Source of the DNA: Owenia fusiformis
Lineage: Eukaryota
Length of the DNA: 64,000 nt
Assembly (NCBI GenBank): GCA_903813345.2
Contig: CAIIXF020000001.1
Location: 1,302,001-1,366,000 of the forward strand
Reading direction: 5' to 3'
The notes beneath the pieces were generated by a model that worked only from the letters and a program-made list of their open reading frames with translations, made no database searches and had not been told where the DNA came from. This document shows, one piece after another, positions 1-64,000 of this stretch (positions within the stretch are counted from its first letter, which is position 1; every line of letters begins with the position of its first letter). The translations under genes were made by a program, and so were the position numbers.

Positions 1-684
1 AATAAAATATATTTCACTTTTTGTGATTTTACAACATTGTGTCTATGGGGAATCAAAAGCTTTCATAAAATCTGAATTTTCAAAGTTGATAAACAATTTC
101 GAAACCATGTTTCTAGATGTACTTTTACATGCAGATTTAAAACATGACATCACTTTGATAGAATTCGTGTGCACGAAGCAATTGTAAAGCTAATCTTGTC
201 TTTATTTCGTCGGTTTAGGTCATCATTTTTACTGGAATCACATGTAAAAAGTGTCTCACTTTTTTTGGACACCCGATATATGTGTGCTACTAAATGATTA
301 TACGGTAGCCATACGAACCAGTGCGTGTTATAAGGTACTTCCTAAAACTTCAGTGAAGCTTTAAAAAACACTATTGACGCTTAGTCTAACACCATGCAGA
401 CAACACCAGGATATATCTTACTTAATTAATTGGCCAAATTGAGACTATCTGCAACATATTTATGTTGTCCAACATAGGGATGAAGGCAATCAGCCAAATG
501 TCTACGTACAATTAAATATCAAACGACATAAAGTTCATAGTTTGGACAGATAACACAAACAGTCTTCGTAAACACCCCGGATTGAGGATATTGACACGTA
601 CAATTACAATAAATACTGTTATCTTAATTATTTTAATAGTTATTAGGTTTATACATGTAAAAGGAAAACAAGGATATTAGAAAA

Positions 685-1100
685 ATGAAATGTAAGTTGA
701 ATTACATGAACGTGGCCAGATTGATATGGACTGGACTAGAAATAGGATTGTTTTGTGGTATTTCATTTGGATGGTCTTCTTGGATCCATGTTTTTAAAGA
801 CGATGGGATATTCGCCGACATCTGCTTAACGAAGTACATGAAAACAAGAAGCAATGCTACATATGATGGAGCCCCGTTAACAGACGCACGCACTGATGTA
901 ACTACACTGTTTGATGATGACGTGTCATCTAGAGTCAATGCAAGCGATTTGGAAAATAACGCAGCCATTGAATGCAGAGAAAGGAACGACATGTTTAGTT
1001 TGGTATTTACGACAATGAATGTGCTCACCGGTATTCTCTCCATTATTAATGGCTACATATACGATAGGTTTGGTACGCTGGTGTGTCGTCTCTTGTCTCT
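685..1100 (+). CDS. SLC43A3: SLC43A3-like transporter, coding exon 1
   Basis: ORF 685: TGLEIGLFCGISFGWSSWIHVFKDDGIFADIC ... FSLVFT ... NGYIYDRFGTLVCRL matches the SLC43 N-terminal motifs (LExxxFxGxxFGW; GxxxDRFG). Donor CT|GTAAGT at 1101, phase 2. Confidence 0.88.
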
Positions 1101-1587
1101 GTAAGTTGCTTATTAATCTGGGGTGTATTTCTTTGCCATTTTTTCTTCTTTTTTTATTTGACTCCACTTTATGCCCAAACATTTTTATTATTTGTCCCAC
1201 CTACCCAAAACATGAGTTACCATAGCAACCATATTTTTCATCAAAATTGAGGAGAGTCAATGAAAGGCATTCTAATTTGACATTGTATTTAACACAACCT
1301 GTGAAAATTTGAATGAAAAGGGCACAAAACTCTTAGTTTGAGAGCAATTTTCGCAAAACTTATTGATCGATCTGGTACAACACGTGATTTTTTCATCGAT
1401 GTTAGCATACTGCTTAATATAACTTTTTTATCTTAATGTAAAATAACAAGCTAGTATATTATTTAACACGAAAGAAATTAGCATAATATTATTCGAAGCG
1501 TGTTTAGAAAATTTTGAAACCGCCATTGAATGAAGTGATTTGTTTTAGCATGCGCCAAATCGCTTCCAAAGTGGCTTAGTTAGTCTA

Positions 1588-4500
1588 AACCGATGTTGAG
1601 GTAGATTACTAAGAAGTGGCCCATAGTCATTAAAGATTGGTTCATTGACTTTTCATTTTCACTTGTCTGCAGTTAATTAGGTGACACGAAAGGGCCAAAC
1701 GGCTTGCTCCAAGGTGCAACCGTCAAAAATATGAGTTTGAAAAAAATCATGTTTTTCAAATAATAGCAGTGAGTATAAGAAATAGGAGGCATATTTGATA
1801 TTGATATGTATGATAGTCTATTTGGGTGTGGTCATTTTTATTAAAAATAATAATGGTGAAGAATTATACATTACTGACCTTGAAATGCCATTTTAATTCA
1901 AAAATCACTGTTGCTAATGATAATATTCCTATTTTACTTAATTAATGTTTTCTAGATGTTTCAATTACCATTATGTTAGTTTTTGGCAAAGTAAATAATT
2001 GTAGGGGTCACACAAGGATCAACTTTATTTACAACTTTTTCATATTTAGTGATGATTTCAAAAAATACCAAGTTTAAGACAATTTTGTTTGTTAAATATT
2101 AAATAAAATGATGGTATTGTGTTTGTTTCATTGTTTCAACTAAAAATCGCAGTTCATTGCTCTTGCTCTTAGAGTTGCAGGGCATATACCAGTTCAAAAA
2201 GTCTTCAATAAAGTTGATCCTTGTGTGAGCCCTATGATTATTTACTTTGCCTAAATTGAATATACCGATTATTCAGATATTATATAAAAATCCTTTAATA
2301 GGTTAAATAGGAATACAATGATTGACTTTTGAATAAAAAGGCATTATACATGTACATCCCTATGTAGTTGTTGCAGTAAAATTACCACACCAAAGTGGAC
2401 TATCTCTCAATATTAATATCAAATGGGCCTTCTATTTGCATTTTACTGAAATTATTTGTAACAAAAGTTTATCGTGATAAAGCAGGCAGTGATTTTGATA
2501 CTTTTTTAGCTTGCAGACAGTGATCTAGTCGAGACAACATCTTGTAGTAATGGGTGTAACAGTGATGAGGCAGGAATTGATTTTATAAATGCAACTTTTG
2601 ACAATTCCATTATTGATGGTTTATCTAACAGTTAGCCATTTTGTCCAACATTCTGCTCGGACGCCAAATTAAAAGATACTGATTTGCATCACATCAAGTT
2701 TGATTTGGTCACCGATGTTTGTCAGAGTGATACCTGTAGCAGCTGCACTCGACTGATATGCAGCAAGATATACGTGAGCTTTCATTGCAACATTTGCATT
2801 TAGAACAGTTACAATTTTACTTAGTCTGATAGATAATTAAATAATTGAAGTATATTTCTTTGAGTTTATTCAATTTGAACATTACTTTTACAATACAGAT
2901 ACCTTCGTTTTGAAACATTAGCAGCAAACGGTCAGTTTTCAACTTTGAATGTTTCATTTTTGTTCATAAAAAGTGTATTCTACAAAAGTCAAGGTCATTT
3001 CAAGGTAAAATGTCAATATTTAGGTAGTTGGCTTTTTAAGACACCTGACCCTCCACAACCAATGATTAGGTGACCTGAAGTCAAGGTCTGAATAGATCAA
3101 GGTAATTTTAAGGTCAATATCTAGCAAGTTGACATGAGAACAATTGTGACCTTTGGCGACCAATGATAAGGTGATTTCAAGGTAATTTCAAGGTCAAGGG
3201 TCAGTATCTAGGTCATAGGTAGTTGGCTACTGTGGGTCTTCAGTAACATTTGATCACCAAAGATAAAGTGACCTACGGTCAATGTAACTGTTTATGGCTC
3301 AAGGTCATCTCAAGGTCAGAGGTCAATATCTGAATATTTGGCATTTTGGGGATGCTGCCTCATGTGAGGACCCATTGATATGTGTTCTGAGGTCAAGGTC
3401 ATTCATACAAGGTCAAAATCTCTGTATTTGGCGTTTTGAGGCCATGGGGGCTGCTATGACCCTTGGCAACTCATGCTAAGGTATATATTGTTCAAAATTA
3501 TAATAAGGTCAAAGGTCAATATCTAGGTAGTTGGCTCATTTGAGGCTACACCGACATTTGATCACCAATGACACAGTGACCTGAGATCAGTGTCATTGTT
3601 ATAGGTCAGGGTCAAAGATCAACATCTAAATATTTGGCGTTTTGGGGCGGCTGCTGCACTTGATTCCATTGAAACGTGACCTAGGGTCAAGGTCAATCTA
3701 AGGTCAAATTTCAACATCCTAGTGTTTGGCGTTTTAAGGCCACAGTGGCTGCTGTCGTGATGATAAGGTGACATGAGGCAGTCATCATTTAATGGTTCAA
3801 TTCAAGATCGTCTCAAGAAGGTCAATATCTAGGTATTGGTGTTTCAAGGCACTCGTGGGAAGCTGTGACGCTTGGTGACACATTACAATGGTGACACATT
3901 TCAATTGACATTTCAAAAGTAATAGTCGATCATTTCTGTTTTATCATGTCAATTTTAATAAAATTTGCCAATTTAAAGTAAAATTATAACAGAAGAGAGG
4001 TTATCCAAATATGAGGTCATATTAATGACTGCACTCAGTAATGTTCAGTCAAGCTGACGAAGTTTTTCATTAAATAGTTACTTTCTGTTGTAGTTCTAAA
4101 TTGAATAAGTATAAGCAGGTGCGTTTTCAAAAATGCAAATTTAAAGCAAATTTCACAAAATTTAGTTATTGATATGTAGAGATAGTCCATTAGGGTATGG
4201 TTACTCTCTTCAAAACAATTATGGTACAAATTTGGTACTTCTGACTATATAATGCTTTTTTATTCAAATTTCAATTATATTATTCTTATTTTGACTATCA
4301 AATGATTTTCGTATATCCGAATAACCATTATATTAGTTTTTGGCAAAGTAAATAATAGTAGGGTTCACACAAGGATCAACTGTATCGAAGATTGGTCATA
4401 CTGGTATATGCCCAGTCGCTCTAAGATCAAGAGCAATGAATTGTGATTTTTCAGTTGAAACAGGGAAGCAAACACATTATCATTATTTTGTTTAACATTT

Positions 4501-5007
4501 AACAAATAATTTTTTGTTAAACGTAGTAATTTTTCAAAACATCACTAAATATGAAAAAGGTGTAAATAAAGTGGATCCTTGTGTGAGCCCCATTATTATT
4601 TACTTTGACAAAAATGAATATAATGGTAAGTGTAATATATAGAAAACATTGAATAGGTAAAATAGGAATATAATTAATAACAACCGTGACTTTTGCATTA
4701 AAATGGCATTTTAAGGTCAGAAATGTATAATTCTTCAATATTATTGTTTTTAATAAAAATGACCACGCCCAAATGGACTATCATACATATCAATATCAAA
4801 TCTGCCTCCTATTTCATATACTCGCTGCTATTATTTGAAAAAAAAAGATTTTTGTCAAACTCATCTTTTTGCCGGTTGCACCTTGGGGCAAGCCGTTTAG
4901 CCCTTTCGTGTCACTTTTTTGAGTGCAGACAAGTAAAAATGAATAGTCAATGAACCAATCTATAATGACTATGGGTCGAATCATAGTAACCTACCTCAAC
5001 ATCAGTT
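1588..5007. mobile_element. Large foldback-type non-autonomous element with ~650-bp imperfect terminal inverted repeats
   Basis: 1592 gatgttgaggtagattact...gtgacacgaaagggccaaacggcttgctccaaggtgcaacc is the reverse complement of ~4870-5003, and similarity continues to ~2230 versus ~4340. No clear TSD. Confidence 0.75.
2985..3890. repeat. Degenerate AGGTCA-rich internally repeated block (period roughly 300 bp)
   Basis: Recurrent aaggtcaatatctaggtagttggct, atttggcgttttgaggcc and catttgatcaccaa. Related tgaccttgacc-rich text occurs at 10200-10560 and 12735-12805. Confidence 0.6.
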
Positions 5008-5067
5008 AATGGGATTTTCTGGAGTTTTGGCGCACACTTATTTGTCGATTTGACCCAATCAGCGACG

Positions 5068-5885
5068 ATATATCGGGTGTCCCAAAAACGAATCGCTTTT
5101 TGATAAGTATTTTCTCGTCAATTGATGGACCAAATTCAATGAGAATTTGTTCAAAGAAGACCAAGAGTATCATTAGCAAGTTACAAAAATATGAAAATAA
5201 AGATCAAGTAAATATATATTATGTGAGAACTAAGAAATTCAAGATAGCACGTCAAAAGATCCCAGAGATCAACGCAATACGAACTTCATAGCATTTGTAC
5301 CAAAAAATGGGAAGCAATTTGACAAAGAATTTATCAGTGATAAATAACCATACCTCTTTGAAAACTTTACTTCAAACCATTTATGGTATCTTCAGCTAGT
5401 GTCATGAATATGTAAGAGCTTGGTTACATATTATGTGAGTCTTGATGAATCAAAGACAAGATGTCAAAATAACCGATATCAATGTAAAAGTCTCTTATTA
5501 ATCCATTCCCAAGCAGAAATACGTTTCCGTATTTATTCTAACAATATCACCTCCAATGAATTTTCGAGAATGAATAGATTTGGGAGATTTGGGATCAATG
5601 GAATTAGACATGACAGACAAGCTACTTTAACTAATGCCATAACCCAAACGCTGGCACAGTCACTGTTTGAAGGTCTCATCGCAGAGCTCTATTTTGAATT
5701 TCTTAGTACTCGCATTCCATTAATTTGAATGATCTTTTTATATTTTTATAACTTGCTAATGATCGATACTACTATAGACTACTACTTTGTACAAATTTTC
5801 AGTGAATTTGTTTTATCAATTGCCGAGAAAATACTTGTCAATACTTGTACAAAAGAGCAATTTTACTGTTTGGTGTATCTATCTA
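5068..5885. mobile_element. Degenerate TA-type (Tc1/mariner-like) MITE
   Basis: Left end tatatcgggtgtcccaaaaa (its reverse complement also ends at ~279). 5100-5200 is an imperfect inverted repeat of 5735-5845. Confidence 0.5.
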
Positions 5886-6427
5886 AAATATTAATTAATT
5901 AGTTTGAATCATTACTATTTTCAGTGAATGCCTGTTGAACTTTCAATGATGTACATGTGTATCTAGTATTAAATGTTCGTATAGTCTGCTTCAAGGTTTA
6001 TTTTGAATAACAAATTGACATGAGTTGGTTCACATAAGACGACTTGTCTGACTGCTCATATAAATCAACAAAATGTACCACAGAAAACAAGCACGACCTT
6101 TGCCTTTACGAAAGATTTGAACTTGTTTAAAGATATCATACAGTAACTTCTTCCAAAAACAGGGTTTAAGTTGACAGGTTAAACATAACATTTTATAATC
6201 TAGGTATTTTAGTGCTTTCCTACCTTTAAAGGGATATTAACCTCAAGAATAATAAGTTCATTATCAAAAACATAAACTGGGTTTGAACGACGATCATCAA
6301 ATGCATTGGGAGATATGATAGAATCAATTTTGATGGATCTTCATGTGATTTATGGAAGTCGCCATAACCTAGACTTAACTAGCTTTGAATATTCATAAGT
6401 CGCGTCACATCGCCTCAACAAATTTAA

Positions 6428-6889
6428 GGTATGAGTACCGTAATCCAACACCAAATTCGAAAATTCATATCAATACTTTGCACATATGGCGTTCGTGATC
6501 AACTTTAAAAAGCTTACCCCCCATAGTGTTATATATCAAAATGTACCTGTTCATATAGGGGTTCGATTGATCTACATCAAATTATAGGGAGTCAGGTTAC
6601 TTTTTGAGATATCAGCGTCCATTTATTGTTACTCGCGTTTGCCACCATTTCCTCAATTCTGAGATGATGGGCAAACGCGTAGTAAACATGCTCACCTCGG
6701 AACTATTTTTGACATACATCGCTATTTTCGTAATTCAAATGAAAGTTGAACCCCTCCTCTTTAATTTGATACCAAATAGTGGCATACTAGGTACCCTAGA
6801 AGCCAACTATGGTGATATTTAGAACAATACGACTAAATGGACTATATAGGGGTCATACCTTTTGGCGGATGGATATGGAATCTCATACC
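6428..6889 (+). mobile_element. ~465-bp TTAA-associated non-autonomous element (Kolobok/piggyBac-type target), copy 1
   Basis: TTAA|GGTATGAG ... CTCATACC termini; the same pseudo-ORF text (MRYQRPFIVTRV...) occurs in three copies. Confidence 0.8.
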
Positions 6890-6891
6890 TA

Positions 6892-8212
6892 GGTATGAGG
6901 TTCCATATCCATCCGCCAAAAGGTATGACCCCTATATAGTCCATTTAAAAACTCGTGGTATTGTTCTAAATAATGGTTATTTGCTTGCAAATTGACTTTA
7001 ATGAAATGTAATGTTTGAGATAGATGTCGCATCATACATATTGCTAGTTTTTGAAATAGCCGTCAGAGGCGGGGCATAGTGAACAAAATTTTTATGGTAT
7101 GACTCGAGTAAGTACTCGGGCCATTCGTTTAGAATTGGCGGAGCAACTTCAGGTGGCAACGTTGGTCTGAAAGACTGGGAGATAAAAGCCATGGGGAGGT
7201 GGTCTAGCCAATGTTATCAACGTTATGTGCGTACGTCAGTCGACTACTTGAGCAAGTCATCAGCTAAATTAACTGAATGTTGATATTAAAGGGTATAATA
7301 TTATTGATATGTGATAACTCTGAAATGATATGTTATGGATGTAAGTAATTGTTGGGCGATCTTTGGGCGGTTTTTATAAAAGTGTTTATGTTCTTGTTAT
7401 TTTACGTTTACTTAGTATAATAAAGCATCCGCTCATTTTAAGCCCAACACATTTCTTACTGTTTCAATATTTGTTATTATTTTGATATGCAATAACATTA
7501 ATGGTTATTTGCTTGCAAATTGACTTTAATGAAATGTAATGTTTGAGATAGATGTCGCATCATACATATTGCTAGTTTTTGAAATAGCCGTCAGAGGCGG
7601 GGCATAGTGAACAAAATTTTTCCACGCCCACCCACCCTGTACATGTACTTCATTAATTCATTCGACATATATTGTACAAACGTTTAAAGGGCGGTTTTTA
7701 TAAAAGTGTTTATGTTCTTGTTATTTTACGTTTACTTAGTATAATAAAGCATCCGCTCATTTTAAGCCCAACACATTTCTTACTGTTTCAATATTTGTTA
7801 TTATTTTGATATGCAATAACATTAACGCCATAGTTGGCTTCTAGGGTACCTAGTATGCCACTATTTGGTATCAAAATAAAGAGGAGGAGTTCAAATTTCA
7901 TTTGAATTACGAAAATAGCGATGTAGGTCATAAATAGTTCCGACGTGAGCATGTTTACTACGCGTTTGCCCATCATATCAGAATTGAGGGAGTGGTAGCA
8001 AACGCGAGTCACAATAAATGGACGCTGATATCTCAAAAAGTAACCTGACTCCCTATAATTTGATGTAGATCAATCGAACCCCTATATGAACAGGTACATT
8101 TTGATATATAACACTATGGGGGGTAAGCGTTTTATAGTTGGTCACGAACGCCATATGTGCAAAGTATTGTTATGAATTTTCGAATTTGGTGTTGGATTAC
8201 GGTACTCATACC
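6892..8212 (-). mobile_element. Same element, copy 2 (inverted), interrupted by a ~850-bp insertion
   Basis: 6892-6973 plus 7826-8212 match copy 3; ends CTCATACC|TTAA. Confidence 0.8.
6974..7821. mobile_element. Two tandem MITEs (6974-7497 and 7502-7821) separated by TTAA
   Basis: Both start tggttatttgcttgcaaattgac and end gcaataaca|TTAA. They share ~120-bp left and ~135-bp right arms but have different middles. Confidence 0.75.
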
Positions 8213-9003
8213 TTAATATGAGGCCTAAAATTGTCTTCTAGTTGACCAGAGACCAATATTCTAGCAGAATTTGAGAACAGAATCGATTTTTTCGTTCTGC
8301 GTAGGACAAACAATGATTTGAAATCACTTTCAACCATTCTGTGAGTATAAGAATGGTCATAAGAAGCCCGTGGAGGGTCATGCATGAAAGAAAGCCCTCT
8401 GAAATTCCGTCAAAATTGCAGGTTATTTCTTCATTTTTTGCTAAAATTACATGATTTTCAGGGCCTATATCTCAGTGAAATTGCTACAATGTAGCGATTT
8501 TTCATTTTTACAGGCTAGATACACGTGTCAGGTCGACAGAAACAGTAAGCATGGGTGATTTTTAAATTGCTACATTGTAGCAATATTTATTTCAAAATAC
8601 AGGTATGAGGGAAACTGCAATTTAGTTAGATTTGGGCGAAAATGGCCAAATTTCAGTCAAAATCCTCGGGACACAGGGCCTTTGTCTTAGATTTAGTCAA
8701 TGATGCAACTCTTAGTAGAAGGTGTGCCATATAGGGAATGAAAGCTGTTTGTCAGACGTATCATTTTCTTCAATAAACTCAGAGATAGTCAGGTTAGATT
8801 TGTGACGTCACAGTGGCAAAGTTAGACTAGCAAATTTAGACATATTTGGGGTAGGGCAAATTAACCCTTTCTAGCCTAAATGGATAAATTTTTCACATAT
8901 TCAGCCAGTTCCGACGTTTTTATGCATTTTTGAACTAGAAATGATATTTTCTGCCAAAAAAAGTTGCAGAGACAAAAATCAGTGTGATGTCATAAAACAT
9001 TAA

Positions 9004-9472
9004 GGTATGAGGTTCCATATCCATCCGCCAAAAGGTATGACCCCTATATAGTCCATTTAAAAACTCGTGGTATTGTTCTAAATAACGCCATAGTTGGCTT
9101 CTAGGGTACCTAGTATGCCACTATTTGGTATCAAAATAAAGAGGAGGAGTTCAAATTTCATTTGAATTACGAAAATAGCGATGTAGGTCATAAATAGTTC
9201 CGACGTGAGCATGTTTACTACGCGTTTGCCCATCATATCAGAATTGAGGGAGTGGTAGCAAACGCGAGTCACAATAAATGGACGCTGATATCTCAAAAAG
9301 TAACCTGACTCCCTATAATTTGATGTAGATCAATCGAACCCCTATATGAACAGGTACATTTTGATATATAACACTATGGGGGGTAAGCGTTTTATAGTTG
9401 GTCACGAACGCCATATGTGCAAAGTATTGTTATGAATTTTCGAATTTGGTGTTGGATTACGGTACTCATACC
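9004..9472 (-). mobile_element. Same ~465-bp element, copy 3, intact with TTAA on both sides
   Basis: TTAA(9000-9003)|GGTATGAG...CTCATACC|TTAA(9473-9476). Confidence 0.88.
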
Positions 9473-9819
9473 TTAAGCAATTTTATTGGCTCGAAGAATG
9501 CGCATGCGCGGTCAAATTGAAGCTACGAATTACAAGTATAAACAGGGATGTAAACTGAAGGCTAGTTTTCATACCATGATTATCACCGCCCCTCTTTAAA
9601 TGTGCAATCGACTCTTCTTCTATGCGCCGGAAAATTCTAAAGTGAATAATATTCCCGTACGCTACGTGTGCGCCAATAATTAATTCGATGAATCCTCGGC
9701 TCCGACTGAGCTGACTTCTTATAGTCTAAATAGTCCGCTCAACCACTCTTACTACGCGCCAGTAAAAATCACCTATTAATCCACCGTTTTTGTTGTTGTT
9801 TTTTTTATTACACTATCTG

Positions 9820-12296
9820 GAGTCTATTGTTTTTGCCAGTATTCTTCTTTATTCTTATTCTTATTAGAACCTTGACATGTTCCTGGGCTACAGGGAAATG
9901 CCTTCATTTTTTTAATTAGCCCCTCCCTAATTAGCCAAGGTCAAATCGCAAATTTTTACATTTTTGCACGTACAAGGAGTAACCATTTTTATTTTTTACC
10001 CAAAATTTGCATATGCCATCCCTCTCAATTGCCATTTCACATATATTCCGGGTTTTAAAATTGGGTGCCCCAAATTTGAAAAATGGGGCACCCCAGTGGG
10101 GCAAAATTTGAAAACTGTGTATCCGATCCCAATTCTGAGCAGATATAAAGAATAGAAGCCCCTGATTCCAAATAAGCTTTCGGTTTTGGAATCCGACCTC
10201 TGAGTGACCTTGAAAAGGTCAACAAGTTCAAAAATCAAAATCGCTCAAATTGATCAAATTGGTACCATTGTATTACACTGTACTCGGATAGAGTAAATTA
10301 GGTCACCATTTTGACCTTGACCTTTGACATTGACCTTCAAATGACCTCAAAGTTGAAAACTAGGATTTTCATTCCAATTCTTTGCAAGTATGAAGTATGG
10401 ATGTCCCTTGACCTCCGGGTGACCTTGAAAAGGTCAAAAAGGTTAAATTGCTAAAATTGCTCAAATTGATTCGAAATTGGTACCATTGTATTACACTGTA
10501 TACATGTACTAAACTAGAGTAAATTAGGTCAACATTTTGACCTTGACCTTTGACCTTCACCGTAAAATGACGTAAAACTTATTTCTTGTTTTACCTGTTC
10601 AAGGAGCCACTGTAGTTATTTTGTGCATGCCTTACTCTTCCCATTTAACATATCTCTAGGGTTTATAATTTGGGTGATTTTCATTCCAATTCTTTGCAAG
10701 TATGAAGTATGGATGTCCCTGATTCTAAATATGCTTTCGGTTTTGGAATTCGACCTCTGCGTGACCTTGAAAAAGGTCAATTGTGCACCGAATTTGCTGC
10801 TGCGGCGAGGAACGGCATTCTACGAAATCGCCCCCGTGGCGATTTTAAATGTCTAGTTTTTATTCTTTTTATTCTTCTACCTACGTTTTCTCAGTAACTA
10901 GAAGACATTGAGTCAAGATCTGTATATGGTCAATTTAGGTCCAGTATCTAGTTTCTCGGAAATTGGGTCAATTTTTTATTTAGGTCAAAGGTCAAGAACT
11001 AGGTCAAATCCAGTACTTTGTCACTTTTTCGATTTTATCGGTCGTCCTTCAATATTTTTGATTCATGTTTTTTTCATCCTTTTCCTTATAAAAAAGTAGA
11101 AAATCTAGGGTCGATTTAGTTTTTTGGTATCTCAAACCGATTTCGAGATATCAGTGTCCGAAAACGAGGTCCAAAAAAAAGTTCTCCGAATCCAATGTCT
11201 AGGATATCAGTCTTATAGGAAATTTTCTCAGGATTCCGAATCTGAAAACCAAATTTCGATCTGACTTCCGGTTCAAAAGTTATGGCGTTTTGAAAATTCA
11301 AAAATCGCTAAATTTGGTGTCCCATGTTAATTCAATGGGAAAAAATATTTTTTTGAAGTGTAAAATACGAGAGATAGACTAAGCACAGCTAAACATAATG
11401 GGAGCCCATATAAGAAAGGGACCTCAAAACCTTCTTTTCATAAAAATTTGGACACCAAAATGCCTAGGTAAAAATCTAGGTCAAATTCAAAGTTTTTCCT
11501 TATTTTTGCGATTCTGACATTAAAGATTAATTATATTCTTCGAAATTGTGTATACATGTAGCCAAGAGTGTGCTAATAGTGTTAGCCTTTTGCCGTCAGA
11601 AAGTATTTTCACCCACTTTTGAGATATGGTGTCCGAAAAGTAGGTCAAAATAAAAAATTCTCCAAATTTAACGTTTCAGTTATGAATTACGAAAAGAATT
11701 TTCTCAGAAATCCGAATCTGCAAACCAAATTTCGATCCGATTTCCGGTTCCGAAGTTATGGCGTGTCCAAAAAGTAGGTCAGAATAAAAATTCGCCAAAT
11801 TTAACGTATGGGTTATGAATTAGGGGTAGAATTTTGTCAGGAATCCGAATCTTTAAATCAAATTTAGATCCGACTTCCGGTTTGGAAGTTATGGCATTTT
11901 GAAATTTCGGAAAATCGATCTGATGGTATCCTGATAGAAAGTCAAGAGTAGAGAAGAAAAAATTGAAAAATTCATCCATCCTTCCTATCTGATCCTATCC
12001 TATCCTTCCCATCTATCCTTCCTTCGTATCCTTTCCTTCCTATCCTTCCTATCCTCTCCTATCATATCCTTTCTTCCTATTCTGTTCTATCCTATCCTTC
12101 TTTCTTATTCTATCCTATCGTTCCTTCCCATTCTATCCTATCATACCTTCCTATTTTATCCATCCATCTTATTCTGGATGACTCAGCTTATTCTGGATGA
12201 CTCGGCTTATTTTAGATGACTGGGCTTAAAAAAGTCTAGATCTGGAGTCTGAAATTGAACTTCGTTCAATTTCCAAAGTCTAGTTATTATTATTAT
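9820..12296. repeat. Interspersed repeats embedded in (TTATTC/TTA)n microsatellite-like tracts, with internal subrepeats
   Basis: Junctions attcttcttattcttatt (9841), tctagtttttattctttt (10852) and aaagtctagttattattatt (12276); duplicated blocks at 10368/10679 and 11140/11620/11770. Confidence 0.5.
11975..12228 (+). repeat. Pyrimidine-rich (TATCC/TTCC) low-complexity tract followed by three copies of a ~19-bp repeat
   Basis: Visible tcctatcc repeats, then cttattctggatgactc x3. Confidence 0.8.
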
Positions 12297-13052
12297 ATCT
12301 TGGTTACCGCCATATTTGGCGAGCAATACCTCATTGGTATATTCCGTATCTTACGTATTTTACACTCGAAGATGAGATATTTAAGTAAAATCTACTGGAA
12401 TCGATAAATTGAAGTAGGAAGAATGAATTTCCTCAGGATTTATCACTTAACTGGTGGTAAAACTGTAAGAAAACGGCCTAAAATAAAAGTAGAAATAGTT
12501 CGGCAGAAAGTGAAGACCGGAAAAAAAGTAAAAACAATATACTAAACAATACAATTAGACAAACAGAATATCTTATGTATTTCTAGGGGTTAGATATAGT
12601 AGAGTGTGTATAGAACTAAGGCAGCTTCCAGATAATTCCAGACAGGAACTATTTCTAGAACTCCATCTTGATTGGACATCTCTAATGACATGATTTAATC
12701 TGAGCAAATGTTTACTAGTTTCAAAATGTTCTAGAAGGTCAAGGGTTAATGAGTTGTTCATTTCAGTTTTATTTACAAGATACAATGTCATTGTGACCTT
12801 GACCTAAGATCTCAATATAGATCAGTTACAGTATATATAAACTAAACGTCGTGTGAATATATGATTAATAGACTCATGGGCTTTCAACTAGATGAAAGCC
12901 CATGATAGACTATAGTACTGTAACATTAGATGATCTTTATTCTAATCTGAATGGGAATTGAATTAATTAAAACAACTAGATTGAATAAACTCTTAAACGA
13001 ATATAACCTGAGAACGAAAAAAATATAATACACATTTATTCACACTTTATAG

Positions 13053-13099
13053 GTCGATGTATGGCTGTGCTCTGCTAACAATTGCCTTCTCTAACCAAG
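13053..13099 (+). CDS. SLC43A3: SLC43A3-like exon 2 (47 nt)
   Basis: Acceptor cactttatAG, reads (L)SMYGCALLTIAFSNQ, donor G|GTTAGT. Phase 2 in and phase 1 out bridge exons 1 and 3 in frame. Confidence 0.75.
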
Positions 13100-13471
13100 G
13101 TTAGTATTATTTTAACTGATACCGTTTTGAATGACACCGTTTTATTCAGTCCCACATTGTATAACCTCATATCTTTTACTACTTTTTTCAACAACACAAC
13201 TGTATTTAGTACCAATTTCACGATATTGTACCACCGTTTTAGTACAAGTCTATAGAGCATCATTTTATTTAGTACCAAGTTGTTCAGCACCAACAAGCAA
13301 AGCAGTATTTGTCTGTTACAATCAGAAATGCAACTCTTATTACGCGTTCATATTTGAAGGCTCACTCGTTTGATATTCTGTGCAGTTCCTTCCTTTTTTG
13401 AACTGTCTTAAGTTTTTCTCCGTGTTTACTATGTTTTTCTTTCGTGTATTTATTGTTAACTTACTTTACAG

Positions 13472-13647
13472 ATGTTTGGACCAATTATTTACTATTCCCG
13501 GCTTTCTTCTTTCTCCAATACGGTGGACTCTTTTTGTTTGTCACGAGTTTGCAGACTTCAGGCTTGTTCCCAGGAAGTAGATCAACCATACTAGCTGCAT
13601 ACAATGGTCTGTATGATGCAAGCGCTTCTATTGCCATAGTATTTAAG
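13472..13647 (+). CDS. SLC43A3: SLC43A3-like exon 3
   Basis: Acceptor ttactttacAG; DVWTNYLLFPAFFFLQYGGLFLFVTSLQTSGLFPGSRSTILAAYNGLYDASASIAIVFK contains the SLC43 signature LFxxxRSTIxxxYNGxxDxS. Donor AAG|GTGGGT. Confidence 0.9.
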
Positions 13648-13720
13648 GTGGGTATTAAAGCATAACATCGGATCCTTCCCCAATTCTCATGTTTTACCAT
13701 CTCCTCACAATCCCCCACCC

Positions 13721-15120
13721 CATATTTAGCTTTTGGATACTTTTAAAGAATCTTTTCTGGATCGCCATTGATATTCTGTCCAATATATGCCCCCCCCCCC
13801 ATCCTAAGCTTTTGGATACTTTTAATGAATCTTTTCTGGATTACCATTGATATTCTGTCCAATATATGCCCCCCCCCATCTTAAGCTTTTGGATACTTTT
13901 AATGAATCTTTTCTGGATCGCCATTGATATTCTGTCCAATTTATGCCCCCCCCCCATCTTAAGCTTTTGGATACTTTTAATGAATCTTTTCTGGATCGCC
14001 ATTGCTATTCTGTCCAATAAATGCCCCCCCCCCATCTTAAGCTTTTGGATACTTTTAATGAATCTTTTCTGGATCGCCATTGATATTCTGTCCAATATAT
14101 GCCCCCCCCCCCCATCTTAAGCTTTTGGATACTTTTAATGAATCTTTTCTGGATCGCCATTGATATTCTGTCCAATATATGCCCCCCCCCCCATCTTAAG
14201 CTTTTGGATACTTTTAATGAATCTTTTCTGGATCGCCATTGATATTTATCCAATATATGGCCCCCCCCATCTTAAGCTTTTGGACACTTTTAATGAATCT
14301 TTTCTGGATCGCCATTTATATTCTGTCCAATATATTGCCCCCCCCCCCCCATCTTAAGCTTTTGTATACTTTTAATGAATCTTTTCTGGATCGCCATTGA
14401 TATTCTGTCCAATATATGCCCCCCCCCCCCCATCTTAAGCTTTTGGATACTTTTAATGAATCTTTTCTGAATCGCCATTGATATTCTGTCTAATATATGC
14501 CCCCCCCATCTTAAGCTTTTGGATACTTTTAATGAATCTTTTCTGGATCGCCATTGATGTTCTGTCCAATATATGCCCCCCCCCCATCTTAAGCTGTTGG
14601 ATACTTTTAATGAATCTTTTCTGGATCGCCATTGATATTCTGTCCAATATATGCCCCCCCCCATCTTAAGCTTTTGAATACTTTTAATGAATCTTTTCTG
14701 GATCGCCATTGATATTCTGTGCAATATATGCCCCCCCCCCCCATCTTAAGCTTTTGGATACTTTTAATGAATCTTTTCTGCATCGCCATTGATATTCTGT
14801 CCAATATATTGCCCCCCCCCCATCTTAAGCTTTTGGATACTTTTAATGAATCTTTTCTGGATCGCCATTGATATTCTGTCCAATATATGGGCCCCCGCAT
14901 CTTAAGCTTTTGGATACTTTTAATGAATCTTTTCTGGATCGCCATTGATATTCTGTCCAATATATGGGACCCCGCATCTTAAGCTTTTGGATACTTTTAA
15001 TGAATCTTTTCTGGATCGCCATTGATATTCTGTCCAATATATGCCCCCCCCCATCTTAGCTTTTGGATACTTTTAATGAATCTTTTCTGGATCGCCATTG
15101 ATATTCTGTCCAATATATGG
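13721..15120 (+). repeat. Minisatellite, about 18 copies of a ~77-81-bp unit with a variable poly-C tract
   Basis: Unit catcttaagcttttggatacttttaatgaatcttttctggatcgccattgatattctgtccaatatatg + (C)n, in SLC43A3 intron 3. Confidence 0.97.
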
Positions 15121-15743
15121 GCATGTCGTGGTAAAAAAAATTCAAACAGCCGCCATTTTGTTCACTTCAACATTTGAATCATGGTTTTTGATTTTATTTT
15201 CCAATGAAAAATTCCAGAAAACACAGAAGCAATGATCGAGATATTGGTTCGAATCTTTTGGACTGTTTGTATTGAATTTATAGTCGATTATAATTTCAGA
15301 AAATAACGACATTTCGACGTTTTCATTGTTGGAAAATATCGAGTTTCGATCCTGGGAGCCAATCATCCTTGCATTTATTTAAGAGGTCATAGATATCCCA
15401 ATGAGCGATAATTCACAGCAAATGTAAATGAATGTTAAAAACATATCTTCAAACTTTGCATTGGGCCTTTAAATATGTTGAATAAATAAACACTCTTGGA
15501 TATCTAACAAAAGGCAGTTAAGGAAAGACAAAAAAACATTACTACGCATAATATAATTTTGTAACATTTCTAAATGAATGGATTTGCCAAAACTATGTTA
15601 TACCTGTAAAGAACTACAATGCAATAATTTAGAGAATGTTAGAGTATATAATTCTAAACATAGAAATCTACCTTACCTTTCGGCTTGTCTATTTGTTCTT
15701 CTATGATACATTGTAACATGATTGGTCTTCGTTGTGCCTCCAG

Positions 15744-16389
15744 CTTCAGTACGAGAATGGGATTCCCTTGTCTTCTTCCTTGTATGTGTTCCTGTCTGTC
15801 TTCTTGCCAATCACACTCCTGGGGACGTTCATATTTCAACCTCGGAAGCATATCCATTTGGACAACAACGGGAGACATCCAATGGCATTTACCATCTTAC
15901 AACGAATGAGAGTAGCCAGATATATAGCCACAAATGTTGCGCGGGATGAGGAAGTCCAAAAATCCTATTCGACAGATGGAACAAAGGATTGTGCGCCTAG
16001 TGAGAGTAGGGCTGAACTCCAAGGATACACGAATAAAGCATTTGAAGCACCAAATGAAGCAAATCTGAGTGGTCGTGATATCCGTCCAACTGAATCAAAA
16101 ACCGATGATATAAAAACGATAAGTGAGTGTCGACCAAAAGATTTGGTGATCGAAGATTCAACAGCCAATAGTAAAGAAGCGACCACGGACTGTAGCAGTT
16201 TGCCAATCAAAGCTACATCCAAAAATAATACATCTGATATTGAAACAGATAGGCTTTCTAAAATACTGTTTTCACCATTATTTCTATGGAATATATGGAC
16301 ATTTTCTGTATTGAATTTGAGGAGTCAATACTTCTTCGTCTCGTTCAACTCGTGGATTACAGATCTGAGTGCTGGCGATAGAAACCAAG
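15744..16389 (+). CDS. SLC43A3: SLC43A3-like exon 4 (TM segment, large cytoplasmic loop, next TM)
   Basis: Acceptor gcctccAG; LQYENGIPL...TFIFQPRKHI...ILFSPLFLWNIWTFSVLNLRSQYFFVSFNSWI matches SLC43 motifs. Donor CAAG|GTATGA, phase 1. Confidence 0.88.
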
Positions 16390-16545
16390 GTATGAAGTTA
16401 GTTTGAACTAATACATTACCTGATTATAGATTACAACATGTCTTCTTGATCAAGTCTGAGAAAATATTCATGGTAAAAGATGTGACTCTTTAAAATCATT
16501 TGGCATACCAACCTCGTACATTTACCTAACTTGGCCTTATTTCAG

Positions 16546-16665
16546 TCACCTTGCACACGTCCGTGTTCACTGGAACGTTGGCCTTCGGCTTCCTTGTCAG
16601 CCCCCTGGCGGGTTTATTCATCGATGCATGGAGGAAAAGAGAAGATGGGGGCAGTCCACATACAA
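16546..16665 (+). CDS. SLC43A3: SLC43A3-like exon 5
   Basis: Acceptor ccttatttcAG; VTLHTSVFTGTLAFGFLVSPLAGLFIDAWRKREDGGSPHT (PxxGLxxD motif). Donor A|GTTAGT. Confidence 0.85.
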
Positions 16666-16842
16666 GTTAGTTTGATTCCTTGTTCATAATTCGTTAAGTA
16701 GCCATACATCAACTACATCAAGCCATCCCCCTCCCATCTAGCAAGTCCTTGATCCATATGCCAAGCTTTATCGTAGCTTCAGATCCTATACTAATACACT
16801 TTATGATCATATGTTTTAGGTTTTGACAAGACGTTTTAATAG

Positions 16843-17032
16843 CAAATTCTCATGAAATTATAGAATACCTGCGACCCTACATTTACATATTCACAACGGA
16901 GGCTGCCATGAACGTTGTCCTCAGCATATGTACGATGATACCAAGTCTGAATGCTCAGTACTTTACATATATTGCGTTTGTGACATCCCGGGGATTCCTT
17001 TATGCCGTCAATGCTGCGTTCATCTCAGAAGC
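16843..17032 (+). CDS. SLC43A3: SLC43A3-like exon 6 (alternative in-frame acceptor at 16864)
   Basis: ...MNVVLSICTMIPSLNAQYFTYIAFVTSRGFLYAVNAAFISEA resembles vertebrate SLC43A3 [27 protein letters not shown]. Donor GC|GTACGT, phase 2. The 5' boundary is uncertain between two AGs. Confidence 0.82.
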
Positions 17033-18022
17033 GTACGTATATTCAAAACATCCTATTTAATTGCTTTGTGGAATCACACCCTAATCTCCTTTATCTGTGG
17101 TTTTTGACACTACTCCCTTCCTTGATTTACCACCTGTACATTTTTTGTTTAATTGTAGAAACTTTGCGCTTATAATAAGATATGATTATGCATGATATAC
17201 CTAGGACCAAAATGCGTACTAAAAATCATTTGATTATGAGCATAGTAGTGATGTTATGAATTAAAATTATAGTGAAAGTGAAAGCATGAACTTAAAGAGG
17301 CTCTATGCCATAGGATAGCACAATCAAGACCCCTTTGGACTTTTTTGCATATTGAGTTTCACCACATATTCTCCCATCTACTTACCAAAGAAAAAGTCCC
17401 AAAACCCCCCTCTTTCAGTGTAAATTTTGCGATTGTGCTGGCCGATTTAATTATTTTCGCGGAAATTAATTCAATCTGAAGTTTGAATATACCGGGAAAG
17501 TCTTCCAGTTATCTGATTGGTCGTTGAATTTGTTTGTTATGACCCTGATTGGCTGCCTGGTTCAAGGCGCTTTTGGGCGATTGTGTAACCCAATGGGGAT
17601 TTCCCTCGCTAGCCGAGGAATCGATTGTGTTTAATTCTGGAGGTTGGTTGTTCTGTTGATTATTTCAGTATCTCGACAATAATATACCCAAAAGTTATTC
17701 TGAAGATATATCCATGGTATATGAGATATTATATGAGCAATAGCAATAGGACATCATTGGCTGTCTAGGGGAGAAACCTATACTAAAATGCATCTTTAAT
17801 CGCGAGACCCAGAAAAATGCGACACGATTAAAGCAAGACTAGATGTAAAATTTCTTGAAAGAATTTTTGACTTTTCGAAATAAAGACAGAAAACTAATTA
17901 TGATGGGCCCAAAGGATTTTGATAATTAGCATAGGATAAATATAATAGCATAGTATTATCATAGTATTATCCTCTATTCGTTTACATCATTGCAGTATGT
18001 GTGTGCTTGTTCTCTTTCACAG

Positions 18023-18143
18023 ATTTCCACAGAAGCATTTCGGCAAGTTGTTAAGTGCTTCATTTGCATCAAGCACCGCTGCTAGCGCATTGCAACACCC
18101 GATATTTATTGGTGCTGAATCGCTCGCCAATGGCTTCCTTATG
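18023..18143 (+). CDS. SLC43A3: SLC43A3-like exon 7
   Basis: Acceptor tctctttcacAG; FPQKHFGKLLSASFASSTAASALQHPIF (FPxxHFGKL and LQxPIF motifs). Donor ATG|GTAAGT. Confidence 0.9.
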
Positions 18144-18289
18144 GTAAGTAAATATATTAAAAGTGTTACGATACAAGCCCCCTCCCCAGAAATGATGTTG
18201 GTACGGATAGCACCCCCCTGAAATAATACAATCCTAAAAGACCCCACCTACAGATTGCTATATAGCAAGTAGGTTGATCCCCATTACGT

Positions 18290-18620
18290 ACATTTTCAAA
18301 TGATAGACCCTGCAATATTGCCCCGCGTGCATTTTAGATAATGGCAATCAATCCCCCTTATTGTAACCCATGTATTTCTAGATAATTGTTGTATATCCCA
18401 TTACTGCATGGCATGCATTTTTAGATAATGCCAATATATCCCCTTACTGCTGCATCAAATCCATTAAATATAATGGCAATATATACCCTAATTGTAGCAC
18501 ATGCATTTTTAGATAATGGCATTATATCCCCTTACTGCATTGCATGCGTTCTAGAGCTGCCAATACACACCCGTAAAACCTGCATTTTTGATAATGGTTA
18601 TATATCTCCTTACTGCGTCC
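18290..18620 (+). repeat. Diverged ~43-bp tandem repeat (about 7 copies)
   Basis: Consensus gcatttttagataatggcaatatatccccttactgc recurs at ~18329, 18371, 18415, 18460, 18503 and 18582. Confidence 0.75.
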
Positions 18621-18926
18621 CCCCATACACACACAAAAGAAAAAGCAATTTTGTAGAATTTGTGGAATAAAACATTAAAAAATTATAGTTCGGAATCCTT
18701 TTAATCCACCATATACAACGGAATTGTGAAAAATCAAAGGGGGTTAACCGCCACTTCGGCTTCCGCTTCGGCTTCGCTCTCAGTGATGCAAACCCATAAG
18801 ATCACACCATCCCTTGCATTCATAGTATTCTGATTAGGTAAGCTAAAGGCTGGATGTAAGAGTTATAATCTTTAAGAAGTTTACTCAAACTTGAGGTCTT
18901 CAAAGGATTCTTAAAAGGATATCAAA

Positions 18927-19306
18927 TATCGTCGTATGAGAATAATTATGTCCCAAGTGCTATTTATCTCCTCTCAATAGCCTGCTTTTCAGTGTCAAAT
19001 TGTCCAAACTCCATAAAAAATTCAAAATACCATTCAACTTTTTTCTATGTTTCACTTTAACCAATCAAATTGTTTGAATTACACCATGTGACTAAGAATT
19101 ATTATATTACAATTTTAAACTGAGAAAATTGGCCTAGAAAATCTTAAAATTCATGAATTTTTTAGTGTATATACACAAATTTTTGATTAAAAGAATGTCA
19201 AAATTTCACAAATGACAGATAGATAGGATTGAAGTTACAGATGCCTAAACTGATTTTTTGGTTTCACAAAAATGTGGGTTGGGACATTTTTTCTCATAGG
19301 GCGATA
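18927..19306. mobile_element. MITE with ~28-bp imperfect TIR, TA-flanked
   Basis: tatcgtcgtatgagaataattatgtccca versus tgggacattttttctcatagggcgata. Confidence 0.6.
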
Positions 19307-19385
19307 TATCATCTTCGTTCACTCGGCTCCCGTCGGTCGATGAACTCAGTGAAGACCGAGCGTGCGAAGATGGCGATATTTAGAG

Positions 19386-19697
19386 GTTATGTCACTATGA
19401 CGTGAAATATGCCTGAGTTCTCCCAATATAGGCCGACCTTGGGAGGCTCTATATTTGGGCAAGAACGAAGGCATATTTCACGTCATAGTGACATAACTGA
19501 TGTATTACATGCCTTTGTTCCCATGGTTACTTTGTATCAATGACGTGACGTCATGATATTATCATGGTTATTAAAGAAATCTAATATCAAAACGAGGTAA
19601 GCGGGCTATATCGGGGTAATCGGGCAATATCGGTGGATATAGCTCGCTAACTTTCCCATTGACTTCCATACAAATGCTTCGCTAGGTATGTAATACA
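19386..19697. mobile_element. Hairpin (19386-19497) plus TIR-bounded unit (19501-19697)
   Basis: gttatgtcactatgacgtgaaatatgcct ... aggcatatttcacgtcatagtgacataac, then tgtattacatgcct ... aggtatgtaataca. Confidence 0.7.
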
Positions 19698-19922
19698 TTG
19701 TGATATATTAATATTGTGAAAAATATCTTTTCTATTCTCTTGAATGCCTGTATTGAATAAACTCACCGAATGGGACTTGTTTATGTTGCTCTATAAATCA
19801 TGAAAGAAGAATTAAACAAATAGCGTCGAGGATAACGTGTGTCTCAGTTAAAGTGAATGTCACAATGTGATAAGAGGGCTGATGTCTTCAAAGTGAAGCA
19901 TAAGTAGGAGACGGACCAATGG

Positions 19923-21832
19923 CACGGTGACCAAGAGTTAACAGTGCAAATCGGCCCGGTCGTGTTTTTTTAAACTTTTTAGTCGTGTTTTGTAAGAACA
20001 TGGGATGCGACATTCGATAGAATGGAGCAAAATGGTAAGAATATTCTATATTTTACAAACTTACATATCATGACTTCTACCTAAGATGTTCTTCTTCATA
20101 CCCACGAGTCTATTTTGGGGATAAATCCATCATACTTCATATCAATCGCAATTATATACCAAAAGTGCCAGAAATATGTACTTAATTTGCATTTAGTGTT
20201 ATTTAATCAAGTTTAAACAGACAATCCATTCAACAACGTGGAATAATATTCACTACTCAAGATCGTGTAAATATTTTAACTGTATTTATCTTAAAATTGC
20301 CATAAATGACCGTAAATGTAGAAAGTGGAGTTAACTATAGAGAAGGGACAATATAACGTCATGGACGTGTCTTATAATAAGCATGTTAACGTTTTGGAAT
20401 TGTAAAGATAACGTTTTAGACGTGATAAAATTAACGACTTTGAATTGTCTTGTAATATTGTTCACATTGACCATGTTTTGTTGCTTAATAATTTGTCTGT
20501 GCTTCTGAAAATAATCATATTAGTACTAAACACGGGACATTATGTGTCACCCGTTTATTGTAATTTGTAGTCAAGATATGAATAAATAAGAATAAATAAA
20601 AAAGACAGATATATGATTTAACAAGATCAACAGATGTTGTAATTTAATTCGCTAGAAAACTATGCTACAGTACAGTTCATAGATCACTCTTAGAACGATA
20701 GCAGCATATGTAGCGTTTTTTACCTATTGCAATTTGAAAATTAAAATTGAAATTGTATTGCATTGTGTGAGGCGAATTAGGGAATAACATCGAATCAAAT
20801 TGTTAAAAATCCTGAGGCAAACCTAATAGATATTGAGCATACGATTTTAATAACGGTGGAGTTATTCCTTACATTAGATGATCATATATATGCATTTACA
20901 TGTAGTGCATCACAAACTAAACATTTCCTCTCATTTTGAATAAATTTATTTACGTTCATGACAGGGAAAAGTAAGTTTAAGGCCAATAGGGACGTTTTAA
21001 AACGTATTTGAGGCAAATTCAAAATAGCAACGAGCCATTTAATGAGCGACAGGGCAATTAAAAAATAATATGACTGGTCAAATTTTCAAAATGACGAGCG
21101 ACGAGGCAAAGCTCGCTTGCATTAACCATGCGTGTCTGATTCTAACCATTTTGATTCAAGTATCAAATTCGGTTGTGATCCCATAGATCAATCTTGACAT
21201 ATTATGTCGTATATTTGATTATTTTTAATCATTTATAATTAAGATAGTGTCACTCAGACAACAACTTCTTCCACATTGTGATCATTTTTTGGGAAATACA
21301 TAATGTTAATTGTGCTGTTTCCCACTTCCAAATCGTTAAACCTCAATGTCTCTACACGTCTAGAACGTTTCACTAACAGGTCAACGTCATTAACCGCAAT
21401 CTTTTCAACACGTCTAAAGAGTTTAATCTAAAAAATATTATTCGGTCAATTGCTACTTATTTAAGCTCTTCTAACTTTTGATTTTCGCACATATTGTGAA
21501 TGCTTTCCTTATGAATCGATGTATTCATTGAATACAACTCAGGCAAGTGATTTTCAGGCAAAAATATGTATAACACTGACAGAATTGCTCATTTCCCGAT
21601 ATAACAAGACTATAGCATACGATTCGTGCAAATAACACGTTTACGAATACCTGAAGTTAAGATATATAGTATGGAAAGCAATATAAATTACTTACTTTTA
21701 CATAAAGTCAAGTGACAGCAATTTCATGACCAAATTTATCAACCTACCTCTCAAATTTTCGACAAAACACGACTAAAGAGTTTAAAAAAACACGACCGGG
21801 CCGATTTGCACTGTTAACTCTTGCTCACCGTG
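19923..21832. mobile_element. Transib/RAG-like non-autonomous DNA transposon, ~70-bp TIR, 5-bp TSD AATGG
   Basis: AATGG|CACGGTGaccaagagttaacagtgcaaatcggcccggtcgtgttttt ... aaaaacacgaccgggccgatttgcactgttaactcttgctCACCGTG|AATGG. The element boundaries are seen directly; the superfamily is inferred from CAC ends plus 5-bp TSD. Confidence 0.85.
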
Positions 21833-24800
21833 AATGGTATAAATTACCTGTAAATGTGATCGTAAATGTAATTAAAGACCCTCCATTCCAATACCCCAAT
21901 CCTACACTACTCAAGGGAAAGATCAATACCCGGTGATTTCAGCGGGAAGTGGCGTTTCGTTCAGTGGATGAGCTGCGCGCGCACGCATAAATGTGATTAT
22001 CCAATATAATTAGGGGAGGGCTATTTGAAGTAGTTTTTGGTCTCAGGCGCGACCCAGGGCTGTTGTCTTAAGGACATTTCGTTGAAAATGAGCCATTCGG
22101 CTGATAATTGGTAAGAGTTTGCGATCTTATAATGTATAACTGTTACTCAGACACATATTTTGACACGATTCTGTTGGAAATAAGCTTTGAACCGAGAGAT
22201 ATTCACGATTGATATGCACATTTTTGATTGTGCCATTGCTTTTCTATTGCACAACCCATGTATTGATAGAAGAAACATTAATAATACAGATTGGTTTACC
22301 TTCAATACATGGCAGACACTACATATCGGTATATTAATACCAGTTTGTGCCTTAAATAGTTTTATATTTCCATCCACGGCCTGGAGCCTGGGTGTGTTTG
22401 TCTCTTATGTGTATGCTTGTGCATGGACTTCTAATCACTAGCAGAATTTAACATGATGCAAACTCGACATTATAACTCATGCTGTAACATTTTGACTTCG
22501 CTGGAAAACAATAGGAATTATTTTTCTTGCCAATCAATCATGAATCACAATCAAAATTTCAGAATGATCAATCAGGCAATGATCCAAATCAAGTTATAAC
22601 ATTATATGATATTCAGCAAGAAGTCCGGTAGAAATACAGAATATTTAAACATCAAAGCTGAAAGTTAAAAGCTAATCTGTCAATTTTCTGTCTGCAAAAG
22701 AGCGTCCCAAGAGCGTTTACATTTGACACAATAACAGACTGAGGCCTTGAAATCTAGGATTCCCCAGGAAAATATGACGTCATACTAATTAGCATAAGGA
22801 TTTCCCTATTGGGGTGGGTCGAGCCTTGTTCGAAAACACAATCCATAAATACATGCTAATTTCTAAGGAGATAGGAAGTGTATAACGTGTTTATCGATTT
22901 TGTTTAAAGATTTAATCAATTATCAAATTGTTTAAGTGGATAAAGTGGTCACACTTGCTTCAATTCATAGCGAAATCGACGGATAGAAACTGACCGAATT
23001 CCCGATATCCTACCCCGTATTACTGTAGGCTATAAGCATAGTGACCTACAGAGGGCGCTATCACAAACAAGTACTGGACGAACCGATAAATTCCCGGGTA
23101 TTGTAACGCCCTTGCACTACTCGAGACACATAATTTGTTTGACCAATCACCTTTCCACAAAGTAAAGAAAATCGATAATTTCCTGCGCGCTGATTGGTTG
23201 TATGCAAATGAGTCAAATCAATGACGTCAATGGTAGAAAGTTTTGAAGAATTAGTACAGCCAGCATAGGAATATTTTGAATAAACTACAATAAAAAGGAT
23301 TCTATTTGCCAAATGCACAAATTATTTTTAATCAAATATGAAATATGGACGGGGCACTTTGATTCCGAACCTTATGTAATTTAAATTAATCATTTTTTGA
23401 CAGAACTATTGTTTATTAAGACTTCTGAGATCAGCTTCACATACCCGGGCTCACATATCTCGTGCGATTGTAAACAAAAAATGTAAATTGTGAAGTTACA
23501 AACAACTCGGTTTAATTATCTGATAGTGGTCATACAATATTCTGTTAAATGGTTATATGTCGTAGTAAGAAGTTCCATCATAAATTCACCATGAGTGACA
23601 TTCGCGCAAACTAAACCAATCGAATTGAAACACGATTTGTTTGACTTTGTTATTGAGGATCGATCCCATCTCCATAATACACATTAACAAAATATTTTCA
23701 AAAGCATGCATGAATATGTTACGGTAACTAAAACCATGGGCTTTCAAGATCATGAAAGCCAATGACTAAACTAACTTTCTTTTCATTGGAACTTTTTCCA
23801 GTTGCAATTTCAGTAAAACGTAGAACGGGTTTCTCGCTAAACGCAACTGGGCCTCATTAAAAAACCTTCATTTCATCCTCCAAACTTGGAGAACGCCCAT
23901 TGGCTATTAAAAAGATAACTTCGAAGCCAAATTTTCTATCCAAGAAGCTAGACTTAAACCATTACTTTATTATTTACCAAATGAAATTTGTTCATAGTAC
24001 ATATACGATATCGTTACCTTTTGGTATTAATTCGCCATCAGCGATGTCAATAACGATCAGCAATGTCAACATATCATCAATGAATATTATAGATATACGC
24101 TCTTTCTTTGAAATCTTTCCGGTGATCATTATTCAAAACCGATCATCACATAACTAATTTATCCTATGACAAGTGAGGTTTCACAAGTGAAGTTTTCAGG
24201 ACACATATTTAGGTTTGTTTTCTAAGCGTTCTCATTATTTTCGAGAAATCCATCATCGTTTTGGCTAAGAAAATTTTACGGTCTGCTGGATCTATTTTGA
24301 CAGTTTTGCTTTAGCAAGATATTCTAACAAATTGACTGTTTCTACACTGAATAAAAAACATTTTCCCGGGAATATTTGGATCGGGAGATACGCAGCGGGA
24401 AATATACATTGGAATATATCAATTCTATATTCCGATGTTTTCATGTATAATATTTTCAAGATACGATCTTATATATGACTTGCAGAAATAGATAGGAAGT
24501 AATCGTGATTAGTTAATTGAATTATGGGAGTAGTGAAGTCAATGATTAAATGAATAAGAGCAAATGTTTTTAATTTGAACAGGTCATTCATCAAATGACA
24601 CTGAAGATTAACTTAAAATAGATTGTCTATCTATGTATTTTTATGCATGAGAGAAAATTGTTATAATGTTGGTGAACCAATAATTATGATAATTTCACCT
24701 GTTCACATGCAGTTCCCATTATGATTGAAAAATGACCGGGAGTAATTCTCTTCAATTTATTTACTCATTATGAACAGAAATTTAATATTTAAAACCATTC

Positions 24801-26832
24801 GCATTCCATGCAGTTATTTCAAGATTATCCGCTGCTTTCATATTTTGGTAGTTACTATGTATATTGAAAGAACTGGGTATAAGGAATAAGGACGATGTAA
24901 GCACAAATAATGATAATGTTGTCAGAACCATCATTCCTCATAACATTCTTCAACGCAGGAATCACGCCAATCAATGTAAGAAGTATACTCTTTTGAAGCA
25001 TGGTAAATGTTGTCATTATCAATATCATCAAGCCTGGGAGCATTATTACGACGGCCTTTTGGCACCCATTCTCTGCATTGCACTGGAGAAGGCCAAGCAG
25101 AGGGAGACATTGCACGTTCAACATTGGATTTTGGCACAATAATTTTGCATCCAACTCTATACTGGGACACTTTATTATGCACAACATAGCTTTGCATAAT
25201 ACGTATATTTTGATTTTTAGCATGTGCTGACACCTGGTGTTTGATATCCTCATTAGTCTCACCCTCACATATCTCAATGTTAGATAGCCTCTTTCCATGT
25301 AATTGTTATAATGGGTAAGAATTGGAATATTGAATTGATTATATTTTTGTTTTTAGGACTCGCAAGAGATGCTCTTGTTTGAGCCTCTAAAGGGCAAGGA
25401 AAAAATTGTGTCTTGCTTTATTTATGAAACCAGTTTAAGTCAAAAAGATAGCAATGAAGAGGCAAAAGAAGAATTAGCATCAAGTACTGATGAATATGAC
25501 AAAATTAATAACAATGAATCTGGGATGCATATTTGAACGAGGTTCGCGTAACCGTCAATCAATTTTTTTGCGTAACCGCAAATGAAAAATACAATATTTT
25601 GGCTTAAGTAGAACATATTTAAGTGGTTTCCAATGCTCAGTTGGCTTTTTATGATCGATGTAGGTTACATCTATATACCCTGAGGTCGTTAGGCAATGTA
25701 GACCATGCCCTAACGACAAAAATAAACAAATTACTAAATTTTGTGTAGTTTTGAATTTTAAACTCAACAGTTTTTCGCTTATTTCATGTTATCCCCGGGC
25801 ATCAATTTGCAAAGAATACGTTCAAAATATACATTACTAAATGCACCACCGAATGCGATACCTACAAAAATCGTTCATCTTTTCATTTATACACTATAGA
25901 AGAAAGTGATGCACCAACCTTAGTTTTCTGTTCCATCGCGGCCATTTTATTGGATAAATCAGTGATCGTAGTCGTCTAATCTCGTTTTCAGAGGTGTCGT
26001 AACCGTCATGCTATAACACCGTGAATTATGAATGCTGAGATACCAGAATCTATGACATATAGAATCTATGGTATGAATTTTCAAATAATGAAGGCCTGAT
26101 TTGTTATCAAGCCGTCTGAACTTAAAGGAATATTCCTTGCCAAACCATCTCTCTCCTCAAATGGTAGCTATAACCATATATATGCTTGCCATGTTTAGCA
26201 AAACACGAACAAATGTTTTGATATGGTTATTATTATTATTATTAATGTTTTTATTATTCTTAAAGGCAGAATCAGATCTATAGGGGGTGACAAAATTACA
26301 AGGAACGTGCATAATTGACCTACCAATCTATTCCTTACAATATCAAATACAATATCTCCCAAAAGATTCACAATATGTTATAAATTGGTGAAGTTATTAA
26401 TGATTCAAAGTGCAAAAATGGGTGAAAAATGTTTAAATTCTCCCAAATAATAAGAATGGTAACCATTCTTATAGAAAAATAATACATTATTGTAAAAATC
26501 TTTAGTTTTCCTTGAATAAAGTATGCACTTTTGTGATTTTTAGAAAATAGTCATGACAAGGAATGACATGAGCCAAAAATATTCTAGAATTGAAACAATT
26601 TTTTGTTGAGCCTGCTCGCTATCTCTGATTCTCTCTTTAAATCATAGTAATTTACAAAGTACAAGAAAGCAAGACCAATCGCCATTTGGCATTACAGGTC
26701 GCTTTAACATAAATATAGTTTAGAAGCAAGTAATAATAAAACAAACAAAAAAATGCATAAAACTATTGAAAAGTTTTGTTGTTAATTGCTTAGTTGCTTA
26801 GTTGTTGGGGATATTTTGGTCCAGGAGGTTTT

Positions 26833-27245
26833 GATATGGTCAAATTTGATCACTTAGAAATGTGATGCTCAATTCCAGTAAGCTGCCATCTTTTAAAATT
26901 TCACACAGGAAGTGATGTCATCGACTCTCAACTTTGCATATAGCATTAGGTGAGGAGCTATAAAGAATTACAAAACCAGCTAAATATTATTTTTCAACTT
27001 TGTATCTTATTTAATCCTTCTGGAAATCTCTTCTTTTATTCTAAGTTGACAAGCCCTGAAAATATTTTTGCACAGAAAGTAATGATCACTTGTCTAGAAG
27101 TGATTTTGTGCTACTTTCCTATACTGTTATGGGCAAGGTTATAGAAGTTGAGAGTTGATGACATCACTTCATGCAAGAAATCTTAAAATATGGCAGCTCA
27201 CTGGAAATAAGCACTAGATTTTCAGATGATCAATATTGACCATAT
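26833..27245. repeat. ~100-bp imperfect inverted repeat with ~210-bp spacer (MITE remnant)
   Basis: attccagtaagctgccat...gaagtgatgtcatcgactctcaactt versus aagttgagagttgatgacatcacttc...atggcagctcactggaa. Confidence 0.7.
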
Positions 27246-27808
27246 TAAAACATTTTCCCATGTTTTGCTAAATATGGAAACTATATATATGATTATAGCT
27301 ACCATATCAAGAGAGAAAGGGTCTGGCAAGGAATATTCCATTAACAAAATACGTTTTATATTCGAACAGTTGCTTGTATTCATAAATGATTTATATCCAC
27401 CAAAACGTTTTTATTATCAATTGCAGTTGATCTGTTCTTACCACTGAGCTCCGGGGACGTCCAAAGAAATATTTTTAAAGCAAAGCATAACCGAGACCCA
27501 CTTATTTGAATAATATATATTTTCATCAGTACTACGACTATACCGGATAGTTTAAAAAGCCTTCGTGTAAACGTTGTGAAAAGTTATCGTAGAAGAACGA
27601 TCTTTCGGAGTATAGGGTGTAGGTGTTTGCATTTGATCCGAACTAGACTCCAACAAAATTCCTGAAAATTATGATAAGCCATTGCATGAGGCGATTTATT
27701 TTGTCCTGGATGAAGTAGCTTAAGTTAAAAATAAATTGTGCGAAATAGTTGATTTGTTGGAAACAAATCATGCTCCAGGGTCTTCCAGAAATCAGACGAA
27801 ATAATTGT

Positions 27809-28246
27809 GGATTCGGGGCAAATCAGATTTCAGGATATGTATTCAGTAAAAGATTCACCGAAATATATTTTGATGCAGAAAATTAATTATAAGTTGTCTG
27901 ACTTTTTTTACACGTTGCCTGTTTTTTTTACTTTGTGAACATTAAAGTTACAAAGCTACAAGGTCATTTTTGAAAATCATTTTTACGTCCTGTGTTATTT
28001 CAATGGGAGAGGTTTCTTGATAAAGCCTACTTTCAGACTTTGCTTAACGTAAATAAAGACATCGTTTTTGTTAAATAAAATTCAAATTCAATTGTCTACT
28101 TATAACGTAATGAAGGTATTAAAATGAATTATATTTCCCCTCCCAAAATAGTTTTTTCTTTACAAATAAGAATTCAAACTTAAAGATGCTTTTAATACAT
28201 AATCCGATGGGTTAGTTAGGATTGCCAAACTTTTGGAGGGGGTGTA
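27809..28246 (-). mobile_element. Partial inverted copy of the element starting at 29070
   Basis: 27809-28010 is the reverse complement of 29493-29686; it ends ttgccaaacttttggagggggtg|TA. Confidence 0.6.
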
Positions 28247-29069
28247 AATGTACAAATTGTATTATTTGAGGAACCCTAATGAAGGGGGGGATTTGTGAAT
28301 AATATAAAAATACAAGAACCCCCGGTCACCAAATCCTGGCTACGCCACTGTTTCGGATCGCTTTTTAAAATTGATTTCCAATTCTTTGGGATGGAAGATA
28401 TTAGGATAATGTAATCTAAAAAGTTTATACTTACCTGGAACTTGTATTTAAACTACTTATACGATGCATTATCATATATAAATGTTGTCTGCAGGGGGAT
28501 CAAACTGACCGCCTCGATTTTGAGAGTACCTTTTGCGAGATTTATATGCGCGTCCTTTTTTGAAGCTTGAGCCAAAGTTATTTTTGGCGTAAAAGGTGAT
28601 TGGGGGTAGGGGGTTTATGATAGTCTGAATTTGATGCAAATAAAATATTGATAGTTGCATTATTTCTAATACTGTAAAAATACAAAATGATCATTATTGC
28701 TCTGTTTGACAGATAATAATTTAGCAGATTGAATTCCATTTCCGACTCCTCATTTTTTCATGAAAATAGAGCCACTGTTAACTAACTTGTGAATTTTTAA
28801 ATGTACAAAATGCCAAAAAATGCCAAATGCCAAAATACTCTATTCGCGATCTTTTTTTCAAATATTACTAGATGAATAATGTTTAACCTTTTTGCATGTT
28901 TCTGTATGTTTATGCATACTTCGGTGTCAGAATTATAATGACAACTTTCTCCAAAGTTTAGATTTAATGTTTTATTGTCCCACTACTCTACGCCTACTTT
29001 TCCAATTTCAGTAATTCGTTTATATTCCGTTGCTATGTGGTTGCTTGGCTTAATCAAGAACCGAACTTA

Positions 29070-30525
29070 CACTCCCCTCCAAAAGTTTGGCAACCTAAGT
29101 TCCCTTGTTGAACAACGTGTTAAAGCTTCTTTATGTTTGAATTTTTATTTAAATAACCTGCGAGGAAAACACCTATAATATTGATGGAAATGTTACTTGA
29201 TTTCATTTCCAATGCCTCCAAATTCTCTCAACCTGTTCCCTCAATTACAATAGGTCGAAAATTGATGATAAATCCGATGAATTTTTGAAAATTGACATTC
29301 CTATGTTAACCGATGAGAAATGGTAGGTTTTCCGCAAGTCATATGACAGAATATTTATCCCTCCGAGTTCTTACAAAACGTACAAGTTAGGTAGGCTAGT
29401 GAATTTGCTAAATTTGTTTAATAAAAAATTGATATGTTTCTTCAGGTTTAAAAAAGTTATAGGCTTTCAAAGCCAAACTTATTTTTCAAAAAACTCCTAT
29501 TGAAATAACACAGGAGGCAAAAAATTATTTTCAAAAATAACTTTGAAGCTATGTAACATTAGTATTCATAAGCAAGCTGAACACTTAGCGTACAAAAAGT
29601 CAGACAATTCAATTTTATATTAAAAATATTTTTTTGGTAAATCTTTTACTGGATAGATATCCTGAAATCCGATTTGGCCCGAACCCACCATTTCCCATTG
29701 GTTTACATGGGAATGACGATTTTCAAAAAAATCATCAAAGAAGGAGGGAAATTAGCGCAACAGATTTTGGACAGTCATATGTTGGATTTTGGCCAATTTC
29801 TGAGGATTTAAACAATGGCATATGTTAGGCCAATGCGTTACCTCCAGGAAAATCACTTCTAGAGATGATAAAACAATTTCGACTATGAAACAGGGTAGAT
29901 GCAAACAACCCACCAACATGTTTTCCTGATTTTCGACCCCTTCCATCCCTGCTTCTTCAATTTTTCTTGCATCAATATGTTGCGTTTTGACACATAGTTA
30001 ACCACTTAAAGGGAATAAATGATTCCTTCAGGGGTTTTAAAGATAACCATTATGGGTGACCAAACTTAGCTGAAAGCAATGATTTTCCCTATGGGAAAAT
30101 AATATGGGAAATATTGTTTTCGACTTTATCTAAAAGGAATCACTTATTCCTTTTAAGGGATTAAATGTGTGTCAAAGCGCAACATATTGATGCAAGAAAA
30201 ATTTAAAAAGCAGGTATGGAGGGGTTGAAAATCAGGAAAACATTACAGAAAAAACATGTTGGTGGGTTGTTTGCATATACCCTGTCTCAAAGTCAAAATT
30301 ATTTTATCATCTCTAGAAGTGATTTTCCTGGAGGTAATACATTGGCCTAACATATGCCATTGTTTAAATCGCCAGGAAATGGCCAAAATCCAACATATGA
30401 CTGTCCAAAATCTGTTGCGCTGATTTCCCTCCTCCTTTATCATCAATTTCGACCTATTGTAAGGGAAAAATGGAAAAAAATTTGAGGCATTGGAAATTAA
30501 GCCAAGTTACGTTTCAATCAATATG
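29070..30525. mobile_element. Tc1-like foldback element with a central ~700-bp palindrome
   Basis: TA|CACTCCCCTCCAAAAGTTTGGCAACC end; 29740-30030 inverted versus 30135-30435; 29185-29272 inverted versus 30437-30522. Confidence 0.7.
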
Positions 30526-30748
30526 TAAGACATTAGGGTTAAATGTTCAAAAATTGATTTCAGATTGGCAAAATAGTTTAAGGTATTAGAATAAGCCTAC
30601 GTAGAAATCCTTTCCTCCGATGTTTGTCAAAAAGTATATTGGTCTTGTATTTTAGTTCAAATCTTACAAAACAATTAAAACGATCACATGCCTAAAATAA
30701 TCAATTCCAAATGTGTTTTGAAACTAATACTATACCTTCTTTTCCTAG

Positions 30749-30862
30749 ATGAATGGAGTCCTCTTGGCGTTGAATTTGACGTTGTTTGGTTTCCCAATCT
30801 ACATTAACAGGCAGCTGAAGACTCAAAAGGATCCACCTAATAATGAGCCCAGTCGTAATTAG
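30749..30862 (+). CDS. SLC43A3: SLC43A3-like terminal exon 8
   Basis: Strong acceptor ccttcttttcctAG, phase 0; MNGVLLALNLTLFGFPIYINRQLKTQKDPPNNEPSRN* supplies the last TM (compare VNVMFMLAILLTFFHPFLVY). It lies after a 12.6-kb intron. Confidence 0.75.
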   Translation: MNGVLLALNLTLFGFPIYINRQLKTQKDPPNNEPSRN

Positions 30863-31283
30863 GAAGAAAATCACGGACTACTATATTCTGGATCTTTAGA
30901 GCGGTGTCTATGTTGCAAAGGCTGGGAACTAAAACTGTTAATTTATTGCTTCGTGAAGATGCTAGATGCATTCTTGGCCCAAGAGTAATTCATTGCATTA
31001 CATGATCTGCTATGAAAGCAGTGAAGGACCGATCTTGAAGGACGGTTAGATGAACACTAATTATAATTTTCAAACTAGAGAGCAGATCTTCCTCAAATAT
31101 ACTATTGAGTCCCAGCGTTAAAGTCTTTTTAATTGAACTTTTTTGTAAATATTTTAACAAATGTACTTTCAACCGAATGTTCCCATGATAACCATATTGA
31201 AACATTCAAACACTTTCTTGTACAGCGACCTCTGAGCATCAACCCAAGATGCCAACTCCTAAGGAACTCCATATAACATGAGT

Positions 31284-34200
31284 CACTGGCATGTAGCGGC
31301 CCTGATATCGATAAATTCTACACGCAATATAACCCGATTTTAGATGCTTGGTTAAAACTTTACACGAAAAAGCCTCGATATCCGGGCATTTACTCTTACA
31401 CTGAACTGAAAATAGCATCGTCTAAACGCGTATGTCTTGGCTTCCGGGTAAGTCTATCAACATTTATACTCAATTGAAAGAGCAGTCGTGCTTATATCAC
31501 TGGCATGTAGCGATTATAGCGGTCCTGTCTTGGCTTATTGAATTGTTACGAAGTTACGTATGCGGTGCGGAAGTTAGAGAGCAAATGACCATCATTTCAA
31601 TGTAATAGTTTATGCAGGAAAATTGAGATTAGGCCATTGGAGTATTTGTTTCATGCATTTGTAAAACATTACCCACTCATAGGTCATACTTATCGTTAAA
31701 CCAATAACTCAAATATATGCCCTTGTACACCGATCACCTGTTGAAATTAATACAGGCCGATTTCAACAAATGTAAAGGGCGATATATTTAAAATCGTATT
31801 CAAGCATGATCACGCCCCACTTCTTTTGTTTTCTTTACAACTAAGCTATGACTGCAGTCTATTCAGTGTTGCGTATCGAACCTTGTTTATTATAAAAATA
31901 GTGCAACAACAAGCAGAATTCACACATTTACCTTATACTTATTCTCAACTGAAGACATTGAATTTATCTCTTAGGTTTTACATTATAAATATCTTAACAT
32001 GCAGAATACGAAAATAGAGGCTTAGGCCCAACTTTGTATGAATTTTATGAGAATAATCTGATTTTAGAGAAATGAAAAGAAAAATGTCCACACCCTACAC
32101 AAAATATTTATGGTTCCCCGGGAATACGTATGTGCTGCTTGTATATTAGAATCGTATTCCAGTTACAGAAAGAAGTACATATCATGCTAAACTATATACA
32201 ACAGTTATGCACTTGGAGGTTTTGGATACAGGGAATATCCCGAGGGATATATAATTCATCTTCCCTTGGTCCCTTCGGTCCCTCGGGAAGATATATTGTT
32301 TATCCCTCGGGATATTCCCTGTATCCAAAACCTCCAATTGCATAACCCCTATATATTGGCCAAGGGATAATCCCAATATCCTGAACCGCGACTATAGGAT
32401 AATATGTTTATCCCATACCAATCTTGGTCATCTGGTTCACATTTTTAAATCGTGGAAACATTTTAGAATATTCATGTCCAGTTTTGTTTTCTTGGCCGTG
32501 GGCGGATTTTCATGTTCTCTCAAATATTCCCATATTCTCTCGAATTTTTTATTGATTAAGTGGATGCTCTTTCCCCTTTTTTAACTATCAAACAGACCCT
32601 GATTGTCTGTGTTTTCTCCATTGCCGTTTACAGTCATTCCGCGAACGTTACAAATTATGAACAAACATGCAAGCGGCGATTATGACGTAGCGGGCAGATA
32701 TACTATATCTGCCCGCTTGGAGCGGGGCGTAAAGCTTTATCCCATGGTTGCAAGGAGGATATAGATCGAATATCACATGATGATATATTTGATATGTGGA
32801 TCAAGATATCATATTTTAGCAAACAATTTACAAACCATCGAATATCACTTTTAAACTATCGAATATCACATCTTAAATAGAGGATATCCTATGATTTATG
32901 AGTGATATGATTTTTATCCACGAATGGATATGATATCTGCACGAGTGAGCGTAGCGAGAGAGTGCAGATATCAACATCCATAAGTGGATTAAAATCATAT
33001 CACGAGTAAATCATAGGATGTTCTTTATATTCCATAGTTAAAGTCATCATCAGAATCGTCGGGAATTAAGTGATTTAAAACGAATTTTCCAAACGATACG
33101 GCAATATTGACACTTAGCCTCGTTTTGAGTCTGAAGTAGCAAAAATCCATAAACCATGGCATACGGCGCCGTATGTCATGGCTAAAAGCCCCCCCCCCCC
33201 CCTAAAACACCGTATGCTATGGTTAAGTGAAAATTTGCCAAAAATATCATATTTTACCACTGATTTCAAAAGTACCGTTTTTATTTTGACATGTTATCCT
33301 ATGGATATCATGCTAACTATGGAATAATATAGGAATATCCTATGGCTCTGAAAAAATATCACTTATATCCATGAGTGGATATTGATATCTTCGCCAGTGA
33401 GCGCAGCGAATGAGTGAAGATACTGATATCCATGAGTGGATATAAGTGATATTTTTGAAAAAACATAGGATTGTCCGTTTATCCCATTGGGAATTATTAT
33501 CCAGCGAACATTGAATAGTCAGATAAATTGCAATGGAAATTCCATTTGGTCTGACATTTTGATTGCGATAATTCAACGAACGTCATATACGTGACGTAAC
33601 AGAGTGGTTTGTATTTAATGCGAACGCCGTAAAAACAAGATCCCAAAAAATAAAAATATATAATAAATATATAAACAATCGTTTTGCTGAATTAATAAAA
33701 AAATTGAAAAAATCAAAACCATCGAATATCACTTTTGAAACCATCGAATATCACTTTTGAAACCATCGAATATCACCTTTCAAAAAGTGACATTCGATGG
33801 TTTCAAAAGTGATATTCGATGATTTGGGAATTGTTTGCTAAAATATGATCTTCATCCACGTATCAATTATATCTTCACGTGATATTCGATCTATATCCTT
33901 GTAACCATGGGATAAATAAGGGTTATGTACTGGGGGGTTTTGGATATGGGGTTTTTCCAGAGGGAGATATGCATATCTACCTGAGGGACCGTAGGGACAG
34001 AAAGTAGATGTGCATATCTCACGAGGGATGAACCCAATATCCAAACCGACCGTACATAACTGCTTTATCCTATACCAAGTAGAGTTTTCAGTAGTACAAG
34101 GTGTAAAAAATAAACAAATCATTCATATGCAAAGTCATTTTATTGCATTTCCACTTTTTTTGGAAGCGGGAAGATACGCCCCGAAGCGGGAAGATATGCA

Positions 34201-37200
34201 CCGAAGCGGGAGATATGACGGGAGATATGGAGGTTCTTGATATGGAAACCTCAAAATCAGGATACGGGATATATCTTTTTCCAACTTATCTCCCTAAAAC
34301 CCTACTTGGCATAGGATAAATCAAGATAATTTCTACTCGCATCTAGTCTATTCCACATATTTGGGAAAAGTGTACAGGAAAATCTCCATGTTCAATTGAT
34401 GTATGATCAATATATACGAATCGAATGTATTCTCGTGTGCATTACAATATCCACATTGAAACATTTTTGGCCTGCAATGGACGTATAATAAATTAGAATA
34501 TGAGGCCGTGTTATCATTCTAATGTAAAGTCATGGTATTTACTGTGGTATTGGGTTGCAAGCTAATATCAGATTCAATGCAAATTAATCATCTAATATCA
34601 GATGCGCGATCAGTCCAATAATCTAATTTCAGGTCATCAGTTCGATATCTAGCACTTGTTCTAACGACACGGTATTACTAGGCTATCATATTATAAATAC
34701 ACACACATATAAAACAATCAAACTGGTACACGATATAAGCACGACTGCTCTTTCAATTGAGTATAAATGTTGATAAACTCACCCGGAAGCCAAGACATAC
34801 ACGTTTAGACGATGCTATTTTCAGTTCAGTGTAAGAGTAAATGCCCGGATATCGAGGCTTTTTCGTGTAAAGTTTTAACCAAGCATCTAAAATCGGGTTA
34901 TATTGCGTGTAGAATTTATCGATATCAGGGCCGCTACATGCCAGTGTTATATCGTGTACCAGTTTGATTGTTTTATATGTGTGTGTATTTATAATATGAT
35001 AGCCTAGTAATACCGTGTCGTTAGAACAAGTGCTAGATATCGAACTGATGACCTGAAATTAGATTATTGGACTGATCGCGCATCTGATATTAGATGATTA
35101 ATTTGCATTGAATCTGATATTAGCTTGCAACCCAATACCAAAGTAAATACCATGACTTTACATTAGAATGATAACACGGCCTCATATTCTAATTTATTAT
35201 ACGTCCATTGCAGGCCAAAAATGTTTCAATGTGGATATTGTAATGCACACGAGAATACATTCAATTCGTATATATTGATCATACATCAATTGAACATGGA
35301 GATTTTCCTGTACACTTTTCCCAAATATGTGGAATAGACTAGATGCGAGTAGAAATTATCTTGATTTATCCTATGCCAAGTAGGGTTTTAGGGAGATAAG
35401 TTGGTAAGATATATCCCGTATCCTGATTTTGAGGTTTCCAAATCAAGAACCTCCATATCTCCCGTCATATCTCCCGCTTCGGTGCATATATTCCCGCTTC
35501 GGGGCGTATCTTCCCGCTTCCAAAAAAGTGGAAATGCAATAAAATGACTTTGCATATGAATGATTTGTTTATTTTTTACACCTTGAACTACTGAAAACTC
35601 TACTTGGTATAGGATAAAGCAGTTATGTACGGTCGGTTTGGATATTGGGTTCATCCCTCCTGAGATATGCACATCTACTTTCTGTCCCTACGGTCCCTCA
35701 GGTAGATATGCATATCTCCCTCTGGAAAAACCCCATATCCAAAACCCCCCAGTACATAACCCTTATTTATCCCATGGTTACAAGGATATAGATCGAATAT
35801 CACGTGAAGATATAATTGATACGTGGATGAAGATCATATTTTAGCAAACAATTCCCAAATCATCGAATATCACTTTTGAAACCATCGAATGTCACTTTTT
35901 GAAAGGTGATATTCAATGGTTTCAAAAGTGATATTCGATGGTTTCAAAAGTGATATTCGATGGTTTTGATTTTTCCATTTTTTTATTAATTCAGCAAAAC
36001 GATTGTTTATATATTTATTATATATTTTTATTTTTTCGGATCTTGTTTTTACGGCGTTCGCATTAAATACAAACCACTCTGTTACGTCACGTATATGACG
36101 TTCGTTGAATTATCGCAATCAAAATGTCAGACCAAATGGAATTTCCATTGCAATTTATCTGACTATTCAATGTTCGCTGGATAATAATTCCCAATGGGAT
36201 AAACGGACAATCCTATGTTTTTTCAAAAATATCACTTATATCCACTCATGGATATCAGTATCTTCACTCATTCGCTGCGCTCACTGGCGAAGATATCAAT
36301 ATCCACTCATGGATATAAGTGATATTTTTCAGAGCCATAGGATATTCCTATATTATTCCATAGTTAGCATGATATCCATAGGATAACATGTCAAAATAAA
36401 AACGGTATTTTTGAAATCAGTGGTAAAATATGATATTTTTGGCAAATTTTCACTTAACCATAGCATACGGTGTTTTAGGGGGGGGGGGGGGCTTTTAGCC
36501 ATGACATACGGCGCCGTATGCCATGGTTTATGGATTTTTGCTACTTCAGACTCAAAACGAGGCTAAGTGTCAATATCGCCGTATCGTTTGGAAAATTCGT
36601 TTTAAATCACTTAATTCCCGACGATTCTGATGATGACTTTAACTATGGAATATAAAGAACATCCTATGATTTACTCGTGATATGATTTTAATCCACTTAT
36701 GGATGTTGATATCTGCACTCTCTCGCTACGCTCACTCGTGCAGATATCATATCCATTCGTGGATAAAAATCATATCACTCATAAATCATAGGATATCCTC
36801 TATTTAAGATGTGATATTCGATAGTTTAAAAGTGATATTCGATGGTTTGTAAATTGTTTGCTAAAATATGATATCTTGATCCACATATCAAATATATCAT
36901 CATGTGATATTCGATCTATATCCTCCTTGCAACCATGGGCTAAAGCTTTACGTCCCGCTCCAAGCGGGCAGATATAGTATATCTACCCGCTACGTCATAA
37001 TCGCCGCTTGCGTGTTTGTTCATAATTTGTAACGTTCGCGGAATGACTGTAAACGGCAATGGAGAAAACACAGACAATCAGGGTCTGTGTGATAGTTAAA
37101 AAAGGGGAAAGAGCATCCACTTAATCAATAAAAATTCGAGAAAATAAATATGGGAATATTTGAGAGAACATGAAAATCCGCCCACGGCCAAGAAAACAAA

Positions 37201-38181
37201 ACTGGACATGAATATTCTAAAATGTTTCCACGATTTAACAATGTGAACCAGATGACCAAGATTGGTATGGGATAAACATATTATCCTATAGTCGCGGTTC
37301 AGGATATTGGGATTATCCCTTAGCCAATATGTAGGGGTTATGCAATTGGAGGTTTTGGATACAGGGAATATCCCGAGGGATATACAATATATCTTCCCGA
37401 GGGACCGAAGGGACCAAGGGAAGATGAATTATATATCCCTCGGGATATTCCCTGTATCCAAAACCTCCAAGTGCATAACTGTTGTATATAGTTTAGCATG
37501 ATATGTACTTCTTTCTGTAACTGGAATACGATTCTAATATACAAGCAGCACATACGTATTCCCGGGGAACCATAAATATTTTGTGTAGGGTGTGGACATT
37601 TTTCTTTTCATTTCTCTAAAATCAGATTATTCTCATAAAATTCATACAAAGTTGGGCCTAAGCCTCCATTTTCGTATTCTGCATGTTAAGATATTTATAA
37701 TGTAAAACCTAAGAGATAAATTCAATGTCTTCAGTTGAGAATAAGTATAAGGTAAATGTGTGAATTCTGCTTGTTGTTGCACTATTTTTATAATAAACAA
37801 GGTTCGATACGCAACATTGAATAGACTGCAGTCATAGCTTAGTTGTAAAGAAAACAAAAGAAGTTGGGACGTGGTCATGCTTGAATACGATTTTAAATAT
37901 ATCGTCCTTTACATTTGTTGAAATCGGCCTGTATTCATTTCAACAGGTGATCGGTGTACAAGGGCATATATTTGAGTTATTGGTTTAACGATAAGTATGA
38001 CCTATGAGTGGGTAATGTTTTACAAATGCATAAAACAAATACTCCAATGGCCTAATCTCAATTTTCCTGCATATTACATTGAAATGATGGTCATTTGCTC
38101 TCTAACTTCCGCACCGCATACGTAACTTCGTAACAATTCAATAAGCCAAGACAGGACCGCTATAATCGCTACATGCCAGTG
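31284..38181 (+). mobile_element. Outer copy of a ~3.45-kb non-autonomous DNA transposon (15-bp TIR CACTGGCATGTAGCG, 6-bp TSD ATGAGT), split by the inner copy
   Basis: ATGAGT|CACTGGCATGTAGCG at 31278/31284 and CGCTACATGCCAGTG|ATGAGT at 38181/38187. Its body is 31284-31497 plus 34953-38181. Confidence 0.92.
31498..34946 (-). mobile_element. Inner, complete, inverted copy of the same transposon, 6-bp TSD TTATAT
   Basis: TTATAT|CACTGGCATGTAGCG (31492/31498) ... CGCTACATGCCAGTG|TTATAT (34946/34952). 34739-34946 is the reverse complement of 31284-31491. Confidence 0.92.
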
Positions 38182-38195
38182 ATGAGTGATTGCTT

Positions 38196-38378
38196 AGCTT
38201 GTATTCGCGAATGTTACTAACGTCTAGCGGCTGCCGGATTACTTACTATTTTATGACCAACTCATTTAGATATGAATAGTACCTTCCACTATTCCATTCA
38301 TATTTAAATGAGTAGCCCATAAAATAGGAGGTTCATCCGGTAGCCGACAGGCTTTAGCTGCATTCGCGAATACAAGCT
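38196..38378. mobile_element. ~180-bp palindromic MITE
   Basis: agcttgtattcgcgaatg ... cattcgcgaatacaagct; a related copy is at 51800-51957. Confidence 0.75.
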
Positions 38379-38463
38379 TATATCAAGAATTATAACTTGA
38401 ACCATTGTATCTATCACATATAAAAAACAAAAAAGCTCTCTGACTCAAACAGGATATACAAAT

Positions 38464-38907
38464 TTATACCACTCTAAGTCCAATTACAGTTGTATAACAT
38501 GGGTCTATAACAACGATATACAGTGGAGAGTGGTATATCGTCATCGTATACAACTCCTCCGTATACACTCCAGCGTATACCACTGTAGAAGTGCATTCTG
38601 GGAAATAATGAATAAAAAAATCATGATTTCCTAGAATCAAGTGACGTCATAAATCAACATCAGCATTATTGAGTTGGCTGTCAATGGGATATTTTTATGG
38701 TTTTTAATTGTTATGATTGTGTTCGAATCAACTGTAATTGAACTTAGAGTGGCATAATAAGATTATATAATGGTTCATTCTGTATATCGTGCATTTTATA
38801 CTCTCGTGAGAATATAATATATTCACTCGTTCGCTACGCTCACTTGTGAATATATCATATACTCACTCGAGTATAAACACGATATACAGAAAGAACCATT
38901 TATATAA
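38464..38907. mobile_element. TIR-bounded unit (38464-38757) plus long hairpin (38763-38907)
   Basis: ttataccactctaagtccaattacagttg versus caactgtaattgaacttagagtggcataa; the hairpin is centred on cactcgttcgctacgctcacttgtg. Confidence 0.7.
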
Positions 38908-39412
38908 CCTCATAATATCCTATTCACTCCAAATATGCCAGTTATCCTCCGATAAGGCGAATTTAAGACATGTACATGTAGGTATATCATGTACAAAATT
39001 GACGCACTATCCTGTCATGTACGAAGACGTAACAAACTTTATCTCTTTTTCATTACACCATCTATTCAATAAATATAAATATATTCATAAATATGATATA
39101 TTATGTACAATTATAAATAAAACAGTATTTCTTTATTATAAATAAAACAGTATTTCTTTTTAATTTATACAGTTATATTCTTAGAAATCTTCCAAGGTCT
39201 TGGACCAGGCATTACTTTTTGTAAGTTAGCTATATACATCGCCCTTTCTTTGGGATTACACCTAACTATATTTCTATAGTATTCAAATACCATTATAAAT
39301 GGAAGGTAGATATGCTTGCACGAAGATAGATATGATATAATATTGTGATGTCATGCATTTCGTTGTGTTCTTTAATAAGAGTGACATCCTCTCTAACAAC
39401 GGCGTTCTTGTT

Positions 39413-39739
39413 CTATACAACGACGGGACGAGAGGACGCAGTTAGATTCAACGGTCCACTCTGTTGTGGCTCAAATACGTTATCGTCCATATACATTGAC
39501 GTAGCATCCACGTTGACACGCAATGGTGCCACGTGAGGTGACGTCATTTTAACACCTGGAGATTTCATTGATTGTCCCATAGACATGAGAATATCTCGAG
39601 AACGGTCCTCTTGTTTTACAATACACGGTGGAGCTGCCGAGACTTCTTGCTTTGCTTGTGCGTGGGTCAACAAGTGTGCTCTGAGGTGGCTTCGCTGAGT
39701 AAAAACTTTATCACAAGTTTCACATTTATGCGAGGATTC
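39413..39739 (-). CDS. odd: odd-skipped/Osr terminal exon (zinc finger 4 and C-terminal tail)
   Basis: Acceptor tatgttttcAG; ESSHKCETCDKVFTQRSHLRAHLLTH...GPLNLTASSRPVVV*. Confidence 0.88.
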   Translation of the reverse strand, partial: ESSHKCETCDKVFTQRSHLRAHLLTHAQAKQEVSAAPPCIVKQEDRSRDILMSMGQSMKSPGVKMTSPHVAPLRVNVDATSMYMDDNVFEPQQSGPLNLTASSRPVVV

Positions 39740-39994
39740 CTGAAAACATATGAAGCTGATGTCAACGTTTTATCCATGGAAATATTGGAACAACTAGAAC
39801 GCAATCTATGTCGATGTAGAAAATCCATGTTAAATCATTTTATATTAATTGTTGATTTTCGTCTATTCATTTTTTTGTTTTTTATTTAAAATAGTCAACA
39901 GAAGGCTATTGTAAGGGTTATGTGCTGATTGAACATGCAGGGTGACCCAAAAGTAGGTTTACAGTTTACAGTAAGAGTTATAGTATACATTCAC

Positions 39995-40094
39995 CTGCAT
40001 ATGAAGCGTCCTGTGAACTGCCAGTGTGCGTGCTTGGCAGAAACCTTTACCGCATTCGGTGCATTTGAATGGTTTCTCCTTAGAATGGATGTAT
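39995..40094 (-). CDS. odd: odd-skipped/Osr coding exon 5 (zinc finger 3)
   Basis: [33 protein letters not shown]; acceptor gttttctttAG, donor CAG|GTGAAT. Confidence 0.95.
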
Positions 40095-40520
40095 CTAAAG
40101 AAAACAATACAACACTAAAATGAACTCGTATAACATTATATAATAATTTTTTATCAAACCATTGTATTCCGAGTATAAAATGCAAGCAAATAACAGTTTG
40201 TAACCGAGTCCTAACTACACGATGGTTTGAAGAACCAATGTATTTATGCACCTTTTCCAAATATTGTATTTACCTAATGTTAATATAATTTCCATTGGGA
40301 GCAAAACTAATCAAAGTTTTACAAAAAGAAATAATCAATTTCACCAACAGCTGAGTGATGAAGGTAAAAAATGTTTCAAAAATGAAATGTCATGGCTATT
40401 AGCAAAAAATTAACTGGCTTCAATTTGACCATTGGCCAAATCATGACCAATTAATTCACACGATTGCAAATTTTGAGAAAAATTGTTCCGAAAGATGATA
40501 TGAAGCACGTCGTCTCCTCA

Positions 40521-40748
<228 letters not shown>

Positions 40749-40895
40749 TTATACATTCCATTAGTGATGTTTCGTTTTGAATATTAAAAACATATTGAAC
40801 CGTAAACTCGGTCATAAATTTATATGACATACATATTCAGGGATTAGAGTTTTTTTAATAATGGTATATCTAGTTTAAATATGAGGCAGTCTTAC

Positions 40896-40994
40896 CTGTT
40901 TCCTCCTCGACCACGTGGTTTCCTTGGTAATTGCAATTTGCCAGGCATTGTGTTGTATGCAGGGGGATAAAAGCTACTGACAGAGGGGTCATAC
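40896..40994 (-). CDS. odd: odd-skipped/Osr coding exon 3
   Basis: Acceptor cgtttAG; YDPSVSSFYPPAYNTMPGKLQLPRKPRGRGGN; donor AG|GTAAGA. Phase 2/2, joining in frame to RPKKEF. Confidence 0.8.
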
Positions 40995-41191
40995 CTAAAC
41001 GATTCATAAAAATACCTGTATTAATACAATAACGTACATCTATGTACCCCGCGATGCATTTGTTTGGGAGATTGGTCATTCGTATAGGTTGGCGTTTCGA
41101 TTTTATATGCAAGCTTAAACTCCCTATTATCCTAAAAGAAATAAAAGGAGAGACATCTATCAAAGGAGATCATATTTTTATATATCCTTAC

Positions 41192-41375
41192 CTAATGCTG
41201 TTAGTCACATGGGAAAAGGCGCTGAACACCTGGGCATCAGGGCCAGGTCGTCCCAGTTTAGAAGTTTTATCTTCTTTTTGCATATTGTTGTATTCTTTAG
41301 TTGCAGCCTCGGCCAAATGAGCGAAGTCAAACTTTTTATCATTTTGTTTATCGTTAGATGAAGATGGGGAGGTTT
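41192..41375 (-). CDS. odd: odd-skipped/Osr coding exon 2
   Basis: Acceptor ttctttctatttcAG; contains KFDFAHLAEAAT, similar to the FDFANLAxAAT motif of vertebrate Osr1/2. Donor AG|GTAAGG. Confidence 0.85.
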
Positions 41376-41539
41376 CTGAAATAGAAAGAAACAATTCATT
41401 GAGTATATAAGAGGCCAAAAAGAAACTAAAAATTATCTTTAGTATCATCATCATTCAAAATCAAAACAATAACGAGGCAAATATTTTTTATATTAATGTA
41501 ATACAACCACTGAAGTAATATTGAACTAAAATAATATAC

Positions 41540-41948
41540 CTTTTGTTTTATTAGCTGATTCAGGTCCATTTTCTTTCAACTTCAGTAAAGACCACGCTGA
41601 GCCAAGATCCTGTGACGCAAACATTGACGTCATCGGAAAGGAATATGGATACATGAATGGAGTGTTAGAGATCCCGGATGTTGAGGGGTATGTGACTGGA
41701 GTGGGGTATTGCATACACTGCAAAAGTGATGCCTGTAAGGATGGCATGTTGCCGAGGTTTGGATATGCGGGATGAAGCAACGGAAATGACGGGTATATTG
41801 GCCTTGGAATCACAATAGATGTCTCTAGATCTGACTTCATGGTTGATTGGGTTGGCGCCAATAAACACGTGTTTCCAAGAAACAAAGGCTGTGGTTTGAC
41901 AACGCTTTGTTTTGTGGCAGCAGGTTTAACATCGACATCCATTCGCAT
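41540..41948 (-). CDS. odd: odd-skipped/Osr zinc-finger TF, first coding exon (Pro/Ser/Met-rich N-terminus; exon acceptor at 41989)
   Basis: ORF 41526-42023; acceptor tgtctttgcAG before 41989, first in-exon in-frame ATG at 41948, donor AAAG|GTATAT phase 1. The start codon is inferred. Confidence 0.7.
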
Positions 41949-42372
41949 GTCTTTTCCTAAGTGGTTATCTTCAATATCAAGTCGATGACCTGCAAAGACA
42001 TATGAGATCATATGTGACATCATGTTTAAGACATTCGAGATATTTAATCATGGTGGCTGGACGAAGGGCCCGATTACATTATGAGAACTAACCATTTGGC
42101 GCATCAAAGGTGCCCTTCATCGGTATACCTTAGATTTATGATTGGAATATTGTTTTGATTTGGAACGGAATTTAATTTTATCTGAATTTTATTGGTGTTA
42201 CTACAGTAGAAATGTAGTGACACTTTGATAGTGTCATCTCTGTGCAAACAGAGGAGTCAAGTAGAATGGTCAAACGGTTATTTTGGTCACTCTCTCCACT
42301 TCTGAAGTGGCCGGTATTGTCATCATGTAACCAAGCATGCTCAGTAAGACCGAAATACACATTTCAAGAATT

Positions 42373-42420
42373 GTGATTGGATGAACCAGATCACGTGTGA
42401 TTGGATGAACCAGATCACGT
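42373..42420. repeat. 24-bp perfect tandem duplication
   Basis: gtgattggatgaaccagatcacgt x2; each copy has a CCAAT on the - strand, and there is a CACGTG at the junction. Confidence 0.85.
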
Positions 42421-42530
42421 TTGAGAGATCTTCTCTAACGTTTGGTGTGGCGTGGTGCTTGAGATCTAAGGGAAAGTGTTTTGAGTGTTTGAGTAATGAA
42501 TCATTGTTATTGTTTGCAAAGTCATCTAGA

Positions 42531-42600
42531 TATACTCTTACCTCATTCCCGAATGGATAACAAAGTATATTCTTACCTCATTCCCGAATGGATAACAAAG
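42531..42600 (-). repeat. 35-bp tandem duplication containing a candidate splice donor of an odd 5' non-coding exon
   Basis: tata(c/t)tcttacctcattcccgaatggataacaaag x2; the - strand reads GAG|GTAAGA twice. Confidence 0.7.
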
Positions 42601-45600
42601 TGGAGAAGATTAAATGAAGAATTATAAAGATGAAGGGGCACTCAGTGTTTGGCATAATCTTGGTAGCCTTTCTGACTAATGAAAATCCCTGCATTTGTTA
42701 AAGTGATAATTTCACTTTTTCTTCACACTGGGGTCCCAAGGGGGTCGCATTGGCAATTGTACTCCCCCCTGGGATTTCGTTCACGGTGCCGAGATAAAGG
42801 AGACTCGGAGGAAATAAGAACTTTGCGCTATGGCGAGAAAGGTAAAGAAGCTAGGTTTCATGTGAAGGCTTTGATTATGAACTTTTTTTGTTTTTTTTAG
42901 ATGTTGACCCACCCCCTTGGGGAAATTACAGAGACACCCCTGCCACACTCATATGATTGCATAATTTCCTTTTGCGAATTGACTCCATAATAGACGAGAC
43001 ATCGATGGATATATTCCAACATAAGGTGGGAGTTGAGAGATGTTATATTACCTAACGATCTAGTTACATCTATTTGCCCCCAGTACACACCGTACCAGCT
43101 CCAGAACACTGCGATAATACTGATACAAGATCATCTCAACGCCATATTTAACAACCGATAAAACAATTAAATATTATTGACTTTTTGACAAGAGTTCTCA
43201 CTTCGTCAATTGCATAGGTTTAATGAAGAACTAAGTTAACATTGAGTGACAAATTGGCGATAAGTACTGTAAAATATACAATCGGACCCAACTCCGTATT
43301 TACCTTTAGTATCAATTGGGTAACGACAACCGAATCATTTACTTAAGGCCCTCTAATGAGATTAACTGATGATGAACGGAGTAATGTGGTAACTGGGGCC
43401 AACTATGAAATGGGTGTGGATTGAGCATTGGAAACTGAATTGTACTATTTGTATAGGAAATTCAAATAAAAGATTACGCTTGGTTCAACAGATTTACCAT
43501 CCCTCCCCAGACTGATTTCTCCGCCCTTCAATTTTGGTAAGGGATTACATGTCGTGATCAGGTATGAGCACTTGGACTGACTGTTAGCATTGTGGTAGTT
43601 AAACATAGTGATAGACTACAAAATCTGTTCCAGACAAAGTGAGGACCGTGCGAACAAAATTAAGACAAAATAATATGGAAATGAATAATTTGAATCTGGC
43701 AACACGGGATTTGTTTTATTGTCGACATTTATGGTTATTATTACATTGGAATTGTTATTTGATCAGTTTCGTAAAAATAAAAATATTCATAGAATAAGGA
43801 ATAAGAAGGAACATTATTCAATCGATTTTTTTATCATGATTCAGTTGTTCCTTGTCTTGCCCACCCTTGCATTGATCCAAGGGTATTTCACTTCTTTCTA
43901 GATACCCTTGGTGCAGCCTATACAACTGTTGGGATTGTGCAAACTAACTTTCAAATAGCCCTTCAATCACTAACGAATCAGAACCATTGTTACAAGTCTT
44001 GCCTGTTGGTTTGCTATCTTGTAAATTGAAATACTGATCTGAATGATGGATTATTTCTCACATCGGATGGCACTTGGTCGTTATCTCTTACATTCTCAGC
44101 CACCGAGTCATCATTTTCGGATCCAGGTTCCTTAGCTGATAGCCAGGGGCCAAGTCACGTGCTTAGCGGCCATAAGTGGCGCATCATCAGAATCTGCTGT
44201 AGCTTAGTTGCAATTTGCTTCTATTTATCTTTGAAACATTTTGGAAACAGTTCAGGGTATTCCCAGTGGAATAAACAAATACATTTGATTTTTGTGCTTG
44301 TGCTTTAAATGTTTTGCAGTCAAACAAATATGAGCAACGAGTTAGATCGTATGGCATAGTTATTTGGGTAATCAATTTATCTGCTGGAGTCACAAAATTA
44401 ATTATTTTTTGGAAAAACTATTTGTCGGATTTACAATTATAGTTACGATTACAAAATACTGCCATGCTTTCTATTTAATAGTTTTGTTCTTAATCGAATG
44501 CATACGGCATAAAGTATAATTCGCTATCGATGGAAACAATATCGTTTTTGGACAATTTTTCAAATAGCTTTCCTATTGCTTCATTTGATTCTATAGCTCA
44601 ATATCGACATTTGGATCCACAATACTTTGTAGCATTTCCATCATTCTGGACATCTTGAACTGACAACTTTGGCAATCGTCTGTAACATTTTTTGATATCA
44701 ATTAAGCTTAATAAATATAAAACAATCTCACTACTTTTTGCTGTTGTGTAACAATGTACAAAATGTTCACCTATGTGAAATTAAAATACTGAATAAAATT
44801 AAAAATATGATGAATCCATTTTGAATATAACATTTGAATACATGGTGGATTGTTTTTGATCATATAATGATAACATTTGAATTAAATTAATTTAATTCAT
44901 TATAACAATTTGTAATCAAGATTACATAGATTAACATAGATTGTTTCAAATCACACTAAATATAAATGTGAAGTAAATTAATGAATACATGCGTTCAACA
45001 AAACATGCGTCTTATTCATACTACATAAGTTATACTTCATATGGACAGGTTGCGCATTGGTTAAAAGCAAAATAAGTTATACTTTTCCATTCCAAATGCT
45101 ATTTAATAGCAAAAATAATCAAAGCAATACTAAATAAATAAATAAACCAATAACTTAATTTATCGGACGTTGAATTTCTTTTTTTCTCAAAGGCAAGACG
45201 GATTTGGAAATTGGCCTATTGGAACATTCGACATACTTGTATAGTGAAGAAAAAAATGATTTCTGACAATGGCGAAAATGTCTCTGGAACATCTCTACCG
45301 TTGACAAGTCAGTCATTGAGGCCTCTAACCTATTATTAAAGATAAACTTGCATGGAAGCAGACAAAATATTTTGGTTGGAATGTCATCACTGTTTCACTG
45401 GATGGGGTGTAATTATTTACGACTGTTTTTTTAATTCCTGTTTATTTATTATGTTAACAGGATGTTGCCAGTCTCAGGAATATTTACACTGACGTCCATA
45501 ATTTGAGTTAAACACCTTTTTTTAACCATACCGAAAAATCAAGAAACTCTAAAATCATATATTTTGAGTAGATTGAATGATTTCATTTGATTAAACTGAA

Positions 45601-46053
45601 TCTTTCCAAGAAGAGCCGGATAAGGAAGTACAAAAGACAGAAGTAGACTTTAGAAATCCATAAAACTTCAATACCCAAATAGTAATTATTTTACAAATGT
45701 AAAAGGTTTGAAAAGCGTTTCGACAGTAAAGTTTATATAATATACGAATTTAGAAATTAATCGTTTAATCAGTTCAATAATTCATTTTAAAGATTTATGT
45801 GATCTGAAATATCGCTTAATATTATAAGAGGAACGATCCTTTTCAATAATCAAAGAAAGCTATTATGGGCATTTGATATGATAAACAGATTCCAAATTAC
45901 AAATGTGTGTATGTATATCTTTATTGCCCTTTATGAAAAGGAGAGAGCAAATGTATCATGATTTATAATTTAATACTTTTGATTATTTTAATTTTGATGG
46001 AATTTGCTAAATTGATATGTAAATCTTTTACCATTCAAAAAATCAAAATCAAA

Positions 46054-46286
46054 AAATAAAAGTGAAATCAATTTCCTAAAATAAATATAATAGAGCCTTG
46101 TCTAAAAGATAAAATTCTATTTTAATTTGGAAATTGATCAGCTAGAGATAATAATCAAAATTAAAGTTCATAAAAATAAATATATGAAATAAAAGTGAAA
46201 TCAGTTTCCTAAAATTATAATAGAAGCTAAAAGATAAAATTCTATCTTAATTTGGAAATTGATCATTATAATCAAAATTAAAGTTC
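46054..46286 (+). repeat. AT-rich ~130-bp imperfect tandem duplication
   Basis: aaataaaagtgaaatca.tttcctaaaat...ctaaaagataaaattctat.ttaatttggaaattgatca...taatcaaaattaaagttc x2. Confidence 0.75.
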
Positions 46287-49200
46287 TATTTACCTTCAGC
46301 TGCTTTTACCGTTGGACTGTGCTCTGCCGCGTCCTTCGCTTGCATCATGAAACACTTTGGCATGCTTCGTCGCCCACCTCTTTAATAGTCGTCAGAAACA
46401 GCCGCCCAAACAACTGCCTCCGTGTAAGTCTTTTCTTCGATTTGACGGCAGCTCTGTCAACAAAGTTCGATGTTTTTGCCAAATGTCACAACTTACATGC
46501 AGTTCTGCAATTCTTCAATAGCCTTGTGAATCTTGCGTTGTATTTTTTGGCAATCAAAACTCATTTGTTCGATGTATAACTGGTTAAGTCAGAATTTATA
46601 TACAATCTCCTAGAAACCCATCAAGTTATACAGCCACCTGGTAGTTAAACGTCAAAAGTTCAAGCTGTCATTCGAATTCTGGTCGGACACAAAATGATGT
46701 TTTCTGGTACTTTCGATTTTCGTCAAGTTCTTCACACCTTGATCAGCGTTCAGTTATGTTGAACTTTTAGTTTATGATATGGTTAATAAGTATACAATAC
46801 AACATGAGTGGATGCGATATTATCAATGCGCATGCGCTGATGGTAGTGTGTATACTTGAAATTCGGATGTAACAATTGTATTGGAGTTTGGATACAGCGA
46901 CCTGCAGTGATATATTTCTTGTTTGTGTAGTGCGTGTAATCTGTCTGATCCCGTTGTCAACATGTGTATGCTAACAATCCGAAACGCTTGCTCCCCCGGT
47001 CCCGTCGCCTGAATTCTTCTTTTCCTGGGCGGTTGTGTTATCATAAAGGATGACCGGGGAATATCATCGTTTCTATCAATATTAAGAACATAGTTGTGTC
47101 GCCTTGTTCTACACCCAACTCAATATGTGTAGTAGGACACCGTTCTCAAACCTTCTCAATGTCAACAGTGTGCCTGCCGCTATTGGGACCCATCAGGCAT
47201 ATGTCGCCAGAGAGGCAATTCGATGCGCTATATCATTCCAAAACGCAATTTAGTAAAAAAGGAGTAATCGTTTCTGTTGCTTGTTTACGTTGCTGTATGT
47301 TTGTTTAGACATCAGTAAGATAGAACTCATTGTTTGGTTATTTCATAAACTAAATTAAATATGGAGTATTTTGAAATCTAGAGCTTCATTTGTTATCGAG
47401 TTGTTGTCAAATGACTGCCCACTTAATTTCGTTATTCGAAGACCCACTCAACAGTGAATGGAAACATGTTTATAATCTTGACATATCATGTTTCCTTTTT
47501 GAAACAATTTCACGTTCTTCATGTTTGTTACATCTAATCAGTATTGATTCATCTTTTATTGGGTTTTACATGTTGGTATCTGATAACAGATTTAGTGAAA
47601 GGCTTGGAGAAAGGCCGTGGACGCCAGTGACAACATTTGGAAACATAACTTTGACCGCTTCTGTAACTAGGTTTTTATCAGCTGGACGTTTAACATGTTA
47701 ATTGACAAGTTTGTGTCCACTGAACGTAGCAACAGCTACGTTTACTTTTCGACTTTATCTTGATCAGTAATTCAACAAACAAATAAAATCCTTTGTTTCA
47801 ATTTAGAAATATGTAGCATACATATTTAATGGCATTATTATCATACTTGCCACTTCATCTGCCTTGAACAGTGTTGGTTAATTACGGTTATGTAAGGTTA
47901 TCACGTGATGACACATGGTAAGGGTAGCCATAGCACCCCCAGGCGGCAGGGAGGGGCGAATGCCGCGCTCCCACAGTCAAAGAGGTCTACCAGGAGAGCG
48001 TTACCAGGTACGACAACCACTTCCTCGCTTAACCTGTGGACATTAATTAATAATACATCGGCATTAAACACTTATGCGCGATGTCTAAACATGTCAAATC
48101 ACTTATCCTGGTTGCAAATTAGACTTATTAGTTCCCGATTAGTTTGGAGTTAGTATTAGCGAATAGGCGCAGGAATTTTGTCTCGAATGTATCGAGTAAC
48201 GTCGACAAGTTCGTTTGTTTTGGACGCCCTTTACGTCATGTAGATGCAATCATGTACGACTCGGAGAGTTACTTAAGGTTCTTATGTTTCGATCAATGGC
48301 TTGGATGGACATTTGATCGTGAATGCAAATCAGGTTGATTCCTTGTAAGCTGATATTTAAAGATCAGCAGGAAAACAATTGATAAATAATCCAGTAGACC
48401 AGGTGTACAAAATAGTTACGCGTGCGGAAGGTGGAATTCGTCCTTGTTGGACGGCCAGTGCAAAAGAAATTAATTCCCCTCGCATGGTTCATTCCACTCT
48501 GATAAATATAACGAATCAGGAAAACATAGGAGTGGTGACATAATGGATAAGAGTACCATATTTGGGTAGAACGCTCAAAAATTGCTCAAAAACATGTACA
48601 GTTTTGTTTTCATTTCAAATGAAACCTCTTTTACATTCAGACCTGAGATAAAAGATGAACATCTCCTTGATACATTTAATTTCTGTTACTTTTAGATATC
48701 AGTAATAATATAGTGAATTGTTTGTAGATATGATGGGTGTATCAAAGCCATTCAAAGGAGTTAGTTATCACAATACAAGAAGCGGTAACCAGTATGATGG
48801 CCCACTTCATACGTTGTCTTATCACGCTCTTTCTACCCTAAGAACTGAACTTACAACGTAAAACAGTGTAAATATTGTAATATAGGTTTATAACCTAACC
48901 TGTGCCAAATACGTTTATAAATTCCTTGTGTCTGTATTTTGGAAAGTGTAATCCAAAGTGATAGTAGAGCAAACTAGGTGGTTTTTACTGTTGGATAAAA
49001 TGGCAACTTTAATATGAAGTGATAAAAAATAAAACCAGTTATCCCAGAATCGTGATCTTAAAAGAAGTATACGAGAAAACTGAACACTCGTGCAAATCTT
49101 ATTTAACTTATACGCAATCTTAAAGACGATATATCAATTACAATAGTAAATGATTACTATTTACACTTCTTGATAGAATATCTTCAATTGTCGGCTATCT

Positions 49201-49611
49201 AACTTCATACACTCAATTTACTTTGATCTCATTGTATTCGTGTCTTATACTCTTCACAATTTAAAGACCACCGTTTGTAACATAGATAGAGGAAGAGGTG
49301 ATAAGAAAATATTGTAGCCTGGCATACAGACCGTTTTTTACCTCATGATCTCAATCTCAGTACAATATTACAGCCATCAAAATAAAAAGCTTGAGTGTGT
49401 ACGCCATGCAATATTTTCTGATGTATATGACAACGTTTGCCAATTTATACCAACAAGAATTAATATTCAATCGAGACAAAGAGCTGATCTAGAAACAGGC
49501 TGGGACTTAAAAAGTAGCCTTCTTATTTGATGTTGATAAACTATTTCAAAGTCACACCGCCAATTTTCGCTCACGACTACGTCACGACGGATACAAAGAA
49601 CGTAATCGTAT

Positions 49612-50482
49612 GACGTGTCGCAAAAAGGTTGCGCACGCATTGTTACACATTTTCGCTTTTTAACACCACAGAATGTGACGTTTTTTGAGAAAAATGTACA
49701 CATATGGAAATCCTTTCGTCCTCCACATTTGCCTCTATATCTCAAAATATTTAAGGCGAATAACTCTGATATCGTATATGTATTAACAATGGGATAGGAG
49801 CATCATAAAACACGAATCAATTGATATTTTAGGTGAAATAAATATACGTGTTGCTGTGCTTGAAAATAGGCGAATGGCCCTATTTTAATGAATTTTGAAA
49901 ACCTTTCGTCCTCCACTTTTCCACATTCAACAGAAAACACATACTTTTGCGAACAAAATCAACTATTTATTAATAAACTAAAGTTTATGAGCAAAATAAT
50001 CATGTATGATTTATTAAAAATTGATCTCGTATTTTTTGCTGTACACCTGAAAAGTTGAAGGTAACAAAAAATGAGCAAAAAATGTCGCTGTCAACAGATT
50101 CTATTTTTCAAACTCTATGACGTCACGACATGGGACGCTTACTTAAATTCATCCTTTGAAATAAAACCTCCATCTACCTTTATCAAGATGAAAAATAAGT
50201 ATAATAGTCATATATTGTTTGAGTTATGAGCGTTTAAAGACGAAAAATAATTCAAAATGTAACGTGTCAACAGGAGATATTAGCCAGATGTTTTGGTAAA
50301 AAACTATTTTTTAAAAAAAGAACGCGCAAGAATCGTGAACGGAGTGTAAATGAACTAAAAACTTCATCGAAACAGCTTTAAAATGATAGATAACTTTAAT
50401 TAGAATATTATCTTATAATCCGGGGAATCAAAATTCACGCGATACCCTTAAAAAACAATTGCGCCACCTTTTTGCGACACGT
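49612..50482. mobile_element. MITE with ~25-bp TIR
   Basis: gacgtgtcgcaaaaaggttgcgca versus tgcgccacctttttgcgacacgtc; internal repeat ctttcgtcctccac x2. Confidence 0.65.
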
Positions 50483-51799
50483 CTATACATTTATGCATTG
50501 TTTTATTTTCTATTGACACGATGTTCGCGGATGTCCATGCACGCACAATCTGAATTTTTTCAAGAAACACACATATACTGTGGACACAGAACACGGTGTC
50601 TCATCCGGAACCAAGAGCATTTGATTATATCACCGTCGAAGAAATATGATGTCAGCAATTTCGTATTGTAAAATTGTATTGAATTGTATTGTATCGCTTT
50701 GCCTTATTTGACCCATTTTAGTTTTAAGACATGATACGAGACGAAGCACTTACATGTGAACATATTAATGAAAAAGCAAAATTATGCTTTACTGCTCAAA
50801 AAAGGCTTTCGTAACTGTCAATAGGTGGCACCCTTTCAGTTAAAATACTGTAATCAACAGAATTCGAGGATTGCTTTGCCTGAATACAGCTGGTTTTGTA
50901 TGTGAGGTGTAACCTGTCACTATTATTGAGCCCGGGCAATAGACTTTCAATCAACTTGGATGCGATAAGTAGCTAAGTAACAATATGAGCCACGAGTCAG
51001 TTGTGGAAAGGCGTGTACAACCTAAAGTATCCATCATCACTTATCTCACTTCCGTTAAAGGTTGATTTTGTCCAAAAATATAGAGTTCTTTATCGTGTAC
51101 CTTAAAATGGTCAATGATTTGTCCAATTATATGGCATCCACAATATTTTCGAGTTCATTGATTTCACTGGTTAATTTCAGGGTAAGTGATAATTGCATAC
51201 TACTACTTTATTGAAAACCATTTTTGTTATATAAGTGACAAAGGAAATTGAAAACAATTTTGCAAAAATGACAAGAAATGTGTCATTCTCACATTTCAGG
51301 ACAGCACCAGGATCGACTTATTACTAACTTTAAATCCCAATAAGTCTGTTTATAAATATTGCTGCTGAAAAAGAGACCGTAAATCTAAATTGTACGCCTA
51401 GTTTCTATGATTCCCCAAAAGAGGTCAGCATTTATAATAAAGTTCTATCGCACATTGTTAGAAAACCTCTTCTATTATTTGGAAAATAGATAATAAGAAT
51501 CCAGACCTACTATAGGCAATAATAAACTTTAAGAAATAATAAATTTTGGCATTGATCTCTTAAGCCCAAATGCCATTTTTAGTACACATGGTTATAAAAC
51601 AAAACATGTACTGAACTAAAAATCTTGGCACCCATGTCAGGTTACTACTAAAAACTTACGGCCAGAAAAACACAAAAAGTAACTTAAGTAGTTTCGAGAC
51701 TTTTCATTTTTTGTTCAGAAACTTTACATACTTTGTAAATGAACACGCAAATGAGCGAGGATGGTCAATCATGATAGCAGGCCAGACAACAACTTAGGT

Positions 51800-51957
51800 A
51801 GCATTCGCGAATTCAACTACCAGCTGACGGCTACTAGATTAGCCTACCATTTTATAGCCCATTCATTTAAAAATTAATTGTACCTGTCACTATTTCATTC
51901 AATTTGCCATAAAAGGTAGGATAAACCGTTAGCAGGCAGTTGAATTTGCGAATGCTG
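51800..51957. mobile_element. Palindromic MITE related to 38196-38378
   Basis: agcattcgcgaattcaactacc ... ggcagttgaatttgcgaatgct. Confidence 0.65.
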
Positions 51958-52526
51958 CATTAGTAAAATATGTTAAAAATTAATATGTTGAAAAGAAGTC
52001 CAATCATCATATATAAATGTCCCATATTCCTGCAGGATATCTTGTCTTCCCACGGTAGTCATAAGTATAAGCTACTATATACCTGCCATCAGAGATAGCT
52101 ACTACTTTCCTATCATTATATTACACTATTCTACAATAATATTTTCGAATATTTTACGAGAATAATTGAGAACTTTATGGCATTTTCTAAGTACTGCTAG
52201 TGGCACTTTCTATCTATTATACATCGCGGTTTGTAACGATTGTGGGAATATTCATGGCTAGATTGGTAAACTCGATTTTGTTGATAAGAACTGATAATAG
52301 AAGTTGTTATATCATTGACTTATAATCCAATTTTAAATTATCTATATCATGTGTTAGATATGATGGCGTTGTTTTCCCTTTCATTGAAATATAGAGTGAT
52401 ATAGATGTCACTAATGTACAATGTTTAGTCAAATGTTCTCCGGAATAGTGTAGAAATGCCAATGTGATTCAATAGGTGGCGCTATTGAAGTTTAATTAAG
52501 GCGTTCTTGGCATGCACCTCACTTGT

Positions 52527-54240
52527 CAGGGCCGTCAGATGGGGGGGTGCGATGGGTGCGACCGCACCCCCCTTTGTCACCCCCAAAAATAAATTTGAAA
52601 AAAAAATTTTGAAAAAAAAAATTTTTGAAAAAAATTTTTTTTATAATTTTTTTTTCATTGACTCATACACTTTGAAAGTACCCAGAAAGCACCAAATAGC
52701 ATCTTAAAATTGTAAAATATTCTAGGGGTATTGGCAACCCCTCACACCCCCCACAAAACAATGGAAAAGTTCTAAATTTATTTTAGTGTTTTGTCTCAGA
52801 CACTTTTAAAGTGCCCAGACATCATCAAATAGCTCCTTGATATAGTAAGTGTTTCTGGGGGACTTGCTCCCCCTCTTGCATCTTGCACTTGCATAGACCC
52901 CCCCCCCCTCGGGCACCCCCCCCTTGACCCCCCCCCCAAAAAAAAATTGTGATTTTCTCAAATTCTTTAATTGACTCATACACTTTAAAAGTGCCCAGAA
53001 AGCACCAAATAGCGTTGTAAAATTGTAAAATTTTCTAGGGGGAGTGGGCCACCCCTCACACCCCAAACAAAACAATGGAAAAGTTCTGAATTTGTTTTAT
53101 GTACTGTCTCAGACACTTTTAAATTGCCCAGACATCATCATCATCCTTGATAAAGTTAACGATTCTGGAAGACTAACACTTACTCGCCCTCTGGCATCCC
53201 CACTCCACCTCCCCCTCTGGCAGCCTCCCCCCCCCTTAACACCCCCCCCCCCAAAAAAAAAGCCAGAAAGCACCAAATAGCAACTTAAAATTGTAAAATT
53301 TTCTTGGGAAATAGGCACTTTTAGGCACAGACACTTTTAAAGTGCCCAAACTTCATCGAATAGCACCTTGATATTGTAAATTTTGATATGGGGGACAAAC
53401 ACTTGCCCCCCCTCTGGCACCCCAGCCCCACCTCCCCCTCTGGCACCCCCCCCCCCCCCCTTTGACACCCCCAAAATTTTAAAAAAAATTGTGATTGTTT
53501 TTCAATGTTTTTATTGACTAATATACTTTAAAAGTGCCAAGACGCACCAAATATCATCTTTAAATTGTAAAATTTTCTAGGAGAGTTAGCCACTCCTCAC
53601 ATCCCCCACAAAACAAAAGAAAATATTCTGAATTTCATGTATTGTCTCAGACATTTTTTAAGTGCCCAGACATCATCAAATAGCACCTTGATATGGTCAA
53701 TGTTTCTGGGGGACAACCCCTTGCTCCCCTACTGGCACCACACCCCACTTCACCTTCTCATCCACTTTGACTCCCCCATAAGAATTTGAAAAAAATGCAC
53801 ATTTTTCTTATTGACTCATAACGCACAGGCGTACCAGCAAATTCGCTCCAAATACAACCAAATTTCAAAATTTTCCTGGGGGAGAACCCCCACACCCCCC
53901 TGAATACTCGGTTTTTTATTCACTCATCTCTTATTCTCATGGTGGTGGCGTACTACTTGGAAAGTTACACTTTGAAAGTGCCCAGAAAGCACCAAATAGC
54001 ATCTCAAAACTGTAAAATTTTCTAGGGGGAGTGGACCACTCCTCACACCCCCCACAAAACAATTGGAACTTTTGGAAGTTGCATTTGTTAATTCCAAACC
54101 AATATAGGGAGTAACTGAGCCCCCCCCCCCCTCTGACTTACGCGATTTGATTTACGCGGCAAAAAAATTGACAATTTTATATTCTCTTTAGTAAGCTAAA
54201 AAACCGCACCCCCCTTGGAGAAAAGTGTCTTACGGGCCTG
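52527..54240. mobile_element. hAT-like non-autonomous element with 5-bp TSD CTTGT and ~300-bp poly-C-rich internal subrepeats
   Basis: CTTGT|CAGGGCCGTCAGA ... TCTTACGGGCCTG|CTTGT; subterminal ccgcacccccc at both ends; repeated aaagtgcccagaaagcaccaaatagc blocks. Confidence 0.8.
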
Positions 54241-54296
54241 CTTGTCGATAGAATGAACTATTTGTTTTATTTCAAATTGTTTCCTTTCTCTTTTAT

Positions 54297-54704
54297 CACG
54301 CGGTACTAACTTCAATCGTTAATTTGAATTTTTGACCTACCGGATATTTGAAAATCAAGGATTGCGAGTCTCATATTGCACCGTTTTTCTTCAAACTTGT
54401 AACATTCAAATCAAAACAAAATTGCCTTTCTGTCTGTGCATTGCTTTATTGTACAGAGACCCTCGTTTGAGCAGCGTTTTGGTCCCCGGCTGTGAGAAGC
54501 CCTTCTAACAGCTGGGGACCAAAATGCCGCTGAAAGTAAGGACTCTCTGTAGCAAAGTAATGTACCAACAGAAAGGCATTTTTGTTAAGCTTTGCCCGGA
54601 ACGAGTTTGAAGAAAAACGGTGCAGTAAGAGACTCGCAATCCTAAATTTTCAAACGACCGGTAGGTCTGAAATTCAAATTAACTGTCAAAGTTAGTACCG
54701 CGTG
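54297..54704. mobile_element. Almost fully palindromic 408-bp MITE, CAC termini, 5-bp TSD TTTAT
   Basis: TTTAT|CACGCGGTACTAACTT ... AAGTTAGTACCGCGTG|TTTAT; the arms pair up to the centre near 54500. Confidence 0.85.
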
Positions 54705-57441
54705 TTTATATCAAGTTCCGAGTTTAAGTTGTGTCGAATAATATCAAAATGTGTCATCTACAAGATCGATCAATAACAAGACCCATACTAGCCATACATC
54801 AACACCGTGACGAGTCTGACTTACTTTAAAAATAACAATTCTACAAGAATCTACATGCGTTCCAATTCATAAGTTTGTAAACAATGTTCCTCGTAGATGT
54901 TTGTATATCTGTCCATCCTGTAGTCCAGTTTGTCAATTCTTCTTACATTTGATTGTATGTTGAAGGAAACAATTGGAAAATGGGAAATAAATTTTGGGAA
55001 AAATTATATGTATTTGATAAGAAGTTAATTAATTTTCAAAACATTAAAAACCGAGGGTGATTACAGATTTTGCAAATAACTATTCAAACATCGACAGATC
55101 TTTTGTTCCATTTGGTAAAGTCTTGTCCGTCAACTTCTGCTAAGTACTTTGTATCGAATCTCGAATTTCACAACAGTACATGATTTTTATTTTGCGAAAA
55201 CACACTTTTACTTTTTAAAATTGCCAACAAAAATAAGATACATGCTTTCTCCAAAATGTTGCTGTTTATGAACTCTGAAAAGATATATCCATTTGAGATT
55301 AGATATGAGCTGGTTTCGGAAACAGCACTTTTAATATCCGCGACTGTTTTACGATATAGTATCATCAGAAATATCATCAAATACTAGGCCTATCTGTTTT
55401 ATGAGTTCAACCTGGGAATTAAATGGTTTATCGCCAAAACCACCTTTCACAATTAACGTAAAATTTTGCGATAAGTGACGCATTTAGCTTTCCAGACATA
55501 CCACTTGACTCGCTTGTCTTTAAACACGGCGTTTTTGAAATCTTCGATAAACTACCATATGGAGTGGAGTTGGGTACGGACATGTGTTGAATCTGAAAGC
55601 GTTCTATTTGAACGAAACTCAACTCCGATCTTACCACCATCAGTTTTCAAAATAGGAATATGATTAAAAATATTTTTTGAAAAAGATGACGTCATGATTT
55701 GAACGCCCGTTATTTCCCTCTCATACGCCCCCTATCGGCGAGCCGAAACTTCAAAATTAGGTAGATAATTAACACGTGACTGTCTAATCTTACTTGACAG
55801 CTTTAATAGTGAGGATTGTAGACGTCTAATTGTTATCTTAACCACCAGATGAGCAGGGGGAACAAAACCATAACAAAAACACATTAGCACAGAGCAGCAA
55901 AGCAAAATCTGGCTGTGAAAAACCTGTTCTTAGATAAATTAAACCATCCTTCAAATTTCTGATTGGTATAAGATGTCACTTGTTGAGGTCTGGTACGATG
56001 AAAACTTGACGTCAGCAGCGTTTGGCCAATCTCATACTGTGGCATTCATGTAAAAATCGTATATGTATTTAAATAATATCGTTTTATTTTTTTTTTACAT
56101 TTAATCAGTTTGGTATCTTAAATTAAATAGGAGGTTGATAACAATGTATGCCGTTATTTAAATTATGTGATCTCTATCTAAATTTATTTTTTCAAAGTTA
56201 TTTACTGACGATTAGTAATATCAAAATATGTATGAACGATTGGTGTTAATGGCAATTATTCTGAAAGGCACGGGCTGAGCTATTTTTTCTTTTATTTGAT
56301 TTTATATCAAATGTGTTATCTTAATATAATTAAAAACAACTCTAGCTCATGTGTATCTAGTGCACGAATTCTATTTCGTCCCAAGATAATGTGCAGTTAT
56401 TTCATCGGTCAATGCATGATTGCTCAATATTCCCAGTAAAAAGTTCTATTTATCCCAGACATTATCAGACTGTTTGAAATATTACTATAATTCACCTGTT
56501 GGAGAAAGATGTTGTTTATATACGAACAATTATTATCCACCCAATATAGGATATGATCTAATAAGTAAGTGAGCGATATCTTATAAATGAAGTTAAAAAC
56601 AATGTTATGGATAATATCAAGCCACTTCTCTTCTAAATGTTTTATTTTTGCTTCAGATTGAAATTTTCATTTCAAAGTAAATCGTGAATTATGAGATAAG
56701 AATTTCAGCATAAAAATGGTATGACATTCCGATTTAGAGATCTTGCATTCCAATATTAATATTTTGGGATTTGGTTTCATCTTCGGTACACTTCAGATAG
56801 CAGCGGAGAGTAAGACTGCCACTAATCAACTCGAACTCACCCCCTAGAGTTAGCTGATAAACATGGAGTTATCTTCTTTTACAAGTCACCCTCCTTGAAA
56901 TCAAACCCTATATATATATATATTCCAAGTCTCGCGTTAAATGCAAATGTTCATATCACGTTTTTTTCATGGAATGATTGAAATAACGGGGAATATGATA
57001 GAGTTGATTGCTATACATGATATTATTTCTCGCACGTGCCGCTATGGACTAAAAGTGCACTGGTTAACAATACGAGTGCGTGCAATAATTAAGATAACAT
57101 GCATACACGAATGATGGAAAACAAAGGCAACCTCGGTCATCCTCAAGGCATAGCTCTGGGGAAAATACATACATAATTGTTTAATTAACCCCTCTGCAGT
57201 CAATAATTGCAAACATCACCATCCATTTGTTTTTTAAAACATTTGAAATAGTAACCCCGCGTGGAGGTTTATATTCTATATAAATTACCATTCGAATTTC
57301 GTGGTACTCATTTTGTGCAATTTGACCCTGTGCCGAAGACCATGTAAGAATTCTCAGTGATAAAACAATCATGGAAGATATCGGAATTTACACCTTTCTC
57401 CGAATGAGCGTCATCCTCTCTACTATAGCAACCGGGATAGG

Positions 57442-57527
57442 TGAGTACATTTATTTTATATCATAATTTGAGTACATTCATTTTATATCATAATTTGAGT
57501 ACATTATGATTCATTTTATATGATAAT
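57442..57527 (+). repeat. ~27-bp tandem repeat, three copies
   Basis: tgagtacatt(t/c)attttatatcataatt. Confidence 0.75.
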
Positions 57528-60500
57528 ATTTGGATTTATAACTTTGCCGGCGCACATTTGAAAATTAAACATATTCAATAAAATAAAACTGTAAAACAAA
57601 ATCACTGTTACTGCATATCTGATTAAAAATATGACAGCATTGATGAAAGCTAGAGTTTATATTCACAACAATGATATTATAAACATCAATCATTGTTTTG
57701 CGTAAAAACTAATGTTTTCAAGTTGCCTTATTGCATGTGTTAGCTTGCTGACTTATTTAAAAATCAAGTAGATGAACAGGTTCAAAATCGTTTTTAATAC
57801 TTTCAACATAAATACTCATGTTTACATTTGTTGGTGGGTTACTTGTCATTTCAATTAAAGCGACATTCCAATTTTTCAACAGTCATGATTAAGAAACCAC
57901 TAACTTTTACTGTAAGTTGAAACTTGATCCTGCGATTCTGACGTTTCGACATTAAATTCACAGTTCGGGGCAACTTGAGGGATTATAATAGCATTCCATT
58001 GACACGGTTGACTACTGTTAGATCTCGTTAATTTGGGTTAATCAGATCGAGACACGTACTTTGAGTACGATATTTAATGCAATTTGGGCTCCCGAACTAG
58101 AGTATTTTTGTAAATATTTCCTTTTACATTTTTGGAAAAAGTCAATGTTTTGTAAATACAATTAGTGCACGGGTTATCTTTACTTTCCGGAAACAATGAT
58201 TGCATTTAGAAATGACTCTATTTATCTTAAATTGCCTAGCAACGTAAAGATATTCCCTCATTGTAAATAGTGAATATCCGACAGAGATCTACTTGAGTTT
58301 TTGCCTTCGAGAGGTTTTTTGAGTTTTTTCTACTTATTACCACAGGGGAAGAATTTTCAAAAAGGATTGCCAGAACCCTTATGAAAGTAAAAAATAACTT
58401 GATAGATGTCAAGAACTTGTGTTTCAAGCAGTTTCCAAGTGCCATGGTGATATGGACTCTAAACGTCGTTTTCCAGCTTTAATTATGTTTTGATTTAAAT
58501 TACACCATATGCCGGAAGGCTTGGTTTTTTGTTCACTATTGTGTTCTATGGGAAGCTAACTCCCATTGAGAGAACATCCGAAATTAGCGTCTCAAATAAC
58601 GCGATTGTCCCTCCAGACTCAAACGACAATATCCCGATAGCGTCGGTATATTAAATGTCATGAAGGACTTGAATTCTGCTCAATGTAGGCTTAGTGACAA
58701 TTGCCTTTTGTCTCAATGGATACAGAGGATCAGTTGTCTATGATAAACTGGGAAAGGTACAGTTGATAATCACACAGTCGCCTTTTGAGATGTTAGTTGA
58801 TTCAGTGTTTTATTTATTAATTCTTAGGTTAGGAAGAAATGTTGTTGTACTTTTAGTACTATTGTGATTTTTTCAACCTGAAGAAAGTCATCTGGGCCCC
58901 AAACTATCGATGTATCGGTCAATTGGGAAATGCGAAATTAAGCCAAATGGAAGGATGAATAATGAGATGCTTCTAAATCCGTTCCCATGGATCCAAACAC
59001 ATCTAATCAAGAAATTAGAAACTAGTAAGGTCCATTTCATGATTATAAATTCTCGCCATTAGTGTCAACTATTTACATGTAATCATCACTTCGATTAATT
59101 TAATCATAACTTCCCGCTATCTTTCAACACATGTGTTGACTGTTGATATACAGCGTCTTCAATGGAGTTGTCGATGGTGATGTTTGCCAGCGTTAAGTGC
59201 TCATGAATGACTCAGTGAAATATACAAAACGCCAACATACTTGACGCGCGGGATGTTGAACACTCCTAATAGCATGTCTGGAGTTAATCATCATAACATG
59301 CGTATCAAGTATTTCACAAAAATTAAGAAAAATTGCATTTTTATTGATTAATATTTGGCCATGTACAATCAGCTTGAAATGTTGGTCAAATGGCTCAATT
59401 ACTCTAAGTTGATTTATATTCGAAACAAAATGTCAGTCATTAAAGAAAAGTTGTATCTTGCTATGGAGGAGACATTTAAGATATGAAAGGTATCTAAAAT
59501 AACCTCTAAATTCATTAGAGCATAAATTACACCTCTCGTTACTGTCATCTTTCGACACGTATCTAGTTCGAACTTAGATGCCACTGGTATTTAATTAAAG
59601 CGAATATATGCCCCCTCCAGCTCCCCGTCTACTGGCGTACGCACAGAACATGATTTAGCCGAACGTTCCTCTGGAGATAAATAAATTACCTGGATCGATT
59701 GGGAATGTTTGTGGTTGTACCTGCACAAAACACTACGTGTGTTTGGGTGTGGTTATCTGTTCATCATTTCCTTACGTCAATTACTTCTCTTCTGCGTGCG
59801 TCTGGTTCTTCGAAAATAATGGGTATTCTAAAACAAATGCCTGGTTATCTCTGTATGCTCAAATTATGCGTGAATGCATTCTTACTTTGCACATTAACAG
59901 CATCGTCCCTTTCCACTGGGTCGAACTGCAACTGAAACCTTGTGAATCTTTATGCATTCACAGAATCATACACAAAATTAGTTCACGATTGATAGAACAA
60001 TTCAGTGAAAAATCCAACCTTCGATGGACACACGAGAAAAAAATGAAATGCTTTATTGGTAGTTTACTGTAACATCTTCATTTGCCATAAGTCATCAGTC
60101 AAAACCAGAGCTTTAATCAGAAATATAAATAGAAACTTTTTGGCATATATGAATCTATGAAAGTTATAGATAGGAGATGTGCAAGCAACTTGTTAGGACC
60201 TTACTAACTTCAATTTGCAAGTTATCTCTTGTCCCCCCAGGTATCAGAAAAACTATGCACTGATCTACCTTTTCTAGCACACCAAATATGAAATGAAGCC
60301 GATAAATATGTATTTCTAAATTACTAATCTTTAAAGTTAAAAGGAAATATACACTCTTTGACAAATGTTTATCATACTCGTTAGGCAGCCCAGGGGATCG
60401 GGACAGGCTAAACAAACGATCCTTAGATCTTTGAACGGTAATCCCCTGGCTCGAGATCTATGATCCTTATTTTATTCACTAATCAAGGATTCCAGGGCAT

Positions 60501-62666
60501 GGCCCACCAGTAGTAGTCTACATAGAGTACATGTTTCTGTAATTAGCCCGGTGCTATATAAACAAGGTAACTGATATAGGATTGATTCGTGTTGATTAAA
60601 GCGAATAGAGCCAATGATTCTGAGGAGCAGTTCACTTGTTTGTCACTTGAAATCCAACCAGCTGGTCCACTTGTCTGTTAGCTTTATATGTTACCCCATC
60701 AACCACAAGGACTAGTGGTCACCAAACCTCTCAAGGCATCGTATTTGAGATGCGTTCCAAAGATTTCAAAGATACCACAATAGTAGTGGACATGATACCC
60801 TCTGGCTTTATGGGAAGGAATCCAAGACTCTGTTCAATTATCAGAAATGGTCAAACAGAAGTCATGATCCTCTATCAGTTTCAAAGTGTATGTAAACGTG
60901 AAGCTAGGCATAACTAAATCCCTTTTATTTTTTATGAGCATATGAAATGCAATCCATATTCGGGGTGTAGATTTAACTGCTGTGTTAATTGTCGCGTTGC
61001 CTAACTCAGTGATAACATCGCGGGGCAGCGTGGGGTGCCGAGTGTCTAACAAATCTCAACACACGCTCACATCTGACGTTTGACACTCAAGAGGTTGGCG
61101 TCTTGCAATACATACATACTACTTAATCCTAACCCTTTCCATAAATTTAAAAGTTTGCTTCATTCAGAGAGCTTCATATACAATTGCAACTATCTGGCAC
61201 CCATGAAAACATACTTTACCCTTTGGCCCAGCTTTGCCTTAGCAGATATTGATAGATACCTTTTCTGTATGTTTTTTGGTCTGGTAAAATTCTCGATCCA
61301 GGATAGAAGATCTGACAAAATCATATCGTTTATCAGTCATTTTGAAAAGTCAGAATTCACAAATGGTTTGATGGTCTATCAGTGAAATCGGTTCTCAAGT
61401 GTGGAATGATATCCCTTCTCTTTAGTGGCGATTTCTAGAAGGTCATATATCTTTTAATGTGCAGAGGTGGCGATTAATCGTTACTTGAAAAGATAAACCA
61501 TGTTTTATAATACACAGACGCGCTCTCTTCAATAAATAAAACTAGATTGATAAACATTTCTGAGTTTCTTCTTCCTCAAGAATTCTTAATTCTAGCATAA
61601 CATGTAAAATCATTTTACTGATGAAGTGTCTATCATTCTGGTATTTTGCTCCACGTTTTAATTCATTTCAAGAATTTCTCTTCCAATTATTTAATCAATC
61701 ATTCGACGATGTTGAATAGCTCATGTCGAAGTTTGGAATATATAGTTCATTTAGATAACATACCCTTTTGAGAAGTTGGATTAAAAGACCTCATCAAATT
61801 GCTAATTAAAGCTGTGAAATTCAAGGTAGATATAACAGATATCAAAACACATAATCATTATCAATTCAATAAAATAAATACATGTTTTTCGCATTCTTGG
61901 GAAAACTGATGAGAAACAAAACAGGTTTCCATGGCAATTTACAAAGCATCATTTGGATTTCTGTTTTCTAAGCACTAAGCACTTGTAAATGGTTCTCGAT
62001 CTTATCTGTCTGAAAACACAACATTCTCCGATAATGCCGTTTAATGTCATGATAAGACTGGCATAATCGCATATATCATTGCCATTGCTGTAAAAACATA
62101 GCCTCTTATTTCACAGCATTGATATATCGGAGAAAGGCACTAGACATTTCATGGAAAAAGATCGAAAACCGAAAATCGGGATCAGAATCCTTGACGCTGT
62201 TTGCATAGTTGGTGTAAATGAGACTCCCAAGTGTGAAAATTGTTTTTGTGATGTCGACATGAAAATATTAAAAGGTTTTTAAAAAGCTGGTGCCGAGTAA
62301 ACCGATCAGTCTGTTAATTTGCATTGATTGGCTGACGTACACCAACTGCTGGGGTAAAGTTTGCAAACTGTCTGTGGTTATAAACAAAAGTTTACGTTCA
62401 ATATATTCGAATATAAGTTAACGTTGAACCGATCATTTTCCTAAGAAAATTCTAGAATTGAAAAATATGAATACTTTACTTATCAATTAATTAATTAATT
62501 GATAATAAGTGTACTTCAAAGTGCTATCGTTATTTGTGTAAATATGGGTACTAGTTTGGTTATTCGAAGGATTATCCAGCTTCATTTCACTATAAAGCAG
62601 ACAGAGGTTATCCACATGATCAAGGGTCTTAGCACTGATCTTGTCTTCGTTATCTTATCTCTATAC

Positions 62667-63424
62667 TAGGGAGTTTAAGATTAGCGTAAATAACCCATTT
62701 ACCTATACCTATACGTAGTTTGTTATTACACTAAGCGGTATTTTACCAAAGTTACAGGGTTTACCATACGTAATTACCTATAAATGGCCGAAGATAGGTA
62801 ATTCGAAAACGTATGTTTTTATCCAACAAATTATGTCATTTTTAGATGAAATATCATCCATTAAACTTTAAAATAGTAACAACAAACATTTCTCATTCGA
62901 TCTGCATAGAAATTAAGTGGTCGAACACATTCATCGATGCGATAAACGATGCCATGTGATGGTGCATGAAATTGTTGAATTTACACATTCTTCATCAGTT
63001 TTGCTTATTGTAAATGTATGAAATCAGCCATTTCCTCGTGGTTTTAATTGTTTAACTTTACTATTTGGTCACTCTCATTGCTGGATCATGCTAGAAATTT
63101 AACATTTCGCCTTAAGTCACTGCCCCATTAGAGGACCAACAAGCAATACTCCCTCCCAACAACAGAAGCTACACCACATTCTCTCTGAAGTATATAACAG
63201 TTCTTGGAGATGACATGTACTGGTATATGCCATATAAGCCATCGCATGGTTTTCATTCTATAGTTAGGATGTTAATTTTATCATAAATTGTAGCATACGG
63301 TTTTGTAGCCTTTTACGTTAATCTTAAACTCATTTTGCAATACGCATTACCTATACGTATCCGTAACAAACATACGGATAGGGATAGGTACACGTATATT
63401 TTTACGCTAATCTTAACCTCCCTA
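62667..63424. mobile_element. MITE, PIF/Harbinger-like termini
   Basis: tagggagtttaagattagcgtaaa versus tttacgctaatcttaacctcccta; an extra internal end at ~63311-63332. The superfamily is inferred. Confidence 0.65.
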
Positions 63425-64000
63425 ATATGTTTATGTGGTCCTACCAGGCTAAGACCCACGTATGTGCAACAAACGGCACCAACTTCACTGATTTGGACCG
63501 CCGATTTTGGTATTTTATCTTTTTGACCCTACATTTTTAAGCTGATTCACTCTGGCCAGTACTTTCTGAATCAGAACACTCGATCTCGAATCCGGGTTCA
63601 GAATTTAATATTTATAATGGATCTTTGTACATTGTCCTACACACAAGGGATGACCAATCCCTAGTGGCTATATCGTTATTAGATAACCGCTTTAGTTTTA
63701 ATTACTATTTGGGAACCTTACGCAACAAGGAACCTGACACCATGAAACCGACAGTTGGCATATTGTGTTCTCTCTGATGCTACACGATAATCGCCCATGC
63801 AGGATCTAGCTAAGATGCCATCTCGATATAACAAGCTCATACACTAGATCCAGTTGGTGTATTTCAAACAGCTGTACGATCATTAGGATGCAACTTAATA
63901 CAATAGAGATCTGGGAACTGATAACTAAAATTCAAACTTTTCACTTATCGGATTTCATCTATCAAAAGTTACGAGCGAAGTCAAAATCACGTGACTGAAG

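Follow-up and report, generated by a model that had tools for sequence, protein, structure and literature searches.

Background

In maize, nested inverted copies of a single transposon are the textbook cause of chromosome breakage. In the double Ds of the Ac/Ds system (hAT), a Ds element has inserted the opposite way round into another Ds identical to it. A different maize locus, Mu killer, came about when an autonomous element was rearranged into an inverted transposon duplication; it yields a hairpin RNA and silences its family.

The lineages of DNA transposons with which such structures can be compared differ in their termini and in the length of the target-site duplication. Ds is described with an 8-bp duplication and an 11-bp terminal inverted repeat (TIR), TTTCATCCCTA (PMC3260210). 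For the CMCT clade (EnSpm/CACTA, Mirage, Chapaev and Transib), 5'-CA..TG-3' ends in the majority of cases, along with duplications of 2-5 bp, are given (PMC12730594). A duplication of 6 bp is given as usual for IS3EU/GingerRoot and as the length for Polinton, and one of 4-10 bp for MuDR/Mutator (PMC10045372), while Dada is described as having duplications of 6-7 bp, lacking TIRs and targeting U6, U1 or tRNA genes (PMC3706591).

Here we analyze a 64-kb stretch of the genome of the marine invertebrate Owenia fusiformis (assembly GCA_903813345.2, contig CAIIXF020000001.1, positions 1,302,001 to 1,366,000), hereafter the window, in which coordinates are counted from its first base. In keeping with this host, the proteins most similar to those of the window are annelid. 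As judged from its sequence, a 6.9-kb structure in this marine animal genome is very probably a nested pair of non-autonomous DNA transposons of the cut-and-paste (TIR) type, both from a single family.

Results and discussion

Anatomy of the nested pair

The 15-mer CACTGGCATGTAGCG occurs exactly four times in the window, at 31284 and 31498 on the forward strand and at 34946 and 38181 on the reverse strand, against 0.42 occurrences expected; a count of four was reached in none of 100 shuffles, even with three mismatches allowed. All four ends read CACTGG...CCAGTG, forming a perfect 15-base TIR. The outermost termini are flanked by exact copies of ATGAGT and the inner ones by exact copies of TTATAT (Table 1), the chance of each exact 6-bp duplication being, by simple arithmetic, 1/4096. 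No consistent 7-base duplication can be read, as the outer one ends at six bases and the inner one extends to seven only if the first base of the element is shifted. At the matching site of the intact inner copy, the target hexamer is present once and uninterrupted (ATATAA, 34733-34738).

The whole pair, including the outer target duplications, spans 31278-38187, and its segments follow the order A> B> <A <B. The arms, 31498-34738 and 34947-38181, are covered by inverted-repeat pairs I1-I9 with 95-100% complementarity, and the A segment is repeated in inverted orientation at 31284-31498 and 34732-34946 (pair I6, 99% complementary). Deletion of 31498-34952, that is, the inner copy together with one hexamer, leaves a full-length element of 3443 bp (31284-31497 joined to 34953-38181). 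Over its whole length this element can be aligned with the inner copy of 3449 bp, which would have entered it 208 bp from its A-end. There are thus two inverted arms of 3.2 kb on either side of a 208-bp loop, and four ends recognisable to a transposase lie inside 6.9 kb.

An initial annotation of this DNA had proposed that a transposon entered a copy of itself in the reverse direction, and the four identical termini, the two exact 6-bp duplications and the intact target hexamer uphold this core reading. Its coordinates and segment order are borne out by the tiling of the arms with inverted-repeat pairs; the second full-length element that it restored is recovered here; and the two independent 6-bp duplications that it described are both exact and located precisely at the element ends. 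Its length of about 208 bp for the A segment is right when the target hexamer is left out, whereas with the hexamer the segment measures 214 bp.

Table 1. Features of the nested transposon pair and of the flanking genes, in window coordinates.
Feature	Coordinates	Strand	Evidence
SLC43/LAT4-like transporter gene (exons from 697), last coding exon with TAA stop	30749..30862	+	tblastn, translation, Atlas name
Outer element, left target-site duplication ATGAGT	31278..31283		read directly; same hexamer at 38182-38187
Outer element, A-end segment, 214 bp, starting with CACTGGCATGTAGCG, last six bases TTATAT	31284..31497	-	terminus match, alignment
Inner element, left target-site duplication TTATAT, outer-element sequence	31492..31497		same hexamer uninterrupted once in inner copy
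Inner element, complete, 3449 bp, non-coding, CACTGGCATGTAGCG at both termini	31498..34946	+	termini, ORF list, Pfam
Internal palindrome, 143 bp, 85% self-complementary; related second one at 33907-34073	32204..32346	+	self-comparison
Internal module of inner copy, inverted arms of ~175 bp at 32736-32908 and 33748-33916 (83%)	32736..33916	+	inverted-repeat comparison
Inner element, A-end, 208 bp, loop or spacer between the arms	34739..34946	+	pair I3; predicted fold
Inner element, right target-site duplication TTATAT	34947..34952		read directly, alignment
Outer element, B segment of 3229 bp, with the reverse-complemented terminus at its end	34953..38181	-	alignment, terminus match
Outer element, right target-site duplication ATGAGT	38182..38187		identical to 31278-31283
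C2H2 zinc-finger gene, last long frame, pointing towards the pair from its right side at a distance of about 1.2 kb	39416..39769	-	Pfam zf-C2H2, E 1.3e-06

We posit that a first 3.45-kb copy inserted downstream of the SLC43-like gene and would thereby have duplicated ATGAGT, and that another member of this family would later have inserted into it in the opposite orientation, near its A-end, duplicating TTATAT. The interrupted copy would then be the older of the two. The terminal inverted repeats and target duplications point to cut-and-paste chemistry, with a transposase that would have been supplied in trans by an element outside the window and would have made 6-bp staggered cuts in the target.

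Divergence of the copies and other origins of the inverted arms

The inner and outer copies are 99.07% identical over 3438 aligned bases (3406 matches), from end to end, and are separated by 32 substitutions (0.93%) and eight indel events over 16 columns. The substitutions comprise 20 transitions and 12 transversions, with 7 of the 32 in a CpG context, and the differences are evenly distributed along the element, an equally large gap being seen in 42% of random placements. The indel that the initial annotation had quoted as an example of the differences between the arms is real: TAGTT, found at 31606, is missing near 38066. Six of the eight indels involve 1-2 bases in homopolymer runs, the same signature as long-read errors; the larger ones are of 5 bp and 4 bp.

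Assemblers are known to stumble over long inverted repeats, and together with the homopolymer indels this might favor an assembly artefact, whereby two separate copies, or one copy and its own reverse complement, were misjoined at a locus that really holds a single copy. However, a fold-back read would yield the order A B B' A' and would lack transposon ends where it turns back, whereas nested insertion gives A B A' B', which is the order seen here. Both inner junctions consist of a complete terminus plus TTATAT, a hexamer that the intact copy carries a single time at the corresponding position; further, the 20:12 transition bias speaks against misassembly and the 5-bp and 4-bp indels are atypical of read noise. 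The pattern of differences looks like mutation rather than assembly noise, and we regard misassembly as very improbable. A simple fold-back palindrome is rejected, the segment order being wrong, and the earlier view that this is not a perfect assembly fold-back holds on the strength of both that order and the scattered substitutions and indels.

Replication or repair mechanisms, such as template switching or hairpin-primed synthesis, do produce long inverted repeats with short spacers, and could in principle have generated an inverted duplication of the element with no second transposition. Nevertheless, they would not account for the full transposon terminus that each junction carries, for a 6-bp target duplicated in direct orientation on both sides or for the A B A' B' order, and with the junction anatomy already contradicting it this origin is hardly credible.

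Coding capacity, internal structure and affinities of the element

The element has no stop-to-stop frame above 110 aa. A Pfam scan covering 101 of the 108 stop-to-stop frames of at least 75 aa in the window recovered no transposase family, its only matches being C2H2 zinc fingers and one sub-threshold match to VEG; the other seven frames comprise five in a 78-bp satellite (13844-14978) and those at 15722-15946 and 35873-36109. Hence, lacking both a frame above 110 aa and a Pfam transposase, the element is non-autonomous. Internally it is rich in self-complementary sequence (Table 1): three palindromes lie within the internal module (32877-33028, 33337-33471 and 33716-33825), of which the third is built of 22-bp units (AAACCATCGAATATCACTTTTG).

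The window holds no third copy of the element. A piece of one internal palindrome (32905-32971) has a 69-base relative with 77% identity outside the pair at 38817-38885, and a 52-base match lies at 24133-24183. Public metagenome contigs contained no stretch matching a degenerate 25-base pattern that took in both ends. The plain 15-mer CACTGGCATGTAGCG was found there at no fewer than 120 loci, with a single site each among the matches listed; among these, at most 14 of the 25 bases that follow at either end of the element agreed, and the longest alignment with the element by BLAST spanned 36 bases at 81%. We therefore set the listed loci aside as chance hits rather than further copies of the family. 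Of 18 sequencing runs listed for the stretch, 15, from six studies, contain part of it; the small shares in plankton and seawater metagenome runs lend support to no claim. As a text string, the terminus did not turn up in the literature searched.

Among known systems, the maize double Ds offers the closest parallel, for in both a non-autonomous TIR element is nested in reverse near the end of its own copy, resulting in four termini and long inverted arms. The Owenia pair likewise combines members of the same family (99.07% identity), an interruption in the opposite orientation that duplicates sequence of the host copy, and a separate duplication around the outer element. In contrast to the double Ds, it displays a 6-bp duplication, the terminus CACTGGCATGTAGCG, an animal host and copies that are 0.93% apart. 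Membership of the Ac/Ds (hAT) group itself is rejected, the duplications being of 6 bp rather than 8 bp and the terminus being different.

The CAC...GTG ends agree with the CA..TG termini of the CMCT clade, whereas the 6-bp duplication, seen in 2 of 2 insertions (the two insertions from which family membership, copy number and the 6-bp rule are likewise derived), falls outside the 2-5 bp of that clade. CMCT elements are further characterized by a DDE transposase bearing the motifs C(2)C and H(3-4)H, while the element described here is non-coding. IS3EU/GingerRoot shares the 6-bp duplication, but is rejected on account of its TA..TA (or TG..CA) termini as against the CA...TG ends and 15-base TIR of the present element. 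Dada is likewise rejected in view of the perfect 15-base TIR and of the window yielding no Rfam match and no tRNA by ARAGORN. Polinton/Maverick elements are large and encode a polymerase and an integrase. Despite the 6-bp duplication, membership of that group is rejected for an element of only 3.45 kb with so little coding capacity. With regard to MuDR/Mutator, 6 bp falls within the 4-10 bp range; the element, being non-coding, has no transposase to compare with that of MULEs, and CAC termini are not known to be typical of MULEs.

Age and source of the inner copy

The initial annotation had favored local hopping or self-targeting and, at the same time, a recent and unstable structure; given the 0.93% divergence and eight indels, these two proposals are in tension. 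One of two ways to read the divergence is to derive the inner copy, by a local hop, from the outer copy or from its sister chromatid; the structure has then persisted long enough to collect about 40 differences and can be called neither very young nor highly unstable. The other is that the insertion is recent and its donor was another, already diverged copy, in which case there was no self-hop.

The former corresponds to a self-insertion of the double-Ds type, whereby the inner copy would have been excised from the element on the sister chromatid or from a tightly linked copy, the two would have been identical at birth, and the 0.93% divergence would measure the age of the event. Cut-and-paste elements often reinsert close to their donor, which is how the maize double Ds is explained, and the even spread of differences over the full length is what is expected if all of them post-date the event. 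On the other hand, self-targeting is deduced from a single event, which on its own does not distinguish it from the chance arrival of a copy from another site, and the 3.2-kb inverted repeat would have to have outlasted about 40 mutations, contrary to a structure that is unstable and recent. On balance, we consider self-insertion a tentative proposal, with the odds somewhat against it.

Potential for hairpin RNA

The pair lies between two genes that converge on it from both sides. It begins 421 bp downstream of the stop codon of the SLC43-like gene, and those 421 bases contain neither AATAAA nor ATTAAA; on the other side, the zinc-finger gene has additional Pfam zinc fingers at 40521-40748 (E 3.1e-13). 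The central 806 nt of the pair are predicted to form one uninterrupted stem, at -568.6 kcal/mol as against -177 for shuffles (z = -48.7). By analogy with Mu killer, transcripts from either gene might thus fold into a 3.2-kb stem, from which small RNAs could silence the family. The likeness lies in a long inverted transposon repeat placed where transcription of a neighboring gene could run through it; the difference is that the Owenia pair is a nesting of two non-autonomous copies. However, the fold is a trivial outcome of any such inverted repeat, and a role of this kind would follow from the insertion instead of explaining how the pair arose. We deem it unlikely that the pair serves as a source of hairpin RNA. 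Also improbable, in our estimate, is the broader proposal of an undescribed animal transposon lineage, combining CMCT-type CAC...GTG ends with a 6-bp duplication, whose 3.2-kb hairpin 421 bp past a stop codon could, if transcribed, act as a natural Mu-killer-like trigger silencing its own family.

Conclusions

The nested reverse pair is a real but ordinary structure, of a kind long known from the maize double Ds. It is most likely a by-product of transposition with no function of its own, though such an arrangement may have consequences, including alternative transposition and the formation of hairpin RNA or DNA. Its only mildly unusual feature is that CAC...GTG ends go together with 6-bp duplications, as seen in two insertions.

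Where only a short spacer separates long inverted repeats, they form a fragile site and a source of double-stranded RNA. In a marine invertebrate, a natural example situated between convergent genes would offer a convenient locus for following the persistence, breakage and polymorphism of such structures in wild populations. The same locus in Owenia fusiformis would also serve the question of whether nested inverted pairs feed small-RNA silencing.

Architecture and origin of the nested pair

The evidence supports the 6.9-kb structure at 31278-38187 as one copy of a 3.45-kb element nested inside another. A repeat scan of 30000-39500 recovered two long inverted arms, tiled by nine inverted-repeat pairs (95-100% complementary) around a 208-nt loop, along with an extra inverted pair of 215 nt, bearing out the order A> B> <A <B of short (A) and long (B) element segments in the initial annotation. 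The 15-mer CACTGGCATGTAGCG occurs at exactly four sites in the 64-kb window (0.42 expected by chance; four reached in 0 of 100 shuffles), with no further site there when up to three mismatches are allowed; because termini lie only at these positions, the parse of the pair is unique. Junctions read from the sequence at all four termini likewise confirm the two separate exact 6-bp duplications claimed, ATGAGT and TTATAT. By simple arithmetic, an exact 6-bp direct repeat at the element ends has a chance of 1/4096 each, and the two are independent. Each inner junction has a complete terminus abutting TTATAT, and the hexamer is present once, as a single ATATAA, at the matching position of the intact copy. 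The termini, hexamers and segment order thus uphold the nesting interpretation. A fold-back, whether biological or from a chimeric read, predicts the order A B B' A' and is rejected by the observed A B A' B', whereas mis-assembly as the source is unlikely, as the anatomy of the pair speaks against it. The interrupted, outer copy must be older than the inner one. The nested pair is a further instance of the known double-Ds-type arrangement, from an unclassified non-autonomous family.

Coordinates of the nested pair, its internal modules and other repeats in the window (for junctions, the start on the + strand or the end on the - strand of CACTGGCATGTAGCG; a slash marks the element boundary)
Feature	Position	Details
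Outer left junction	31284, +	...AAC ATGAGT/CACTGG...
Inner left junction	31498, +	...GC TTATAT/CACTGG...
Inner right junction	34946, -	...CCAGTG/TTATAT CG...
Outer right junction	38181, -	...CCAGTG/ATGAGT GAT...
Long inverted arms	31498-34738 / 34947-38181	
Extra inverted pair	31284-31498 / 34732-34946	
Target site in uninterrupted copy	34733-34738	
Palindrome	32204-32346	relative at 33907-34073
1.18-kb unit	32736-32908 / 33748-33916	175-base inverted arms bounding the unit
Palindromes within 1.18-kb unit	32877-33028, 33337-33471, 33716-33825	last composed of 22-base units
Relative of in-element module 32905-32971	38817-38885	diverged (77%), palindromic module; 630 bp right of pair
Inverted-arm structure, ~3.4 kb	1588-5007	~690-bp arms 1588-2280 / 4313-5007, 81-87%
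Complex block	6424-9476	direct repeats interleaved with inverted repeats
Direct repeats in block	6891-6973/9003-9085; 6971-7093/7499-7621; 7365-7501/7689-7825; 7823-8122/9083-9382	100%
Inverted repeats in block	6424-6833 vs 9067-9476 and vs 7823-8216	96%
Tandem array	13703-15130	18 copies of ~78-bp unit with poly-C runs (CCCCCCCCCCCATCTTAAGCTTTTGGATAC...); SLC43-like intron between exons 13471-13650 and 15729-16664
Palindrome, ~700 bp	29737-30438	two nested inverted pairs, 29737-29924/30251-30438 (93%) and 29931-30028/30134-30231 (86%); last SLC43-like intron, ~300 bp upstream of last exon
Dispersed or tandem repeats	52649-54081	~82-116 bp; adjoin the next palindrome
Palindrome	54297-54704	203-nt arms, 2-nt spacer, 80%

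Comparison of the two copies

When the inner copy and one hexamer (31498-34952) were cut out and the remaining 3443 bases reverse-complemented, these and the inner copy, of 3449 bases, aligned over their whole length at 99.07% identity (3406 matches, 32 mismatches and 8 indels occupying 16 columns; Jukes-Cantor distance 0.0094), so that the second full-length element said to be restored by this removal is indeed present. The substitutions comprise 20 transitions and 12 transversions, 7 of the 32 being in CpG context. Six of the eight indels are of 1-2 bases in homopolymer runs and the other two are of 4 and 5 bases; the arm indel quoted in the initial annotation is a real one among them (TAGTT at 31606, missing near 38066). 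The 40 differences are evenly distributed (the widest gap, 363 bases, is equalled or exceeded in 42% of random placements), and hence show no sign of conversion tracts or a mosaic. If the copies were identical at nesting, the hop having been local or from the sister chromatid, the structure has outlived ~40 mutations and is not especially recent or unstable; if the nesting was instead recent and the donor a diverged copy from elsewhere, there was no self-hop. Self-targeting, which had been proposed alongside a recent origin, cannot be shown by one event.

Nature and affinities of the element

The element is non-coding: the longest of the 31 stop-to-stop frames of >=60 aa overlapping 31000-38500 has 110 aa, and no transposase family match was obtained among the element frames scanned. 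Nor was a transposase found anywhere in the window, among 101 of its 108 frames of >=75 aa; outside that scan were five frames in the 78-bp satellite (13844-14978) and those at 15722-15946 and 35873-36109. Both ends share the perfect 15-base terminus, followed by an imperfect continuation, TAGCGGYCCTG, shifted at the B-end by an extra TAGCGATTA. Both subterminal regions also contain the 11-base motif TGTCTTGGCTT, pointing inward, a match of a size that is only marginally unexpected between two 300-base regions (~0.04 by our own estimate). Internally, the element consists of stacked palindromic modules; those of the 32905-32971 type seem to represent a separate MITE-like family that it acquired. 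The element as a whole has the look of a non-autonomous composite that carries small fold-back sequences.

No other copies of the element occur in the window. In public metagenome contigs, a degenerate pattern of 25 bases built on the two ends had 0 matching stretches; the bare CACTGGCATGTAGCG was found there at at least 120 loci, with a single site each among those listed, and these listed matches are chance hits. As text, the terminus was not found in the literature, supplementary files being outside the search.

According to the excerpted part of the Repbase paper (PMC4455052), for non-autonomous DNA transposons, the class is assigned largely from terminal sequences and duplication features. 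The IS3EU/GingerRoot elements, as characterized in a section of PMC10045372, have 6-bp duplications and TA..TA or TG..CA ends, and are ruled out by the CACTGG...CCAGTG ends seen here. The relevant extract of PMC3706591 describes Dada as having 6-7-bp duplications, no terminal inverted repeats and a location in U6, U1 or tRNA genes; it is ruled out by the perfect terminal inverted repeat of our element and by the 64-kb window, in which no Rfam families or tRNA genes were found. The EnSpm/Mirage/Chapaev/Transib clade shares its CA..TG ends with the element, but has duplications of 2-5 bp in the account excerpted from PMC12730594, as against 6 bp in both events here. Similarly, Ac/Ds differs in its 8-bp duplication and its own terminal inverted repeat (extract of PMC3260210), in contrast to 6 bp and CACTGGCATGTAGCG. 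The 6 bp falls inside the 4-10-bp range given for MuDR in the same section of PMC10045372, length being the sole criterion compared. We leave the family unclassified, with ends like those of the EnSpm/Mirage/Chapaev/Transib clade and an atypical duplication length, on the basis of two insertions only.

Genomic neighborhood

Across the window, GC content stays at 30-40%. At 661-1101, the first long frame is similar to animal proteins named 'large neutral amino acids transporter small subunit 4-like', its best database relatives being two proteins of the annelid Owenia fusiformis (85% and 76% identity on that exon); tblastn with these two mapped six exons of an SLC43-like gene on the + strand, from 697 to 30853, and the frame stops at a TAA (30860-30862). 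The pair starts 421 bases past this stop. As no AATAAA or ATTAAA is found in 30863-31283, from the stop to the point where the pair starts, the 3' UTR of the SLC43-like gene may extend into transposon sequence. To the right, the end of a C2H2 zinc-finger gene, encoded on the - strand, is near 39416. The pair is flanked by the ends of two genes that converge on it, and may be part of a 3' UTR or lie immediately past one. In the stretch separating the zinc-finger frame from the pair, the minus strand has four AATAAA/ATTAAA hexamers.

Among the other repeats, the 6424-9476 block may stem from duplication in the very recent past, from nested elements or from faulty assembly. The 1588-5007 structure, whose ends (GATGTTGAGGTAG...) are unlike those of the 3.45-kb element, represents a different family and is an older element, of long-TIR or fold-back type. 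GC skew is strongly negative around the 52649-54081 repeats (-0.24 at 52001-54000).

Proposed mechanism and consequences

The pair most likely arose passively, as the by-product of two transpositions in succession, each with target cuts staggered by 6 bp; the 3.45-kb element would be mobilised in trans by another, not found in the window. Four ends within 6.9 kb would be expected to let a transposase pair ends of different copies, and such pairing is the explanation offered for chromosome breakage by nested Ds. In the predicted fold, the central 806 nt form a single unbroken stem with the 208-nt loop at its tip (-568.6 kcal/mol vs -177 ± 8 for 20 shuffles), as is trivially expected from the inverted repeat. 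Given that the arms are able to pair, any transcript reading through the pair would form a long stretch of double-stranded RNA, and the DNA of the pair is a candidate fragile site.

Follow-up and report, generated by a model that had tools for sequence, protein, structure and literature searches.

Putative CryptonA-type elements with terminal hairpins in Owenia fusiformis and their probable recombination as a folded single strand

The window analysed here, a 64,000-nucleotide stretch of the Owenia fusiformis genome (contig CAIIXF020000001.1, positions 1,302,001 to 1,366,000), contains a 3.45-kb element in which long hairpins alternate with units bounded by terminal inverted repeats (TIRs), and the question is what these pieces are and how they came to be stacked. 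A preliminary description had read hairpins and units as independent modules, moved by a Crypton-like tyrosine recombinase and joined at ATAA-N5-TTAT dyads. The four hairpins lie where it had placed them, with limits refined to 32205-32345, 32884-33021, 33335-33473 and 33923-34059; the modules reported outside the element were found at 19380-19696 and 38464-38914, and the 3.45-kb element is the carrier at 31498-34946. The first of these outer modules does include a hairpin, though one of 110 bp (from 19387) and not of about 140 bp.

Each hairpin and its adjoining unit are, however, one element, the two halves of a small Crypton-derived transposon laid out as TIR-body-TIR, 5 nt, a hairpin of about 110-145 bp, and 7 nt. 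The features of the window are as follows.

19380-19696, minus strand: family B element, with unit 19696-19502, 5-nt spacer, hairpin 19496-19387 and 7-nt end 19386-19380.
31284-38183, minus strand: second carrier copy, inverted, in two parts (31284-31497 and 34947-38183) and split 215 bp from its end.
31498-34946, plus strand: carrier, a non-autonomous TIR DNA transposon with a 15-bp TIR that starts CACTGG, which has amplified the Crypton stack as a whole.
32192-32352, plus strand: E1, with a right TIR remnant, spacer 32200-32204, hairpin H1 32205-32345 and 7-nt end 32346-32352.
32353-32735, minus strand: E0, a broken element, with half a hairpin 32353-32402, 5-nt spacer 32403-32407 and a unit from 32408.
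32736-32876, plus strand: left end of an E3-like element, truncated and in opposite orientation, with 83% identity to 33748-33916 in reverse complement.
32877-33327, minus strand: E2 (family C), with unit 33327-33027, 5-nt spacer, hairpin H2 33021-32884 and 7-nt end 32883-32877.
33328-33915, minus strand: E3, with unit 33915-33479, 5-nt spacer, hairpin H3 33473-33335 and 7-nt end 33334-33328.
33916-34319, minus strand: E4, with unit 34319-34065, 5-nt spacer, hairpin H4 34059-33923 and 7-nt end 33922-33916.
38464-38914, plus strand: family A element, with unit 38464-38757, 5-nt spacer, hairpin 38763-38907 and a 7-nt end.

E3 lies head-to-tail with E2, and E4 with E3. The stretch 32736-33916 had been taken as a single TIR-bounded unit and must be divided: 33479-33915 is the unit that goes with the hairpin at 33335, while 32736-32876 is the truncated copy in opposite orientation. 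The 5-nt spacer of E4 is the junction described before at 34054, and its hairpin is about 80% identical to that of the recombinase locus L035/L068. A left TIR for E1 was not found within the carrier with up to 6 mismatches allowed; complete E1 relatives with both TIRs are L346 and L347. E0 contains the junction described at 32397, and a fuller relative of it is L348.

The layout recurs throughout the genome. With a query made of the hairpin only, all 30 copies of the 32884 family were joined via the 5-nt spacer to the right TIR of the unit, so that the halves do not behave as independent modules. The 7-nt end carried at most one change in 60/60 copies when the query left that end out; the corresponding family B query, which took in the 5-nt spacer together with 9 nt of the right TIR, tests the 7-nt end and the left end only. 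Family A has 591 candidates in the genome, with 30 copies having unrelated flanks, and family B has 1335, of which the top 40 are 100% identical with unrelated flanks; the ends of family B are related to those of recombinase loci L031/L065. Spacer exceptions are the L068-type family, in which 4 of 22 resolved copies have another 7-mer, and one H1-type copy, L346, with an inner spacer of 6 nt. In every family the end junction has a mirror copy, formed by right TIR, 5-nt spacer and left hairpin arm, and this copy is never a boundary (30/30).

The genome has 34 DUF3504 matches, and at five loci (L043/45/46/47/49) ends 97-98% identical to H2 and 84% identical to the E2 unit surround a two-exon ORF. 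As judged by these ends, E2 (32877-33327) derives by internal deletion from an element of 2.37 kb whose gene codes for a tyrosine recombinase of DUF3504 (CryptonA) type. The element is dispersed and multi-copy: among 40 copies scored of 1121 candidates, 5 were full and 35 shorter, with shared ends. Between the family C ends the recombinase alone forms a long ORF; no other transposase, reverse transcriptase or GCR1_C domain was found there, only the two recombinase exons and short antisense frames. Its catalytic R, K, HxxR, H and Y are all present, the motifs spanning both exons in L061-L064, unlike domesticated DUF3504 genes, which are without intact catalytic R-H-R-Y residues. Exon 1 matched PF12012 (E 5.7e-12) and exon 2 matched PF00589 at E 7.9e-6, just under the cut-off; QRICH1 was the only further Pfam domain over it, and relatives of the recombinase carry the name KIAA1958-like. 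In structure comparison, the predicted fold of a relative with 48% identity resembles those of Cre and QRICH1, with Z scores of 19.3 to Cre and 14.4 to the integron integrase. The gene is transcribed at a low level, and one contig of run X5 and 2 reads of X16 skip the intron.

A hairpin of the same kind lies 0.8-1.2 kb downstream of the domain in 11 of the 20 recombinase regions fetched, covering seven families, each with its own matching ends; near the gene it is absent from the other 9. On the basis of the protein, the elements are assigned as non-autonomous copies of tyrosine-recombinase transposons, probably of CryptonA type, and the Crypton-type derivation proposed earlier is borne out by the intact recombinase loci with the same ends. 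Published Crypton ends have no TIRs, and either a 4-6-bp direct repeat at both termini (F, S) or no terminal repeat (A, I). They are not matched here, as TIRs flank the gene and there is no conserved direct repeat. This lowers the fit to the published description and not the protein-based assignment, the description of animal Cryptons being an absence of findings: Kojima and Jurka 2011 (PMC3212892) report no terminal repeats for them, and its supplement 1 enters 'n.d.' for all CryptonA/I entries.

A separate, DDE-type TIR transposon (31498-34946) later spread one Crypton stack through the genome. Its inner part gave 1927 first-look candidates, the top 40 at 98-100% identity, and a 6-bp target site duplication (TSD) flanks 14 of 16 full copies fetched, the other 2 having 5 bp. 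In the window, the first carrier copy was inserted into the second, inverted one, producing a 6.9-kb mirror with arms 99% complementary; 6-bp TSDs were read from the sequence at both the inner and outer junctions. One carrier copy is without exactly E2. Mapping of element ends with the hairpin and unit 33922-34325 or with hairpin H1 failed, since all 30 loci of each search lay inside the carrier.

The elements, in turn, insert without duplication into an AT-rich dyad whose spacer is 6 nt long. Of 138 insertions, 94 have a half-site 6 nt ahead of the cut and 2 have it at 5 nt, against a background of 4%, and 114 have one directly after the cut; of the 20 with a spacing of 7 nt, 17 belong to family C and are for the most part copies of a single carrier event. 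A dif-like dyad is thus the target, as had been proposed, with a different spacer. The three ATAA-N5-TTAT junctions do occur in the window as described, but always inside elements and not as boundaries or insertion sites, so that three spacers are to be distinguished: N5 at the internal junction, N6 in the target and N7 at the element's own end. The dyad is strongly enriched at insertion sites with N6, and across the window N5 shows no significant enrichment (11 matches, 2 of which duplicate others owing to the inverted copy, compared with 6.6 ± 2.4 in 60 shuffles; with spacers from 3 to 9 nt there were 3-9 matches against 6.1-7.0).

Overlap between flanks was no longer than in shuffled pairs, indicating no TSD at module ends, with the family B flanks biased in this comparison because the query included a few flank bases. 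Empty sites are exact: 11 distinct junctions match uninterrupted repeat copies at no less than 92% identity and with no indel. Together with the head-to-tail copies, this upholds the earlier view of elements stacking on one another with no TSD. The TIRs of the units, and the 6-bp TSD of the TIR element that carries the stack, speak for an alternative in which MITE-like or Helitron-like repeats were moved by a DDE or HUH enzyme and the recombinase genes were passengers. It is exceedingly improbable, as TSDs occur at the carrier only and not at module ends, the recombinase is the sole long ORF in family C, seven families have ends of their own, a symmetric target with a 6-nt spacer is typical of tyrosine recombinases, and the exact empty sites largely refute it.

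The crossover always falls at the outer edge of the 7-nt end, and the target spacer is always on the left. The 7-nt end is nearly invariant (identical in 135/138 insertions), and hence the crossover of only one strand survives. A two-exchange duplex reaction without homology should place either spacer on either side.

The main mechanistic clue, overlooked in the preliminary description, is the strand-specific design of the hairpin tips, which consist of tandem G.A steps and a GNA loop on the non-coding strand. In 12 hairpins, which are partly related so that the counts are not independent, stabilising mismatches were biased toward that strand (G.A 59 : C.T 2; G.T 22 : A.C 9), and three control palindromes of the window had no such bias. 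The non-coding strand has the lower folding energy in 12/12, and the tandem G.A steps are kept between families while the intervening base pairs vary. The tip of E2 plus its end has 416 exact matches genome-wide, and in family C 416 tips were normal and 0 flipped. Relatives with the same layout and recurring 5/7 spacers occur in public metagenome contigs (e.g. L273, L282, L296, L300, L319). Counting against a fixed strand, however, 5 of the 24 tips recognisable in them point the other way, and no tip could be recognised in 7 of 31 hairpins; hairpin cores can become inverted in short-read assembly. No relative was found in a viral contig set.

The position of the hairpin 3' of a transcribed gene could also mean that it acts as RNA, either at the 3' end of the recombinase transcript or in an RNA intermediate, the DNA reaction being ordinary. 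This is very unlikely: the G.A and G.T mismatches and GNA loops sit on the non-coding strand, genomic copies retain the intron, the element has no reverse transcriptase, and Rfam gave no match at the gathering score, with generic microRNA-hairpin matches below it only.

The elements likely recombine instead as a folded single strand, inserting without target duplication at the N6 dyad, a reading to which we give a probability of about 0.6. By analogy with integron attC, a single strand exchange by the folded strand would be followed by replication. Once the ends are joined, in a circle or at a tandem junction, the non-coding strand would fold with the TIRs as outer stem and the hairpin as inner stem, opposing the 7-nt and 5-nt spacers in a 7/5 bubble of mean 6 with two stems around it, a recombinase site that would be absent from duplex DNA. 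The natural tandem junction in L061 folds in this way, as the model predicts. The recombinase would cut the folded strand where the TIR arm meets the 7-nt spacer, and that strand would change places with a single strand of the duplex target; on the non-coding strand the arm precedes the spacer, a polarity that suits cleavage there through a 3'-phosphotyrosine. The junction would be resolved by replication, as in attC x attI recombination, and the end junction of a resident element could serve as target, stacking copies head-to-tail like cassettes. A free single-stranded circle, a fork with single-stranded DNA, or a double-stranded circle bearing a cruciform could each supply the folded site; no intermediates were observed, and genomic tandem copies yield the same junction as a circle, the two being inseparable in raw RNA reads.

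It is possible, though doubtful, that CryptonA uses a duplex circle with a mismatched junction, like Tn916 or the bacterial SEs, one strand being propagated and the hairpin serving the circle as an accessory signal, for instance for priming or as an origin. Hairpins with a GNA loop and G.A steps are similar to the single-strand priming signals of plasmids, and the tips are flipped or lost in some relatives. The duplex circle is also the standing model in PMC3212892 and PMC13565253, the latter, a 2026 review, still citing it as untested, and SEs circularise one strand with no attC-like fold described in the abstract and Discussion of PMC9345347. A duplex circle, however, leaves the mirror end junction (30/30) unexplained, as well as the 5/7 split around a 6-nt target preference.

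Extending the folded-strand reading, we lean slightly toward CryptonA as self-mobilising integron-like cassettes, which would be the first eukaryotic DNA transposons with a recombinase acting on a folded single strand. The 5/7 bubble against the 6-bp target would pick the strand, the G.A/GNA tip would nucleate the fold or prime the second strand, replication would resolve the junction, and the design would be common to distant animals. Replicative resolution would bring copy-number gain and head-to-tail stacks; an active CryptonF, as reported in PMC9977147, combines clean excision with rising copy number, as such a route predicts.

No description of hairpin ends in Cryptons was found in the literature searched, and Repbase entry notes may already mention them. 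Crypton movement has never been demonstrated, and this genome offers exact ends, a target consensus, and a predicted cut strand and position. With an intact, spliced recombinase and copy families at 100% identity, the mechanism is directly testable using oligonucleotides and one protein. With the same rules, many palindromic repeats of invertebrates that are still unclassified can be assigned. If the folded-strand model is true, integron-like recombination evolved independently in eukaryotes, and a small recombinase that places a single strand in a relaxed AT-rich site, with no duplication, could find practical application.

In known systems, a folded single strand supplies the recombinase site in CTX-phi / XerCD-dif, and an internal complementary region of DIRS elements pairs with their ends. 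Unlike the elements here, CTX-phi uses host XerCD at one site, and DIRS have a reverse transcriptase and RNA passage. CryptonA elements (PMC3212892 and, for Glomhopper, PMC13465315) likewise have a single DUF3504-type tyrosine recombinase with intact catalytic residues, a length of about 2.0-2.4 kb and an animal host, and CryptonA shares with the present elements abundant deletion derivatives and no TSD; the present elements differ in that TIRs surround the gene, a hairpin stands at one end, the spacers are fixed at 5/7 nt, the target is a defined N6 dyad and a short direct repeat is absent. Certain bacterial tyrosine-recombinase elements also keep the spacer of one strand on one fixed side after integration, but have four core genes, including two recombinases, and no terminal hairpin in the accessible descriptions. 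Integron cassettes with attC (Loot et al. 2012, PMC3458562) share an imperfect hairpin of comparable size downstream of the gene, a strand-biased fold with an unpaired central spacer, a duplex partner site, one crossover at the element edge and head-to-tail arrays. In contrast to integrons, each element here encodes its own recombinase, the outer stem would be formed by TIRs flanking the gene, the targets are thousands of degenerate genomic sites and not attI, there is no IntI-family integrase with an attI and Pc platform, and single-strand use, shown there, is inferred here. The protein is no closer to IntI than to Cre, and since its fold is nearer to Cre than to the integron integrase, use of folded DNA by CryptonA would be convergent.

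The four hairpins, the units and the three ATAA-N5-TTAT junctions of the preliminary description were all found in the window sequence. In every copy of three families (A, window element 38464-38914, plus strand; B, 19380-19696, minus strand; C, the type of element E2, 32877-33327, minus strand), examined in 30 copies each with unrelated flanks, the layout is TIR-body-TIR, a 5-nt spacer, a long hairpin and a 7-nt end. In all 30 matches to a query inside the family C hairpin, the 5-nt spacer and right TIR adjoin one hairpin arm and the 7-nt end adjoins the other; the left TIR lies no more than 1.5 kb away in 27. As all 30 hairpins are joined to a right TIR by the 5-nt spacer, the N5 junction is internal and is not the insertion site or boundary originally proposed. 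Nor was this motif enriched window-wide (11 matches, 2 of them duplicates, versus 6.6 ± 2.4 expected), and 32736-33916 is not one TIR-bounded unit, as its ends come from two different copies. Elements E4 (33916-34319), E3 (33328-33915) and E2 form a minus-strand head-to-tail series in which the 7-nt end of each adjoins the next left TIR. A further ATAA-N5-TTAT junction occurs at 24150 (within 24100-24410), where the unit matches recombinase locus L048 and the adjoining hairpin has apparently been lost.

The E-stack is held by a separate TIR element, the carrier, listed here with other features of the window.

Features of the window
31498-34946: carrier TIR element, 3.45 kb, 15-bp TIR with first bases CACTGG; high-copy, non-autonomous
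31284-38183: second carrier copy, in inverted orientation and interrupted by the first; self-insertion giving a 6.9-kb mirror
13703-15130: tandem array, 18 copies of ~78-bp units
52565-54081: degenerate array of 130-180-bp units
661-1104 and 15717-16406, plus strand: exons of a likely membrane transporter gene (from translations; name provisional)
39413-39769 and 41526-42047, minus strand: exons of a likely C2H2 zinc-finger gene (from translations; name provisional)

In the genome searched, a 499.5-Mb eukaryotic assembly of ~35% GC, a 6-bp TSD flanks the carrier in 14/16 full copies. The carrier is a vehicle separate from the modules and probably driven by a DDE enzyme. E2 is precisely missing from one carrier copy (L023 = L352), and additional elements of the H1 hairpin type occupy different positions in further copies. 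A 700-bp palindromic element lies at 29737-30438, and its relatives sit within unit U2 of carrier variants L015 and L024. The E3-type unit includes direct and inverted 22-bp repeats (33716-33825 and 32824-32876), which account for weak microRNA-like Rfam scores.

A DUF3504 search of the genome returned 34 matches from 47 candidates. At 5 of the 30 loci listed, a two-exon ORF is enclosed by the ends of unit 33027-33327 (84%) together with hairpin H2 (97-98%); it encodes a recombinase with the full set of catalytic motifs, whose nearest named relatives are from corals and a bivalve, pointing to an invertebrate as the likely host. An intronless relative, P0001 (48% identical), has a predicted fold (pLDDT 74.8, 21-row alignment) with best structural matches to QRICH1 and Cre (Cre Z 19.3, rmsd 8.1 over 303 residues), followed by XerH (Z 15.4) and integron integrase and Tn1549 Int (14.4). 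RNA reads over the recombinase gene are sparse (<4-fold) and of single polarity in two runs; the 305-bp intron is absent from one contig of run X5 (type guessed as RNA) and from 2 reads sharing one start in X16. Among 20 fetched recombinase regions, a long hairpin lies 0.8-1.2 kb downstream of the domain in 11 (7 families) and 2 kb away in one more; no such hairpin was found near the gene in the remainder. Other modules also match recombinase loci: 19387-19717 (L031, L032, L033 and L056), H4/H1 (L035) and the module at 38753 (L047). The modules are very probably Crypton derivatives (probability about 0.95) and, by protein comparison, of CryptonA type.

Locus L061 (G000:C10:5203000-5212999) has five or more elements, from four families and all in the same orientation, within 8 kb, among them two 2368-bp recombinase elements head-to-tail. 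This cluster is local and cassette-like, and not inside any carrier.

Of 80 metagenome recombinase loci, 43 had at least 500 bp of downstream sequence, and 27 of these had a downstream hairpin by a loose test, a count that is weak by itself because upstream hairpins of other kinds occur in 25/48. The 29 downstream hairpins picked have the same 5/7 spacers, with letters identical to family C in several, and left TIRs are present wherever the contig extends far enough. In relatives including L261, L269-L271, L277 and L283, a short conserved hairpin bearing CCAAT-like boxes precedes the ORF by 40-210 bp and is perhaps a promoter.

Target sites were compared in 138 distinct flank pairs, 30 from family A, 60 from B and 48 from C; in the C set a single event is represented by many carrier copies. 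The end of a half-site RTAH is separated from the cut by 6 nt in 94/138 pairs (5 nt in 2, 7 nt in 20), and a half-site DTAY directly follows the cut in 114/138, against a background of 4% each. The likeness to dif, whose spacer is 6 nt, therefore holds for this target dyad. Overlap between flanks was not longer than in shuffled pairs. With tandem-pair self-matches and low-identity matches excluded, 11 distinct rebuilt junctions correspond to uninterrupted host-repeat copies (identity at least 92%, zero indels); two such matches are off by one base. In other samples, loose read ends that agree little with one another fall at both predicted boundaries and confirm the ends. Hairpin arms and units of other Cryptons, DNA rich in the dyad, are frequently hit by insertions (L062:5826-5850; L095, L207, L346). 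The family B 7-nt end adjoins a short, imperfect hairpin (19290-19375) whose GC-rich tip is similar; this is perhaps an older element that served as target.

The 7-nt end is identical in 135/138 insertions and in 17/22 resolved copies of a fourth family (one with a single change, four different; six further rows unresolved), and the target's own 6 nt are invariably on the left. No homology between element and target spacers was found across the flank pairs. By established chemistry, two strand exchanges without homology yield heteroduplexes and either spacer arrangement; the fixed arrangement therefore indicates a crossover of one strand. On the non-coding strand, opposite the recombinase coding strand, its order is arm then spacer, the polarity of tyrosine-recombinase cleavage. 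The main rival here is a double-stranded circle of which one strand is preferentially propagated, the comparator being bacterial SEs (available text of PMC9345347).

In 5/6 window families the hairpin tip on this same non-coding strand has, above the stem, a G.A/A.G step, two base pairs, a second G.A/A.G step, two more pairs and a GNA loop; the tandem G.A mismatches are constant among families and the pairs between them vary. Over 12 hairpins, from partly related families so that the counts carry no probability, G.A : C.T on the non-coding strand is 59 : 2 and G.T : A.C 22 : 9, against G.A : C.T of 2:6, 7:4 and 1:1 in three unrelated window palindromes. Family C tips in the genome are 416 normal and 0 flipped. 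Tips of 31 picked metagenome hairpins, read by eye, are 19 normal, 5 flipped and 7 unrecognisable; the flipped tips argue against a strict polarity requirement, unless they arose by misassembly or by later inversion. A natural tandem junction is computed to fold into a single rod, with the TIRs as outer stem and the 7-nt spacer opposite the 5-nt spacer.

A folded-single-strand mechanism is on balance favoured. The joined ends would most likely fold up on the non-coding strand, which the recombinase would exchange with one strand of the duplex target, and replication would complete the reaction, on the model of attC x attI, for which folded-strand exchange followed by replication is shown in the available text of PMC3458562. 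Excision, the least constrained step, may use the same fold in place, with left TIR, right TIR and hairpin uniting both ends on one strand. An active CryptonF combines clean excision with copy gain (available sections of PMC9977147), which fits a folded-strand replicative route.

As far as the accessible text of PMC3212892 goes, terminal repeats were not found in animal Cryptons, and none of PMC13465315, PMC8969392, PMC5753468, PMC8869645 and PMC13565253 describes, in the portions available, the hairpin and 5/7-spacer end design. Literature searches, which covered papers and not Repbase entry notes, likewise found no description of it. The locus itself contributes a 5/6/7 spacer rule and a predicted cut strand, together with precise empty sites and a young family whose spliced enzyme is intact.
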